Below are positions 1-64,000 of a stretch of 64,000 nucleotides of DNA, piece after piece. The DNA comes from Spirochaetia bacterium. Its GTDB lineage: Bacteria; Spirochaetota; Spirochaetia; SZUA-6; Bin103. The translations under genes and the position numbers were made by a program. The stretch covers positions 96,001 to 160,000 of the forward strand of contig CBDAOI010000004.1 in assembly GCA_965198005.1 (NCBI GenBank), written 5' to 3'. Below the pieces are notes generated by a model that was not told the origin of the DNA, searched no databases, and saw nothing but the letters and a program-made list of their open reading frames with translations. Position 1 is the first letter of the stretch, and every line of letters begins with the position of its first letter.

Positions 1-3000
1 CTGAAAGACTCTGAAACGGAAAGACAGCCAGTTTGTGCGAGAATACCACCCTCAGAGGGAGGAACGTAAAGACAACCCTGTTGCTGACGATTGAACACAC
101 GATTACCTGATCCAGTCCCTCGATCGTGGAATATAGCGCGGGCTGTCTGTCACCAAACTGCCACCATCGGACTCGCCGGACTTGCCTGTTTACCTTCATT
201 CGCCCGGGCTTCACGCGACGTGCCACAATCGCCATGAGATCGGGCCAGCGTCGCCGGCACTCCTCCTCGCTTCGCCCGCCGAAGTTGATCACGTAGCGGT
301 GGTGGGTATGGGTGGGGCTGGTGTTGACCTCCTCGCCGCCGATGTAGGGGAAGATGACCTCGCAGTTGCGCGGGTCGGATTCGATGAGCCGCTGCATTTC
401 GGCGAGTGAGGACGCAACGCCTTTCCGGTCGGTGTCGTCGAAGGTGAAGCCCATGCCGAGGACGATGCTGCCCTGGAAGCTCTTGCCGGCGTTGGCCGCC
501 AGCCGTACCGGGTCCGCGTGGCCGCCCCGGTGGAACAGGAACGCGGTGATATTGTCGACGCTCGCGCCGTCGAGCGCCTTGTGGCCGCGAAACGGACCCT
601 TGGCGACGTGGAGAACACTTACGATGACGGCCGCTTCGCCGGGCCACTGGACCCGCTTGGTAGCGCGGTAGATCTCGCCACCGTGCTCGCAGATCCAGCG
701 TAAACCGCTGGAGCGGGTATCGCCCTGGGCGATGGTGTTGGTGGCGATCAGGCCGAATGTGCCACCATCGCGAACCAAGTTGAACGCACGCCGGTAGAAG
801 TGCGCCACGAGGTCGGCATTGCCGTGGCTCTCCTCATGCATCTCCTTGAGCCAACTCGGGTAGGCGACAATGTTGCCGGCCGCGACGTTGTTCTTGCCCG
901 CGAACGGCGGGTTGCCGACGAAGCCGTCGAAGCCGGGGTTGTCGCGCTCGAATGCCTCGGGGAACTCGATTTCCCAGTGGAACGGAGCGAACGGCAGCTC
1001 CGCGTTGCGGCGCCCGTCCATCTCCACCGCGTGACGCCACGCCTCTCCGGTGAGGATCGCCTCCTGGTAGGCGGAGCGCCGTGACTCCCGCTCCTTTGGC
1101 TTGGCGCCCTCGAAGAATGCGGCGAGCACGAGATCGCCGAACAGGCGCACTTCGCCGACTGCGTCCTGAGCTTCGCGCCAGAGGTTCTGCAAGCGGCGTT
1201 CATCGACGGTGTCGTCGGCTTCACGGATCTGCCGCCGCAACTCCGATGCCGCTTCCACGGCTTCGCGCACGCCGAAGCCAGTGAGGATCGGCTGCCCAGC
1301 CTTCCAGTTCAGCGATTCGATCTGCTGACGGGTCAGCCCGACGAGCGAGTCGCCGTGACGGAACGCATGGTCGACGAAGGTGAGCGGATGGTCGCGCGCG
1401 AGCGTGCTGAGCCAGAGCGAGACCTTGGCGAGGTCAACGGCCATGGGGTTGCGGTCGATGCCGTAGAGGCACTTCTGAGCGACGAGCCGACGGGCGAAGA
1501 TCACCTCGTCTTCATCGGGTGGAATGTCCGGCATGGAGCCGTGAGCGCCCCACGCGTCGATCAGAGCGTCGGCGAGCTGGCGACAGGTCTCGACCAGGAA
1601 TGCGCCGGAGCCCATTGCCGGATCGCAGATCTTGAGGTCCAGGATTTGCTCCGGGGTCGGCGCCCGGCCGTCCTCGCCTTTCAGCCGATCGAGCAGGGGT
1701 GCGAGGGTGTGACGAACAATCGGCTCGGTCAGTTCGCGCGGCGTGTAATGGGAGCCGGAGCGCCGTCGTTCCTCGTTGGGTTGCAGTACCAGAGCGCCAG
1801 GCGGGGCGATGTCGGGCGTCGCGTCCTTGTCCAGAACGCGGTCCAGCGCCACGTGCAGATCGACCACCGTCTCCGCTTCCCGGAGCCCCTTCGCAACCCT
1901 GTCCGTGATGGTGCGGCCCGCGCGCTCCTGAAACCACCGCCTGCGGCTGGCGCTCGGCTGAGCCAGCAGCGTGTCAAGATCGATTGTGTTCGGTGCTCCG
2001 AGCTTCTTTGCCGGCTTGATGGCAACCGAGCGGCCGGTGGCGGTCTCCAGGCGAAAGCCCATGATGGTCTCGTACACGGAGCCGATCTGCTCCACGTCGA
2101 GCGTGCGGTACGAGATGCGCTCGCCGTCGAGCACAAGCAGCTTCTCCAGCACCCGGTAGATGACGCCGTCGGAGATGCGCGGCGGCACAACGCGCTCAAT
2201 CGTCTGCCGGGCACCGCCGCCGCTACGGCCTTCAAGGAATCGGAAGCGATCGGGGTCGAACAGAGCGCCGCGGCGCTCCGGAAGGCTTACGGCGCCGCCG
2301 GTGCGATGGGCGCGTGACCCATCGTGGATGAGGCGAAACAGCACGAGAAGCTGCGCCCAGGCACCGAAGCGCTGGTCCATGGTGTCCGGGTTGAGCGCCG
2401 CATCCTCGCGCAAGCGCTGGTAGAGGCCGGTGAGCGAGTAGTAGCGCGCGAAGTTCTCATCGTCCGGCAGCATGCCACGTTCCTCGGCGTAGAGCAAAAA
2501 GACCAGGCGCAGGATGACGGAGAGCAGGCCGCGGTAGATGTCGTTGCGGTCGCCGTCCTCGGACAGCGGCTCGCCCAGGAGCTCGCCCCCGGAGGAGTCG
2601 TGAGCGGTTTGGAAGCCGCGGAGGAGTTCGTACAGGGCATGGAGCACTTGCTCCGAGAGGCGCTCGGAGACCTCGTTCTGGTACTTGCGGCTGCTTTCGA
2701 GCAGCGCGGCGAGCCGCTGATCGCGGGGCAGTGCCAGCAGCCGCTGTTCGGATAGCAGCAGGCGCAGCGCCGAGCAGAGCGGGCGCCCGGCGGTGTTGAT
2801 CAGGTCCGCGAAGCGGAAGTCCATCCAGCCGGAGCTCTCGCCTCGGGGGGCAGAGATCAAGCGTAGCGCGACGCCGTTGAACAGCACACCGGCGGGGACC
2901 CCGGTGCCGCGCAGAAGGCGCTCCACTCGGCCCTGGGGAGATGCCTCCAGTCCGCCGGCGCCGGACGTCGCCTTGTCGAAGTCTTGTCCGACGGCGAGCA

Positions 3001-3400
3001 CCTGCACGAGCAGTTGCCACGGCGATGTGCCATTCCGAGGGTCACGTTCACGAATTGCGAAGTCCGGGTGCAGCGTCTCGTCGTAGTCCGGGAGAACGAC
3101 CGCCAGATCGGCCGGGACGGGAGACTCTGCCGTGCCCGCGTAGCCCCTGGACGAGAAGCCCCAGCCGAGGACCGCGCTCGCGAACTCTTGGAAGTCTCCC
3201 ACGCACGGCCCGGGATCGCGTCCTGGGAAGACCGTCGGTTGGTGGACGCACCCGGCGAGCAGCGCCTGCCCCTCCGCATCCTGACGGTTCAGGATCGCAC
3301 CCGCCTTGACCAGCGCCGGAGCCGAGACCACCAATCCGTTCGGTTGGATGAAACCCAGCCACTCGAGGTGGGCGCGTGTGTTCGGGTCTTGCGCGGGCAT
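1..3400 (-). CDS. drmMI: Large N6-adenine DNA methyltransferase, DISARM DrmMI / Eco57I-like (partial, 3' end beyond window start)
   Basis: Not in ORF track; manual translation from ATG 3400: MPAQDPNTRAHLEWLGFIQPNGLVVSAPAL; in-frame motif I LKICDPAMGSGAFLV (~1590-1635) and motif IV GFVGNPPF (~902-925); frame still open at position 1. Not every codon between motifs was checked. Confidence 0.82.
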   Translation of the reverse strand, partial: MPAQDPNTRAHLEWLGFIQPNGLVVSAPALVKAGAILNRQDAEGQALLAGCVHQPTVFPGRDPGPCVGDFQEFASAVLGWGFSSRGYAGTAESPVPADLAVVLPDYDETLHPDFAIRERDPRNGTSPWQLLVQVLAVGQDFDKATSGAGGLEASPQGRVERLLRGTGVPAGVLFNGVALRLISAPRGESSGWMDFRFADLINTAGRPLCSALRLLLSEQRLLALPRDQRLAALLESSRKYQNEVSERLSEQVLHALYELLRGFQTAHDSSGGELLGEPLSEDGDRNDIYRGLLSVILRLVFLLYAEERGMLPDDENFARYYSLTGLYQRLREDAALNPDTMDQRFGAWAQLLVLFRLIHDGSRAHRTGGAVSLPERRGALFDPDRFRFLEGRSGGGARQTIERVVPPRISDGVIYRVLEKLLVLDGERISYRTLDVEQIGSVYETIMGFRLETATGRSVAIKPAKKLGAPNTIDLDTLLAQPSASRRRWFQERAGRTITDRVAKGLREAETVVDLHVALDRVLDKDATPDIAPPGALVLQPNEERRRSGSHYTPRELTEPIVRHTLAPLLDRLKGEDGRAPTPEQILDLKICDPAMGSGAFLVETCRQLADALIDAWGAHGSMPDIPPDEDEVIFARRLVAQKCLYGIDRNPMAVDLAKVSLWLSTLARDHPLTFVDHAFRHGDSLVGLTRQQIESLNWKAGQPILTGFGVREAVEAASELRRQIREADDTVDERRLQNLWREAQDAVGEVRLFGDLVLAAFFEGAKPKERESRRSAYQEAILTGEAWRHAVEMDGRRNAELPFAPFHWEIEFPEAFERDNPGFDGFVGNPPFAGKNNVAAGNIVAYPSWLKEMHEESHGNADLVAHFYRRAFNLVRDGGTFGLIATNTIAQGDTRSSGLRWICEHGGEIYRATKRVQWPGEAAVIVSVLHVAKGPFRGHKALDGASVDNITAFLFHRGGHADPVRLAANAGKSFQGSIVLGMGFTFDDTDRKGVASSLAEMQRLIESDPRNCEVIFPYIGGEEVNTSPTHTHHRYVINFGGRSEEECRRRWPDLMAIVARRVKPGRMKVNRQVRRVRWWQFGDRQPALYSTIEGLDQVIVCSIVSNRVVFTFLPLRVVFSHKLAVFPFQSLS

Positions 3401-3402
3401 CG

Positions 3403-3876
3403 TCAGCCTTGTGGCACCCGACAGAGATCGCGAGCCGCAAGGAGACCCCGATGCGCATCCGTGACGTTGGCGTTCCTGGCCGTCGTGTAGATCTTGCCGC
3501 GCGGTCTCGCGACGATCTCCGGATTCCCGAAGTCATCGATCAGTGCCGCGTCGTTGGTGTAGAGCAGACGCGCCCCACTCACCAGCGCGAGCGCAAGCAC
3601 ATGCAGGTCGTCGGACTTGCACACCCCCTTCCCGAGGAGGCCTGCGGCATGATCGTCCACTACTTCGTCAGTCACTGAGCGAGCGCGTCCATTTCTGAGG
3701 GCGCTCCTGAGCCACTGGAAGAATCGCCGGTCCCGGGCCAGCTCCTCTCGAAGTTGACCGCCGACCACCAACTGTCCGCGTGGGCTCGACAGCCAATCAA
3801 AGAATCGTCTGCCAGCCGGAGGGCGGTCGCTTCCAAATACTTCGTATGCCACGTTGGCATCGACGATGGCGCACAT
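3403..3876 (-). CDS. PIN-domain protein (copy 2)
   Basis: MCAIVDANV start, SDDLHVLALA and LLYTND motifs give the PIN acidic residue pattern; abuts upstream ATPase. Confidence 0.75.
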   Translation of the reverse strand: MCAIVDANVAYEVFGSDRPPAGRRFFDWLSSPRGQLVVGGQLREELARDRRFFQWLRSALRNGRARSVTDEVVDDHAAGLLGKGVCKSDDLHVLALALVSGARLLYTNDAALIDDFGNPEIVARPRGKIYTTARNANVTDAHRGLLAARDLCRVPQG

Positions 3877-5229
3877 TTACAGTCCGATCGACCGCCTCGT
3901 TTCTTCCATGAAGAACTGACCATAGCCGTCCGGTGCATCCCACAGGTTGCCTTGTTCATCGAATCTCAAGGAATGGATATGAACGTCAAGATCGGCCCTT
4001 TCGAAGAACAAGATGGAAACATCCTCCGGCTTCAGACCCGTCTCACGGTCGCGGATGTCCATGCGAACACGATCGACGATGTAGTCGCTGTGTGTTTCGA
4101 CAATAAGCTGGCGACCTGACGCGGCGCTCGTGCAGAACAGGCTTCCAAGAGCCGCCTGGGCGCTGGGATGGAGGTGCACTTCAGGCTGCTGCAGAAGGAA
4201 TCGCGGGTATCCGTCCTCAATGAGTAGCTCCAGCAACAGGGGCAGCACTTGGCTAACGCCATATCCCACGTCGATCAGGTTGTGCTTTGCACCCTTGCGT
4301 TTGCCGTGCTTGCCCCACTTTCGCATCTCCAATTGAAACGGTTCATATTCATGCTTGCCAAGCCGTTTGACAAATATCTCGTTAAACAGACCTGACTTGT
4401 GCCCGAATTGTTCGATCCGCTGCTTCAACTCGTGCCACTGCTCCGAGTCTCGAGCGTGAGCATCCGCGAGGAATGCCGGCACCGAGCTTCCCTCCGGATC
4501 GCGCACGATCCTCACCGGATCGTACGTGCGGAGCGGGCTGGATCGGGTGGGTCCTCCCGCAAACGCACTTGCACTGAACAAAGCACCCTCTTCATAGAGT
4601 TTGGCGAAGTCGTGATAATCGCTCTCGGTGAGGATCGCGTCAGTATCTCCCGTCAGCGGCTGCAGCTCACCCGCCGTGCCGCTCTCCGCAGCGACGCGTA
4701 GGAACTGCGCCATCGTAGACGCTCCTCCGCCGTAGATGTAGTTGTCGTTGGGTCCGCGCCCCAAAGCGGGCAGCCGCCAAGAACCGCTCGCGCAACCCAG
4801 TTCGGTGCGAGGGTTCGAATCGCGGCGTTGGTCTCTGATCCACACACCTGCGGCGCTCCACACTACGGTGGCAAGGGCGGGGGAAGCGCCCTTGCCGAGG
4901 GTAAACGTCGCGTCAAATTCGACGGACTCAACCGAGTTTCCCGAACACTCGAAGCCAATGCTGAACGATTCGGCGCCTGCACGGCGGCTATCTTGTGCGT
5001 GATGGGCGATCTCATGGAACGATCCGAGATCGTACGGCGCACTGCGAAAGTCGGGGTCCTTGTGGTAACTTGCGACTTCGAGAATCGCCTTTACCGCGGC
5101 GAGAAAAGAGGTCTTACCGGTGCTGTTGTCGCCGAGCAGCAACGTCAGCGGCGCCAAGCGAGCCGCCTGCTGCTCGCGAAAGCAACGAAAGTCACGGAGT
5201 CTGAGTTCCTGTAGCGGTTGGTGGTCCAT
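3877..5229 (-). CDS. ABC/AAA_21-like ATPase (copy 2)
   Basis: Walker A GDNSTGKTS, signature-like NLIDVGYGVSQ, LLQQPEVHLHP, H-loop IVETHSD; ATG 5229 with GGAG RBS (GTG 5247 alternative). Confidence 0.85.
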   Translation of the reverse strand: MDHQPLQELRLRDFRCFREQQAARLAPLTLLLGDNSTGKTSFLAAVKAILEVASYHKDPDFRSAPYDLGSFHEIAHHAQDSRRAGAESFSIGFECSGNSVESVEFDATFTLGKGASPALATVVWSAAGVWIRDQRRDSNPRTELGCASGSWRLPALGRGPNDNYIYGGGASTMAQFLRVAAESGTAGELQPLTGDTDAILTESDYHDFAKLYEEGALFSASAFAGGPTRSSPLRTYDPVRIVRDPEGSSVPAFLADAHARDSEQWHELKQRIEQFGHKSGLFNEIFVKRLGKHEYEPFQLEMRKWGKHGKRKGAKHNLIDVGYGVSQVLPLLLELLIEDGYPRFLLQQPEVHLHPSAQAALGSLFCTSAASGRQLIVETHSDYIVDRVRMDIRDRETGLKPEDVSILFFERADLDVHIHSLRFDEQGNLWDAPDGYGQFFMEETRRSIGL

Positions 5230-5243
5230 CGGTGCTCCCGTGG

Positions 5244-5720
5244 TCACCCCGCCCTGGGTCCGATACAGAGGTCCGCGTCAAGCAGCTTCCGGTGTTCAGC
5301 CGTGAAGTGGCCATCGGGTCGCGACGTGTAGATCCGGCCCGCTACACCTGGAATGACTGCGGGGTCCGCAAAGTCACGCTGCAAACGGCCGTCATCCGTA
5401 TAGAGAAGGCGAGCACCGCTCGCCAAGGCAAGCGCTATGATGTGCACATCGTTGGACTGAAGATTGCGGGATTGGCCGAGTTCGTCCTCGTATCGACGGA
5501 TTCGGGCACCACCAATCTGTCGCACGCGGCCGCTCACACGCCGTGCTTCCAGCAGCCAGCGTCCGAAATTGCGATTGTGTGTGAGTTCCTCCGAGACTCT
5601 CCCACCGACAACAAGCTGTCCACGCCCATCATCCAACCAGTTCCGAAAACGAATACCCGCCGCGGTTCGCTTTCGGCCGAATACTTCGAACGCGACGCTC
5701 GCATCGACGATGGCGCACAT
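5244..5720 (-). CDS. PIN-domain protein (copy 1)
   Basis: Paralog of 3403-3876: MCAIVDASV...SNDVHIIALA...LLYTDD; start overlaps ATPase stop. Confidence 0.75.
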   Translation of the reverse strand: MCAIVDASVAFEVFGRKRTAAGIRFRNWLDDGRGQLVVGGRVSEELTHNRNFGRWLLEARRVSGRVRQIGGARIRRYEDELGQSRNLQSNDVHIIALALASGARLLYTDDGRLQRDFADPAVIPGVAGRIYTSRPDGHFTAEHRKLLDADLCIGPRAG

Positions 5721-7066
5721 CAGTAATCGATTACTCGCTTCAGTTCGTCCCGGAAGAATCGTCGGTATCCGTCCGGTGCATCGAGCACGTTGCCTTCGTC
5801 ATCAATGCGAATTGAGTGGATCGTGACGGACAGGTCATCCCGTTCGAAATAGAGGATCGATACGTCGTCCGGCTCCAGATCGGATCGTTTGTCGCGAATG
5901 TCGAGCAGGATGCGGTCAAGAATGTAGTCGCTATGCGTTTCGACGATCAGTTGACAGTGGGACCCCGCCGAGGCACAGAACAGGCTGCCGAGTTCGGCCT
6001 GCGCGCTTGGATGCAGGTGTACCTCCGGCTGCTGCAGCAGGAACATTGACGCTCGGTCGTGCCGGAATAGCTCCACGAGCAGTGGCAGAATCTGACTGAC
6101 GCCGTAGCCTACGTCGATCAGATTGCGTCTTGCGCCTTTGCACGTCTTGCCCCGCTTGCGTACTTCCAACTGGAACGGCTCGAACTCGTGCCGGCCAAGT
6201 CGCTTCACGAACACATCGTCGAACAGTCCAGACTTGTGGCCAAACTTCTCCAGATCACTCTTCATGTCCTGCCACGCATCGGGATTCCTGGCATGCACGT
6301 TCGCCAGGAACGCTGGAGTCGAGACCCCCTGCGGATCTTGCACCAGCCGTACCGGATCGTACGTGCGCAGCGGACTGGACCGAATCGGCGCCCCGGCAAG
6401 AGCTCCCGATGCGAACCTGTTGTTCTCAACAAACAGAGCGATCAATTCGACGACGTCACGCTCCGTGGGCACCAAGTCAACATCGCCGTGCAGCGGCTGC
6501 AGCTTTCCCGGCATGCCGCTCTCCACCGCAACCCCCAGGAGTAAGTTGACCTTGGCGGTGTCTCCGCCGTAGAGATAGCGACGATCGCGATCCGGGACCG
6601 GCGGCAGACGCCATGAGCCGCTGGCGCATCCCAGGTCGGTGTAGGATCCTTCTGTGTCGCGATGCTCTCGCACCCACACGTCTGCGGCGCTCCAGCGTAC
6701 GGTCGAGAGCTTCGGAGCGGCGCCGTCACCCAGCGTGAAGGTGGCGTCCACGGCGACTGGTTCGCCCTTCTCCCCAGCGTACCTGAAACCTATACCGAAC
6801 GATTCGGCTCCGCCACGACTGCCGGTTGGATCCTGGCGATATGCAATCTCGTGAAAAGAGCCGAGGTCATAGGGCGGGGCACGGAAGTCGGGGTCTTCGT
6901 GGTAGCTACCGACCTCCAGCATCGCCCGTACCGCGGCCAGAAACGACGTCTTTCCGGTGCTGTTTTCGCCGATCAGCAGCGTCAGCGGCGCCAGGCGCGC
7001 AGTCTGCTGTTCTCGAAAGCAGCGGAAGTCGCGCAGTCTGAGCTCCTGCAGCGGTGGCTGATTCAT
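5720..7066 (-). CDS. ABC/AAA_21-like ATPase (copy 1)
   Basis: GENSTGKTS, NLIDVGYGVSQ, LLQQPEVHLHP, IVETHSD; ATG 7066 (MNQPPLQELRL) with GAGGA RBS. Confidence 0.85.
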   Translation of the reverse strand: MNQPPLQELRLRDFRCFREQQTARLAPLTLLIGENSTGKTSFLAAVRAMLEVGSYHEDPDFRAPPYDLGSFHEIAYRQDPTGSRGGAESFGIGFRYAGEKGEPVAVDATFTLGDGAAPKLSTVRWSAADVWVREHRDTEGSYTDLGCASGSWRLPPVPDRDRRYLYGGDTAKVNLLLGVAVESGMPGKLQPLHGDVDLVPTERDVVELIALFVENNRFASGALAGAPIRSSPLRTYDPVRLVQDPQGVSTPAFLANVHARNPDAWQDMKSDLEKFGHKSGLFDDVFVKRLGRHEFEPFQLEVRKRGKTCKGARRNLIDVGYGVSQILPLLVELFRHDRASMFLLQQPEVHLHPSAQAELGSLFCASAGSHCQLIVETHSDYILDRILLDIRDKRSDLEPDDVSILYFERDDLSVTIHSIRIDDEGNVLDAPDGYRRFFRDELKRVIDY

Positions 7067-7076
7067 CCGATCCTCG

Positions 7077-10000
7077 TCATCCCGTGTCCGGCCAAAGATA
7101 CACCAGACCAACCGGCTCCACGCGCCGAGCCCGCACTTCGTAGAACTGGCGAATTCGGGGTGGCTCGGTTTCGAGGTCGCGGTCGAACTGGGTTAGGCGC
7201 CGGCGCCACGCGGCGACGTCGGCCTGTCGCTGGCGTTTCTCTTCGTCGTTGAACTCAAGGGAGAGCTGGACTTGGGCAGCCTCGTGCTTGCCGAGCTCCG
7301 CTTCGACGCGCTGGCGCTGGCGTTCCAGGGTGACGCGGAGCTGTTGAGCCTCACTCTCGCCTCGATCGCGCAGGGCGTCGGCCGCGCTTCGGGCGACCTG
7401 ATCGGCTCGCTCTTCGAGCTGCGGCAGCAGGTCGGTGATGTCCTGCGCGCCAGTTTCAAGCAGACGGCGGTGAACGGTCTCACTCGGGGCGTGCGCATCT
7501 CGCAGCGCGGACTCCAGGCGTTGGAGGGTCCGCGCTTCGGCCTCCCCGGCGTACGCTTTGAGCGGCCCCACGCGTCGCGACGGCTCGATCCAGCGCGCGG
7601 CGACCGGCGTCAGGATCTCGTGCAGGCGTTCGGCACGGCGGCCGTACAGGCACAGCCGGCCCAACAGGATCACCCGCGGGATCGAGTCGGCCGCCTGTAC
7701 CAGGCAGGCGCGGGACAGGTCGTGGTGGACGAAACCCTGGGCTCGGAAACGGGCCAGCAGGCGCTGCGCCATCCGCTGCTCCAGGTGCAGGTGCACCGTG
7801 GCGTCGGTGAGCACGCCGGCGTCCTCGAAGACGACCGGGCGGATGGGCGCTTCGCGCCGCCACTCGGCCAGTTTCTGGTTGCTCCTGCGTGGCACGCGCA
7901 GCGTATCCAGGGTACTGGTCCAGCTCGCGTCGGCCAGCGTCTGGCCGGTGAGCGGCGGGAACATCCACACCGGGGAGCCATCGTCGGCACGCTCTCCCTG
8001 CAACGGTTCGGCGCCCAGCAGCTCCAGCGAGCAGGACATCGCGTCACGGAACGGTTCCGGCTCGAAGTCCACCCAGCGGCGCGACCGATCCAGCAGCCCC
8101 CGGCAGCGCTCGATCTGATCCTTCAGATCCTCCTGCCGTTCGCGTGCCGCTTCGAGCTCCTCGGTGGCAACGCGCTTCTTCTCCTGGTCCAGGTCGGCCG
8201 CTTCGATCTCACGTGCAAGCCGTGTCGCCTCCCGGTGACGGATGCCACCGCGCAGTCGGCGCTCGATGTCGTCGTCGATCACCTTGGAGAGGCTGCCGAG
8301 CTCGCGCTTGATGGTCTGGGTCTTCCTGACCAGCACTTCCAGCACGCGGTCCTCGGCGCGTTGCGGGAGCGCGAAGTAGTGGCAGCGTACCTCCGGCGCC
8401 GGTTGCAGCTTGCGGTCGATGCGCCCGTTGCGCTGCTCGATCCGGCCGGGGTTCCAGGGCAGGTCGAAGTGGAACAGGTCGGTGCAGTGCGCCTGGAAGT
8501 TCAGCCCCTCGCGGGCGGCGTCGGTGGCGATCAGGATGCGCAGCGGATCGTCCGCCGGGGCCGCGTTGAAGCGGCGCTGGATCTCCCTGCGGTTGGCGCC
8601 CGCGGTCTGGCCGTCGATGGTTTCGATCCGCTCGTCGGCGAGGTCGGTGCCGGCTATGGCCTGCCCCAGCATCTCGCGCAGGTAGCGCTTGGTGCCGATC
8701 ACGTTCTCGGTGAAGATCAGCACCCGCCCGTCGTTCCAGCGGGGACGGTCGGGACACAGGTGGTCGTCGATCCAGTGGATCAGCTTGCGGGTCTTCGCGT
8801 CAGGCCGGCCGCGCGCGGCGGAGGCCACCTCCTCCATCCGGTCGAGCAGGTCCTGTTCGGTGTGCCACAGCGCCTCGGCATCCGGAGTCCGGCCCGATGC
8901 GCTCTCGGCTGCGGCGTTGATGGCGGCGATCTGGGTTGCCTCTTCCGCCGCGTTCTCCTCGTCCGTGCGCTCCGCGCGATCGTCGTCGGCGTCGGGGGGC
9001 GTGGCGAACCGGGATGCGGCCTTGGACGCGAACGCATCGCTGCCGGCGGCCGGGACCTGGCCCTCACCGGCCGCGAAGCGCTCCCACTGCTCGCGGGCCG
9101 TCTTGCGATGCCGCGCCAGAGAAATGGCGAACGCCTCGATCGACGACAGCAGCTTCTGTTGCAGCCCCACCACGAGCAGTCCGGCCGCGGCGCGGGTGCG
9201 CGCGGGTACGTCTTGGAACCGGGTCTCCCGCACGTGGCGGTACTCGTCGAGCAGCCGCGACAGCACGAGCTCCGGCGCATCCTCCGGCAACCCGTCGATC
9301 ACTACCCGGCACACCTCGCGTTTCGGGAAACCGCCCTGTACTTCGCGGATGTCCTCCTTGAGGCGGCGGACCATGACGTCTTCCAGAGCGCTCTTGCCGC
9401 GCACCGGCACTCCGCGCGTGAAGCGGTAGGGGTCGAGCAGCTCGAGCAGGGTGGCGAAGCTGTTGGAGTGGCCGTTGTGAGGTGTGGCGGACAGGAACAG
9501 GCGGTGCTCGAAGCGGCCGCCGAGCTCGCGGATGGCGCGCGTGAACTTGGTCTCGATGCCGTAGCGTCCGCCGCTGGACGGCGCCGCGTGGTGGGCTTCG
9601 TCCAGAATCAGCAGGCTGCCCGGCGCCAGGTCGCCGAGCCACTCCCGCATCGGGTCCGCGTAAGCCGAGTCGATGAGCAGATTGTGCGACACGATGAAGC
9701 GGCTGTGGGTGCGCCACGGATTGACGCCGAAGCCCCGGTCGCGGCGCACCTGCGCCAGGTAGGCGCGGTCGAGAATCACGAACAGAAGCCCGAAGCGTTC
9801 CTCCATCTCCGCCTTCCATTGCTCCATTACGGAAGCGGGGGCTGCGACCACCACCGTCCGCGCTCGCTTGCGCAGCAGCAACTCGCGGGCGATCAGGCCG
9901 GCTTCGATGGTCTTGCCGAGGCCGGTGTCGTCGGCGATGAACAGGTTGACGCGCGGCAGGCGCAGCGCCTTGCGCAACGGCTCCATCTGGTAGGCGTCGA

Positions 10001-10349
10001 GCTTGATGCCGGCGCGGAAGGGCGATTGGAACAGGTTAGGATCGGTGCCGGTGATGCAGTTCCAGCGCAGCGTGTGCAGGAACGCGCTGAAGTGGCGCGG
10101 CGGGTCGAAGCCCTTGGCGCCGAGGTCGGACCACGCTTCCTGCTCCAGGATGGCGCGGTCGATCTCGAAGTCCCAGTACACTTCCAGGGTCTGGCCCTGG
10201 GCATCGTCGTCGGCGCAGGCCAGGCTCACGCGCGCGCACTCGCGTGGCGGCGTCTCCACGGCTTCCACCAGCCAGCGCCGCGAACGCACCTCGACCAGCT
10301 CGCCGAGGTGCGGAGGCCGGTTGGGGAGCAGTCTCATCGGGCGGGCCAC
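7077..10349 (-). CDS. drmD: SNF2-like helicase, DISARM DrmD-like
   Basis: RVNLFIADDTGLGKT, ILDEAHH, LSATPHNG, ATDAAREGLN, WNPGRIEQRNGRIDR; 1090 aa; upstream of DrmMI-like MTase. Confidence 0.85.
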   Translation of the reverse strand: MARPMRLLPNRPPHLGELVEVRSRRWLVEAVETPPRECARVSLACADDDAQGQTLEVYWDFEIDRAILEQEAWSDLGAKGFDPPRHFSAFLHTLRWNCITGTDPNLFQSPFRAGIKLDAYQMEPLRKALRLPRVNLFIADDTGLGKTIEAGLIARELLLRKRARTVVVAAPASVMEQWKAEMEERFGLLFVILDRAYLAQVRRDRGFGVNPWRTHSRFIVSHNLLIDSAYADPMREWLGDLAPGSLLILDEAHHAAPSSGGRYGIETKFTRAIRELGGRFEHRLFLSATPHNGHSNSFATLLELLDPYRFTRGVPVRGKSALEDVMVRRLKEDIREVQGGFPKREVCRVVIDGLPEDAPELVLSRLLDEYRHVRETRFQDVPARTRAAAGLLVVGLQQKLLSSIEAFAISLARHRKTAREQWERFAAGEGQVPAAGSDAFASKAASRFATPPDADDDRAERTDEENAAEEATQIAAINAAAESASGRTPDAEALWHTEQDLLDRMEEVASAARGRPDAKTRKLIHWIDDHLCPDRPRWNDGRVLIFTENVIGTKRYLREMLGQAIAGTDLADERIETIDGQTAGANRREIQRRFNAAPADDPLRILIATDAAREGLNFQAHCTDLFHFDLPWNPGRIEQRNGRIDRKLQPAPEVRCHYFALPQRAEDRVLEVLVRKTQTIKRELGSLSKVIDDDIERRLRGGIRHREATRLAREIEAADLDQEKKRVATEELEAARERQEDLKDQIERCRGLLDRSRRWVDFEPEPFRDAMSCSLELLGAEPLQGERADDGSPVWMFPPLTGQTLADASWTSTLDTLRVPRRSNQKLAEWRREAPIRPVVFEDAGVLTDATVHLHLEQRMAQRLLARFRAQGFVHHDLSRACLVQAADSIPRVILLGRLCLYGRRAERLHEILTPVAARWIEPSRRVGPLKAYAGEAEARTLQRLESALRDAHAPSETVHRRLLETGAQDITDLLPQLEERADQVARSAADALRDRGESEAQQLRVTLERQRQRVEAELGKHEAAQVQLSLEFNDEEKRQRQADVAAWRRRLTQFDRDLETEPPRIRQFYEVRARRVEPVGLVYLWPDTG

Positions 10350-10368
10350 GGGCCGGCGCAGCGGCGGC

Positions 10369-11655
10369 TCAGCGCTGGTCCATCGGGACGTAGGGGCGTT
10401 CGGTGGGGCCGGTGTAGATCTGGCGCGGGCGGGCGATCTTGTATTCGGGGTCGTGAATCATCTCGCCCCACTGCGCGATCCAGCCGGGGAGGCGGCCGAT
10501 GGTGAACAGGGTGGTGAACATGTTCACCGGGATTCCGATCGCCTGCAGGATGATGCCGGAGTAGAAGTCGACGTTGGGATAGAGCTTGCGCGCCACGAAG
10601 TAGTCGTCGCGCAATGCGATCTCCTCGAGCTGGACCGCGATGTCCAGCAGCGGGGTGGAGACGTGCAGCCGCTCCAGCACCTCGAAGCAGGCGCGTTTGA
10701 GGATCAGCGCGCGCGGGTCGAAGTTCTTGTAGACGCGGTGGCCGAACCCCATCAGCCGGGTCCTCGCCCGCTTGTTCTTCACCTTCTCCAGGAACTGGCG
10801 GCCGTCGTCGCCGCCGGCGTGAATCCGCTCCAGCATCTCGATCACCGCCTGGTTGGCGCCGCCGTGCAGTGGCCCCCAGAGCGCGTGCACCCCGGCCGAG
10901 ATCGCCGAGAACAGGTTGGCCTGCGAGCTGCCGACGATGCGCACCGTGCTGGCGGAGCAGTTCTGCTCGTGGTCGGCGTGCAGCAGGAAGATCAGGTCCA
11001 TGGTCCGGGCCACCAGCGGGTCGACCTCGTACTGCTCGGCCGGCGTGGCGAACATCATGTGCAAGAAGTTGGGGGCGTAGCCGAGCCGGTTGAGCGGCGA
11101 CATGAACGGATGGCCGATCGAATGCTTGTACGAGTAGGCGACGATGGTCGGCACCTTGGCGATCAGCCGGTGGGTGGCGATCTCGATCTCGCGCTCGTCG
11201 GAAACATCCATCGAGTCGGGGTAGAAGGTGGACAGCGCGCCCACCACGGCGCCGGTGATCGCCATCGGATGCGCCTGCTTGGGGAACCCGGTGTAGAACC
11301 GCTTCACGTCCTCGTGCACCATCGTGTGGTAGGTGATGTGGCCGGTGAACTCCTCGAGCTGCTCCCTGGTCGGCAGCTCGCCGTAGATCAGCAGCCACGC
11401 CGCCTCCAGGAACGAGCTGTGCTCGGCAAGCTGCTCGATCGGGATGCCGCGGTAGCGCAGAATGCCGCGCTCGCCGTCGATGAAGGTGATGCCGCTGCGG
11501 CAGGAGCCGGTGTTGCCGTAGCCCGGGTCCATGGTGATGACCCCGACCTGCGCGCGCAGCCGCGAGATGTCGATCGCGACCTCGTTCTCGGAGCCCCGCA
11601 CCACCGGCAACTCGTAGTCTTTCCCGTTCACCTGTAACCGTGCCGGCTCCGCCAT
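10369..11655 (-). CDS. gltA: Citrate synthase (type II-like)
   Basis: DPGYGNTGSC, LHADHEQNCS, GPLHGGAN, LMGFGHRVYKNFDPRA, LYPNVDFYSG; start at ATG 11655 (MAEPARLQV). Confidence 0.95.
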   Translation of the reverse strand: MAEPARLQVNGKDYELPVVRGSENEVAIDISRLRAQVGVITMDPGYGNTGSCRSGITFIDGERGILRYRGIPIEQLAEHSSFLEAAWLLIYGELPTREQLEEFTGHITYHTMVHEDVKRFYTGFPKQAHPMAITGAVVGALSTFYPDSMDVSDEREIEIATHRLIAKVPTIVAYSYKHSIGHPFMSPLNRLGYAPNFLHMMFATPAEQYEVDPLVARTMDLIFLLHADHEQNCSASTVRIVGSSQANLFSAISAGVHALWGPLHGGANQAVIEMLERIHAGGDDGRQFLEKVKNKRARTRLMGFGHRVYKNFDPRALILKRACFEVLERLHVSTPLLDIAVQLEEIALRDDYFVARKLYPNVDFYSGIILQAIGIPVNMFTTLFTIGRLPGWIAQWGEMIHDPEYKIARPRQIYTGPTERPYVPMDQR

Positions 11656-11939
11656 CGCCCCGCTGCCCGCTTGCCCGCCGCCGAGTATACGCCCGCGGGC
11701 CGAGCCGTGCAACCCGAGCCCGGCCGGCTCGGCCGGCTGCGGCCGGCCGCCGGCGCCGCCGGTGAGTAGGCGGCCGGCGCTGCAGGCCGGGGCTACCAGA
11801 CCTGCGTCAGGTCGACGGCGACATCCGCCGGGTTGGCCATCGCTACCCGGTGGTGGAACGCGCCGCGCTCCACCAAGTCGCCCCGGTCGCTCGTTCGCCG
11901 TCGCCGGCAGACGCCTGCCCGTGCGCGTGTACTCTGAGC

Positions 11940-11972
11940 TGTGGTATGCTATGGTGGAATGGAGGATAGCCC
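11940..11972 (+). promoter_or_regulatory. Putative extended -10 promoter and RBS of Uma2 gene (repeated before all four copies)
   Basis: TGTGGTATGCTATGGT then GGAGG before ATG; same sequence at ~14243, ~21803, ~29497. Confidence 0.45.
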
Positions 11973-12788
11973 ATGGCCAGCCCGATGCTCGCACCCGCCA
12001 AGGTTCACTACCCCTCATCCGACGGCCGGCCGATGGCGGAAAGCGACTTCCAACGCACCCCGCTGACCTACGCCGTCGACCGGCTGCGGTTCCACTTTCG
12101 CGACCGCCGGGACGTGTACGTCTCGGGCAACCTGCTGCTCTACTACCAGGAGGGGAATCCGCGGGCGGTGGTGGCGCCCGACGTGTTCGTGGTGCTGGGC
12201 GTATCCAACGCCGACCGCTCCAGCTACCGGCTGTGGAAGGAGCGCAAGGTGCCTGACTTCGTGCTGGAGATTACCTCGCGCTCGACGTACCGCGAGGACC
12301 AGGGGAGCAAGCGCGAGGTGTACCGTGCGCTGGGGGTGCGGGAGTACTGGCAGTACGACCCGACCGGCGACTATCTGGAGCCGCCGCTGCAGGGCCTGGA
12401 GTTGAGCGCGGGGGAGTATCGGCGGCTGCCGGGGCGGGAGTTGGCGGACGGCACGCTGGCGCTGGCGAGCGGCGTGCTGGGGCTGGAGTTGCGGGTGACG
12501 GCGCGGGGGCTGCGGTTCCACGATCCGGACACCGGGCAGGACCTGCCGAACCTTGCGGAAACCGACGAGGCGCGGCAAGCGGCGGAGACGCGCCTCGCGC
12601 AGGAAGTGGCGGCCCGCCAGCAGGAAGCGGCGGCCCACCAGCAGGAAGCGGCGGCCCACCAGCAGGAAGCGGCGGCCCACGCAGCCGCGCAAGCGCGGGT
12701 GGCCGAGCTGGAGGCCTTGTTGCGCCGGGAGCGCGGCCGCGAGTCCGGTCAGGACGGCAATCCACCGGCGCCTCGTCAGGGTCGGTAG
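11973..12788 (+). CDS. Uma2/DUF820 PD-(D/E)XK endonuclease-like protein with C-terminal coiled coil (copy 1)
   Basis: YPSSDGRPMAES, VAPDVFVV, PDFVLEITSRST, GVREYWQYDP; heptad-repeat tail. Confidence 0.9.
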   Translation: MASPMLAPAKVHYPSSDGRPMAESDFQRTPLTYAVDRLRFHFRDRRDVYVSGNLLLYYQEGNPRAVVAPDVFVVLGVSNADRSSYRLWKERKVPDFVLEITSRSTYREDQGSKREVYRALGVREYWQYDPTGDYLEPPLQGLELSAGEYRRLPGRELADGTLALASGVLGLELRVTARGLRFHDPDTGQDLPNLAETDEARQAAETRLAQEVAARQQEAAAHQQEAAAHQQEAAAHAAAQARVAELEALLRRERGRESGQDGNPPAPRQGR

Positions 12789-12806
12789 GGCACGTCCCCG
12801 CAAGTC

Positions 12807-12872
12807 CAAGAGCGCCATATCTCCTCCCAGCTACCGGTCAGGTCGGGGCGGTCCAGCACATCGACCAGGGTT
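12807..12872 (-). pseudogene. ~65 bp fragment of AbiEi antitoxin
   Basis: Near-identical to 35557-35622 (TLVDVLDRPDLTGSWEEIWRS). Confidence 0.75.
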
Positions 12873-12900
12873 GGGGTCGGCACCGTGCGGCAATGAGCGG

Positions 12901-13216
12901 CTACAGGCTCAGGCCGCCGTCGACCATGAACACGCCGCCGGTGCAGTGGGCGGCTTCGTCGCTGCACAGGAACAGCATCATCCGCGCCACCTCTTCCGGT
13001 TCGCCGTAGCGCCCGTCCAGGGAGCGCCGTTCCAACTGGTGCTTGATCTCCTCGCCCCGGCCCGGTATCCGCATGTCCTCGATCGAGCGCATCATGCGGG
13101 TCTCGGTGGGGCCGGGATTGACCGTGTTCACCCGGATGCCGTGCGGTCCGCCTTCCATGGCCGCGCAGCGCATCAGGCCGATCACCGCGTGCTTGCTGGT
13201 GTGGTAGGCGGACATG
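12901..13216 (-). pseudogene. 3' part of SDR oxidoreductase 2 (5' part deleted)
   Basis: MSAYHTSKH...VDGGLSL matches the end of 19988-20761; joined to SDR1 3' end near 13217. Confidence 0.85.
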
Positions 13217-14066
13217 CGGCCCCGGTGATGAACGCGTGGCGTCCTTCGCCGCGCTCGCGGAGCTGCGCCCGGCTGCCGCGGGCCGCCGTCAGGCCGCCGT
13301 CGACCATCAGGTTGACCCCGGTCACGTGCACGCTCTCGTCGCTCGCCAGGTACACCGCAGCGTGGGCGATGTCGTCGGCCGCTCCGGCGCGCCCCTGTGG
13401 CATGCTGTCCTCGAACCATCGGGTGAGGCGCGCCGCGCGCGCGGCGTTCTCCTGCGCCGTGTGACCGGTCTGGCCGCCCCAGAAGATCGGGGTGATGATG
13501 GCGCCCGGCGAGATGCAGTTCACCCGCACGCGGTGCTCCGCCAGCTCGGTCGCCCATACCTTGGTGACGTGAATCACACCCGCCTTGCACGCCGAGTACT
13601 CGGCGCTGGAGCCGTCGGTGGTCACGCCCGCGGTGCTGCCGTTGTTGATGATGCTGCCGCTGCGCTGCCGTTTCATGATCGGCGCCGCGTACTTGACGCC
13701 GAGGAAGCAGGAGCCGAGCAGCACCATCACGTCGCGCTGGAACCGTTCGAGGTCGAACTCGTCCACCTCGCAGTAGGAGTGGCCGCTGCCGGCGTTGTTG
13801 AACAGCGCGTCCAGCCGCCCCCAGCGTTCGACCGTGGCCGCCACCATCGCCTGCACGTCGGCCTCGACGGTCACGTCGGTGCGGATGAACTGGGCGTTGT
13901 CGCCGAGCCGCTCCGCCAGCGCCCGGCCCGCGTCCTCGCCGCGCGCGGCGATGGTCACCCGCGCCCCCTCGGCCACGTACCGTTCGACCGTCGCGGCTCC
14001 CATGCCGCTGTTGCCGCCAGTAACGATGGCCACCTTGCCGGCCAGCCGGCCTGTCGTAGTTGCCAT
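13182..14066 (-). CDS. SDR family oxidoreductase 1 (stop codon lost by deletion, read-through tail)
   Basis: TGGNSGMG, NNAG, YSACK; identical to 20772-21626 except the last residues. Confidence 0.88.
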   Translation of the reverse strand: MATTTGRLAGKVAIVTGGNSGMGAATVERYVAEGARVTIAARGEDAGRALAERLGDNAQFIRTDVTVEADVQAMVAATVERWGRLDALFNNAGSGHSYCEVDEFDLERFQRDVMVLLGSCFLGVKYAAPIMKRQRSGSIINNGSTAGVTTDGSSAEYSACKAGVIHVTKVWATELAEHRVRVNCISPGAIITPIFWGGQTGHTAQENAARAARLTRWFEDSMPQGRAGAADDIAHAAVYLASDESVHVTGVNLMVDGGLTAARGSRAQLRERGEGRHAFITGAACPPTTPASTR

Positions 14067-14179
14067 TTCGGCCAGTGTAACCCGAGGCGCGCCGCCGCGC
14101 CAGACCCGCCGCGCTCGAGCCGGTCCGTCGGGACGCCGCCGCCCTTGCTCCCAATTCGACGTGCTCGAATCGCCGGCCG

Positions 14180-14235
14180 CGCTACTACGCGGATCAGATT
14201 GGCGCGGGCGGCCGGCGGGTCGCCGTGCGCGTGTG
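14180..14235 (+). pseudogene. Internally deleted remnant of nucleotidyltransferase 3' end (also ~21740 and ~29435)
   Basis: CGCTACTACGCGGATCAGATTGGCGCGGG matches 41453-41481, then jumps to GCCGTGCGCGTGT (~41627-41639). Confidence 0.6.
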
Positions 14236-14276
14236 CTCTGAGCTGTGGTATGCTATGGTGGAATGGAGGATAGCCC

Positions 14277-15155
14277 ATGGCCAGCCCGATGCTCGCACCC
14301 GCCAAGGTTCACTACCCCTCATCCGACGGCCGGCCGATGGCGGAAAGCGACTTCCAACGCACCCCGCTGACCTACGCCGTCGACCGGCTGCGGTTCCACT
14401 TTCGCGACCGCCGGGACGTGTACGTCTCGGGCAACCTGCTGCTCTACTACCAGGAGGGGAATCCGCGGGCGGTGGTGGCGCCCGACGTGTTCGTGGTGCT
14501 GGGCGTATCCAACGCCGACCGCTCCAGCTACCGGCTGTGGAAGGAGCGCAAGGTGCCTGACTTCGTGCTGGAGATTACCTCGCGCTCGACGTACCGCGAG
14601 GACCAGGGGAGCAAGCGCGAGGTGTACCGTGCGCTGGGGGTGCGGGAGTACTGGCAGTACGACCCGACCGGCGACTACCTGGAGCCGCCGCTGCAGGGCC
14701 TGGAGTTGAGCGCGGGGGAGTATCGGCGGCTGCCGGGGCGGGAGTTGGCGGACGGAGCGCTGGCGCTGGCAAGCGGCGTGCTGGGGCTGGAGTTGCGGGT
14801 GACGGCGCGCGGGCTGCGGTTCCACGATCCGGCGACCGGGCAGGACCTGCCGAACCTTGCGGAAACCGACGAGGCGCGGCAGCGCGAGCGGCAGGCGCGG
14901 CAGCGCGAGCAGCAGGCGCGGCAAGCGGCGGAGACGCGCCTCGCGCAGGAAACGGCAGCCCGCCAGCAGGAAACGGCAGCCCGCCAGCAGGAAGTGGCAG
15001 CCCGCCAGCAGGAAGTGGCGGCCCGCCAGCAGGAAGCGGCAGCCCGCGCAGCCGCGGAAGCGCGGGTGGCCGAGTTGGAGGCCTTGTTGCGCCGGGAGCG
15101 GGGCCGCGAGTCCGGTCAGGACGGCAATCCACCGGCGCCTCGTCAGGGTCGGTAG
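14277..15155 (+). CDS. Uma2/DUF820 endonuclease-like protein (copy 2)
   Basis: Near-identical to copy 1; 292 aa. Confidence 0.9.
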   Translation: MASPMLAPAKVHYPSSDGRPMAESDFQRTPLTYAVDRLRFHFRDRRDVYVSGNLLLYYQEGNPRAVVAPDVFVVLGVSNADRSSYRLWKERKVPDFVLEITSRSTYREDQGSKREVYRALGVREYWQYDPTGDYLEPPLQGLELSAGEYRRLPGRELADGALALASGVLGLELRVTARGLRFHDPATGQDLPNLAETDEARQRERQARQREQQARQAAETRLAQETAARQQETAARQQEVAARQQEVAARQQEAAARAAAEARVAELEALLRRERGRESGQDGNPPAPRQGR

Positions 15156-15190
15156 GGCACGTCCCCGCAAGTCCGCAAGTCCTCGCCTCG

Positions 15191-15219
15191 TTGACCCTCG
15201 TCCCGACGTTCGCTACACT
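15191..15219 (+). promoter_or_regulatory. sigma70-type promoter of SBP cassette 1
   Basis: TTGACC-N17-TACACT; identical at 22780-22808 and 30403-30431. Confidence 0.65.
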
Positions 15220-15387
15220 GACGAGCCTGTCGTATGATTCGGCTCACACGAATCACACGAAAAAGGCAGTCGACGTGCTTGCTGCAATGTGCTACGGTCG
15301 TGTTGCTCGGTTCGGGAGAGGCGTACATGCGACGGGATGACATCATCAGGCCCCGTATTCGGACGTTAGCGCCAGCGGTGCGTTCTG

Positions 15388-15670
15388 CCCTCCCCCTGTA
15401 CCCCCCCAACATTTTCGAACCGAGAAGCGAGAAACAACTAACCGCTCGGGCTGATCGCCCCGGACGCGGCCCCGCGCACGCCGTCGCCTTCACCACCGCC
15501 GTAGCTATCCGTGGCGCCGGCTCGGTCCATCGCCGAACCGGCATGCGGACCGCCCGCGCCCTTCCCGTCGACCGCAACCGTCCCGGATCCCCGCCCGCGA
15601 CTGACTGCCGGCAAAACTCACCCCCGGCGTTGCGGCCCATTCAGACTCGCTGCTTCGCCGACCACCGCCG
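15388..15670 (+). other. C-rich tract plus conserved ~270 bp leader block
   Basis: CCCTCCCCCTGTACCCCCCC then TTCGAACCGAGAA...CAACTAACCGCTC...GGCGTTGC; homologs at 22977 (partly deleted), 30600 and 46358. Confidence 0.7.
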
Positions 15671-15863
15671 CGCGTGGCGCACCGCACCCCATCTTACGTC
15701 TCGAAGTCTGTCGGATTGCGACAGACTTCGAGGCGAGTGGACGGGATGGGCCAAAAGCGGCGCTGACAGGCGGCGGTTTTGGGGCGCTATTGCCGGCCCG
15801 AGACAGGCAGCTTCCGTCTGGCATCTGGCAGGGCACCCTGTGCCCCAAGAGAGGAGGTGCAAA

Positions 15864-15899
15864 ATGATACTCAAAGAACCGCACGCGCGCGCGGCGTGA
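15864..15899 (+). CDS. Putative leader peptide MILKEPHARAA
   Basis: GAGGAGGT RBS; copies at 23197-23232, 31012-31032 (MILKEP*), 42127-42162 (TTG start). Confidence 0.5.
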   Translation: MILKEPHARAA

Positions 15900-16019
15900 G
15901 CCCGGGTGACCCCGGCTGAGTCACACGCCGCGCGCTCTTGGAATCTGACTCTGACTGGCCGTCCGCGTTGCGGGCCCGAGAGTAGCCAGGGAGCGGCAAT
16001 CCGCTCCGCAATACTCTCG
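15886..16019 (+). promoter_or_regulatory. Structured RNA leader before SBP1 (type A; copies before SBP2, SBP3 and partially at ~42150)
   Basis: GCGCGCGGCGTG/CACGCCGCGCGC, CTGGC/GCCAG, GAGCGG/CCGCTC and CGAGAGTA/TACTCTCG inverted repeats. Confidence 0.5.
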
Positions 16020-16042
16020 AAATAACATTCAAGGAAGAAACG

Positions 16043-17845
16043 ATGAAGATATTTTTTGCATGGACCTTCGCGGTTGCGTTGGTCCTCGTCCTGACCGCAA
16101 CCGGCCTGTGGGCCGCTGGCGCAGAGGAAGAGGCACCGGCAGCCGCTGCCGACAAGCAGTATGTGACCGACCCCACCACCGGCAAGGTGGTGGTGGCGCC
16201 ACAGTACGGCGGGATATTAACCGCCGGTCATACTCAGGGCGGTAGTACTGGGGCTCCTAATGACCCCTATTTCGGCAATCCGTGGGGCCCAGGGGCGGTC
16301 GTCAATGAGAGGCTTGGTATCGGGAACTGGGGAATAGATAGAGACGTATTTGACTTTAGTAGTAGTTATCTACCTGTATCTATCTTAACAGGGCGGCTGG
16401 CGGAAAGCTGGGATATTTCCCCGGACGGCCTCACCTATACCTTCAACATCCGCCAGGGCGTTCGGTGGCATAACAAGGCGCCGATGAATGGTCGGGAGCT
16501 GACTGCCGATGATGTCGAATGGAACTTTCACCGTTATCTGGGTCTGGGCGACTTCACCGAAGCCGGACCTAGCACCTGGGGTGGCGCTGCCAACTTCATC
16601 TCCATACCATTCGAATCGGTAACGGCCACCGACAAATGGACGGTTGTGACGAAGCTGAAGGAGCCACACCTCGCTGCGCTGGAGATTATCCTCAACGACT
16701 CTGCTGTTGCCATATTGCCCCCCGAGGTAATCGAGCAACATGGCGAGTATCAGGATTGGAGGATCCTGGTCGGCACCGGACCCTTTATGGTGACTGATGT
16801 AGTCGACGAGAGCAGCATCACCTGGACCAAGAATCCTGACTACTGGGGCTATGACGAAAAGTACCCGCAGAACCGCTTGCCCTACGTTGACCAGTTAAGG
16901 CGACTGGTTATTCCAGAGGAAGGAACAATGATGGCGGCACTACGCTCAGGCAAGCTTGATTTCAGAATGTATGCCCCTTCAGATATCGACTCGATAGAGA
17001 GCCTGCAGCGGACCAACCCCGAAATCGCGGCGCACCCGATCTATTTTCGGTCGAGTGATTCTTTTGCTCCTAACCATCGCGTGCCGCCCTTTGACGACAT
17101 CAACGTGCGCCGCGCCCTGCAGATGGCGCTGGACAACGAGACCGTTGCGGTTACGTACTGGAAGGGTTGGGCAGATCCGACACCTCACGGGCTGGTAAGG
17201 TTGAAAGGGTATTACATCCCCTTCGAGGAATGGGACGAAGAGGTCAAGCAATACTACCGGTATGACCCGGAAGCTGCCGAGAAGCTCCTTGATGAGGCTG
17301 GGTATCCGCGCGGCGCGGACGGCATTAGATTCAAGACCGCCCTGAATTACGGGACTTTTGCAAGCTTAGACTTTGCAGAAATAGCTGCCTCCTACTGGGC
17401 TGAGATTGGCGTCGATGTTGAGATTGATGTATTTACCAGCGCCGAACATTGGGAGAGGGTACTCTCGCGTACTTATGAAGGCATGCACAGTACCATTGCG
17501 GGCGCCGGTTATGCCCCTCTCCTGATGGCAAGCTGGTATCACTCGGATGGGGGGGCTCACAACCGCGGCGGATCCCAGTGGCCTGAGATGGACGCCATGA
17601 TTGACGCCGTCCGAGCCGCTACTACCAATGAGGAGCTTCAGAGGCTGATGAAAGAGCTGGATATGTACGCAATAGAGAACCACTGGCTGATATGGACTCC
17701 TAAAACTCCATTTTTTCATTATGCCCAGCCGTGGGTCATAGGCTATAGCGGTGAATTTCCAAATGCTTTGGGCCAGTCAGAAACCTATACCGTCTTTGCC
17801 CGCCTCTGGATTGATAGTGAGCTGAAGGAGGCAATGGGTTATTAG
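16043..17845 (+). CDS. ABC transporter solute-binding protein, family 5 (SBP1, intact)
   Basis: Signal peptide, LAESWDISPDGLTYTFNIRQGV, VGTGPF, PFDDINVRRAL, YDPEAAEKLLDEAGY. Confidence 0.93.
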   Translation: MKIFFAWTFAVALVLVLTATGLWAAGAEEEAPAAAADKQYVTDPTTGKVVVAPQYGGILTAGHTQGGSTGAPNDPYFGNPWGPGAVVNERLGIGNWGIDRDVFDFSSSYLPVSILTGRLAESWDISPDGLTYTFNIRQGVRWHNKAPMNGRELTADDVEWNFHRYLGLGDFTEAGPSTWGGAANFISIPFESVTATDKWTVVTKLKEPHLAALEIILNDSAVAILPPEVIEQHGEYQDWRILVGTGPFMVTDVVDESSITWTKNPDYWGYDEKYPQNRLPYVDQLRRLVIPEEGTMMAALRSGKLDFRMYAPSDIDSIESLQRTNPEIAAHPIYFRSSDSFAPNHRVPPFDDINVRRALQMALDNETVAVTYWKGWADPTPHGLVRLKGYYIPFEEWDEEVKQYYRYDPEAAEKLLDEAGYPRGADGIRFKTALNYGTFASLDFAEIAASYWAEIGVDVEIDVFTSAEHWERVLSRTYEGMHSTIAGAGYAPLLMASWYHSDGGAHNRGGSQWPEMDAMIDAVRAATTNEELQRLMKELDMYAIENHWLIWTPKTPFFHYAQPWVIGYSGEFPNALGQSETYTVFARLWIDSELKEAMGY

Positions 17846-17854
17846 AGAAAGAAA

Positions 17855-17898
17855 GGGAGCTGGGAGGCTGTCGCCTGCAGGCGCGCTTCCCAGCTCCC
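17855..17898 (+). terminator. Intercistronic hairpin after SBP (also ~25194, ~32992, ~51513)
   Basis: GGGAGCTGGGA...TCCCAGCTCCC; no U-tract, so possibly an mRNA-stabilising stem instead of a terminator. Confidence 0.5.
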
Positions 17899-17928
17899 AA
17901 CGAGATTGCCACGCCCCCATGATGTGAC

Positions 17929-18936
17929 ATGAGAGCCTATCTCATCAGGAGATTGTTGCTCATAATCCCCACCTTGTTTATCTTGAGCATCCTGGTCTTT
18001 CTCTCGGTCCGCTTCATCCCCGGCGATGTAATAGACACAATGGCGGCGAGGATGGCAGAGACGGGGGCGCTGGCATTCAATATTGACCGTGAAGCTCTCG
18101 AGCATATGCTGGGATTGGACGTGCCTGTCTACGTGCAGTATGGACGCTGGACAGGGGTGTTGCCAACCCCTGACTTTGTTACCAAGCAGTCTCACTTCAA
18201 CGGTCTCCTCCAGGGCAGCCTTGGTGAATCACTGATGAGCTCTTTTACGGTAGAGGAGAAGATAAGAGGTAGATTGCCAGTAACCATTCAGCTTGGTGTC
18301 ATGGCAATCGTGATTGGGCTCCTGATAGCGCTGCCGGTCGGCATCTACTCGGCGATTCGCCAGGATACCGCCGCCGACTACCTGGGGCGCTCGATCGCCA
18401 TCCTCGGCCTGGCAACTCCCAACTTCTGGCTGGGACTTATGGTCGTGCTCTACCCCGCCATCTGGTGGGGCTGGTCGCCGCCGATGGAGCTGATTCCCTT
18501 TGCCGAAGACCCGCTGGGGAATCTCGGGATGTTCCTCATTCCCAGCTTGATTCTGGGGACGGCCTCGGCTGCCGCCGCCATGCGGATGACGCGCACCATG
18601 ATGCTGGAGGTGCTCAGGCAGGACTATATCAGGACCGCCTGGGCCAAGGGTCTCAGGGAGCGGGTGGTCGTCATGCGGCATGCCATCAAGAATGCACTCA
18701 TCCCGGTAGTTACCCTGATAGGCCTGCAGTTGCCGATCCTGATAGGTGGCTCGGTCATCATGGAGAACATATTCAACCTGCCGGGGTTGGGTCGTCTCAT
18801 GGTGGTTGCGCTGAAAGATCGAGACTACCCGGTGGTCTCCGGGGTCAATCTGTTTTTCGCCACCGCGGTGGTGCTGTTCAATCTCCTGATAGACCTGCTC
18901 TATTCCTTTCTGGACCCGAGGGTGCGGCATGACTGA
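17929..18936 (+). CDS. ABC permease, OppB/DppB-like
   Basis: RFIPGD, ATPNFWL, QDYIRTAWAKGL, IMENIFNLPGLG, LDPRVR. Confidence 0.93.
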   Translation: MRAYLIRRLLLIIPTLFILSILVFLSVRFIPGDVIDTMAARMAETGALAFNIDREALEHMLGLDVPVYVQYGRWTGVLPTPDFVTKQSHFNGLLQGSLGESLMSSFTVEEKIRGRLPVTIQLGVMAIVIGLLIALPVGIYSAIRQDTAADYLGRSIAILGLATPNFWLGLMVVLYPAIWWGWSPPMELIPFAEDPLGNLGMFLIPSLILGTASAAAAMRMTRTMMLEVLRQDYIRTAWAKGLRERVVVMRHAIKNALIPVVTLIGLQLPILIGGSVIMENIFNLPGLGRLMVVALKDRDYPVVSGVNLFFATAVVLFNLLIDLLYSFLDPRVRHD

Positions 18937-19825
18937 CGCGCGCGGGCCGTTTGCCGATTTCTTCGGCAGGTTGTGGCGGCAGAAGCCGCTGGGGATCGCC
19001 AGCGGGGTCGTCATCCTGATCCTGATTCTGTTGGCGATCTTTGCCGATGCTCTGGCCCCCTATCCTTTCGATAAACTGAACCTGGCAGACCGGCTGCAGG
19101 GCCCGTCGGCCCGCCATCTGCTGGGGACTGACCAGTTGGGCCGCGACCTGTTGAGCCGTCTGCTGTTCGGGGCGCGCATCTCGCTGGTCGTCGGTCTGGC
19201 GGCGACCACGTTGAACGTGGTGGTCGCCACCCTGATCGGCGGCACGTCCGGATTCATTGGGGGCAAGCTGGACCTGGCGGTGCAGCGCTTTGTCGATGCC
19301 TGGATGGCGTTCCCGGGACTGCTGCTGTTGCTCACGATCATGTCGGTCGCGGGGCAGGGTCTGCCACAGATCATCGTGGTGCTGGGGATCGCCGGCGGGG
19401 TGGGCGGCTCGCGCGTGGTCAGAGGCGCGGTGGTGGCCACCAAGGGGAACGATTTCTTTCTGGCTGCCCGGGCGGTGGGCGCGCCGACGCGCCAAGTCCT
19501 GGTGCGCCATGTCCTGCCCAACATCGTGGCGCCGCTGATCATCGTCTTCAGCATCAACGTCGGCGGTGTCATCCTGGCCGAGGCCAGCTTGAGCTTTCTC
19601 GGCTTCGGGTTACCCATCAAGGTCCCCAGTTGGGGCGGCATGCTGAGCCGGGAAGGGCGGCGGTTCATGGAGCAGGCGCCGTGGCTGGCGCTGTGGCCCG
19701 GGCTGTGCCTGACGATCGTGGTGTACAGTTTCAACATGTTGGGTGATGCCATGCGGGACTTGCTCGACCCTAGGCTCAGGGGTGGTGGCGGTCGTCTGGC
19801 TGCCGGCGGCGCCGCGTCGGTCTAA
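18929..19825 (+). CDS. ABC permease, OppC/DppC-like
   Basis: HLLGTDQLGRDLLSR, RHVLPNI, EASLSFLGFG, PSWGGML, GDAMRDLLDPR. Confidence 0.93.
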   Translation: MTDARGPFADFFGRLWRQKPLGIASGVVILILILLAIFADALAPYPFDKLNLADRLQGPSARHLLGTDQLGRDLLSRLLFGARISLVVGLAATTLNVVVATLIGGTSGFIGGKLDLAVQRFVDAWMAFPGLLLLLTIMSVAGQGLPQIIVVLGIAGGVGGSRVVRGAVVATKGNDFFLAARAVGAPTRQVLVRHVLPNIVAPLIIVFSINVGGVILAEASLSFLGFGLPIKVPSWGGMLSREGRRFMEQAPWLALWPGLCLTIVVYSFNMLGDAMRDLLDPRLRGGGGRLAAGGAASV

Positions 19826-19980
19826 GTGTGGCGCAGGTTCGGAGCCGCGTCGCCCCGCGGTCCGCCCAGTGCGCGACGTGATGCGCGGCGCAGTGGCGGA
19901 GCTGACAGCCGGGGAACTGACACTGATGGTGGTCTCTGACCTCCAGCGCGCGGCGCAACGGGGTCGGCACCGTGCGACAA
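19826..19980 (-). pseudogene. HNH endonuclease (DUF222-associated type) remnant
   Basis: Minus frame RTVPTPLRRALEVRDHHQCQFPGCQLRHCAAHHVAHWADRGATRL. Confidence 0.6.
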
Positions 19981-19987
19981 TGAGCGG

Positions 19988-20761
19988 CTACAGGCTCAGG
20001 CCGCCGTCGACCATGAACACGCCGCCGGTGCAGTGGGCGGCTTCGTCGCTGCACAGGAACAGCATCATGCGCGCCACCTCTTCCGGTTCGCCGTAGCGCC
20101 CGTCCAGGGAGCGCCGTTCCAACTGGTGCTTGATCTCCTCGCCCCGGCCCGGTATCCGCATGTCCTCGATCGAGCGCATCATGCGGGTCTCGGTGGGGCC
20201 GGGATTGACCGTGTTCACGCGGATGCCGTGCGGTCCGCCTTCCATGGCCGCGCAGCGCATCAGGCCGATCACTGCGTGCTTGCTGGTGTGGTAGGCGGAC
20301 ATGCCGGTGGTGCCCATCACCCCGGCGGTCGAGGAGGTGATGACGATGCTGCCGCCGCGTTCGCGCATCGCCCGCATCACGTACTTGAGACCCAGCCACA
20401 CGCCGCGCACGTTGACCGCCATCACGCGGTCGAAGGTGTCCAGGTCGTACTCGGTGATCGGCGCCACGTCGCCTTCGATGCCGGCGTTGTTGAGAAACAG
20501 GTCCACCGTGCCGTAGCGCTCGACTGCGGTGGCCACGTACGCCTCCGTCTGCGCCGGGTCGGTGACGTCGGCCACCGCGTAGCTGGCGGCGGCGCCGATC
20601 GAGGAAGCGACCTGCTGCAGGGCGGTCTGGTCCAGATCGACCAGCAGCACGCGCGCGCCTTCCGCCGCGAACAGCGCCCCGGCCGCGCGGCCGATGCCGC
20701 CGGTGCCCCCGGTTATGATCGCCACCTTGCCTTCAAGTCGTGCCATTCCGTGTGCCTCCAA
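19988..20761 (-). CDS. SDR family oxidoreductase 2 (intact)
   Basis: TGGTGGIG, NNAGIEG, YHTSK, VDGG. Confidence 0.92.
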   Translation of the reverse strand: MEAHGMARLEGKVAIITGGTGGIGRAAGALFAAEGARVLLVDLDQTALQQVASSIGAAASYAVADVTDPAQTEAYVATAVERYGTVDLFLNNAGIEGDVAPITEYDLDTFDRVMAVNVRGVWLGLKYVMRAMRERGGSIVITSSTAGVMGTTGMSAYHTSKHAVIGLMRCAAMEGGPHGIRVNTVNPGPTETRMMRSIEDMRIPGRGEEIKHQLERRSLDGRYGEPEEVARMMLFLCSDEAAHCTGGVFMVDGGLSL

Positions 20762-20771
20762 TGCTCCGAGA

Positions 20772-21626
20772 CTAGTCGGCCCCGGTGATGAACGCGTGGC
20801 GTCCTTCGCCGCGCTCGCGGAGCTGCGCCCGGCTACCGCGGGCCGCCGTCAGGCCGCCGTCGACCATCAGGTTGACCCCGGTCACGTGCACGCTCTCGTC
20901 GCTGGCCAGGTACACCGCAGCGTGGGCGATGTCGTCGGCCGCTCCGGCGCGCCCCTGTGGCATGCTGTCCTCGAACCATCGGGTGAGGCGCGCCGCGCGC
21001 GCGGCGTTCTCCTGCGCCGTGTGACCGGTCTGGCCGCCCCAGAAGATCGGGGTGATGATGGCGCCCGGCGAGATGCAGTTCACCCGCACGCGGTGCTCCG
21101 CCAGCTCGGTCGCCCATACCTTGGTGACGTGAATCACACCCGCCTTGCACGCCGAGTACTCGGCGCTGGAGCCGTCGGTGGTCACGCCCGCGGTGCTGCC
21201 GTTGTTGATGATGCTGCCGCTGCGCTGCCGTTTCATGATCGGCGCCGCGTACTTGACGCCGAGGAAGCAGGAGCCGAGCAGCACCATCACGTCGCGCTGG
21301 AACCGTTCGAGGTCGAACTCGTCCACCTCGCAGTAGGAGTGGCCGCTGCCGGCGTTGTTGAACAGCGCGTCCAGCCGCCCCCAGCGTTCGACCGTGGCCG
21401 CCACCATCGCCTGCACGTCGGCCTCGACGGTCACGTCGGTGCGGATGAACTGGGCGTTGTCGCCGAGCCGCTCCGCCAGCGCCCGGCCCGCGTCCTCGCC
21501 GCGCGCGGCGATGGTCACCCGCGCCCCCTCGGCCACGTACCGTTCGACCGTCGCGGCTCCCATGCCGCTGTTGCCGCCAGTAACGATGGCCACCTTGCCG
21601 GCCAGCCGGCCTGTCGTAGTTGCCAT
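20772..21626 (-). CDS. SDR family oxidoreductase 1
   Basis: TGGNSGMG, NNAG, YSACK. Confidence 0.92.
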   Translation of the reverse strand: MATTTGRLAGKVAIVTGGNSGMGAATVERYVAEGARVTIAARGEDAGRALAERLGDNAQFIRTDVTVEADVQAMVAATVERWGRLDALFNNAGSGHSYCEVDEFDLERFQRDVMVLLGSCFLGVKYAAPIMKRQRSGSIINNGSTAGVTTDGSSAEYSACKAGVIHVTKVWATELAEHRVRVNCISPGAIITPIFWGGQTGHTAQENAARAARLTRWFEDSMPQGRAGAADDIAHAAVYLASDESVHVTGVNLMVDGGLTAARGSRAQLRERGEGRHAFITGAD

Positions 21627-21836
21627 TTCGGCCAGTGTAACCCGAGGCGCGCCGCCGCGCCAGACCCGCCGCGCTCGAGCCGGTCCGTCGGGACGCCGCC
21701 GCCCTTGCTCCCAATTCGACGTGCTCGAATCGCCGGCCGCGCTACTACGCGGATCAGATTGGCGCGGGCGGCCGGCGGGTCGCCGTGCGCGTGTGCTCTG
21801 AGCTGTGGTATGCTATGGTGGAATGGAGGATAGCCC

Positions 21837-22736
21837 ATGGCCAGCCCGATGCTCGCACCCGCCAAGGTTCACTACCCCTCATCCGACGGCCGGCCGATGG
21901 CGGAAAGCGACTTCCAACGCACCCCGCTGACCTACGCCGTCGACCGGCTGCGGTTCCACTTTCGCGACCGCCGGGACGTGTACGTCTCGGGCAACCTGCT
22001 GCTCTACTACCAGGAGGGGAATCCGCGGGCGGTGGTGGCGCCCGACGTGTTCGTGGTGCTGGGCGTATCCAACGCCGACCGCTCCAGCTACCGGCTGTGG
22101 AAGGAGCGCAAGGTGCCTGACTTCGTGCTGGAGATTACCTCGCGCTCGACGTACCGCGAGGACCAGGGGAGCAAGCGCGAGGTGTACCGTGCGCTGGGGG
22201 TGCGGGAGTACTGGCAGTACGACCCGACCGGCGACTACCTGGAGCCGCCGCTGCAGGGCCTGGAGTTGAGCGCGGGGGAGTATCGGCGGCTGCCGGGGCG
22301 GGAGTTGGCGGACGGAGCGCTGGCGCTGGCAAGCGGCGTGCTGGGGCTGGAGTTGCGGCTGACGGCGCGCGGGCTGCGGTTCCACGATCCGGCGACCGGG
22401 CAGGACCTGCCGAACCTTGCGGAAACCGACGAGGCGCGGCAGCGCGAGCGGCAGGCGCGGCAGCGCGAGCAGCAGGCGCGGCAGCGCGAGCAGCAGGCGC
22501 GGCAAGCGGCGGAGACGCGCCTCGCGCAGGAAACGGCAGCCCGCCAGCAGGAAGTGGCAGCCCGCCAGCAGGAAGTGGCGGCCCGCCAGCAGGAAGTGGC
22601 GGCCCGCCAGCAGGAAGTGGCAGCCCGCGCAGCCGCGGAAGCGCGGGTGGCCGAGCTGGAGGCCTTGTTGCGCCGGGAGCGGGGCCGCGAGTCCGGTCAG
22701 GACGGCAATCCACCGGCGCCTCGTCAGGGTCGGTAG
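21837..22736 (+). CDS. Uma2/DUF820 endonuclease-like protein (copy 3)
   Basis: 299 aa, near-identical core. Confidence 0.9.
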   Translation: MASPMLAPAKVHYPSSDGRPMAESDFQRTPLTYAVDRLRFHFRDRRDVYVSGNLLLYYQEGNPRAVVAPDVFVVLGVSNADRSSYRLWKERKVPDFVLEITSRSTYREDQGSKREVYRALGVREYWQYDPTGDYLEPPLQGLELSAGEYRRLPGRELADGALALASGVLGLELRLTARGLRFHDPATGQDLPNLAETDEARQRERQARQREQQARQREQQARQAAETRLAQETAARQQEVAARQQEVAARQQEVAARQQEVAARAAAEARVAELEALLRRERGRESGQDGNPPAPRQGR

Positions 22737-22976
22737 GGCACGTCCCCGCAAGTCCGCAAGTCCGCAAGTCCTCGCCTCGTTGACCCTCGTCCCGACGTTC
22801 GCTACACTGACGAGCCTGTCGTATGATTCGGCTCACACGAATCACACGAAAAAGGCAGTCGACGTGCTTGCTGCAATGTGCTACGGTCGTGTTGCTCGGT
22901 TCGGGAGAGGCGTACATGCGACGGGATGACATCATCAGGCCCCGTATTCGGACGTTAGCGCCAGCGGTGCGTTCTG

Positions 22977-22994
22977 CCCCCCCCCCCCCCCCCC
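22977..22994 (+). repeat. C18 homopolymer in leader of cassette 2
   Basis: 18 consecutive C. Confidence 0.9.
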
Positions 22995-23376
22995 AACATT
23001 TCGAACCGAGAACCGAGAAACAACTAACCGCTCGGGCTGATCGCCCCGGACGCGACCCCGCGCACGCGAGTGGACGGGATGGGCCAAAAGCGGCGCTGAC
23101 AGGCGGCGGTTTTGGGGGGCTATTGCCGGCCCGAGACAGGCAGCTTCCGTCTGGCATCTGGCAGGGCACCCTGTGCCCCAAGAGAGGAGGTGCAAAATGA
23201 TACTCAAAGAACCGCACGCGCGCGCGGCGTGAGCCCGGGGTGGACCCGGATGAGTCACACGCCGCGCGCTCTTGGAATCTGACTCTGACTGGCCGTCCGC
23301 GTTGCGGGCGCGAGAGTAGCCAGGGAGCGGCAATCCGCTCCGCAATACTCTCGAAATAACATTCAAGGAAGAAACG

Positions 23377-25184
23377 ATGAAGATATTTTTTGCATGGACC
23401 TTCGCGGTTGCGTTGGTCCTCGTCCTGACCGCAACCGGCCTCTGGGCTGCTGGCGCAGAGGAAGAGGCACCGGCAGCCGCTGCCGACAAGCAGTATGTGA
23501 CCGACCCCACCACCGGCAAGGTGGTGGTGGCGCCCCAGTATGGCGGGATATTAACCGCCGGTCATACTCAGGCCGGTAGTACTGGGGCTCCTAATGACCC
23601 CTATTTCGGCAATCCGTGGGGCCCAGGGGCGGCCGTCACTGAGAGGCTTGGTATCGGGAACTGGGGAATAGATAGAGACGTATTTGACTTCAAAGCGGTC
23701 TACCTCCCTCTGTCTACCCTAACGGGGAGGCTGGCTGAAAGCTGGGATATTTCCCCGGACGGCCTCACCTATACCTTCCACATCCGCCAGGGCGTTAACT
23801 GGCAGAACAAGGCACCGATGAATGGGAGAGAATTCACTGCGGACGATGTCGTATTCAACTTTCACCGTATGTTGGGTTTGGGCGACTTCACCGAAACCGG
23901 AGCGCGCAACCCTTCTATTGGCTCTGCGGGCGCCGCGGCACTTATCTCCATACCATTCGAATCGATAACGGCCACCGACAAATGGACGGTTGTGATGAAA
24001 CTGAAGGAGCCATTCCTCACTGCGCTGGAGGTTATCCTCAACGACCCTTATGTTGCCATATTGCCCCCCGAGGTAATCGAGCAATACGGCGACATGCAGG
24101 ATTGGAGGAACGTGGTCGGCACGGGACCCTTTACGGTGACTGATGTCGTCGAGGAGAGCAGCATCACCTGGACCAAGAATCCTGACTACTGGGGCTATGA
24201 CGAAAAGTACCCGCAGAACCGCTTGCCCTACGTTGACCAGTTACGGCGACTGGTTATTCCAGAGGAAGGAACAATGATGGCGGCACTACGCTCAGGCAAG
24301 CTTGATTTCAGAATGTTTGCCCCATCAGACATCGACTCGATAGAGAGCCTGCAGCGGACCAACCCCGAAATCGGGGTGCACCCGATCTATTTTCGGTCGA
24401 GTGATTCTCTTGCTCCTAACCATCGCGTGCCTCCCTTGACGACATCAACGTGCGCCGCGCCCTGCAGCTGGCGCTGGACAACGAGACCGTTGCGGGTACG
24501 TACTGGAAGGGTTGGGCAGATCCGACACCTCACGGGCTGGTAGGGTTGCCAGGGTATTACATCCCCTTCGAGAAATGGGACGAAGAGGTCAAGCAATACT
24601 ACCGGTATGACCCGGAAGCTGCCGAGAAGCTCCTTGATGAGGCTGGGTATCCGCGCGGCGCCGACGGCACTAGATTCAAGGCCGCCGTGAATGTCGGGGG
24701 TTTTGCAAGCTTGGATTATGCAGAAATAGCTGCCGCCTACTGGGCTGAGATTGGCGTTGATGTTGAGGTTGAACAGAGCCCCGAATATCGCGAGAGGGTA
24801 CTCTCGCGTACCTGGGAAGGCATGCACAGTGCCGTTGCGGGCGCCGCTTATGCCCCTCTCCTGATGGCAAGCTGGTATCACTCGGATGTGGGGTATTCGA
24901 ACAAGGGCGGATCCCAGTGGCCTGAGATGGACGCCATGATTGACGCCGTCCGAGCCGCTACTACCAACGAGGAGCAGCAGAGGCTGATGAAAGAGCTGGA
25001 TATGTACGCGATAGAGAACCACTGGCTGATATATGCTCCCAAAACTGCGTTTATTCATCTTGCCCAGCCGTGGGTCATAGGCTATAGCGGTGAATTTCCG
25101 AATGCTTTGGGCCAGTCAGAGACTTATACCGTCTTTGCCCGCCTCTGGATTGATAGTGAGCTGAAGGAGGCAATGGGTTATTAG
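23377..25184 (+). pseudogene. Family 5 SBP2, frameshifted near 24436
   Basis: ORFs 23377-24543 and 24450-25184; CCCTTGAC vs CCCTTTGAC in paralogs (one T lost; could be a read error). Confidence 0.85.
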
Positions 25185-25267
25185 AGAAAGAAAGGGAGCT
25201 GGGAGGCTGTCGCCTGCAGGCGCGCTTCCCAGCTCCCAACGAGATTGCCACGCCCCCATGATGTGAC

Positions 25268-26275
25268 ATGAGAGCCTATCTCATCAGGCGGTCATTGCTC
25301 ATAGTCCCCACCTTGTTTTTCTTGAGCATCCTGGTCTTTCTCTCGGTCCGCTTCATCCCCGGCGATGTAATAGACGTAATGGCGGCTAGGATGGAAGAGG
25401 AGGGGACGCTGGCATTCGAGATTGACCGTGAAGCTCTCGAGCAAATGCTGGGATTAGACGTGCCTGTCTACGTGCAGTATGGACGCTGGATAGGAGTGTT
25501 GCCAACCCCCGACTTTGTTACCAGGGAGTCTCACTTCAACGGTCTCATCCAGGGCAGCCTTGGTGAATCACTGATGAGTACGTTTACGGTAGAGGAGAAG
25601 ATAAGAGGCAGATTGCCAGTAACCATTCAGCTTGGTGTCATGGCAATCGTAATCGGGCTCGTGATAGCCCTGCCGGTCGGCATCTACTCGGCGATTCGGC
25701 AGGATACAGCCGCCGACTACGTGGGGCGCACCATCGCCATCCTCGGCCTGGCAACACCCAACTTCTGGCTGGGACTCATGGTCGTGCTCTACCCCGCCAT
25801 CTGGTGGGGCTGGTCGCCAGCGATGGAGCTGATTCCTTTTGCCGAAGACCCGCTGGGGAATCTCGGGATGTTCCTCCTTCCCAGCTTGATTGTGGGGACG
25901 GCCTCGGCGGCCGCCACTATGCGCATGACCCGCACCATGATGCTGGAGGTGCTCAGGCAAGACTATATCCGGACCGCCTGGTCGAAGGGTCTACGAGAGC
26001 GGGTCGTGGTGCTGCGGCACGCCGTCAAGAACGCACTCATCCCGGTAGTTACCCTGATCGGCCTGCAGTTGCCGATCCTGATCGGTGGCTCGGTCATCAT
26101 GGAGAACATCTTCAACCTGCCGGGGTTGGGTCGTCTCATGGTGGTTGCGCTGGAAGACCGGGACTACCCGGTGGTCTCCGGGGTCAACCTGTTCTTCGCC
26201 ACCGCGGTGGTGCTGTTCAATCTCCTGATCGACCTGCTCTATTCCTATCTGGACCCGAGGGTGCGGCATGAATGA
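25268..26275 (+). CDS. ABC permease, OppB/DppB-like
   Basis: Paralog of 17929-18936. Confidence 0.93.
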   Translation: MRAYLIRRSLLIVPTLFFLSILVFLSVRFIPGDVIDVMAARMEEEGTLAFEIDREALEQMLGLDVPVYVQYGRWIGVLPTPDFVTRESHFNGLIQGSLGESLMSTFTVEEKIRGRLPVTIQLGVMAIVIGLVIALPVGIYSAIRQDTAADYVGRTIAILGLATPNFWLGLMVVLYPAIWWGWSPAMELIPFAEDPLGNLGMFLLPSLIVGTASAAATMRMTRTMMLEVLRQDYIRTAWSKGLRERVVVLRHAVKNALIPVVTLIGLQLPILIGGSVIMENIFNLPGLGRLMVVALEDRDYPVVSGVNLFFATAVVLFNLLIDLLYSYLDPRVRHE

Positions 26276-27164
26276 CACGCGGGGGCCGTTCGCCGATTTC
26301 TTCGGCAGGTTGTGGCGGCAGAAGCCGCTGGGGATCGCCAGCGGGGTCGTCATCCTGATCCTGATTCTGTTGGCGATCTTTGCCGATGCTCTGGCCCCCT
26401 ATCCTTTCGATAAACTGAACCTGGCAGACCGGCTGCAGGGCCCGTCGGCCCGCCATCTGCTGGGGACTGACCAGTTGGGCCGCGACCTGTTGAGCCGTCT
26501 GCTGTTCGGGGCGCGCATCTCGCTGGTCGTTGGACTGGCGGCGACCACGCTGAACGTGGTGGTCGCCACCCTCATCGGCGGCACCTCCGGATTCCTCGGC
26601 GGCAAGCTGGACCTGGCGGTGCAGCGCTTCGTCGATGCCTGGATGGCGTTCCCGGGACTGCTGCTGTTGCTCACGATCATGTCGGTCGCGGGGCAGGGTC
26701 TGCCACAGATCATCGTGGTGCTCGGGATCGCCGGCGGTGTGGGCGGCTCGCGCGTGGTCAGAGGCGCGGTGGTGGCCACCAAGGGCAACGATTTTTTTCT
26801 GGCCGCCCGGGCGGTGGGCGCGCCGACGCGCCAGGTCCTGGTGCGCCATGTCCTGCCCAACATCGTGGCGCCCCTCATCATCGTTTTCAGCATCAACGTC
26901 GGCGGCGTGATCCTGGCCGAGGCGTCGTTGAGCTTCCTGGGCTTCGGGTTACCCATCAAGGTCCCCAGTTGGGGCGGCATGCTGAGCCGGGAAGGGCGGC
27001 GGTTCATGGAGCAGGCGCCGTGGCTGGCGCTGTGGCCCGGGCTGTGCCTGACGATCGTGGTGTACAGTTTCAACATGTTGGGCGATGCCATGCGGGACTT
27101 GCTCGACCCTAGGCTCAGGGGTGGTGGCGGTCGTCTGGCTGCCGGCGGCGCCACGTCGGTCTAA
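26268..27164 (+). CDS. ABC permease, OppC/DppC-like
   Basis: Paralog of 18929-19825. Confidence 0.93.
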   Translation: MNDTRGPFADFFGRLWRQKPLGIASGVVILILILLAIFADALAPYPFDKLNLADRLQGPSARHLLGTDQLGRDLLSRLLFGARISLVVGLAATTLNVVVATLIGGTSGFLGGKLDLAVQRFVDAWMAFPGLLLLLTIMSVAGQGLPQIIVVLGIAGGVGGSRVVRGAVVATKGNDFFLAARAVGAPTRQVLVRHVLPNIVAPLIIVFSINVGGVILAEASLSFLGFGLPIKVPSWGGMLSREGRRFMEQAPWLALWPGLCLTIVVYSFNMLGDAMRDLLDPRLRGGGGRLAAGGATSV

Positions 27165-27225
27165 GAGAGCCATGGGCTACTCTCCAGGCTGGCGCGCGCT
27201 CGAACCGTTTGCACGTCAGCTGCCG

Positions 27226-27700
27226 AGCAAGGCGGTGCCGCCCTTAAGGACCCACTTGCCTCTCAGCGAAGGGTGGGAGTTCAGGACGTTCAGGAGATGC
27301 ACCAGATGGAGGACCTTCTCGACCGCACCCTCGTCGAATCCGTCGGGTCTGGATAGGGGCAGGATTTCCGCCGTGGAGAATCTCACAGCACCTCCCCCCA
27401 GGACCGACTCAGGATTTCGGCCGGGATCATGAGGTTCCAGCCTTTGACCCACTGGCAGCCTTTGCGCCTGCCCCGCGTCAGATAGTGGGGCTGCTGCGGG
27501 CGGAGCTCGCGCAGCGCATCGAGATGCGCTTCTTCCACCGTCAACGGCTCCCGGTACTGCTCGAGGAAGAACCCCACCTTTGCGGCGGTGGTCGCATTCT
27601 CCAGCAGGCGGGTGTACTCGATGACCTGATCCAGGATGAAGAACTCCACCGACTCCAAAGAGCGCCATATCTCCTCCCAGCTACCGGTCAGGTCGGGGCG
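27226..27700 (-). pseudogene. AbiEi 3' part plus AbiEii 5' part (type IV TA remnant)
   Basis: Near-identical to ~35128-35600; AbiEii ends at LKGGTAL. Confidence 0.85.
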
Positions 27701-28422
27701 GCTTCGTCGCTGCACAGGAACAGCATCATGCGCGCCACCTCTTCCGGTTCGCCGTAGCGCCCGTCCAGGGAGCGCCGTTCCAACTGGTGCTTGATCTCCT
27801 CGCCCCGGCCCGGTATCCGCATGTCCTCGATCGAGCGCATCATGCGGGTCTCGGTGGGGCCGGGATTGACCGTGTTCACGCGGATGCCGTGCGGTCCGCC
27901 TTCCATGGCCGCGCAGCGCATCAGGCCGATCACCGCGTGCTTGCTGGTGTGGTAGGCGGACATGCCGGTGGTGCCCATCACCCCGGCGGTCGAGGAGGTG
28001 ATGACGATGCTGCCGCCGCGTTCGCGCATCGCCCGCATCACGTACTTGAGACCCAGCCACGCGCCGCGCACGTTGACCGCCATCACGCGGTCGAAGGTGT
28101 CCAGGTCGTACTCGGTGATCGGCGCCACGTCGCCTTCGATGCCGGCGTTGTTGAGAAACAGGTCCACCGTGCCGTAGCGCTCGAGCGCGGTGGCCACGTA
28201 CGCTTCCGTCTGCGCCGGGTCGGTGACGTCGGCCACCGCGTAGCTGGCGGCGGCGCCGATCGAGGAAGCGACCTGCTGCAGGGCGGTCTGGTCCAGATCG
28301 ACCAGCAGCACGCGCGCGCCTTCCGCCGCGAACAGCGCCCCGGCCGCGCGGCCGATGCCGCCGGTGCCCCCGGTTATGATCGCCACCTTGCCTTCAAGTC
28401 GTGCCATTCCGTATGCCTTCAC
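27688..28422 (-). pseudogene. SDR oxidoreductase 2, C-terminally truncated
   Basis: Ends SDEAAPT instead of SDEAAHCTGGVFMVDGGLSL; GGGCGG junction to AbiEi. Confidence 0.8.
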
Positions 28423-28465
28423 TATGGTCGTTGGTCATGGTCGTTGGTCTGGTCGGCCCCACTGA

Positions 28466-29320
28466 CTAGTCGGCCCCGGTGATGAACGCGTGGCGTCCTT
28501 CGCCGCGCTCGCGGAGCTGCGCCCGGCTGCCGCGGGCCGCCGTCAGGCCGCCGTCGACCATCAGGTTGACCCCGGTCACGTGCACGCTCTCGTCGCTCGC
28601 CAGGTACACCGCAGCGTGGGCGATGTCGTCGGCCGCTCCGGCGCGCCCCTGCGGCATGCTGTCCTCGAACCAGCGGGTGAGGCGCGCCGCGCGCGCGGCG
28701 TTCTCCTGCGCCGTGTGACCGGTCTGGCCGCCCCAGAAGATCGGGGTGATGATGGCGCCCGGCGAGATGCAGTTCACCCGCACGCGGTGCTCCGCCAGCT
28801 CGGTCGCCCATACCTTGGTGACGTGAATCACACCCGCCTTGCACGCCGAGTACTCGGCGCTGGAGCCGTCGGTGGTCACGCCCGCGGTGCTGCCGTTGTT
28901 GATGATGCTGCCGCTGCGCTGCCGTTTCATGATCGGCGCCGCGTACTTGACGCCGAGGAAGCAGGAGCCGAGCAGCACCATCACGTCGCGCTGGAACCGT
29001 TCGAGGTCGAACTCGTCCACCTCGCAGTAGGAGTGGCCGCTGCCGGCGTTGTTGAACAGCGCGTCCAGCCGCCCCCAGCGTTCGACCGTGGCCGCCACCA
29101 TCGCCTGCACGTCGGCCTCGACGGTCACGTCGGTGCGGATGAACTGGGCGTTGTCGCCGAGCCGCTCCGCCAGCGCCCGGCCCGCGTCCTCGCCGCGCGC
29201 GGCGATGGTCACCCGCGCCCCCTCGGCCACGTACCGTTCGACCGTCGCGGCTCCCATGCCGCTGTTGCCGCCGGTAACGATGGCCACCTTGCCGGCCAGC
29301 CGGCCTGTCGTAGTTGCCAT
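28466..29320 (-). CDS. SDR family oxidoreductase 1
   Basis: Protein identical to 20772-21626. Confidence 0.92.
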   Translation of the reverse strand: MATTTGRLAGKVAIVTGGNSGMGAATVERYVAEGARVTIAARGEDAGRALAERLGDNAQFIRTDVTVEADVQAMVAATVERWGRLDALFNNAGSGHSYCEVDEFDLERFQRDVMVLLGSCFLGVKYAAPIMKRQRSGSIINNGSTAGVTTDGSSAEYSACKAGVIHVTKVWATELAEHRVRVNCISPGAIITPIFWGGQTGHTAQENAARAARLTRWFEDSMPQGRAGAADDIAHAAVYLASDESVHVTGVNLMVDGGLTAARGSRAQLRERGEGRHAFITGAD

Positions 29321-29530
29321 ATCGGCCAGTGTAACCCGAGGCGCGCCGCCGCGCCAGACCCGCCGCGCTCGAGCCGGTCCGTCGGGACGCCGCCGCCCTT
29401 GCTCCCAATTCGACGTGCTCGAATCGCCGGCCGCGCTACTACGCGGATCAGATTGGCGCGGGCGGCCGCCGGGTCGCCGTGCGCGTGTGCTCTGAGCTGT
29501 GGTATGCTATGGTGGAATGGAGGATAGCCC

Positions 29531-30367
29531 ATGGCCAGCCCGATGCTCGCACCCGCCAAGGTTCACTACCCCTCATCCGACGGCCGGCCGATGGCGGAAA
29601 GCGACTTCCAACGCACCCCGCTGACCTACGCCGTCGACCGGCTGCGGTTCCACTTTCGCAACCGCCGGGACGTGTACGTCTCGGGCAACCTGCTGCTCTA
29701 CTACCAGGAGGGGAATCCGCGGGCGGTGGTGGCGCCCGACGTGTTCGTGGTGCTGGGCGTATCCAACGCCGACCGCTCCAGCTACCGGCTGTGGAAGGAG
29801 CGCAAGGTGCCTGACTTCGTGCTGGAGATTACCTCGCGCTCGACGTACCGCGAGGACCAGGAGAGCAAGCGCGAGGTGTACCGTGCGCTGGGGGTGCGGG
29901 AGTACTGGCAGTACGACCCGACCGGCGACTACCTGGAGCCGCCGCTGCAGGGCCTGGAGTTGAGCGCGGGGGAGTATCGGCGGCTGCCGGGGCGGGAGTT
30001 GGCGGACGGAGCGCTGGCGCTGGCAAGCGGCGTGCTGGGGCTGGAGTTGCGGGTGACGGCGCGCGGGCTGCGGTTCCACGATCCGGCGACCGGGCAGGAC
30101 CTGCCGAACCTTGCGGAAACCGACGAGGCGCGGCAGCGCGAGCGGCAGGCGCGGCAGCGCGAGCAGCAGGCGCGGCAAGCGGCGGAGACGCGCCTCGCGC
30201 AGGAAACGGCAGCCCGCCAGCAGGAAGTGGCGGCCCGCCAGCAGGAAGCGGCAGCCCGCGCAGCCGCGGAAGCGCGGGTGGCCGAGCTGGAGGCCTTGTT
30301 GCGCCGGGAGCGGGGCCGCGAGTCCGGTCAGGACGGCAATCCACCGGCGCCTCGTCAGGGTCGGTAG
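29531..30367 (+). CDS. Uma2/DUF820 endonuclease-like protein (copy 4)
   Basis: 278 aa. Confidence 0.9.
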   Translation: MASPMLAPAKVHYPSSDGRPMAESDFQRTPLTYAVDRLRFHFRNRRDVYVSGNLLLYYQEGNPRAVVAPDVFVVLGVSNADRSSYRLWKERKVPDFVLEITSRSTYREDQESKREVYRALGVREYWQYDPTGDYLEPPLQGLELSAGEYRRLPGRELADGALALASGVLGLELRVTARGLRFHDPATGQDLPNLAETDEARQRERQARQREQQARQAAETRLAQETAARQQEVAARQQEAAARAAAEARVAELEALLRRERGRESGQDGNPPAPRQGR

Positions 30368-30599
30368 GGCACGTCCCCGCAAGTCCGCAAGTCCTCGCCT
30401 CGTTGACCCTCGTCCCGACGTTCGCTACACTGACGAGCCTGTCGTATGATTCGGCTCACACGAATCACACGAAAAAGGCAGTCGACGTGCTTGCTGCAAT
30501 GTGCTACGGTCGTGTTGCTCGGTTCGGGAGAGGCGTACATGCGACGGGATGACATCATCAGGCCCCGTATTCGGACGTTAGCGCCAGCGGTGCGTTCTG

Positions 30600-30618
30600 C
30601 CCTCCCCCCCCCCCCCCC
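30600..30618 (+). repeat. CCCT-C15 tract in leader of cassette 3
   Basis: Direct read. Confidence 0.9.
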
Positions 30619-31190
30619 AACATTTCGAACCGAGAACCGAGAAACAACTAACCGCTCGGGCTGATCGCCCCGGACGCGACCCCGCGCACGCCGTCGCCTT
30701 CACCACCGCCGTAGCTATCCGTGGCGCCGGCTCGGTCCATCGCCGAACCGGCATGCGGACCGCCCGCGCCCTTCCCGTCGACCGCAACCGTCCCGGATCC
30801 CCGCCCGCGACTGACTGCCGGCAAAACTCACCCCCGGCGTTGCGGCCCATTCAGACTCGCTGCTTCGCCGACCACCGCCGCGCGTGGCGTTGTGACGCAG
30901 GTCCCGACCTGGCGAGCGGTCGGCGTTTGCACGATCGGGCTGCGTGCCGGCCCGAGACAGGCAGCTTCCGTCTGGCATCTGGCAGGGGTGCCCCAAGAGA
31001 GGAGGTGTAAAATGATACTCAAAGAACCCTAGGCGCGCGCGGCGTGAGCCCGGGTGACCCCGGCTGAGTCACACGCCGCGCGCTTCAAGAATATGGCTCT
31101 GACTGGCCGTCCGCGTTGCGGGCGCGAGAGTAGCCAGGGGGCGGCAATCCGCTCCGCAATACTCTCGAAATAACATTCAAGGAAGAAACG

Positions 31191-32982
31191 ATGAAGATAT
31201 TTTTTGCATGGACCTTCGCGGTTGCGTTGGTCCTCGTCCTGACCGCAACCGGCCTGTGGGCCGGCGGCGCTGAAGAGGCACCGGCAGCCGCTGCCGACAA
31301 GCAGTATGTGACCGACCCCACCACCGGCAAGGTGGTGGTGGCGCCCCAGTATGGCGGGATATTAACCGCCGGTCATACTCAGGGCGGTAGTACTGGGGCT
31401 CCTAATGACCCCTATTTCGGCAATCCGTGGGGCCCAGGGGCGGCCGTCAATGAGAGGCTTGGTATCGGGAACTGGGGAATAGATAGAGACGTATTTGACT
31501 TTAAAGCGGTCTACCTCCCTCTGTCTACCCTAACGGGGAGGCTGGCTGAAAGCTGGGATATTTCCCCGGACGGCCTCACCTATACCTTCAACATCCGCCA
31601 GGGCGTTAACTGGCAGAACAAGGCACCGATGAACGGGAGAGAATTCACTGCGGATGATGTCGTATTCAACTTTCACCGCTATCTGGGTCTGGGCGACTTC
31701 ACCGAAGCCGGACCTAGCACCTACAGTGGCGCTGGCAACTTCATCTCCATACCATTCGAATCGGTAACGGCCACCGACAAATGGACGGTTGTGATGAAGC
31801 TGAAGGAGCCAAATCTCACTGCGCTGGAGCTTATCCTCAACGACCGTGCTGTTGCAATATTGCCCCCCGAGGTAATCGAGCAACATGGCGAGTATCAGGA
31901 CTGGAGGAACCTGGTCGGCACCGGACCCTTTATGGTGACTGATGTAGTCGAGGAGAGCAGCATCACCTGGACCAAGAATCCTGACTACTGGGGCTATGAC
32001 GAAAAGTACCCGCAGAACCGCTTGCCCTACGTTGACCAGCTAAGGCGACTGGTTATTCCAGAGGAAGGAACAATGATGGCGGCACTACGCTCAGGCAAGC
32101 TTGATTTCAGAATGTTTGCCCCATCAGACATCGACTCGCTGGAGAGCCTGCAGCGGACCAACCCCGAAATCGGGGTGTACACGATCTATTTTCGGTCGAG
32201 TGATTCTTTTGCTCCCAACCATCGCGTGCCTCCCTTTGACGACATCAACGTGCGCCGCGCCCTGCAGATGGCGCTGGACAACGAGACCGTTGCGGGTACG
32301 TACTGGAAGGGTTGGGCAGATCCGACACCTCACGGGCTGGTAGGGTTGCAAGGGTATTTCATCCCCTTCGAGAAATGGGACGAAGAGGTCAAGCAATACT
32401 ACCGGTATGACCCGGAAGCTGCCGAGAAGCTCCTTGATGAGGCTGGGTATCCGCGCGGTGCCGACGGCATTAGATTCAAGGCCGCCCTGAATTATACGGA
32501 ATCGGCAAGCTTAGATTTTGCAGAAATAGCTTCCGCCTACTGGGCTGAGATTGGCGTCGATTTTGAGATTGCGCCGGGTTCCAGCAGCGCCGAATATACC
32601 GAGAGGATAGGCTCGGGTACCCATGCACAGTCAAATTGCGGGCGCCGCTTATGCCCCTCTCCTGATGGCAAGCTGGTATCACTCGGACGGGGCATTGAAC
32701 CGCGGCGGATCCCAGTGGCCTGAGATGGACGCCATGGTTGACGCCGCCCTAGCCGCTACTACCAACGAGGAGCAGAAGAGGCTGATGAAAGAGCTGGATA
32801 TGTACGCGATAGAGAAGCACTGGCTGATATGGGTTCCTAAAACTCCGTTTATTCATTATGCCCAGCCGTGGGTCATAGGCTATAGCGGTGAATTTCCAAA
32901 TGCTTTGGGCCAGTCAGAAACCTATACCGTCTTTGCCCGCCTCTGGATTGATAGTGAGCTGAAGGAGGCAATGGGTTATTAG
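31191..32982 (+). pseudogene. Family 5 SBP3, frameshifted by an ~8-nt deletion near 32622
   Basis: GGTACCCATGCAC vs CGTACCTGGGAAGGCATGCAC in SBP2; ORFs 31191-32723 and 32623-32982. Confidence 0.85.
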
Positions 32983-33065
32983 AGAAAAAAGGGGAGCTGG
33001 GAGGCTGTCGCCTGCAGGCGCGCTTCCCAGCTCCCAACGAGATTGCCACGCCCCCATAATGTGAC

Positions 33066-34073
33066 ATGAGAGCCTATGTCATCAGGAGGTTATTGCTCAT
33101 AATCCCCACCTTGTTTATCTTGAGCATCCTGGTCTTTCTCTCGGTCCGCTTCATCCCCGGCGATGTAATAGACACAATGGCGGCTAGGATGGCAGAGACG
33201 GGGGCGCTGGCATTCAAGATTGACCGTGAAGCTCTTGAGCATATGCTGGGATTAGACGTGCCTGTCTACGTGCAGTATGGACGCTGGACAGGGGTGTTGC
33301 CAACCCCTGACTTTGTTACCAAGCAGTCTCACTTCAACGGTCTCCTCCAGGGCAGCCTTGGTGAATCACTGATGAGCCCTTTTACGGTAGAGGAGAAGAT
33401 AATAGGCAGATTGCCAGTAACCATTCAGCTTGGTGTCATGGCAATCGTAATTGGGCTCTTGATAGCCCTGCCGGTCGGCATCTACTCGGCGATTCGCCAG
33501 GATACCGCCGCCGACTACCTGGGCCGCTCGATCGCCGTCCTCGGCCTGGCGACGCCTAACTTCTGGCTGGCACTTATGGTCGTGCTCTACCCCGCCATCT
33601 GGTGGGGCTGGTCGCCATCGATGGAACTGATTCCTTTTGCCGAAGACCCGCTGGGGAATCTCGGGATGTTCATCATTCCCAGCTTGGTTCTGGGGACGGC
33701 CTCGGCTGCCGCCACCATGCGGATGACGCGCACCATGATGCTGGAGGTGCTCAGGCAAGACTATATCAGGACCGCCTGGGCCAAGGGTCTCAGGGAGCGG
33801 GTGGTCGTCATGCGGCACGCCGTCAAGAACGCACTCATCCCGGTAGTTACCCTGATCGGCCTGCAGTTGCCGATCCTGATAGGTGGCTCGGTCATCATGG
33901 AGAACATATTCAACCTGCCGGGGTTGGGTCGTCTCATGGTGGTTGCGCTGGTGGATCGAGACTACCCGGTGGTCTCCGGGGTCAACCTGTTCTTCGGCAC
34001 CGCGGTGGTGTTGTTCAATCTCCTGATCGACCTGCTCTATTCCTTTCTGGACCCGAGGGTGCGCTATGACTGA
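33066..34073 (+). CDS. ABC permease, OppB/DppB-like
   Basis: Paralog of 17929-18936. Confidence 0.93.
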   Translation: MRAYVIRRLLLIIPTLFILSILVFLSVRFIPGDVIDTMAARMAETGALAFKIDREALEHMLGLDVPVYVQYGRWTGVLPTPDFVTKQSHFNGLLQGSLGESLMSPFTVEEKIIGRLPVTIQLGVMAIVIGLLIALPVGIYSAIRQDTAADYLGRSIAVLGLATPNFWLALMVVLYPAIWWGWSPSMELIPFAEDPLGNLGMFIIPSLVLGTASAAATMRMTRTMMLEVLRQDYIRTAWAKGLRERVVVMRHAVKNALIPVVTLIGLQLPILIGGSVIMENIFNLPGLGRLMVVALVDRDYPVVSGVNLFFGTAVVLFNLLIDLLYSFLDPRVRYD

Positions 34074-34474
34074 CGCGCGGGGGCCGTTCGCCGATTTCTT
34101 CGGCAGGTTGTGGCGGGAGAAGCCCCTGGGGATCGCCAGCGGGATCGTCATCTTGATCCTGATTCTGTTGGCGATCTTTGCCGATGTTCTGGCCCCCTAT
34201 CCCTTCGATAAGCTGAACCTGGCAGAAAGGCTGCAGGGCTCATCGACTCGCCATCTCCTGGGGACCGACCAGTTGGGCCGCGACCTGTTGAGCCGGCTGC
34301 TGTTCGGGGCGCGCATCTCGTTGGTCGTTGGTCTGGCGGCGACCACGCTGAACGTGGTGGTCGATCGTGGTGTACAGTTTCAACATGTTGGGTGATGCCA
34401 TGCGGGACTTACTCGACCCTAGGCTCGGGGGTGGTGGCGGTCGTCTGGCTGCCGGCGGCGCCACGTTGGTCTAA
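34066..34474 (+). pseudogene. OppC/DppC-like permease with large internal deletion
   Basis: TTLNVVV joined near 34363 to IVVYSFNML...GGATLV* in another frame. Confidence 0.85.
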
Positions 34475-34636
34475 GAGAGCCATGGTCTCGTCGCGCTCGC
34501 TTACCCCGCCGCCGCCATCCTTCAGCTTCGAAACCTATGACGCCGAGCGGGAGCCGGAGCGGACGGACGATTCTGCGCGCCTCTCGATGCGGTTCACACC
34601 GTGCGACGCCGTCGGTTGACCGGCAGGCGCCCAGAT

Positions 34637-35285
34637 TCAGGACAGTCCCTTGTGCCGCCGCACGTTGAGCGCCTTCCACTCGAGCAGCGGCTGGGCCTGA
34701 ATGCGTTCCCGCAGGGTCGTGTCAGACGTCAAGATCGACGCGTCGACTTCCCCTCGGTCCAGCAGCAGGTCCAGGAATGCGCGCTCGGCGTCGGTGAACG
34801 GTAGCACGATGGACAGCGCCCTCCTGCACTCTTCAACAAGACGCGCTCCGTACTCCGCCAATGCCTCCGGTTCTCGCGGTTGGCGGGTGCGAAGAGCGGG
34901 GCCGAGTTGCCTCGCCAATTCCGCGCTGTCGAAGTCCACATCGTCGACCGAGACGGTCCGCCAATCCTTGCGGTTCATGCCCCCGTAGGCAACGAAGGCG
35001 ATGCGGAGCCTGGGCCGCCTGCTCGATCTTGGGACGGTCCGCCAGCATGTCCTCGCGCTCCAGCGCGCCGATGTAGTTGAGATCGATGTCTACGGACAGC
35101 CTCGGATGGCGGAGGACGAACAGGTTCAAGGCGGTGCCGCCCTTAAGGACCCACTTGCCTCTCAGCGAAGGGTGGGAGTTCAGGACGTTCAGGAGATGCA
35201 CCAGATGGAGGACCTTCTCGACCGCACCCTCGTCGAATCCGTCGGGTCTGGATAGGGGCAGGATTTCCGCCGTGGAGAATCTCAC
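34637..35285 (-). pseudogene. abiEii: AbiEii-family nucleotidyltransferase toxin, internally deleted
   Basis: GTG 35285 overlaps antitoxin stop; WVLKGGTALNLF...RLSVDIDL; frame break near 35010; C-terminal ...QPLLEWKALNV. Confidence 0.8.
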
Positions 35286-36016
35286 AGCACCTCCCCCCAG
35301 GACCGACTCAGGATTTCGGCCGGGATCATGAGATTCCAGCCTTTGACCCACTGGCAGCCTTTGCGCCTGCCCCGCGTCAGATAGTGGGGCTGCTGCGGGC
35401 GGAGCTCGCGCAGCGCATCGAGATGCGCTTCTTCCACCATCAACGGCTCCCGGTGCTGCTCGAGGAAGAACCCCACCTTTGCGGCGGTGGTCGCATTCTC
35501 CAACAGGCGGGTATACTCGACGACCTGATCCAGGATGAAGAACTCCACCGACTCCAAAGAGCGCCATATCTCTTCCCAGCTACCGGTCAGGTCGGGGCGG
35601 TCCAGCACATCGACCAGGGTTCGTTCGTGGTTGGTCACTCGGAGTTGCACCCCTGAGCGATTGTGGCCGGTGACACCGAACATTTCCTGGCCCCTCGCCA
35701 GCAGCGGTGGTGGCATGGGCGCGCCTCGGAACTCATGCAATTGGAAGGTGAGCGGAAGCGACTTGCTCGCCGACACGTAGACAGTCTCCAATGGACCGAG
35801 TACGCCCTGCCGTGGAATTCCAGTGCCGTGTGGTAGGCTAACACCGCGTCCTCGGTCATCTTGGCCGCCACCAGATACGGATCGACCGTCATGGAGGCCG
35901 GGTCCATGCCCCAGGTCGGACAGAAAGCGGTCCAGCTCGTCCACCGTGAACACGGCGTGCCGCTCCAGAAAGTGGTTGAGCCTCACGGGGCCGTTCGTTT
36001 GATGATCAGTCGACAT
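35282..36016 (-). pseudogene. abiEi: AbiEi-family antitoxin, disrupted 5' part
   Basis: RVTNHERTLVDVLDRPDL; conserved DPYLVAAKMTEDAVLAYHTALEFHG segment lies in another frame (35635-35907). Confidence 0.75.
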
Positions 36017-36082
36017 AGTGGCATTTTATTTAGCATTGTCCAGTCGTCAGGTTAGACTGTCCCCCCGAACCGACGGAGACCC

Positions 36083-36295
36083 ATGGACGCCCCTCCTACA
36101 AACGCCTGCTCAAGCACAAACGCATCGTCAAGGACCTGCTCAGCGGGTTCATCGCCCCGCACCGCGCCCCGGGGTGGGCCGACGCGCTTAACCTCGCCAC
36201 CCTCCGCGAAGGCCCCACCGAGGAGATCACCGACGAGCTGCGCCGCCGGCTCGGTGACGTGGTCTGGTCGATCGACCGGCGCGATGGCCACGGCG
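36083..36295 (+). pseudogene. Rpn/YhgA-like recombination-promoting nuclease 5' fragment
   Basis: After a frameshift in the first codons reads YKRLLKHKRIVKDLLSGF...WADALNLATL...ELRRRLGDVVWSI. Confidence 0.65.
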
Positions 36296-37505
36296 GCGTG
36301 CAGCGCCACCTGAGTGACAACACGCTCATGTTGTATGACCTTACCTCCAGCTATTTCGAGGGACACACCTGTCCGTTGGCGCAGCGCGGTCACAGCCGCG
36401 ACGGCAAGCGCGGCACCTTGCAGATCGTGTTCGGGCTGCTGTGCACGGCAGCCGGCTGTCCGGTGGCGGTCGAGGTGTTCGAGGGCTCGACCAGCGACCC
36501 GAAGACGGTCGCCGCGCAGGTGGACAAGATTCGCAGGCGCTTCGGGTTGCAGCGGGTGGTGCTGGTGGGCGACCGCGGCATGCTCACTGGCGCGCGCATC
36601 CGGGAGGATCTGCAGGGAATCGACGGGCTGCGCTGGATCACGACCTTGCGCGCGCCCACCATCCGCAAGCTGATCGCGGCCGGGAGCGTGACGCCGACGT
36701 TGTTCGACGAACGTGACTTGGCGGAGATCAGCAGTCCCGACTTTCCCGGCGAACGGCTGGTCGTGTGCCGCAACCCGGTGTTGGCCGAGCAACGGCGGCG
36801 CAAGCGGCTGGAGTTGTTGGCCGCCACCGAAGATCACCGAGATCACCGAGACCTCATTCACGTTTGTGCGTGACCAGGAGAAGATCGCGGCCGAAGAAGA
36901 ACTCGATGGGCGGTACATCGTGCGCTCCAACGTCGAGCCCGAGCTGTTCGACGCCGATCAGACGGTGCGGGCGTACAAGGACCTGTCCAAGGTGGAGCGC
37001 GCGTTCCGGAGTATGAAGACGGTGGATCTGAAGGTGCGTCCGATCTACCATCGGCGGGCTGAGCGGGTACGGGCGCACGTGCTGTTGTGTATGCTGGCCT
37101 ACTACGTGGAGTGGCACATGCGCGGCACCTTGGCGCCGGTGCTGTTCGATGACCACGATCCGGAGGCGGGGGAACGGCAACGGTCGTCGGTGGTGCGCCC
37201 GGCGGTGCGGTCGCCGGCGGCACAGGCGAAAGCGTCCAGCAAGCGCACCGCAGATGATCTGCCGGTGCACAGTTTTCGTGGGCTGATCAGCGTGTTAGGC
37301 ACGCTGACAGCGAACACAATGCAGGTTGCAGAGGGTGGCGGCGCCTTCCAGTTACTGACGCAGCCGACGCCCGTGCAGCAGCGCTGCTTCGAACTACTGG
37401 GGATCACGCCTCGGATGTAGCCACGCACGGCACCGGAGAAATTGCACGTAACTATATGTTATCACGCAACTTACCTAACAATCATCCTCTGGAACTTCGG
37501 ATTGA
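36296..37505 (+). mobile_element. IS1634-family element remnant (5' end missing, internal deletion/frameshift near 36835)
   Basis: LYDLTSSYFEG, GHSRDGKRG, VGDRGM, YKDLSKVERAFRSMK, RPIYH, RVRAHV; possible right end GGAACTTCGGATTGAG. Confidence 0.85.
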
Positions 37506-37870
37506 GTACTGCGAGACGTACGCGTCCAGCAGCGGGCGGGGGTCGGCGGCGTTATAGCCAGTGAACGGCGTCGAGTAGGACCGGCACCTTCTGCACCTCG
37601 TCCACCACGATGAGGGGGCTGCCGTGGCGGCGCTGTTCCTCGATTAGGAGCTCCGGATTCTGCAAGTAGCGCCGGTAGACGTCGGGGCGCAGCAGATCCA
37701 GGCGCGGCGCAGCCGGAAACTCCTGCGTCAAGAGGTGCTCTTGCCGGCCTGGCGCGGCCCCCAGAGGAAGAATGTCTCGTCGGTCCGCTCGCCGAGACTC
37801 AACATTCGCGTGTATTTCTGCACCACTACTTGAATATTACATGCGAAATGGAAAGAGGCAAATTGAAGAG
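37506..37870 (-). pseudogene. Deleted duplicate of the 5' part of the AAA_14/DUF4143 gene
   Basis: Matches ~39448-39760 joined to ~39210-39262. Confidence 0.85.
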
Positions 37871-38069
37871 CACGATGTCGCGATCTGTGAGTCCACCACC
37901 ACGTGCTGGGTCTCGCAGCAGGCTTCGCAACGAGTCCGCCGCCATCCTGCGCGGGATGCTGGATACCTCAGTCGTTGTCTAGCTGCGGCGCTGGCGTTCG
38001 GCGCTCAAGGCGTGTGCCGAGCGCATAACCGTGCGTTGCCACGTCCTGAAGATAGATCGGTGTCCCCGG

Positions 38070-38325
38070 TTAGGAGTGCGCCTGCTTGCGATGTTTCCGG
38101 ATCACCGGCGCCAAAGCTCGAAGAGCTTCATTCACAGCCGTTCCGTCGGTGAAGACGTCGATCCGACGAACCATTACCAGACCCTTCATTCTTCTTCATA
38201 TTGCCGCCGCTCCTTACGTGTTGCCCGTCGCGCCGAAATCAACCGTGTCCGTGGTGGTCGCTCCGCGAAAGCTACCACCAAGAGCCGGCGCCGATTCGAC
38301 ATACCGAGGACAATGTACCGTTGCT
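38070..38325 (-). pseudogene. BrnT toxin 3' fragment plus BrnA-like antitoxin remnant
   Basis: RYIVLGMSNRRRLLVVAFAERPPRTRLISARRATRKERRQYEEE* (ends 38186), then ...DVFTDGTAVNEALRALAPVIRK...*. Confidence 0.7.
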
Positions 38326-38334
38326 ATGTCTCGG

Positions 38335-38470
38335 CAATCGGTGGCAGGCGCCGGATCGCACGGACCACCCCGGTGTCAAAGAAATAGAACTTCGCCGTCT
38401 CTAGCGCCTTGCGCCTGCTCGTTCGCGCGAACGCCGGCAGCTCGAAGCCGAGCAACGTGTCGTACAGCAC
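38335..38470 (-). pseudogene. Fragment of another DUF4143 ATP-binding protein
   Basis: LYDTLLGFELPAF...AKFYFFDTGVVRAI. Confidence 0.6.
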
Positions 38471-38563
38471 CGAATCGAGGAATCCATGGGATTTCGGCAG
38501 CAGACATGGCACTTATCATGATAATCGCTATCGGGCCGGCCGCAAGTCGGCCTCACCGCCTGC

Positions 38564-39718
38564 TCAGAAGAACGCGCCTCGCCACAGCTGCGCCACGAAG
38601 GTGGAGTAGTGCAGCAGCTCGATGCCATCCTCGCTGGTGCGGTCGTGGGGGTCCAGCGAGACCAGCAGCCGCCTCTTGGTCTCGGGGTGATCGATCGCGA
38701 GCTCACGCAGCCCGTTGGCGTGATCGGCTCGCACCCGGCTGCTGGCCTTGGCCTCGATGGCACAATCGATGTGGTTGACCACGAAGTCGACCTCGATGCC
38801 GGAGCTCAATCGCCAATAGAAGAAGTCGGCGTAGCGGGAGCGGTAGGAGTTGTAGCAGCACAGCTCGTGGAACACCCAGTTCTCGAATGCCTTGCCGGCC
38901 AGCTCGCTGCCGACCTGGATGCTGCCCCGCTTGGCAAGGAAGTTGACCACCCCGACATCGAGGAAGAAGAATTTCGGCGCCGCCACGGTTCGTCGTTTCG
39001 GTCGGCGACGGTAGGCAGGAAGGTAGCGCCCCAGCAGAGTGTCCTCGAGTATCTGGAAGTAGGCCTTGACGGTCTGGCTGCTGACGCCGGTGTCGCGGGC
39101 GATGGTGCTGTAGTTGACGACCTCGGCGTCGGCCAGCGCCGCCAGAGTCAGGAACTCGGCGTAGGCCGGCAGTCGCCGCGCCAGTCCCTCGGCGGCGATC
39201 TCTTCCTTGAGATACTGCGAGACATAGGCATCCAGCAGGGGGCGGGGGTCGGCGGCGTTATAGATCCGTGGGAGATAGCCGTGGTTCAACAGACGCAGCA
39301 AATCCAGATCCGCGCCGATCTCGGCCGCCGCCAGACCGTAGAGCTCGCGTCGGGTGGCGCGGCCGCCCAGCAGGTTGGCGTGCCCGCGCCGCACCTTGCG
39401 CGCACTGGATCCGCACAGCGCGAAGTTGACGCCGCGGTTCTCCATGAGCCAGTGAACGGCGTCGAGTAGGACCGGCACCTTCTGCACCTCGTCCACCACG
39501 ATGAAGGGGCTGCCGTGGCGGCGCTGTTCCTCGATTAGGAGCTCCGGATTCTGCAAGTAGCGCCGGTAGACGTCGGGGCGCAGCAGATCCAGGCGCGGCG
39601 CAGCCGGAAACTCCTGCGTCAAGAGGGTGCTCTTGCCGGCCTGGCGCGGCCCCCAGAGGAAGAATGTCTCGTCGGTCCGCTCGCCGAGACTCAACATTCG
39701 CGTGTATTTCTGCACCAC
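38564..39718 (-). CDS. ATP-binding protein, AAA_14 + DUF4143
   Basis: GPRQAGKST, VDEVQK, GSSARK, KFFFLDVGV, YWRLSSGIEVDFV, IEAK. Confidence 0.9.
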   Translation of the reverse strand: MVQKYTRMLSLGERTDETFFLWGPRQAGKSTLLTQEFPAAPRLDLLRPDVYRRYLQNPELLIEEQRRHGSPFIVVDEVQKVPVLLDAVHWLMENRGVNFALCGSSARKVRRGHANLLGGRATRRELYGLAAAEIGADLDLLRLLNHGYLPRIYNAADPRPLLDAYVSQYLKEEIAAEGLARRLPAYAEFLTLAALADAEVVNYSTIARDTGVSSQTVKAYFQILEDTLLGRYLPAYRRRPKRRTVAAPKFFFLDVGVVNFLAKRGSIQVGSELAGKAFENWVFHELCCYNSYRSRYADFFYWRLSSGIEVDFVVNHIDCAIEAKASSRVRADHANGLRELAIDHPETKRRLLVSLDPHDRTSEDGIELLHYSTFVAQLWRGAFF

Positions 39719-40069
39719 TACTTGAATATTACATGCGAAACAGAAAGAGGCAAATTGAAGATCACGACATCGGCGTGGTCAGACCGTTTCTTCACGAATC
39801 TGGCCGAGCCACCGTTGCAGGATGGTGGCTACGGTGTGCGCAATGCGCCACGTTCGGATGCGAGCGGTAACGCAGAGACAGCTCCGTAACGAGTTCGGCG
39901 CCTGTGCACCGTCCCTGCACCGCCGGCGCGTGGTTCTGGACCAGACGAGGCCTGCTGTCCAGCGTGCCCAAGCCGCCAAGTCGTGCTGCGCGTGCCGCCC
40001 CGGGGCCTGATTGGGGCCATGCGCCCGGTGTGGGCGCCGCGACGGCGCCCAAGACCGCCGCCCGGGGGT

Positions 40070-40388
40070 ATATCGCAGTGACCCTGTTCGACAGAATGTT
40101 GCGCAGGGAGTCAATACGTGGAAACAAGCTTCCGGACACCACCGCCCCGAACCGTGGTGCGCTGTCGTTGACGAAGTCGATTTTGAGCGTCGTTTGCTGT
40201 TGCGTGACCAGCACGCCGGCGTACTGATCGTTGCGGAGATCGTCGGAATACCGGAACGCGAAGAAATGCCTATGAAGTGCGGTACCACCGGTCAGATAGA
40301 ACGGTGCTTCGCAGGCGGCGAGCGTGCTCAGCACTCCATTCTGCAGGGGGTACAGGATCTCCTCGTAATAGGCGTCGGATTCGTGCAT
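40070..40388 (-). pseudogene. AbiEii-like nucleotidyltransferase, deleted/truncated
   Basis: LYPLQNGVL...FYLTGGTALHR...RYSDDL joined to LKIDFVND...ILSNRVTAI. Confidence 0.7.
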
Positions 40389-40690
40389 AGCGTTCTCGCA
40401 AGGACGCGGGCCAAAGTCGCGCGATCGTCTCCGCGGTCAACAACGTCCTGACTTCATCGAATGTCAGCGCTGTTACGATACGCTGCCACGGCAGCGCCTG
40501 CAGCATGCGCGCGAACAGAGCCGGTCTGTCGAGGTGGCCGATACTCTCGCGGCGTCCGCGCAGTACGTCCGCCACATCTTCAGGACGGTAGCGGTAGTCC
40601 CACACGATTGTTCTTGCGATGCGGCTCAGTTCATGGTCGTCTTCGCCCCCCCGGCGCCTCGCCGCGCACTCAAGTCGCGTGGTGCCGTGG
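40270..40690 (-). CDS. Hypothetical partner (putative antitoxin) of the AbiEii-like gene; start uncertain
   Basis: IVWDYRYRPEDVADVLRG...LFARMLQALPWQ...RERYARIRRLL; overlaps toxin start. Confidence 0.45.
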
Positions 40691-40726
40691 GTGTGCGCAC
40701 ACCTGTACGGCGCGATCAGCCGGAGT

Positions 40727-40842
40727 TCTTCGCTACCGGGGTGGTGCTGATCAATCTGCTCATCGACCTGATCTACGCTGTCCTGTACCCCAGGGTCCGC
40801 TTTGACTGAATTCCTTAGCAGGCTGGTCAAGGAGAAGCCACT
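40727..40842 (+). pseudogene. Permease B/C junction remnant
   Basis: FFATGVVLINLLIDLIYAVLYPRVRFD* then EFLSRLVKEKPL. Confidence 0.65.
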
Positions 40843-40978
40843 CAAGGCACTGAAGGCCGGCGACAAGGCTTGGCCCCGGCCCGCACCCCGGCTGTGCGGC
40901 AACGCCCGGCAAAGGCGCGCAACGCGCCGGGCGCCTTGTGGTTCACGCTGGATAGTGCCTATAGTCACTAACCAAACC

Positions 40979-41668
40979 ATGACTGTTTCCGGGATGGACG
41001 CGGTGTTCGCGGCGGCGGCACGGCTGCAGGAGTTGGTGCCGGACGCCGTGCTGGTCGGGGGCTCGGCGGCTGCCTACCACGCCGGGCATCGCGTGTCGCT
41101 GGATGACGATCACGTCGTTGCCGACCTGCGCGCGCGGTTCAACGACATCCTCGCCGCCCTGGAGGATACCGACGGCTGGGTGACCGCGCGCGTCCAACGG
41201 CCGGTGCTCATTCTGGGACGTCTCGACGGGGTCGAAACGGGGATTCGGAATCTGATCCGCCGCGTGCCGCTCGAGGTAGAGCTGGCAGCGGTCGGTGAGC
41301 GGGAACTGCGTGTTCCCACGCTGCCGGAGATCGCGCGCATCAAGGCTTGGCTATGCCTGATGCGCAACGCCACGCGCGACTACCTCGACTTCGCCGCGCT
41401 CGCCGAGCGGCTCGGTGAGCGGGCGACGGCGGCAGTGGTCGCCGCGCTCGACCGCTACTACGCGGATCAGATTGGCGCGGGGGGACGGCGGGTCGCAACG
41501 CAGGTGGCGCGGCAGTTGGCTGAGCCGCTTCCTGACGACCTCTCGGAGGTGGACCTGGTAGCGTACCGCCGGCTGGATTGCCGCTGGCACGACTGGCAGA
41601 CGGTGGTCGATGCGTGCCGCCGGGTTGCCGTGCGCGTGTTGGACGAACTGGTGGAGGGGCCGCCATGA
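40979..41668 (+). CDS. Nucleotidyltransferase, AbiEii-like superfamily
   Basis: AVLVGGSAAAYHAGHRVSLDDDH, RIKAWL...RNATRDYLD. Confidence 0.7.
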   Translation: MTVSGMDAVFAAAARLQELVPDAVLVGGSAAAYHAGHRVSLDDDHVVADLRARFNDILAALEDTDGWVTARVQRPVLILGRLDGVETGIRNLIRRVPLEVELAAVGERELRVPTLPEIARIKAWLCLMRNATRDYLDFAALAERLGERATAAVVAALDRYYADQIGAGGRRVATQVARQLAEPLPDDLSEVDLVAYRRLDCRWHDWQTVVDACRRVAVRVLDELVEGPP

Positions 41669-41946
41669 TCCACCGCCACGTTCACGCCTCTCCCGATACG
41701 CCGCTGGAAAGCCAACCGCTTGCGGTCGTGGTCGACCTGCTGCAGCGGGGAGACCTGGACGATTGGGGCCCCATCGCACGCGCGATTCTGCGTGATCCCC
41801 GGGGTGCATTTGCCGACACCGTGCTGCGGCTGATCGACGCGTACCCGATGTACGGGACCTCTGCGCTGTGGCGCGGGTGGATCGACCGGTGTCGATATAG
41901 TCGTTACATGACGCCCACATCCTACCGGCGGCCGGCGCCGAAGTGA
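41665..41946 (+). CDS. Putative cognate antitoxin; 3' end probably replaced
   Basis: ATGA overlap; DLLQRGDLDDWGPIARAILRDP. Confidence 0.5.
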   Translation: MIHRHVHASPDTPLESQPLAVVVDLLQRGDLDDWGPIARAILRDPRGAFADTVLRLIDAYPMYGTSALWRGWIDRCRYSRYMTPTSYRRPAPK

Positions 41947-42025
41947 TTTATGCCTCGGCAACCTACTCGACGGCCATGCTGGAAATGCTCGCGCACTGGA
42001 ACGGCGCACCGCCGCCGAACCAGGT
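41931..42025 (+). pseudogene. RES-domain toxin fragment
   Basis: AGAEVIYASATYSTAMLEMLAHWNGAPPPNQ. Confidence 0.55.
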
Positions 42026-42257
42026 CTCCGCGCTTCAGCGCTCCCTCGCTGGGTACGCTGCATGACTCGGCGCCGCCGTGGGTCGCTAACCCTGCCGGTC
42101 TTTTTCCGGCGCACAGGAGGTGCAAATTGATACTCAAAGAACCGCACGCGCGCGCGGTGTGAGCCCGGGTTAACCCGGTGAGTCGCACGCCGCGCGCGTC
42201 ACACATTTGACTCTGACTGGCCGCCTGGGTTGCGGGCGCGAGAGTAGCCAGAAAGCG

Positions 42258-42938
42258 GTCGGCACCGGAGCTTGGGTGCTGACTGACTTGTCGAGGGCAG
42301 CTCTCTAACCCTTACCAGGAATCCAAACTACTGGAGCGACGACGAGAAATACCCGGGGAACCGGTTGCCATATGTTGACGAATTGAGGGTCAAGGTCATG
42401 CCGGAACCAGCAACACGTATTGCGGCACTGCGCACGGGTAAGATCGATTACGCCGGCGCCCCGCTCTCCTATCCTCCGGCGCTCAACAGTATCGACAAGG
42501 TGGAGAGCCTGCAGCGGACCAACCCCGAAGTCGTGATATGGGAACATATGGTACGGACGAACTAAGAGGTCAAGCAATACTACCGATATGACCCGGAAGC
42601 TCCCGAGAAGCTCCTTGATGAGGCTGGATACCCTCGAGGCGCCGCCGGCACTAGATTCAAGACCGTCTTGAATATCGGGCCTTTTGCAAGCTTGGACTTT
42701 GCCGAAATCGCTGCCGCCTACTGGGCTGAGATTCGTGTCGATGTTAAGATTGATCTACTTGACGCCGCCGAATTCAACACAAGGATGCACTCGCGTGATT
42801 TGGAAGGCATGGCCGGTTCCATTGCGGGCAGCCTCGACAACCCTGTCGCGAATTTTGACAATTTTCACTCGGATTCAGAGGAGAACCGCGGCGGAGTCCA
42901 GGACCCTGAGTATGACGCCATGGTTGACGCCGCCCTAT
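42258..42938 (+). pseudogene. Chimeric SBP remnant (SBP4-like piece plus SBP5-like piece)
   Basis: 42258-42562 resembles ~47655-47958; 42564-42938 resembles ~50893-51268. Confidence 0.8.
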
Positions 42939-43611
42939 AATAGGCAGATTGCCAGTAACCATTCAGCTCGGTGTCATGGCAATCGTAATCGGGCTCGTGA
43001 TAGCGCTGCCCGTCGGCATCTACTCGGCGATTCGGCAGGATACAGCCGCCGACCACGTGGGGCGCACCATCGCCATCATCGGCCTGGCAACGCCTAACTT
43101 CTGGCTGGGAACTATGGTCATGCTCTACCCGGCAATCTGGTGGGGCTGGTCGCCACCGATTGAACTGATTCCTTTCACGGAAGACCCGCTGGGCAATATT
43201 GGGATGTTCCTCATTCCCAGCCTGATTCTGGGGACGGCCTCGGCTGCAGCCACCATGCGGATGACGCGCACCATGATGCTGGAGGTGCTCAGGCAGGACT
43301 ATATCAGGACCGCCTGGGCCAAGGGTCTCAGGGAGCGGGTGGCCGTCATGCGGCACGCCATCAAGAACGCACTCATCCCGGTAGTTACCCTGGTAGGCCT
43401 GCAGTTGCCGATCCTGATAGGTGGCTCCGTTATCATGGAGAACATCTTCAACCTGCCGGGATTGGGTCGTCTCCTGCTGACTGCACTCGATACCAGAGAT
43501 TACCCGATGGTCTCCGGAGTAAACCTGGTCTTCGCCACCGCGGTGGTGCTGTTCAATCTCCTGATCGACCTGCTCTATTCCTATCTGGACCCGAGAGTGC
43601 GGTATGACTGA
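42939..43611 (+). pseudogene. OppB-like permease lacking 5' third
   Basis: Begins at IGRLPVTIQLG. Confidence 0.85.
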
Positions 43612-44252
43612 CGCGCGGGGGCCGTTTGCCGATTTCTTCGGCAGGTTGTGGCGGGAGAAGCCCCTGGGCATCGCCAGCGGGATCGTCATCTTGATCCTGA
43701 TTCTGTTGGCGGTCTTTGCCGATGTTCTGGCCCCCTATCCCTTCGATCAACTGAACCTGGCAGACAGGCTGCAGGGTCCATCGACCCGCCATCTCCTGGG
43801 GACCGACCAGTTGGGCCGCGACCTGTTGAGCCGGCTGCTGTTCGGGGCGCGCATCTCGCTGGTCGTTGGTCTGGCGGCGACCACGCTGAACGTGGTGGTC
43901 GCCACCCTCATCGGCGGCACCTCCGGCTTCCTCGGGGGCAAGCTGGACCTGGCGGTGCAGCGCTTCGTCGATGCCTGGATGGCGTTCCCGGGACTACTGC
44001 TGTTGCTCACCATCATGTCGGTTGCGGGGCAGGGTCTGCCACAGATCATCGTGGTGCTGGGGATCGCCGGCGGGGTGGGCGGCTCGCGCGTGGTCAGAGG
44101 CGCGGTGGTGGCCACCAAGGGCAACGATTTTTTCTGGCCGCCCGGGCGGTGGGCGCGCCGACGCGACAGGTCCTGGTGCGCCATGTCCTGCCCAATATCG
44201 TGGCGCCGCTGATCATCGTCTTCAGCATCAACGTCGGCGGTGTCATCCTGGC
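43604..44252 (+). pseudogene. OppC-like permease, frameshifted in a T-run (~44130) and truncated
   Basis: One T fewer than paralogs; ends at GGVILA. Confidence 0.85.
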
Positions 44253-44284
44253 CAGGATGCCTCGTCAGCAAGCCGCGCCTGGCG

Positions 44285-45910
44285 CTACATCCCCCAGACC
44301 GTGACCGGCACGCCAGCTCCCGCCGGGGTGCGGCGGAAGATCTTTTCCGCCCAGGTTCGGTCCGGCGCGCGGTCGAACACGATCAGGTGGCCCGCCTCCG
44401 CCCCGCAACGGTCGACGTAGCCGCGGGTCTGCTCCACCCCCTCGGCGATGGTCCGCTCCAACCCCTTGCGCAGCACCTTGCACTCCACCACGAAACGGCG
44501 CTCGCGCCCGCCCTGCGACCACACGATCAGCAGGTCGGTGCGCCCGCGCCCCAGCGCGTACTCCCGCTCGATCCGCCCGCCGCCGTTGACGATGCGCTGC
44601 AGGTGCGCCTGCAGCAGCAACTGCGGGCCGGCCTCGTGGTACCGCTCGAAGCGCTGTACCCAGTGCTCGGAGTGCTCGCGGAAGAACTCCTGGAACGCCG
44701 CGAGCAGCCCCTCAACGTCCAGCCCGCCGTCCGCACCCACGTACCACGCCATCTGCTGCGGCAGCGTCTCCTGCACCGCGTAGTTCAGATGGCGCGGCAC
44801 CACCTCGGCGTAGATCGGGTTGGCGATGCGCGGCGGGCCGCCGTCCGCCTGTGCCACCAGCCCCAGGTCGCGGACATAGGACAGGTCCTCGTCCGAGCAC
44901 GCGGTCTCCGCCGCACCGGTCAGAATCGGCTCCACCACGCGCCGCACGCGCTCCTCCTGCAGCTTGTGCGCCAGATCGTCGATATGCGTGTCGCGGCGCA
45001 GGATCAGCCGCTCCTGCGCCGCCAGGATGGCGTCCGCCGTGATCGGGCGCGCGCGCTCACGCCCCGGCTGGTGGCGGAAGCAGGCGTCGTAGCACAGCGC
45101 GTTCACCAGCCACGGCTGGCCGGCGGTGCGGGTCAGGATCAACGTCTGCGCCTCCGCCGTGAACGCCTGCCCGGTCGCCGTCGTGTGCTGCCCCAGCAGT
45201 GCCCGTATCTCGTCCTCCGAGAAGTCGCCCAGGCGCAGCGAGTCGGCCTTGATGTTGAAGGCGCTGCCGCCGAGCACCAGCCGGTTCTCGGCGGTCGAGT
45301 GGATGCGGTAGTCGCGCACGTCACGCACCCCGCACAGGATGATGCTGTGCGGGAACCGTGCCGGGCGGTCGACGTAGCCGGTGCGCAACTGCCGCAGCAC
45401 GGCCAGCAGGGTGTCGCCCACCAGCGCGTCGATCTCATCGATCAGCAGCACCAACGGCCGCGGATCGGCCATGCTCCAGCGCGCCAGTGCCTGGCGCAAT
45501 GCCTTGCCGGGCCCCACGCGCTCCAGCACCCCCGGCCAGAGGTCCTCCAGGGTGTCATCGCCCAGCGTCAGGCTCGCCTGGAACGCCAGTTCGGCCAGCA
45601 CCGTGCGCATGCCCTCGGCCACGTTCTCGCGCATCGCCTGGCCATCCTCGACGTTGGCGTACACGCAACGGAAGTCGCCCTGCGCGCCGCCGTTCAGCAG
45701 ATCGCGCAGGGCCAGCAGCGCCGAGGTCTTGCCGGTCTGTCGCGGCGCGTGCAGCACGAAGTACTTCTTGTCTCGGATCAAGCCGAGCACCGCGTCGAGA
45801 TCGACCCGTTCCAGTGGTGGGATGTGGTAGTGGTCCGCGGCCACAACGGGCCCCTCCGTGTTGAACTTGCGCACGATCACCATGGTCGCAGAGTACGGCG
45901 CGGTTGTCAT
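44285..45910 (-). CDS. AAA ATPase with C-terminal PD-(D/E)XK nuclease-like domain (copy 1)
   Basis: FNTEGP, HAPRQTGKTS, LLIDEID, GGRIEREYALGRGRTDLLI...VVECK; start may be 45883. Confidence 0.88.
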   Translation of the reverse strand: MTTAPYSATMVIVRKFNTEGPVVAADHYHIPPLERVDLDAVLGLIRDKKYFVLHAPRQTGKTSALLALRDLLNGGAQGDFRCVYANVEDGQAMRENVAEGMRTVLAELAFQASLTLGDDTLEDLWPGVLERVGPGKALRQALARWSMADPRPLVLLIDEIDALVGDTLLAVLRQLRTGYVDRPARFPHSIILCGVRDVRDYRIHSTAENRLVLGGSAFNIKADSLRLGDFSEDEIRALLGQHTTATGQAFTAEAQTLILTRTAGQPWLVNALCYDACFRHQPGRERARPITADAILAAQERLILRRDTHIDDLAHKLQEERVRRVVEPILTGAAETACSDEDLSYVRDLGLVAQADGGPPRIANPIYAEVVPRHLNYAVQETLPQQMAWYVGADGGLDVEGLLAAFQEFFREHSEHWVQRFERYHEAGPQLLLQAHLQRIVNGGGRIEREYALGRGRTDLLIVWSQGGRERRFVVECKVLRKGLERTIAEGVEQTRGYVDRCGAEAGHLIVFDRAPDRTWAEKIFRRTPAGAGVPVTVWGM

Positions 45911-46120
45911 CCTCGCGACCGGCGCCGACGGTGAAGCGAATCAGGTCGCAGCGGACTTCATGCCTGGTGGCGGCCGCGCGGTGCGCTTGAGGCGGGAGCA
46001 CGCAGGTCAGCGAGCGACAACGCCGGCGTCGCCGAACCGAGCACCGGCAGGCCGAGCGGCCGAGCGGCCCGAGCAGTTGACAGGGTTGCCGCGCGCATGC
46101 GAGAGTGCAGCGCTCGGGGA

Positions 46121-46148
46121 TTGACCGATGGGGATGAGGCGCCATAAT
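46121..46148 (+). promoter_or_regulatory. Putative sigma70 promoter of SBP4 cassette
   Basis: TTGACC-N16-CATAAT. Confidence 0.5.
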
Positions 46149-46357
46149 GACAGTCAGCGCAAGTGGCCGGTTGGCGGTGACGCCGCACCCGACCATTCCT
46201 TCAACAATTTCGCCCTCCGGGCCCTTTTTGGTTTGATCTCCGCGGGAAACGCGGTTATAGTGGGGAGGTGCAGTCAACCGGCGCCACACATATGCATCGT
46301 TGCGTCTCAACTTCGGAGGGTTCGGGTGACCTATAACAAGTTAACGCTTATGGCCTA

Positions 46358-46645
46358 CCCCCCCCCCGGCCTCGCGCGCGACTTTTCGAACCGAGAAAAA
46401 CAACTAACCGCTCCGGCTGATCGCCCCGTACGCGAAAGCGCGCACGCCGTCGCCTTCACCACCGTCGTCGCTATCCGTGGCGCCGGCTCGGTCCATCGCC
46501 GAACCGGCATGCAGACCGCCCGCGCCCTTGCCGCCGACTCAGGCCGTCCCGGATCCCAGGATCCCAGGATCCCCGCCTGCTACTGGCTGCCGGCCAAACC
46601 CACCCCCGGCGTTGCCGGTCAATCACATTCGTTGCTCGGCCGACT
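46358..46645 (+). other. C10 tract plus diverged copy of the conserved leader block
   Basis: Aligns with ~15410-15660 with scattered substitutions and a GGATCCCA repeat expansion. Confidence 0.75.
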
Positions 46646-46811
46646 CCATCAGTCCACACCAACCGGCTTTGCCGGCAGCAAGCAGCAGATGGGTCACGTG
46701 CACCACCGCCACCGGGCGTGTCGGCGCGCATGCATGCCTTTCGGTGCGGCGCGCGTCAAAGGAGGCCCGGGATAGAGGACTAACGCAAAGACCGAGCGGC
46801 TGCGGCCGCTA

Positions 46812-46888
46812 AGGGTGTCGCCCTCGCTCGACGAGAGTGCGCTCGCTCGCGAGCGTTGCGAGGGGCCGGCAGTGGAATCAGTGCTCTC
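46812..46888 (+). promoter_or_regulatory. Structured leader type B before SBP4
   Basis: AGGG/CCCT, GAGAGTGC...GTGCTCTC; homologous to 58067-58151. Confidence 0.55.
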
Positions 46889-46916
46889 AAACGATTATTT
46901 TTGGAGGTCTATCTCT

Positions 46917-48755
46917 ATGAGACAGACAATTTTCTTTAAGACGGGGCTCGCAGTACTGTGTGGCCTCATCCTGACCGCAACCGGCCTGTGGGCCGCCGCT
47001 GCCAGCGAAGAGGAGCCGGCAGCGGCGATGGAGAAGGAAATGGTGCGCGACCCAGCCACCGGCATGATGGTGACCGCACCGGAGTATGGCGGGACATTGA
47101 CCATTGCCAAGTGCTGTGTCTTTCCTCCGACTGCTGACCCGTATTTTTCCACGTCGTGGGCCCTCCACAGCCTGCTCCACGGTGTTCTAGAGTCGCTAAG
47201 CATTGGCAACTGGGCAATAGATAGGGACGAATTTGACTGGTCAAGTTATGCCGATCCTCTATTTGGCAAAAGAGGGGCGCTGGCGGAAAGCTGGGATATT
47301 TCCGAGGACGGCCTCACCTACACCATCCACATCCGCCAGGGCGTTCACTTCCACGATAAGCCACCGGTGAACGGCCGGGAGATGACTGCCAATGATGTAG
47401 AATATACCTTTCACCGCAATCTTGCTATGGGCGAATTCTCCGAAGCCGAACCTACCCCCGGCGTCCTCAGTTGGGATGGGTGGGATACGATGCCGATTGA
47501 ATCGATAACAGCAACCGACAAATGGACGGTTGTTTTTAAGCTGACGCGGCCAGACCCCCGTGCGCTGCGGGGTATCATCTCCCCCGTAGTTCACTATATT
47601 ATTTCCCCGGAGGTAATCGAGGAATACGGAGACATGAAGGATTGGAGGAACGTGGTCGGCACCGGACCCTGGATGCTGACTGACCTTGTCGAGGGCAGCT
47701 CTCTAACCCTTACCAAGAATCCCAACTACTGGGGTTATGACGAAAAATACCCGGGGAACCGCTTGCCCTATGTTGACGAGCTTAGCGTCAAGGTTATGCC
47801 AGAACCAGCAACACGAATTGCGGCACTGCGCTCGGGTAAGATCGATTACGTCGGCGCCGTGCTCAACCATCCTCCGACGCTCAACAGTATCGACAAGGTG
47901 GAGAGCTTGAAGCGGACCAACCCCGAAATCGTGATATTCGAGCATATTGTACGGACGTCTAGTTTTGGCATGAACACGCAGAGGGCGCCCTTTGATGACA
48001 TCCGGGTACGCAAGGCCATGCAGATGGCACTGGACCTTGAGACACTTCACTATACCTACTTCAAAGGGTGGGGAACGTGGGGACCTCAGGGACTGATTGC
48101 CAACGATGTCCCAGTGGCTGGCACCCCATTTGAAGAGTGGCCCGAAGAGGTCAAGAAAGGCTATATGTATGACCCGGCAGGGGCCGAGAAGCTCCTTGAT
48201 GAGGCGGGGTATCCGCGCGGGGCCGACGGCATCAGGTTCAAGGCCTCATTGGTCTGGTTTGACCAGCAAGATCTGAGCCATATAGAATTACTAGCCGCTA
48301 CATACTATCGTGACATTGGCGTTGATATAGAGATTGAGCCAGTGCCAGGTCCGGAGTTGACGCCTAGAAAGAAAGCTAGAGATTGGGACATGATGCATGG
48401 CATAATGGCCGACACGGGGACGTGGCCGCCTTGGAACGCCATGGCTCAGTACAAGACTAGTGCTATTGGTAACTGGGCCAACGTGAACGATCCGGCTTAT
48501 GACGCCATGTTGGCAGCCGCCGAAAAGGTAAGCACGGAAGAAGAGCAACTGCTTTTGGTGAAAGAGCTGAATATGTACGCAACAGAGAGGCACTGGACCG
48601 TATTTGCTGGTACTGTAATACCGTGGACGAGCGTGATCCAGCCGTGGGTCAAAGGTTATAACGGAGAATTGAAACTGGCAAGTCGCGAATTTGAATATAC
48701 CATCGCCGCGCGCCTCTGGATCGACCAGGAGCTGAAGGAGTCGATGGGATTCTGA
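46917..48755 (+). CDS. Family 5 SBP4 (intact)
   Basis: ATG 46917 after GGAGG; LAESWDISEDGLTYT, VGTGPW, PFDDIRVRKAMQMA. Confidence 0.92.
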   Translation: MRQTIFFKTGLAVLCGLILTATGLWAAAASEEEPAAAMEKEMVRDPATGMMVTAPEYGGTLTIAKCCVFPPTADPYFSTSWALHSLLHGVLESLSIGNWAIDRDEFDWSSYADPLFGKRGALAESWDISEDGLTYTIHIRQGVHFHDKPPVNGREMTANDVEYTFHRNLAMGEFSEAEPTPGVLSWDGWDTMPIESITATDKWTVVFKLTRPDPRALRGIISPVVHYIISPEVIEEYGDMKDWRNVVGTGPWMLTDLVEGSSLTLTKNPNYWGYDEKYPGNRLPYVDELSVKVMPEPATRIAALRSGKIDYVGAVLNHPPTLNSIDKVESLKRTNPEIVIFEHIVRTSSFGMNTQRAPFDDIRVRKAMQMALDLETLHYTYFKGWGTWGPQGLIANDVPVAGTPFEEWPEEVKKGYMYDPAGAEKLLDEAGYPRGADGIRFKASLVWFDQQDLSHIELLAATYYRDIGVDIEIEPVPGPELTPRKKARDWDMMHGIMADTGTWPPWNAMAQYKTSAIGNWANVNDPAYDAMLAAAEKVSTEEEQLLLVKELNMYATERHWTVFAGTVIPWTSVIQPWVKGYNGELKLASREFEYTIAARLWIDQELKESMGF

Positions 48756-49044
48756 GGAAACCGCCTCCGGCGGTTTCCATTGCAGCTGGGCTGTGCCCAG
48801 CTGCGCCGCAACGCCTGCGGCGTTGTTACGGCAGCAGCGCTACGCGCGGTCTCTGAGCCAGCGGCTTCACCGTTGGCTTCGCGAGTTCGCCGTAGGCGAC
48901 TTGCAGCCGGGTGCGCGCCTAGCGGCGCGAGCCGCGAGCGTTTTCGCGGTCGTTCTGGCTGCATAGAAGGGCGCCGGGAGAACGGTTCCGGGCCGCTTCC
49001 GAGCGCCGCTTCCCGGCGCCCATTTACCACGATATGGTGCGGCC

Positions 49045-50009
49045 ATCGAGATTGACCGTGAAGCTATTGTGCGTTACCTGGGGCTAGACGCGCCTGTGCA
49101 CGTGCAGTATGGACGCTGGATGGGAGTGTTGCCGACCCCTGACCCGGTTACCGGTGAGTCCCACTTTAGAGGGGTTCTGCAAGGGACGCTTGGCGAATCA
49201 TGGATGTTTGGCGGTTTCTCGATAGAGGAGAGGATACTCGGTAGATTGCCGCTCACCATCGAGCTCGGTGTCATCGCAATCGTAATCGGGCTGCTGATAG
49301 CGCTGCCGGTCGGCATCTACTCGGCGATTCGCCAGGATACGGCTGCCGACTACGCGGGGCGCACCATCGCCATCATTGGCCTGGCCACGCCCAACTTCTG
49401 GCTGGCACTTATGGTCATGATCTACCCGGCAATCTGGTGGGGCTGGGCGCCGCCGATGGACTGGGTTCCTTTCACCGAGGATCCGCTGGGGAATCTCGGG
49501 GTGCTCATCATTCCCAGCCTGATTCTGGGGACGGCCATGGCTGCCGGCACGATGCGGTTGACGCGCACCATGATGCTGGGGGTGCTCAGGCAAGACTACA
49601 TCAGGACGGCCTGGTCATAGTGGGGCGGGGTGTGCCACAGATAATACTGGTCCTGGGGATCGCAGGAGGCATCGGCGGCTCGAGAGTGTTGAGAGGCGCC
49701 GTGATCGACATCAAGGAGAATGTGTATTTCGAGGCCGCAGACGCGATTGGCAGCTCAAAATGGAGAGCGTTGGGCTTCCTCGGATACGGCCTGCCGTTCA
49801 CGATTCCTGAGTGGGGAGGTCTGCTCAGCCGGGAAGGGCGTGAGTTCATGGAGATAGCGCCACGGCTGGCTCTCTGGCCCGGTCTTGCCCTGACTATCAC
49901 CGTTTACTGTCTCAACATGTTCGGCGATGCGCTGCGCGACCTGCTCGACCCGAGGCTGAGGGGCGCTGGTGGTGGTCTCGGCGCCGGAGCCGCCGGGTCG
50001 GTTCAATAG
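49045..50009 (+). pseudogene. Deleted permease B and permease C remnants
   Basis: EIDRE...QDYIRTAWS joined to VGRGVPQII...KWRA/LGFLG...LRDLLDPR. Confidence 0.82.
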
Positions 50010-50288
50010 AGCCAGTGGTACGATCGCTCTTAGCGACGGCGTAAGTATATTACTACAGATCACGTAGCGCACCTATAACCGGCGGGGCTCTCTGGTCGCA
50101 GCGGAAGGAGGTCCACGAGCGGTCGCCCTTGGCCGTCCGGCACGTTAGGACATGATGGTCAACAAGTCGCCACCCTCAGAGGGGCCGAGGTACGGGGAGG
50201 CGGTCGCGCCCACCCCTACCGCTGAGAAAGTGATTGATCGTGACAGTCTTACTGAGTACTATTTGTTGCTAGCAAGTTGGAGGTCAGC

Positions 50289-50537
50289 ATGGCGAGAAAC
50301 ACCAGCGTGACACTGGGGGACCACTTCACCAACTTCGTGGACCAGCAGCTCCAGCAAGGCCGGTTCAACAACGTGAGCGAAGTCGTACGTGCGGGTCTGC
50401 GCCTGCTGGAGGACGAAGAGACGAAACGGCGTGCGTTGCGGGCGGCACTGCTGGCAGGCGAGGCCAGCGGACCAGCAATTCCGTTCGACTGGGATGAGTT
50501 CATCGCACGCAAGCGGGCTGAGCAACACACCAGTTGA
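50289..50537 (+). CDS. parD: ParD-family (RHH) antitoxin
   Basis: MARNTSVTLGDHFTNFVDQQLQQGRFNNVSEVVRAGLRLLE...GEASG; GGAGG RBS. Confidence 0.88.
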   Translation: MARNTSVTLGDHFTNFVDQQLQQGRFNNVSEVVRAGLRLLEDEETKRRALRAALLAGEASGPAIPFDWDEFIARKRAEQHTS

Positions 50538-51492
50538 GAGTCCTCTACCGACCGGCCGCGCTCGACGACCTGGAACAGATCTCAATTTTCGCAGCACTAC
50601 GCTCAGGCAAGCTTGATATGCGATGGCGGGCTCTGTCCCTGGACTCGGTAGAGAGCCTGCGGCAGACCAACCCCGAAATCGTGGCGCACCCGATTTGGTT
50701 TCGGTCGAGTGATTCTTTTGCTCCTGACGTGCGCGTGCCGCCCTTTAACGACATCAACGTGCGTCGCGCAATGCAGCTGGCACTGGACAACGAGACTGCG
50801 GCGGCTTCGTACTGGAAGGGCCAGGCAAATGCGACACCTCAGGGGCTGGTAGGGGTGAAAGGGTATTACATCCCCTTCGAGCAGTGGGACGACGAGGTCA
50901 AGCAATACTACCGATATGACCCGGAAGCTGCCGAGAAGCTCCTTGATGAGGCCGGATACCCTCGAGGCGCCGACGGCACTAGATTCCAGACCGTCTTGAA
51001 TACAGCGGCTTTTGCAAGCTTAGACTTTGCCGAAATCGCTGCCGCCTACTGGGCTGAGATTGGTGTGGATGTTAAGATTGACGTACTTACCGCCCCCGAA
51101 TTTGTCAGAGGATGCGCCCCCCCAGTGATTTGGAAGGCATGTCCGGTGCCACTGCGGGTAGCACCGACAACCCTGTCACGGTGTTTGACGATTTTCACTC
51201 GGATTCAGAGGTAAACCGCGGCGGAGTCCAGGACCCTGAGTACGACGCCATGGTTGACGCCGCCCTAGGCGCTACCAGCATTGAGGAGCAGAAGAGGCTG
51301 ATTGCAGAAGTAGATATGTACGCGATCGAGAAGCACTGGCATATATTTGGTCCCAAAAGTCCAGTGTACATATTGGCCCAGCCGTGGGTCAAAGGCTATA
51401 ACGGTGAACTTAGCGTGAACAAATGGGAAGACTGGCTCATTTTTGCCAACCTCTGGATTGATAGTGAGATGAAGGAAGCAATGGGTTATTAG
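50534..51492 (+). pseudogene. ParE toxin 5' stub fused in frame to the 3' half of an SBP (SBP5), frameshift near 51110
   Basis: MRVLYRPAALDDLEQISIF then AALRSGKLD...; C-terminus ANLWIDSEMKEAMGY in another frame. Confidence 0.8.
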
Positions 51493-51590
51493 GGGCTGAG
51501 CTCAGGGAAAAAGGGAGCTGGGGGGTTCAGGCTTCCCAGCTTCCACACTTACGGCAGCGTTATGTCCGCAAGCGCAATAAGGTGCGCCAC

Positions 51591-52601
51591 ATGAGTGCCT
51601 ATATCATCAGGCGTTTATTGCTGATAATCCCTACCTTGTCCATATTGACGATCATGGTCTTTCTCGCGGTCCGCTTCATCCCCGGCGATGTCATAGACGT
51701 AATGGTGGCCAGGATGATAGAACAAGGTGCCGACGGCGGGGAGATTGACCGCGAAGTTCTTGAGCGTAGGCTGGGATTGGATGTGCCTGTGCACGTGCAG
51801 TATGGACGCTGGATCGGAGTGTTTCCAACCCGTGACTTTATTACCGGTGAGTCCCGTTTCAAGGGTCTCCTCCAGGGCGCCCTTGGCCAGTCACTGTGGG
51901 GCGCCCATTTCTCGGTGGAGGAGAAGATAATAGGCAGATTCCCAGTGACCATTCAGCTCGGTGTCATGGCAATCGTAATCGGGCTCGTGATAGCGCTGCC
52001 CGTCGGCATCTACTCGGCGATTCGCCAGGATACCGCCGCCGACTACGCTGGGCGCTCCGTCGCCATCATCGGCCTGGCAACGCCCAACTTCTGGCTGGGA
52101 ACCATGGTCATGCTCTACCCGGGAATCTGGTGGGGCTGGTCGCCACCGATTGAGATGATTCCTTTCACGGAAGACCCGCTGGGCAATATTGGGATGTTCC
52201 TCATTCCCAGCCTGATTCTGGGGACGGCCTCGGCTGCAGCCACCATGCGGATGACCCGCACCATGATGCTGGAGGTGCTCAGGCAAGACTATATCAGGAC
52301 GGCCTGGGCCAAGGGTCTCAGGGAGCGGGTGGTCGTCATGCGGCACGCCATCAAGAACGCACTCATCCCGGTGGTGACGCTGATCGGCCTGCAGTTGCCG
52401 ATCCTGATAGGTGGCTCCGTCATCATGGAGAACATCTTCAGCCTGCCGGGATTGGGTCGTCTCCTGCTGACTGCACTCGATACCAGAGATTACCCGATGG
52501 TCTCCGGAGCAAACCTGGTCTTCGCCACCGCGGTGGTGCTGTTCAATCTCCTGATCGACCTGCTCTATTCCTATCTGGACCCGAGAGTGCGGTATGAATG
52601 A
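51591..52601 (+). CDS. ABC permease, OppB/DppB-like
   Basis: Full-length paralog. Confidence 0.92.
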   Translation: MSAYIIRRLLLIIPTLSILTIMVFLAVRFIPGDVIDVMVARMIEQGADGGEIDREVLERRLGLDVPVHVQYGRWIGVFPTRDFITGESRFKGLLQGALGQSLWGAHFSVEEKIIGRFPVTIQLGVMAIVIGLVIALPVGIYSAIRQDTAADYAGRSVAIIGLATPNFWLGTMVMLYPGIWWGWSPPIEMIPFTEDPLGNIGMFLIPSLILGTASAAATMRMTRTMMLEVLRQDYIRTAWAKGLRERVVVMRHAIKNALIPVVTLIGLQLPILIGGSVIMENIFSLPGLGRLLLTALDTRDYPMVSGANLVFATAVVLFNLLIDLLYSYLDPRVRYE

Positions 52602-53490
52602 CGCGCGGGGGCCATTCGCCGATTTCTTCGGCAGGTTGTGGCGGCAGAAGCCGCTGGGCATCGCCAGCGGGATCGTCATCCTGATCCTGGTTCTGTTGGC
52701 GATCTTCGCCGATGCTTTGGCCCCCTATCCCTTCGATCAACTGAACCTGGCAGACCGGCTGCAGGGTCCATCGACCCGCCATCTGCTGGGGACCGACCAG
52801 TTGGGCCGCGACCTGTTGAGCCGGCTGCTGTTCGGGGCACGGATCTCGCTGGTCGTTGGTCTGGCGGCGACCACGCTGAACGTGGTGGTCGCCACCCTGA
52901 TCGGCGGCACGTCCGGTTTCCTCGGGGGTAAGCTGGACCTGGCGGTGCAGCGCTTCGTCGATGCCTGGATGGCGTTCCCGGGACTGCTGCTGTTGCTCAC
53001 GATCATGTCGGTCGCGGGGCAGGGTCTGCCACAGATCATCGTGGTGCTGGGGATCGCCGGCGGGGTGGGCGGCTCGCGCGTGGTCAGAGGCGCGGTGGTG
53101 GCCACCAAGGGCAACGATTTTTTTCTGGCCGCCCGGGCGGTGGGCGCGCCGACGCGACAGGTCCTGGTGCGCCACGTCCTGCCCAATATCGTGGCGCCCC
53201 TCATCATCGTCTTCAGCATCAACGTCGGCGGCGTCATCCTGGCCGAGGCCAGCTTGAGCTTTCTCGGCTTCGGGCTGCCGATCAAGGTCCCGAGCTGGGG
53301 CGGGATGCTGAGCCGGGAGGGGCGGCGGTTCATGGAGCAGGCGCCGTGGCTGGCGCTGTGGCCCGGGCTGTGCCTGACGATCGTGGTGTACAGTTTCAAC
53401 ATGCTGGGCGATGCCATGCGGGACTTACTCGATCCGCGGCTGCGCGGCGGCGGGGGGCGTCTGGCTGCCGGCGGCGCCACGTCGGTCTGA
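52594..53490 (+). CDS. ABC permease, OppC/DppC-like
   Basis: Full-length paralog. Confidence 0.92.
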   Translation: MNDARGPFADFFGRLWRQKPLGIASGIVILILVLLAIFADALAPYPFDQLNLADRLQGPSTRHLLGTDQLGRDLLSRLLFGARISLVVGLAATTLNVVVATLIGGTSGFLGGKLDLAVQRFVDAWMAFPGLLLLLTIMSVAGQGLPQIIVVLGIAGGVGGSRVVRGAVVATKGNDFFLAARAVGAPTRQVLVRHVLPNIVAPLIIVFSINVGGVILAEASLSFLGFGLPIKVPSWGGMLSREGRRFMEQAPWLALWPGLCLTIVVYSFNMLGDAMRDLLDPRLRGGGGRLAAGGATSV

Positions 53491-53601
53491 CGCACCCCAT
53501 GCGGCCAGGGAAGTTTCGGCGCCGCGGGAAAACGCTAACGCTTACCCGTTGAAGGGGAGAGCATCCTGGCCAGGATGCCTCGTCAGCAAGCCGCGCCTGG
53601 C

Positions 53602-54472
53602 GCTTCATCCCCGGCGACGTAATCGACACCATGGCGGCGTCTGACCAAAGCGGCTTGGCTGGCCTCCCTCGGCAATTCACTGCTTGGAGATTGGCCGGTG
53701 GAGGAGAAGATCGCGGGAAGACTGCCGGTCACGCTCGAGCTCGGCTTCCTGGCTATCGTCATCGGGCTGGTGATAGGGGTGCCGACCGGCATCTACTCGG
53801 CGATTCGCCAGGATACGGCCGTGGACTACGCGGGGCGCACGGTCGCCATCTTCGGCCTGGCTACGCCGAACTTCTGGCTGGGTGTCATGGTCATGACCTA
53901 CCCGTCGGTCTGGTGGGGCTGGTCGCCGCCGATGCAGCTGATTCCTTTGTCCGACGACCCGTTGGGAAACCTGGGGATGTTCATCATTCCCAGCCTGATC
54001 CTGGGGACGGCGCTTTCGGCAGCCACCATGCGGATGACGCGCACGATGATGCTCGAGGTGCTCCGCCAGGACTACGTCCGGACCGCCTGGTCCAAGGGAC
54101 TGAGGGAGCGGGTCGTCGTCGTACGGCACGCCATCAAGAACGACTACCCGGTCATCTCGGGCATAAACATGTTCTTCGCGACGGCGGTGGTGGCGATCAA
54201 TCTCGTCATCGACCTGATCTATGGCTACCTGGATCCCAGGGTCCGCTATGAATGACGCCACCGGGCCACGACGTGCCGGGCTGGCTTACTTCCTGGTTAG
54301 GCTGTGGCGGGAGAAGCCGCTGGGTACCGCTGGCGGCGTGGTGGTGCTGGGCTTGATTCTCGTGGCGATCTTCGCCGACGTGCTGGCACCCTATCCGTTC
54401 GACGAAGTGAACCTGATGGCCCTGCTGCAACCGCCGTCGGCTGAGCATCTGATGGGTACCGACCAGTTGGGG
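53602..54472 (+). pseudogene. Multiply deleted permease B plus 5' part of permease C
   Basis: RFIPGDVIDTMAA, EEKIAGRLP..., HAIKN/DYPV join; second gene ends at GTDQLG. Confidence 0.8.
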
Positions 54473-54474
54473 CA

Positions 54475-54605
54475 GCCGCCAGTCTTGGATCCCCAGCGCC
54501 GCCGAGACCTTCCTCGATGGCAGTGGTGACGTTATGCCCGGCCGCCCGCAAGACCTCAGCCGTGGTCTCCGGGAGATTCTCATCGATCTTGATCTTGACA
54601 GCCAC
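54475..54605 (-). pseudogene. DUF5615 PIN-like toxin, truncated
   Basis: KIKIDENLPETTAEVLRAAGHNVTTAIEEGLGGAGD, then runs into permease sequence. Confidence 0.7.
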
Positions 54606-54623
54606 GTTTGCCGGTATGCGCGC

Positions 54624-54851
54624 TCATGCGTACAGAGCAATGGTCTGCTCGCGGGCCAACTCCGCCGCGTACGCCAGCACCGCCCTGATCGCGTCTGGCG
54701 TGAGCAGTGGATACTCCGCGAGAAGGCGCTCCTCGGGCACCCGAGCAGCCAGATTGTCCAGAACGACCGAGACGGGGACCCGCGTACCTGCGATACACGC
54801 AACGCCGTGCATCACATTCGGGTCAACTGAAATGTAGTCGCGCCAGTTCAT
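54624..54851 (-). CDS. DUF433 domain protein (putative antitoxin)
   Basis: ISVDPNVMHGVACIAGTRVPVSVVLDNLA...IRAVLAYAAELA. Confidence 0.88.
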   Translation of the reverse strand: MNWRDYISVDPNVMHGVACIAGTRVPVSVVLDNLAARVPEERLLAEYPLLTPDAIRAVLAYAAELAREQTIALYA

Positions 54852-55146
54852 CGTTCGCCGTTGCGCTTGGGCCTTATGTTTCTTGCGTCGTCCTCTGCCA
54901 TGTTCTCATGCGCTTCTCCGGCGATCGCAGGGAGGTAGCCCAAGGAGTGGTCAGTGTCCAGTTGGCTCGAGCGCGTTGAGCGCGTTGAAGCCGGCATTCA
55001 TGGTGCCGGCTGGATTGTGACCACCGCGGAGTGAGCTCGTCGCTGACTACGTCATTCGGGATGCCGCCCAGGTGGTCACGCGCCGGCGCGCGGGCGGCCG
55101 ATCCGTGGGTGCGCGCGAAAGAAGTTCGCGTGGCCGACCGGCAACC

Positions 55147-55236
55147 CGTGGCCACTACGGGACCCGCGGTGTTGAACTGGCGCACGGTCGCCATGGTCGC
55201 AGAGTACGGCGCGGTTGTCATCCTCTCGACCGGCGC
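55147..55236 (-). pseudogene. 5' stub of AAA/PD-(D/E)XK gene
   Basis: MTTAPYSATMATVRQFNTAGPVVA. Confidence 0.75.
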
Positions 55237-55334
55237 TGCAGCAATTCTCGGTGCGTAGCCGGGGGCTCAGGTTGTTGCCGGCAATCACGTACCGTGAGCT
55301 GGTCCCAGCCGCTGCTCGGAGTGTCCGTGCCGAC

Positions 55335-55576
55335 TCACCCGCGGGCTGCCCTTGTCCGCCGCTGCTCGGTGGCCCGATCGTGGTTATGTGCAAGACACAG
55401 AAGTCTGAGATTTTCCGCGCTCGCCGAGCCACCCATCGCATACGGCTGCACGTGATCGATCTGTACCAGATGCCGCGATCCGCAGCACCGTCCACTCTCC
55501 GGATCGCGATACGTGCACCGTCCCCGGTCCCGCATCCAGATGTGTCGCCGCACAGCCGCCGGAATCGTTCGCGTGA
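55335..55576 (-). pseudogene. HNH endonuclease domain (probably a fragment)
   Basis: SRTIPAAVRRHIWMRDRGRC...QIDHVQPYAMGG...NLRLLCLAHN. Confidence 0.7.
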
Positions 55577-55821
55577 TGGTCGCCCGCCCGCGCCGGCGGG
55601 TCGTCCTGTGGCTGGCGGCCGGCTGTGGGTCGTCCGACTTGGGCGCCCAAGTGCGACCACGCGATTTTTCCGTGCGAGCCGAACAGAATCACCTTCTCGG
55701 GCCGGAAGTCCGTGCCTATGCGCTCCGCGAGGGCGTGGATTGCTGTGAGAAGCTGGCGGACGGAAGACGCGCGAAGGCGATTGATCCTGCGGGGACAGTG
55801 GTCGGTCGGTTACAATCGCAC

Positions 55822-57113
55822 ATGACCACTGACCTCATCCAACGGCGCAACCGGGCCCTCGGGGCCGGCGCCCCGCTGTTCTATCGCGAGCCGCTGCACG
55901 TCGTGCGCGGGGAGGGCGCCTATCTGTTTGATGCCGCCGGCCGCCGCTACGTCGACATGTACAACAACGTGCCGTGCGTCGGTCATGCCCATCCGCGGAT
56001 AGTGGAGGCGATGGCGACCCAGCAGGCGACCCTCAACGTGCACAGCCGGTATCTGCACGAAGGCATCCTTGAGCTGGCCGAACGGATCACGGGGCTCCAC
56101 GGGGAGCGTCTGGAGAGCGTGGTGTTCTCGTGCACCGGGACCGAGGCCAACGAGGTGGCGCTGCGCATGGCGCGGGCGGCGACGGGTCGGCGCGGGATCG
56201 TGTGCTCGGACGCTGCCTATCACGGCACCAGCGAGGCGGTCGGGAAGCTCACGCACGTGCACCGGCGCAGTCCCGAGCGGGGCGCCGAGGTGCGCGGCTT
56301 TCCGTTCCCGCAGACCTATCGACCGCTCGCCGGCGGACCGATCGACGAGCCGATCGACGAACTCAGGGATCGCTACCTCGATCGTCTGCAGGCGGCCATC
56401 GACGACCTCACCAACGACGGCGTCGGGTTTGCCGGACTCCTGGTCTGTCCGATTTTCGCGAACGAGGGGCTGCCCACGGTGCCCGACGGTTTCATGTCGC
56501 GGGCGGCGGAGATCGCGCGCGCGGCGGGGGAGTCGTCATCGCCGACGAGGTCCAGGCCGGCTACTGCCGCACCGGTCGTTGGTGGGGCTACGAGGTTGCG
56601 GGATTCGAGCCCGACGTCGTGGTGACGGGCAAGCCGATGGGGGCCGGGCTGCCGCTGGCCGCAACGACCGCCAGCCGCGAACTCGTGGAGACGTTCCGCA
56701 GGACGGGCTACTTCAACACCTTCGCGTCGAGCCCGCTGCAGGGCGCCGTCGGCAACGCGGTCATCGACATCATCGAAGACGAGGGGCTTCGGCAGAACGT
56801 CGAGACCGTCGGCGCGCGCCTGATCGCGGGGCTGAAGCGAATACAGCCCCACTATCCGGTGATGGGTGACGTGCGCGGCCACGGCCTGTTCGTCGGGGTC
56901 GACCTGGTCGAGGATCCGGTGACGAAAGCGCCCGCTCGGGAAGGGGCCGCCGACGTCGTCAACGCGCTCAAGGACAGAGGCTTCCTGACCGGGAGCACCG
57001 GCGCGCACGACAACGTGCTCAAGCTGCGTCCGCCGCTGGTCCTCGGCGCTGCCGATGCCGATGCGTTCCTGGCAGCCTTCCGAGAGGTGATGGCCGATCT
57101 CTCCGGTGGATAG
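55822..57113 (+). pseudogene. Class III PLP aminotransferase-like protein, frameshift in a G-run near 56528
   Basis: YVDMYNNVPCVGH, TGTEANEVAL, AYHG; then IADEVQAGYCRTG, VTGKPMG, NVLKLRPPL in the next frame; could be a read error. Confidence 0.85.
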
Positions 57114-57270
57114 AGCAGCGGTCGAACAGCGCTACGGCGGGGCGGCTCGAGCTCGGCGATGGATGCGTTCGGGCTCGCCGGCGGGGCGCTGTCGCTGGTC
57201 GCCGTCTCCGAGAACGTCACGTTCCGGGTGGACGGGGTCGATGGCGACGCCTACGTGCTGCGCCTGCGCA
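57106..57270 (+). pseudogene. APH-type phosphotransferase 5' fragment
   Basis: LSLVAVSENVTFRVDGVDGDAYVLRL; overlaps aminotransferase stop. Confidence 0.55.
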
Positions 57271-57418
57271 ACCTGCTCGACCCCCACCTCCGCGGCGGCA
57301 CGGATGAACTCTACGGTCCCGCCGGCGCCATCCACGAACCGGCGCGGTAAACTGTGGCAGCGCCTGCTCCATTCCCATTCTCACGCCAAGTGGACTACAC
57401 TATGCAGAGAAGGCGCGG

Positions 57419-57751
57419 GTGCACACCACGAATGTCCGGGAGCTGAAGAAAAACCCATCGCTCGCGTTGCGGCGGGCAAGGGAGGGGCCTGTACTGATCC
57501 TGAAGGGTAACGAACCGGACGCCCTGCTGATACATCTTGACAAGTCGCTGACCGATACCGAGGCAGGCATGCGCCCGGCCCTGGCGGCAAGTCTCTACAA
57601 CGGTGGGAGCGTGTCGCTGGGCAAGGCCGCAAAAATCAGCGGGCTTTCCTTGAGCGAGTTTGTCAGGCATCTAGGCAGCCTGGGTATCGAGATCGTCCAG
57701 CATGACGAAACCACGAGCAACGAAACCGGCGATATCTCTCCGGCCCATTAA
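57419..57751 (+). CDS. Phd-like/UPF0175 antitoxin-like protein
   Basis: NVRELKKNPSLAL N-terminus; SVSLGKAAKISGLSLSEF...LGI. Confidence 0.75.
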   Translation: MHTTNVRELKKNPSLALRRAREGPVLILKGNEPDALLIHLDKSLTDTEAGMRPALAASLYNGGSVSLGKAAKISGLSLSEFVRHLGSLGIEIVQHDETTSNETGDISPAH

Positions 57752-58066
57752 CATTGCTCGGCTGGATCGAGCAACGCCCGGAGCATCACCGCCCGGGCGT
57801 GGTGGCGGCGCACAAGGACCGCGCGTGTGCTCTGTGCGAGAGCCTCGACACCCACGGGCTCGTCGCTTGAATCTGCCCCGCAGCGGTCCACGTAGCGTCC
57901 GTAGCGTCCGTCATGCAGGTTGCCACCAGCCACTATGGCCTACGCTACTATGGACGAATCGCACAACCATGGGAGCGACGTGGCGCACCGGGTTAGGTCG
58001 CCGTGCACTAACGTGGGCGGCCGGACGTGACGATCCGCAATCCCGCGGTAAGCTAAGCTAAGCTAA

Positions 58067-58151
58067 AGGGTGTCGCCCTCGCTCGACGAGAGTGCGCTCG
58101 CTCGCGACCGTCGCGAGCGATGCGAGGGCCGGCAGCGGAATCAGCGCTCTC
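58067..58151 (+). promoter_or_regulatory. Structured leader type B before SBP6
   Basis: GAGAGTGC...GCGCTCTC enclosing a TCGCTCGCGA/TCGCGAGCGA hairpin. Confidence 0.55.
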
Positions 58152-58180
58152 AAACTATTTTTGATGTGAGGTAGACAACG

Positions 58181-59995
58181 ATGACGAATATCGTGAAAAA
58201 GTGCGCGGCGATCCTGATTGGGCTCGCCCTGACCGCAACCGGCCTCTGGGCCGGCGGTGGCGCAGATGCGGAGCCGGCAGCCGCTGCCGAGAAGGAAATG
58301 GTGATGGACCCGACCACCGGCGAGATGGTGAGCGCACCCGAGTATGGTGGGACTATCACCGGTCTGTTCAATCCGGACCATGAGAGCGAGAATGCCGACA
58401 TTTGGCATTTCCGCACTGCCATACACCAAACCAAGATCGTCTTGGAGCGGATGGGTGGCGGTAACTGGGGACTGCCCAGAGACGAATTCGCCTTCGCCGG
58501 TGCCATCCCGAATGTGCCTCAATACACCGGGCGGCTGGCCGAGAGCTGGGAGCAGCCGGACGCCACGACGATCGTCCTGCACATCCGCAGGGGGGTGAAG
58601 TGGCACGACAAGGAACCGATGAACGGCCGAGAGCTCGTCGCCGATGACGTCGTGTTCAACTTCAGCCGCAATCTGGGGCTCGGCGAGTTTGCCGCGGATG
58701 GCCCGAGCCCGCAGATCAGCGTTCTGGGTACGCTGCCGATCGAATCGATAACGGCAACGGACAGGTATACGGTCGTCTTCGAGTTGGAGCAACCGAGGCT
58801 CTCTGCGCTGTACCACATCATCGGGGATATCTACGGCAATCAGTACCCGCCCGAAGTCATCAGGCAGGACGGCGACGCCAAGGATTGGACCAAGCTGGTA
58901 GGCACCGGGCCCTTCATGTGGACCGACTGGGTGCAAGGCACGTCCTTGACCTATACCAAGAACCCCGATTACTGGGGCTTCGACGAGAAGTTTCCGGAGA
59001 ACCGCCTGCCCTATGTCGACGAGTTCAAGGCCCTGATCATGCCGGAAGAGGCGACGCGCATAGCGGCGCTGCGCTCGGGCCAGCTGGATGTGCTGGGTGG
59101 TCCCCTCGGTTTCGACCTTGCGCCCGGCCCTGCGACGGAGGGCCTGGAGCGAACCAATCCCGAGCTCAAGCATTTTCCGTGGGAGTTTCGCGGTTTCAAC
59201 TCCGCAGGTTTTAACATAACCGAGCCGCCTTTCGACGACGTTCGGGTGCGCAGGGCGATGCAGATGGCACTGGACCTCGAGACGGTGGCCGACACCTACT
59301 TCAAGGGCTATGCAGATGCCACTCCTCGGGGCGTCGTCGGCACTGCCCACATCGGGTACGCGTTCCCGATCGCAGAGTGGTCCGGCGAGATCAAGGGATA
59401 CTACAGCTACGACCCGGAAGGTGCGGAGCGGCTTCTCGATGAAGCTGGATATCCGCGCGGCGCCGATGGCGCCAGGTTCAAGACCGTATTCAACGGCCAT
59501 CCCAACCCATCCCTAACCAATGTAGGCTATACTGAGATAATCATCCAGTTTTGGGATGCGATTGGCGTCGATGTAGAGCTCACGATCATGGAAAGCGCGG
59601 CATGGATCCCGATGATACAGAACGCCGACTACGAAGGGATGGTCTGGATTTTTTCCGCCTGGAACGCGCCGCTTCCCGTTACCACCGTCGGCTGGCAATC
59701 CCCCACAGGGTGGATAAACGCCACCGGGCACAACGTGCCGGCCTATGAGGCCATGCTCGCAGCCATCGGCTCGGCGAAGACGGTCGAGGAGGAGAGGCAG
59801 CTGATCCAAGAGGCCGATCGGTACCTCATCGAGAATCACCTGTACCTGTGGGGTCCCATCATGCCGCAGGTTGCGGTGACGCAACCGTGGATCGTCGGCT
59901 ACAACGGTGAAACCAATCTGGGAGACGTGGACGGCTGGGCGATCTTCGCTCGCCTCTGGATCGACCACGCAATGAAGGAGTCGATGGGTAACTAG
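58181..59995 (+). CDS. Family 5 SBP6 (intact)
   Basis: Signal peptide, LAESWEQPD, VGTGPF, PFDDVRVRRAMQMA. Confidence 0.93.
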   Translation: MTNIVKKCAAILIGLALTATGLWAGGGADAEPAAAAEKEMVMDPTTGEMVSAPEYGGTITGLFNPDHESENADIWHFRTAIHQTKIVLERMGGGNWGLPRDEFAFAGAIPNVPQYTGRLAESWEQPDATTIVLHIRRGVKWHDKEPMNGRELVADDVVFNFSRNLGLGEFAADGPSPQISVLGTLPIESITATDRYTVVFELEQPRLSALYHIIGDIYGNQYPPEVIRQDGDAKDWTKLVGTGPFMWTDWVQGTSLTYTKNPDYWGFDEKFPENRLPYVDEFKALIMPEEATRIAALRSGQLDVLGGPLGFDLAPGPATEGLERTNPELKHFPWEFRGFNSAGFNITEPPFDDVRVRRAMQMALDLETVADTYFKGYADATPRGVVGTAHIGYAFPIAEWSGEIKGYYSYDPEGAERLLDEAGYPRGADGARFKTVFNGHPNPSLTNVGYTEIIIQFWDAIGVDVELTIMESAAWIPMIQNADYEGMVWIFSAWNAPLPVTTVGWQSPTGWINATGHNVPAYEAMLAAIGSAKTVEEERQLIQEADRYLIENHLYLWGPIMPQVAVTQPWIVGYNGETNLGDVDGWAIFARLWIDHAMKESMGN

Positions 59996-60069
59996 TAGAT
60001 AGATCTGTTGGAGCTCATGAATCCCACCTACTCAGCGCCGGCTGGGTGGGTGGGCTCTCATTCGCTCAC

Positions 60070-61029
60070 ATGAGAGCGTACATCATCAGGCGGGTGCTGC
60101 TCGTCATCCCCACGTTGTTCATCTTGAGCATCCTCGTCTTTCTCTCGGTGCGCTTCCTGCCTGGCGACGCGATAGACGCAATGCTGGTTAGAGCCGGCTA
60201 TATTGGCGGGGTTGGGGTGGACCGGGCGGCACTCGAGCACATGCTCGGACTGGACCTGCCCATCCACGTGCAGTACGGACGTTGGCTCGGCGATATCGTA
60301 CTGCGCGGCACGCTGGGCGAGTCACTGTGGGGCGGCGAGGCTATAGAGACCAAGATAATCGCTCGCCTGCCGGTAACGCTCGAGCTCGGTGTCTTGGCCA
60401 TCGTGATCGGCCTCCTGATAGCCGTTCCCGTCGGCGTCTATTCGGCGATGCGCCAGGATACGGTCGGCGACTACGCCGGGCGGACGATCGCCGTCATCGG
60501 CTTGGCGACTCCCAACTTCTGGCTGGGAGTGATGGTCATGCTCTACCCGGTCATCTGGTGGGGCTGGTCGCCACCGGTCGAGCTGATTCGCTTCAGCGAA
60601 GACCCGCTGGGAAACCTGGGCATGTTCCTGGTTCCGAGCCTGATTCTCGGCACCGCCCTGGCGGCAAGCACCATGCGCATGACGCGCACCATGATGCTGG
60701 AGGTACTGCGTCAGGATTATATCCGCACCGCCTGGGCCAAGGGTCTGAGCGAGCGTCTGGTGGTCGTGCGACATGCCACCAAGAACGCGCTCATTCCGGT
60801 GGTGACCCTCATCGGCCTGCAGCTGCCCATCCTGGTAGGCGGATCGGTCATCATGGAGAACATCTTCGTCCTGCCCGGGTTGGGGCAGGTGCTGTTGAAG
60901 GCACTTCACGACCGGGACTACCCGATCGTCATGGGCGTGAACCTGTTCTTTGGCGCGGTGGTGATGGGGGTGAATCTGCTGATCGACCTGCTCTATCCCT
61001 ACTTGGACCCGCGGATCCGCTACCGATAG
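60070..61029 (+). CDS. ABC permease, OppB/DppB-like
   Basis: MRAYIIRR...LDPRIRYR. Confidence 0.93.
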   Translation: MRAYIIRRVLLVIPTLFILSILVFLSVRFLPGDAIDAMLVRAGYIGGVGVDRAALEHMLGLDLPIHVQYGRWLGDIVLRGTLGESLWGGEAIETKIIARLPVTLELGVLAIVIGLLIAVPVGVYSAMRQDTVGDYAGRTIAVIGLATPNFWLGVMVMLYPVIWWGWSPPVELIRFSEDPLGNLGMFLVPSLILGTALAASTMRMTRTMMLEVLRQDYIRTAWAKGLSERLVVVRHATKNALIPVVTLIGLQLPILVGGSVIMENIFVLPGLGQVLLKALHDRDYPIVMGVNLFFGAVVMGVNLLIDLLYPYLDPRIRYR

Positions 61030-61048
61030 GAACGAAGGAAGGAACCAG

Positions 61049-61957
61049 TTGAAGTTGCGGAAGTTGCCGAAAGCCAAGCAAGCGAGACGTCACTGGCTGG
61101 TCGATCTTTCGGTCAGACTCATCAAGACCAAGCCGCTCGGAACCGGATGCGGGATCATCGTGCTGGCCCTGATCCTGGTCAGCATTTTCGCGGATGTTCT
61201 GGCTCCCTATCCGTACGATGAGATTCGGCTGCAGGAGATACTGCAGCCACCATCCGCACAGCACCTGCTGGGCACCGATCACGTGGGACGCGACTACCTG
61301 AGCCGCATCATCCAGGGGGCACGGGTTTCGATGCTGGTCGGCCTGGCCGCCACCACCATCAACGTGGTGGTCGCCATCCTGGTGGGTGGCACCACCGGCT
61401 TCCTGGGTGGCAAGTTGGATCTGGTGGTCCAGAGATTCGTAGATGCGTGGATCGCCTTTCCGGGACTGCTCCTGCTGCTCACCCTCATGTCTGTCGCGGG
61501 CCGCGGGGTGCTGCAGATGATCCTGATCCTCGGCATCTCCGGAGGCATCGGTGCTGGCTCACGGGTCGTCAGAAGTGCTGTTATCGGTATCAAAGAGAAC
61601 GTCTATTTCGAGGCTGGAGAGGCGATCGGCGCCTCGAAGTGGCGTGCGCTCACCCGCCACGTGCTACCCAACATCGCGCCGCCTATCATCATCATCTTCA
61701 GCATCAGCATCGGCAGCTACATCCTGAGCGCGGCATCACTGAGCTTCCTCGGCTTCGGCCTGCCGCCCGACATCCCCGACTGGGGCGGGATGCTGAGCCG
61801 CGAGGGGCGCCAGTACATGGAGGCGGACCCGCGGCTGGCGCTCTGGCCGGGCCTGAGCCTGACGCTGGTCGTATACAGCTTGAACATGTTCGGCGACGCG
61901 CTGCGCGACCTGCTCGACCCGAGGTTGCGTGGCGCCGAAGGCGCCCGGTCGGTGTAG
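61049..61957 (+). CDS. ABC permease, OppC/DppC-like
   Basis: GTDHVGRDY, RHVLPNI, GDALRDLLDPR. Confidence 0.92.
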   Translation: MKLRKLPKAKQARRHWLVDLSVRLIKTKPLGTGCGIIVLALILVSIFADVLAPYPYDEIRLQEILQPPSAQHLLGTDHVGRDYLSRIIQGARVSMLVGLAATTINVVVAILVGGTTGFLGGKLDLVVQRFVDAWIAFPGLLLLLTLMSVAGRGVLQMILILGISGGIGAGSRVVRSAVIGIKENVYFEAGEAIGASKWRALTRHVLPNIAPPIIIIFSISIGSYILSAASLSFLGFGLPPDIPDWGGMLSREGRQYMEADPRLALWPGLSLTLVVYSLNMFGDALRDLLDPRLRGAEGARSV

Positions 61958-62126
61958 GAGTGCGCGGCCGCCGGCGGCGCAGGTCGCCAGATCCTAGTGA
62001 CGCTGTCGAGAAGCGCGGTCTGCGATTTCTCGTCCACGCACAACTTCAGGGTCGGCAGGACGTCCGCCAGGGTCGGTGTAGCGCGAGACGTCGGCCGGCC
62101 GGGTAAGCAGCAAGCCGCGCTTGGCG

Positions 62127-63752
62127 CTACATCCCCCAGACCGTGACCGGCACGCCAGTTCCCGCCGGGGTGCGGCGGAAGATCTTTTCCGCCCAGGATC
62201 GGTCCGGCGCGCGGTCGAACACGATCAGGTGGCCCGCCTCCGCCCCGCAACGGTCCATGTAGCCACGGGTCTGCTCCAACCCCTCGGCGATGGTCCGCTC
62301 CAACCCCTTGCGCAGCACCTTGCACTCCACCACGAAGCGCCGCTCGCGCCCGCCCTGCGGCCACACGATCAGCAGGTCGGTGCGCCCGCGCCCCAGCGCG
62401 TACTCCCGCTCGAGCCGCCCGCCGCCGTTCACGATGCGCTGCAGGTGCGCCTGCAGCAGCAACTGCGGACCAGCCTCGTGGTACTGCTCGAAGCGCTGTA
62501 CCCAGTGCTCGGAGTGCTCGCGAAAGAACTCCTGGAACGCCGCGAGCAGCCCCTCAACGTCCAGCCCGCCGTCCGCACCCACGTACCACGCCATCTGCTG
62601 CGGCAGCGTCTCCTGCACCGCGTAGTTCAGATGGCGCGGCACCACCTCGGCGTAGATCGGGTTGGCGATGCGCGGCGGGCCGTCGTCCGCCTGCGCCACC
62701 AGCCCCAGGTCGCGGACGTAGGCCAGGTCCTCGTTCGAGCACGCGGTCTCCCCCGCGCCGGTCAGAATCGGCTCCACCACGCGCCGCACGCGCTCCTCCT
62801 GCAGCTTGTGCGCCAGATCGTCGATGTGCGTGTCGCGGCGCAGGATCAGCCGCTCCTGCGCCTCCAGAATGGCATCCGCCGTGATCGGGCGCGCGCGCTC
62901 ACGTCCCGGCGGGTGGCGGAAGCAGGCGTCGTAGCACAGCGCGTTCACCAGCCACGGCTGGCCGGCGGTGCGGGTCAGGATCAACGTCTGCGCCTCCGCC
63001 GTGAACGCCTGCCCGGTCGCCGTCGTGTGCTGCGCCAGCAGTGCCCGTGTCTCGTCCTCCGAGAAGTCGCCCAGGCGCAGCGAGTCGGACTTGATGTTGA
63101 AGGCGCTGCCGCCGAGCACCAGCCGGTTCTCGGCGGTCGAGTGGATGCGGTAGTCGCGCACGTCACGCACCCCGCACAGGATGATGCTGTGCGGGAACCG
63201 TGCCGGACGGTCGATGTAGCCGGTGCGCAACTGCCGCAGCACGGCCAGCAAGGTGTCGCCCACCAGCGCGTCGATCTCATCGATCAGCAGCACCAACGGC
63301 CGCGGATCGGCCATGCTCCAGCGCGCCAGTGCCTGGCGCAGTGCGTTGCCCGACCCGACGCGCTCCAGCACCCCCGGCCAGAGGTCCTCCAGGGTGTCAT
63401 CGCCCAGCGTCAGGCTCGCCTGGAACGCCAGTTCGGCAAGCACCGTGCGCATGCCCTCGGCCACGTTCTCGCGCATCGCCTGGCCATCCTCGACGTTGGC
63501 GTACACGCAGCGGAAGTCGCCCTGCCCGCCGCCGTTCAGCAGATCGCGCAGCGCCAGCAGCGCCGAGGTCTTGCCGGTCTGTCGCGGCGCGTGCAGCACG
63601 AAGTACTTCTTGTCCCGGATCAAGCCGAGCACCGTGTCGAGATCGACCCGTTCCAGGGGCGGGATGTGGTAGTGGTCCGCGGCCACAACGGGCCCCTCCG
63701 TGTTGAACTTGCGCACGATCACCATGGTCGCAGAGTACGGCGCGGTTGTCAT
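62127..63752 (-). CDS. AAA ATPase with C-terminal PD-(D/E)XK nuclease-like domain (copy 2)
   Basis: Close paralog of 44285-45910, same length, shared flanks. Confidence 0.88.
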   Translation of the reverse strand: MTTAPYSATMVIVRKFNTEGPVVAADHYHIPPLERVDLDTVLGLIRDKKYFVLHAPRQTGKTSALLALRDLLNGGGQGDFRCVYANVEDGQAMRENVAEGMRTVLAELAFQASLTLGDDTLEDLWPGVLERVGSGNALRQALARWSMADPRPLVLLIDEIDALVGDTLLAVLRQLRTGYIDRPARFPHSIILCGVRDVRDYRIHSTAENRLVLGGSAFNIKSDSLRLGDFSEDETRALLAQHTTATGQAFTAEAQTLILTRTAGQPWLVNALCYDACFRHPPGRERARPITADAILEAQERLILRRDTHIDDLAHKLQEERVRRVVEPILTGAGETACSNEDLAYVRDLGLVAQADDGPPRIANPIYAEVVPRHLNYAVQETLPQQMAWYVGADGGLDVEGLLAAFQEFFREHSEHWVQRFEQYHEAGPQLLLQAHLQRIVNGGGRLEREYALGRGRTDLLIVWPQGGRERRFVVECKVLRKGLERTIAEGLEQTRGYMDRCGAEAGHLIVFDRAPDRSWAEKIFRRTPAGTGVPVTVWGM

Positions 63753-63964
63753 CCTCGCGACCGGCGCCGACGGTGAAGCGAATCAGGTCGCAGCGGACTT
63801 CATGCCTGGTGGCGGCCGTGCGGTGCGCTTGAGCCGGGAGCCGCAGATCAGCGAGCGACAACGCCGGCGTCACTGAACGTGATCTGCGGGCACTCAAGGG
63901 CATGACCGACACGGCATCGACCGGCACAAAGCCGAGGAAGTTAGTCTGGCGAGGCGTCTTAGTC

Positions 63965-64000
63965 CCAGATCGTCGATATGCGTGTCGCGGCGCAGGATCA
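63965..64000 (-). pseudogene. Start of a further AAA/PD-(D/E)XK fragment
   Basis: CCAGATCGTCGATATGCGTGTCGCGGCGCAGGATCA equals 44971-45006. Confidence 0.65.

Follow-up and report, generated by a model that had tools for sequence, protein, structure and literature searches.

Tandem ABC ATPase-PIN pairs between DrmD- and DrmMI-like genes of a Spirochaetia bacterium, most likely phage-defence cassettes of an already described kind

We analysed a 64,000-nucleotide stretch of a Spirochaetia bacterium genome (assembly GCA_965198005.1, contig CBDAOI010000004.1, positions 96,001 to 160,000; hereafter the window), in which, according to the ORF list and translations, four minus-strand ORFs occupy positions 3403 to 7066 exactly. 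The minus-strand gene order is DrmD-like, ATPase-2, PIN-2, ATPase-1, PIN-1, and DrmMI-like. The upstream flank encodes a DrmD-like SNF2 helicase of 1,090 aa (7077..10349, minus strand) that was matched over its full length by the PADLOC model for DrmD (1.8e-302) and by the Pfam families SNF2-rel_dom, Helicase_C, and ResIII. A citrate synthase gene on the same strand ends 19 nt upstream of this gene. ATPase-2 (5720..7066; 448 aa, start ATG at 7066) is an NsnB-like ABC ATPase that ends in a DUF3696 tail, and PIN-2 (5244..5720, 158 aa) is a predicted stand-alone PIN nuclease; a second NsnB-like ABC ATPase, ATPase-1 (3877..5229; 450 aa, start ATG at 5229), and a second predicted stand-alone PIN nuclease, PIN-1 (3403..3876, 157 aa), follow, all on the minus strand. 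The last gene (2..3400, minus strand) encodes the N-terminal 1,133 aa of a DrmMI-like N6-adenine methyltransferase, the rest being cut off by the window edge, and its product matched DrmMI (PADLOC, E = 0), REase_MTase_IIG (5.5e-143), and Pfam Eco57I, MmeI_Mtase, and N6_Mtase.

The genes are closely packed. The DrmD stop is separated by 10 nt from the ATPase-2 ATG, which has GAGGA upstream, and the PIN-2 ATG shares 1 nt with the ATPase-2 stop (TGATG). There are 14 nt between the PIN-2 stop and the ATPase-1 ATG, with GGGAG upstream of the latter, and an alternative ATPase-1 start, the GTG at 5247, overlaps the PIN-2 stop. The PIN-1 ATG directly abuts the ATPase-1 TAA, and 2 nt lie between the PIN-1 stop and the DrmMI ATG. 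The two pairs are diverged paralogues, with 285/451 positions identical between the ATPases (63%) and 75/157 between the PINs (48%). An earlier note on this DNA had described two diverged ABC-ATPase and PIN pairs, with abutting or overlapping stops and starts, between drmD-like and drmMI-like genes; the ORFs, Pfam, and PADLOC agree with this description, as do the overlap within the ATPase-2/PIN-2 pair and the abutment within the ATPase-1/PIN-1 pair.

The top PADLOC match of both ATPases was NsnB (6.2e-44 for ATPase-1 and 2.4e-44 for ATPase-2), followed for ATPase-2 by PDC-M55A (2.1e-33) and HEC-03B (6.2e-26). In Pfam, ATPase-2 matched AAA_15 (1.3e-19), AAA_21 (4.5e-17), and DUF3696 (1.4e-6, covering residues 413-448 of its 463-aa ORF), and ATPase-1 matched AAA_15 (1.5e-16), AAA_21 (3.8e-16), and, below the curated cut-off, DUF3696 (5.9e-4). 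The predicted structure of ATPase-2 (AF2 model, pLDDT 84.9) is an ABC-ATPase head fold resembling Rad50, SMC, and PtuA, whose heads were its top Foldseek matches (E ~1e-12). The family alignment placed Walker A at residues 33-41 of ATPase-2 (GENSTGKTS; 6944..6970, minus strand), with G33 and N35-K39 kept in 79/79 family ATPases and T40 and S41 in 78/79. The middle of ATPase-2 (residues 96-225; 6392..6781, minus strand), the proposed sensor insert, is hypervariable: the mean pairwise identity among 67 ATPases was 21% there versus 57-72% in the other segments, and ATPase-1 and ATPase-2 are 48% identical in the middle versus 76% at the N-terminus. The Walker B region (LLQQPEVHLHP, residues 343-353; 6008..6040, minus strand) carries Q-Q where relatives are acidic, and its QQPE, which is invariant (79/79), aligns to EEPE in OLD (6p74) and DQIE in PtuA (9nnb). 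Since the Walker B acidic pair is Q-Q in every one of these ATPases, their ATP hydrolysis may be slow or absent, which makes an ATP-driven step uncertain. The C-terminal tail (residues 396-448; 5723..5881, minus strand), which includes DUF3696, is the proposed PIN-docking element.

Against PF01850, PIN-2 scored above the curated cut-off (3e-7), and PIN-1 scored 5.5e-4, i.e., 21.0 bits versus a cut-off of 23.6. The top Foldseek matches of the PIN-2 model (AF2, pLDDT 91.4) were AF1683 and VapC PIN proteins, with probabilities of 0.99-1.0, TM values of 0.5-0.6, and weak E-values (2e-3 at best), and the NCBIfam VapC comparison gave E = 0.07. The acidic residues are almost invariant among 67 PINs (D6 in 66, E45 in 67, D91 in 66, and D110 in 67, with D116 likewise kept in 66-67), and PIN-1 aligns with these invariant residues. 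PIN-1 is 85-89% identical to the PINs of three related loci (L007, L008, and L012). No PADLOC model matched the PINs, even at E = 10, and the same was true for the Hma-embedded relatives. Clustered at 50% identity, the PIN family has 1851 representatives, and nearly all of the best 150 of these are 103-205 aa long. A search of longer proteins for PIN fusions returned no form joining a PIN to an effector, which is weak evidence, and only two rare ATPase-PIN fusion proteins (P0125 and P0126).

The earlier note had called for a survey of gene neighbourhoods for ATPase-PIN linkage. An ATPase homologue was found directly upstream of a PIN homologue in 80/80 related loci, all retrieved from genomes assembled from environmental samples, and thus the pairing is not due to chance; the gap ranged from -1 to +21 nt in the 63 measurable pairs. 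Among the eight DrmD/DrmMI loci whose PIN could be clearly typed, the ATPase tail (396-448) was nearer to ATPase-1 in 5/5 with a PIN-1-type PIN and nearer to ATPase-2 in 3/3 with a PIN-2-type PIN. The ATPases of L007 and L012 are natural hybrids, ATPase-2-like to about residue 320 and ATPase-1-like from about residue 353, and they precede a PIN-1-type PIN. Across all 67 pairs, tail identity correlated with PIN identity no better (Spearman 0.53) than that of other segments did (0.50-0.58), and in a multiple regression on these pairs only the tail and the middle stood out (0.34 each). The hybrid ATPases and the two tandem pairs, natural swaps in effect, suggest that the last ~95 ATPase residues are a putative docking part specific to the PIN and that the middle insert is a putative variable sensor.

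The core genes of class 1 DISARM are DrmA, DrmB (DUF1998), and DrmC (PLD). Two class 1 components, DrmD (SNF2 helicase) and DrmMI (adenine methylase), were present by PADLOC, and the DISARM-like operon proposed earlier is borne out as far as these flanks are concerned, though not as a full system. Within ±10 kb of the 13 related DrmD/DrmMI loci, scanned with one member per recurrent cluster (17 ORFs, among 32 proteins, with PADLOC and 52 with Pfam), no ORF matched DrmA, DrmB, DrmC, DUF1998, or PLD. The window itself ends inside DrmMI, which places any DrmA/B/C there beyond view. In L003 and L012, the genes past DrmMI switch to the opposite strand.

Cassettes of this family were found between DrmD and DrmMI in 13/80 loci and between HmaB and HmaC in 7/80, with L080 and L078 as probable further cases. 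The other 58 of the 80 closest loci are outside both systems, and 47 of these 58 had no PADLOC hit (1e-12) in either nearest neighbour. The DrmD/DrmMI site, like Hma, gathers embedded cassettes, namely, the ATPase-PIN pair, Dsr2, and HEC-01, the last two of which adjoin the cassette in relatives. This distribution of loci (13 DrmD/DrmMI, 7-9 Hma, and 58 elsewhere) is easier to reconcile with an autonomous cassette than with a dedicated guard of DISARM. In a guard role of the kind raised in the earlier note, the ATPase would watch DrmD/DrmMI, or phage inhibitors of them, and free the PIN when they are blocked, as in PrrC/EcoprrI. We consider this unlikely, although the cassettes share a single, tightly packed transcription unit with DrmD and DrmMI, from which they are separated by 10 and 2 nt, 20-22 of the 80 relatives are within helicase-methylase systems, and the accessible part of a previous study considers PrrC and PARIS to be earlier examples of embedded systems that serve as a back-up (Payne et al., 10.1101/2024.01.29.577857). 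Function cannot depend on DrmD/DrmMI, because 58/80 relatives sit outside DrmD/DrmMI and Hma, many of them between metabolic genes. Furthermore, a single type of cassette serves methylases of two unrelated families, and the Hma-embedded copies occupy several separate positions in the FastTree trees, read without regard to support values.

The earlier note did not recognise the pairing as a named system. However, the accessible part of Payne et al. (2024, 10.1101/2024.01.29.577857) describes HEC-03 (Hma-embedded candidate 3) as a two-gene system of an ABC ATPase and a VapC-like PIN that was found embedded in Hma systems and gave phage protection when tested, with both genes required. HEC-03 and the window cassettes have in common a two-gene ABC ATPase and PIN operon inside a helicase-methylase system, and some relatives of the window cassettes share the Hma setting of HEC-03, between HmaB and HmaC. 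The HEC-03B model matched the C-terminal ~170 residues of the ATPases (5.9e-23 for ATPase-1 and 6.2e-26 for ATPase-2), but it ranked third among the ATPase matches, with partial coverage, and the window copy sits between DrmD and DrmMI rather than in Hma. The PINs were unlike HEC-03 by profile, and because no PADLOC model matched them at E <= 10, membership in HEC-03 or PDC-M55 is unsupported; this comparison was made with the PADLOC models and the published description of HEC-03. The PADLOC check that the earlier note had suggested thus yielded NsnB as the top match for the ATPases and no model for the PINs.

PARIS (AriA/AriB), Septu (PtuA/PtuB), and Gabija (GajA/GajB) follow the same logic of an ABC-ATPase sensor and a nuclease effector, and a two-gene defence module of this type, as previously suggested for the locus, fits the family matches, the folds, and the conserved linkage. 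In searches of PADLOC and PDB sequences, the ATPase matches to AriA (1e-19 to 1e-21), PtuA, and OLD (6p74, 6e-11) were weak and partial, being confined to the Walker A and Walker B/H-loop blocks. The effector in the window is a PIN, in contrast to the TOPRIM, HNH, or UvrD-like helicase of these three systems, and neither Pfam nor PADLOC gave a TOPRIM or HNH match in the partner proteins. PARIS or Septu identity is excluded, since the partner is not AriB (TOPRIM) or PtuB (HNH).

VapC toxins were the top structural matches of the PIN model, and the PINs keep the acidic residues of the active site. However, the cassettes differ from type II VapBC, an identity that was rejected, in that a small VapB-like antitoxin gene is missing directly upstream of the PIN, where the gene encodes an ABC ATPase of 448-450 aa. 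On the other hand, the PIN could be a VapC-like toxin and the ATPase a large antitoxin, with the pair stabilising the island or itself without any phage sensing. Besides the VapC likeness, tight gene coupling with translational linkage, the scattered occurrence of the two genes by themselves in settings that have nothing in common, and the typical accumulation of selfish modules in tandem would suit this addiction scenario. We regard it as improbable, as the order with a large ATPase first and no small DNA-binding antitoxin fits type II VapBC poorly, the ATPase groups with sensor ATPases from defence systems that have been tested, such as NsnB, HEC-03, AriA, and PtuA, a hypervariable insert is expected of an arms-race sensor, not of an antitoxin, and searches of phage and plasmid collections returned no match for the PIN family.

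NsnB, the best ATPase match, is from Menshen, and the alignment to it spanned the whole of ATPase-1 and was split into two stretches in ATPase-2. The build of an ABC ATPase with a C-terminal DUF3696 is common to NsnB and the window ATPases, and a PIN-fold partner is common to Menshen and the window cassettes. According to the accessible part of the Menshen report (PMC12065111), Menshen is often associated with methylase-based systems, and AlphaFold 3 models dock the DUF3696 tail of NsnB onto the PIN-like domain of NsnC, which agrees with the tail/PIN co-variation in the window family. The same part reports NsnC as a catalytically dead PIN-like domain fused to a C-terminal nuclease, whereas the window partner is a stand-alone PIN with D-E-D-D, and it reports E-N for the Walker B pair of NsnB versus Q-Q in the window ATPases. 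NsnA (ParB-DUF262 + ParBDB) is absent from the window operon, with no DUF262 match in Pfam or PADLOC, and neither was found among the annotated recurrent neighbour clusters and nearest neighbours of the related loci. Menshen membership was ruled out, with NsnA missing and a PIN-only partner of 157-158 aa that keeps D-E-D-D. The dead PIN-like domain reported under the DUF3696 tail would be a precedent for a non-catalytic adaptor or nucleic-acid-binding subunit like NsnC-N, with the effector elsewhere, e.g., DrmD/DrmMI, but such a role is very improbable for PINs that keep four canonical acidic residues, and D116 too, in 66-67/67 cases, have no further domain, and have no other nuclease nearby in most loci.

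Taken together, the pair most likely serves in phage defence as a cassette of an already described kind, with a sequence family that is uncatalogued. On balance, we favour each pair being an autonomous anti-phage module that acts via abortive infection or growth arrest, with HEC-03 and NsnB-NsnC of Menshen as its nearest kin. Several observations weigh against this reading, namely, the Q-Q of Walker B, the weak Foldseek E-values and missing PADLOC match of the PINs, the unremarkable tail correlation over all 67 pairs, the 47/58 loci with no PADLOC hit in either nearest neighbour, and the lack of phage or plasmid matches for the PIN family. In this module, the ATPase would oligomerise and grip the VapC-like PIN by its C-terminal DUF3696 tail, and the hypervariable middle insert would detect a phage cue. 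An ATP-dependent rearrangement might then release or activate the PIN, whose putative cleavage of RNA would halt translation. The tandem cassettes, with different sensor inserts and different, presumably matched tail/PIN pairs, probably work in parallel on different triggers without cross-talk. Their placement between DrmD and DrmMI would be one more case of small defence cassettes lying embedded, as is known, in helicase-methylase systems, with shared transcription, and would not be needed for function.

The cassettes reveal no new principle. They extend the ABC-ATPase and PIN class of defence cassettes by a sequence family so far uncatalogued, one that connects HEC-03-type pairs to Menshen, offers natural swaps in the form of hybrid ATPases and two presumably orthogonal tandem pairs, and has a PIN half that would escape the PADLOC v2 models. 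A more tentative possibility is that they represent a minimal, NsnA-less relative of Menshen that combines an active PIN, exchangeable sensor and effector parts, and an ATP-binding switch. If so, the active docked PIN would be the state from which the dead-PIN adaptor and fused effectors of Menshen could evolve, and the ATPase, given its invariant Q-Q in Walker B, would work as an ATP-binding switch, not a motor. The sensor part would consist of the N-terminal ATPase and the hypervariable insert, and the effector part of the last ~95 ATPase residues and the PIN. The L007 and L012 hybrids would, in that case, be examples of recombination between such parts. Tandem arrays like that of the window would feed this recombination, with the invariant block of Walker B as its site, giving rise to new sensor-effector combinations.

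One tightly packed row of genes was found on the minus strand across the first 10.3 kb of the window. A DrmD-like SNF2 helicase (10349-7077; PADLOC DrmD, 1.8e-302), preceded by citrate synthase on the same strand (12018-10369), is followed by ATPase-2 (7066-5720), PIN-2 (5720-5244), ATPase-1 (5229-3877), PIN-1 (3876-3403), and a DrmMI-like methyltransferase that runs off the window (3400-2; PADLOC DrmMI, E = 0). Both ATPases matched Pfam AAA_15 and AAA_21 and a C-terminal DUF3696, and PIN-2 and PIN-1 matched PF01850 (PIN) at 3e-7 and 5.5e-4, respectively, the latter slightly below the curated cut-off. DrmD and ATPase-2 are 10 nt apart, ATPase-2 and PIN-2 overlap by 1 nt (TGATG), PIN-2 and ATPase-1 are separated by 14 nt, with GGGAG upstream of the ATPase-1 ATG, the TAA of ATPase-1 and the ATG of PIN-1 abut, and 2 nt lie between PIN-1 and DrmMI. 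The two ATPases share 63% identity (285/451) and the two PINs 48% (75/157). Given this gene row, the domain matches, and the junctions, the earlier note was correct in placing two ATPase-PIN pairs here, coordinates included.

The ABC-type assignment of the ATPases was borne out by the model of ATPase-2 (pLDDT 84.9), which matched the heads of Rad50, SMC, and PtuA at E values of ~1e-12. The Walker A motif (G-E/D-N-S-T-G-K-T-S) is conserved among 79 family ATPases, with G33 and N35-K39 present in all 79 and T40 and S41 in 78. LLQQPEVHLHP, the Walker B block, shows almost no variation, and all 79 share its QQPE core; the Q-Q aligns to E-E in OLD (6p74) and D-Q in PtuA. In ABC ATPases without the Walker B acid or the catalytic glutamate, ATP binding is favored and hydrolysis is not fast; here, E348 might fill that role. 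NCBIfam returned nothing useful for either protein type, with N-terminal P-loop matches only for the ATPases and VapC at E = 0.07 for PIN-2.

PIN residues were scored in an alignment of 33 homologues (A1) and in a second set of 67 PINs from related loci. The four canonical acidic residues are retained in the second set (D6 and D91 in 66/67, E45 and D110 in 67/67; PIN-2 numbering), and D116, H93, C2, and C152 are nearly invariant in both sets. A confident AlphaFold2 model of PIN-2 (pLDDT 91.4) had AF1683 and VapC toxins as its best PDB matches by Foldseek, at a probability of 0.99 to 1.0 and with modest scores (TM about 0.5-0.6, E of 2e-3 at best). By sequence, PIN-2 matched no PDB chain at E <= 10, and the PADLOC models matched neither PIN, even at E = 10. 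The stand-alone PIN of the window pair looks to be active. H143 of PIN-2 is present in 60/67 PINs and, together with C2, H93, and C152, could form a metal or structural site in the family.

The best PADLOC match of both ATPases was NsnB of the Menshen system (6.2e-44 and 2.4e-44), followed by PDC-M55A (about 1e-33) and, over the C-terminal part only, HEC-03B (5.9e-23 and 6.2e-26), with AriA, GajA, and PtuA matching far more weakly. In the available text on Menshen (PMC12065111), NsnB is an ABC ATPase with a DUF3696, whose tail, in AlphaFold 3 models of a 4:2 assembly, sits on the PIN-like domain at the N-terminus of NsnC; lacking catalytic residues, this domain occurs in fusion with various nucleases, and NsnA (ParB-DUF262) is the presumed sensor. 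Unlike Menshen, the window pair has no NsnA, and its PIN stands alone and keeps the acidic residues. HEC-03, according to the available text of the preprint by Payne et al. (10.1101/2024.01.29.577857), is a pair of an ABC ATPase and a VapC-like PIN embedded in the helicase-methylase defense system Hma; it gives phage protection, for which both genes are required. Compared by description and PADLOC models, the window pair is like HEC-03 in kind and in embedding, as related loci also sit in Hma, whereas its PINs fall outside the catalogued models. Membership in PARIS or Septu was rejected for the wrong effector, and identity with VapBC because there is no VapB. The earlier note did not recognize the pairing as a named system, a point that does not survive the description of HEC-03; taken with that of Menshen, this description makes both the system kind and the embedding already known. 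Judged by sequence, the window pair is a new family of a known system kind, HEC-03-like and Menshen-related, and the interpretation in the earlier note is supported in part.

A genome-collection pattern search with A1 yielded 440 confirmed loci; the best 80 (L001-L080) were retained as the most similar rather than as a random sample, and all are from metagenome-assembled genomes, of many phyla. Linkage of the two genes held throughout this set: by tblastn with the window proteins, the PIN was immediately preceded by an ATPase homologue in 80/80, the ATPase being cut by the contig end in L013, L028, and L078 and its match shortened in L056 and L067. Among the 63 pairs for which the gap was measured, it was -1 nt in 22 and 0-3 nt in another 30. 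Pairs in tandem were seen again in L026, L032, and L078; in L003, two ATPases accompany a single PIN. The cassette lies between DrmD and DrmMI homologues in 13 of the best 80 loci (L001-3, 5-10, 12, 14, 17, 18) and between HmaB-like and HmaC-like genes in 7 (L026, 32, 43, 47, 56, 73, 77), the Hma assignment being by PADLOC on representatives (HmaB, 4e-115; HmaC, 9e-93) and by blastp clustering for the others. The Hma-embedded relatives showed the same PADLOC pattern as the window pairs, with the ATPase matched and the PIN without a model. HmaA was found in L077 (PADLOC, 1e-171), only an HmaB-like gene in L080, and L078, on a short contig, resembles L026 in type. Recurrent neighbor clusters in the other 58 loci were mostly metabolic or housekeeping; at 1e-12, the closest flanking ORFs (one per side, 111 proteins) had PADLOC hits in 11/58 loci and none in the remaining 47/58, as raw counts.

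The identity of DrmD and DrmMI is unambiguous; as the window stops within DrmMI, DrmA, DrmB, and DrmC would lie outside its view. We failed to find any DrmA/B/C, DUF1998, or PLD match within ±10 kb at the 13 related DrmD/DrmMI loci, where PADLOC was run on 17 flank ORFs (among 32 proteins) and Pfam on 52; in L003 and L012, the genes beyond DrmMI are on the other strand. Thus, the "DISARM-like" operon of the earlier note stands for its helicase and methyltransferase, and should be read as a DrmD-DrmMI pair, not as a demonstrated complete DISARM. Several of these loci have Dsr2 (E = 0) and a HEC-01A ATPase after DrmMI, which makes the DrmD/DrmMI site a gathering point for several embedded systems.

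The Dsr2-like SIR2 protein and HEC-01A-type ATPase lie at L001:14529-20087 and in the equivalent place in L005, L008, and L017 (Dsr2 at E = 0 by PADLOC in L017). Between them in L001, a 194-aa ORF aligns to DrmMI models over their C-terminal part (3e-47), a pattern that duplication of the drmMI 3' end by the Dsr2 insertion would leave. An AbiEi-family antitoxin-like gene (PADLOC AbiEi, 7e-92) lies upstream of DrmD, divergent on the opposite strand, in four related loci (L005:4405-5226, L007, L008, and L017), a position held by citrate synthase in the window. The cassette-bearing Hma loci L073 and L043 (L073:15340-20411; L043:14419-20279) also carry HEC-01 pairs and adjoin a Cas12c-like gene (PADLOC Cas12c, E = 0) and a Cas1-like gene; both are dense defense islands. 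An AAA_14 and DUF4143 ATPase is encoded in the window at 38564-39718 (minus strand), and the cassette has a member of this family (PADLOC PDC-S01) immediately upstream in L041 and L061, and nearby in L050.

Elsewhere in the window, at least six paralogous oligopeptide-type ABC transporter cassettes lie on the plus strand between 16043 and 61957 (16043-19825, 23377-27164, 31191-34073, 46815-48755, 50534-53490, and 58181-61957), each with an SBP_bac_5 binding protein and one or two BPD_transp_1 permeases, the fourth being the binding protein only. Two overlapping ORFs (23377-24543 and 24450-25184) encode the binding protein of the second, apparently because of a frameshift, and that of the fifth is truncated (226 aa). 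A Uma2-family gene (PF05685; 14277-15155 and 29531-30367) and a short-chain dehydrogenase gene (19988-20761 and 27688-28422) each occur twice, and the near-identical Pfam match coordinates of the copies suggest a segmental duplication, transporter genes included.

Searched with a profile, 1.84 billion representatives yielded 1,851 PIN-family proteins at E <= 1e-3, 1,262 at 1e-10, and 194 at 1e-30. Of the best 150 among the 1,851, nearly all are stand-alone, of 103-205 aa. PIN-2 had no tblastn match in plasmid and phage collections, and the ATPase matched only distant DUF3696 proteins on plasmids (<= 34% identity). One of these, with 27.6% identity to ATPase-2, is on the Rhodococcus aetherivorans conjugative plasmid NZ_CP069307.1 (L081:4989-6880); the next gene, overlapping it by 4 nt, encodes a 169-aa protein that begins MSRVIDTNV and has a PIN-like acidic spacing, plausible by eye. 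As this protein had no Pfam match and an hhalign probability of 0.5 against A1, its PIN identity is a lead only; the arrangement of an ATPase and a small PIN may extend beyond the window's family.

We consider it most probable, with moderate confidence, that each pair is an autonomous defense module of a sensor ATPase and a PIN RNase, for which we infer the binding, the trigger, the RNA target, and the toxicity. The ATPase tail would dock the PIN, the ATPase insert would sense a phage cue, and an ATP-dependent change would free or activate the PIN; the two cassettes would answer different cues without cross-talk. A 1:1 complex prediction of ATPase-2 and PIN-2 (alignments A2 and A1), run without controls, scored 0.00, which speaks neither for nor against binding. 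One rival, of low probability, makes the pair a dedicated guard of DrmD/DrmMI, a reading that accords with the 13 loci sharing that site and has to be weighed against the cassettes in Hma and among housekeeping genes. A plain toxin-antitoxin module is another, of equally low probability, to be set beside both the VapC-like fold of PIN-2 and the phage protection by HEC-03. A non-catalytic PIN, the state of the domain in NsnC, fares worst given the retained acidic residues.

Parts of the autonomous module appear to be exchangeable. The middle of the ATPase (residues 96-225) is hypervariable, with a mean pairwise identity of 21% versus 57-72% elsewhere, and at DrmD/DrmMI loci the PIN type is tracked by the last 53 ATPase residues. 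Where the PIN is of the PIN-1 type (5/5 loci), this tail shares 77-85% identity with ATPase-1 and 57-62% with ATPase-2; where it is of the PIN-2 type (3/3 loci), the tail shares 81-98% with ATPase-2 and 57-62% with ATPase-1; the tail is closer to ATPase-2 in six loci with a PIN of no clear type. The L007 and L012 ATPases are hybrids, with 78-100% and 59-94% identity, respectively, to ATPase-2 up to about residue 256, a crossover around the invariant Walker B block, and 75-94% to ATPase-1 from residue 353, and a PIN-1-type PIN comes next. Such hybrids are the product expected of recombination between the two ATPase genes of a window-like array. In FastTree trees, read for topology alone, the window PINs fall in different clades and the window ATPases in one, which indicates that ATPase-PIN parts were probably exchanged and, on tree evidence, shows that no recent duplication gave rise to the two pairs. 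Over the full set of 67 pairs, the identity of the tail correlated with that of the PIN no better than other segments did (Spearman 0.50-0.58), and only in multiple regression did the tail and the middle stand out (0.34 each). Two singleton ATPase-PIN fusion proteins are weak evidence, because their altered linker residues suggest frameshifts. The hybrids and tails provide useful natural evidence on which part of the ATPase pairs with the PIN.
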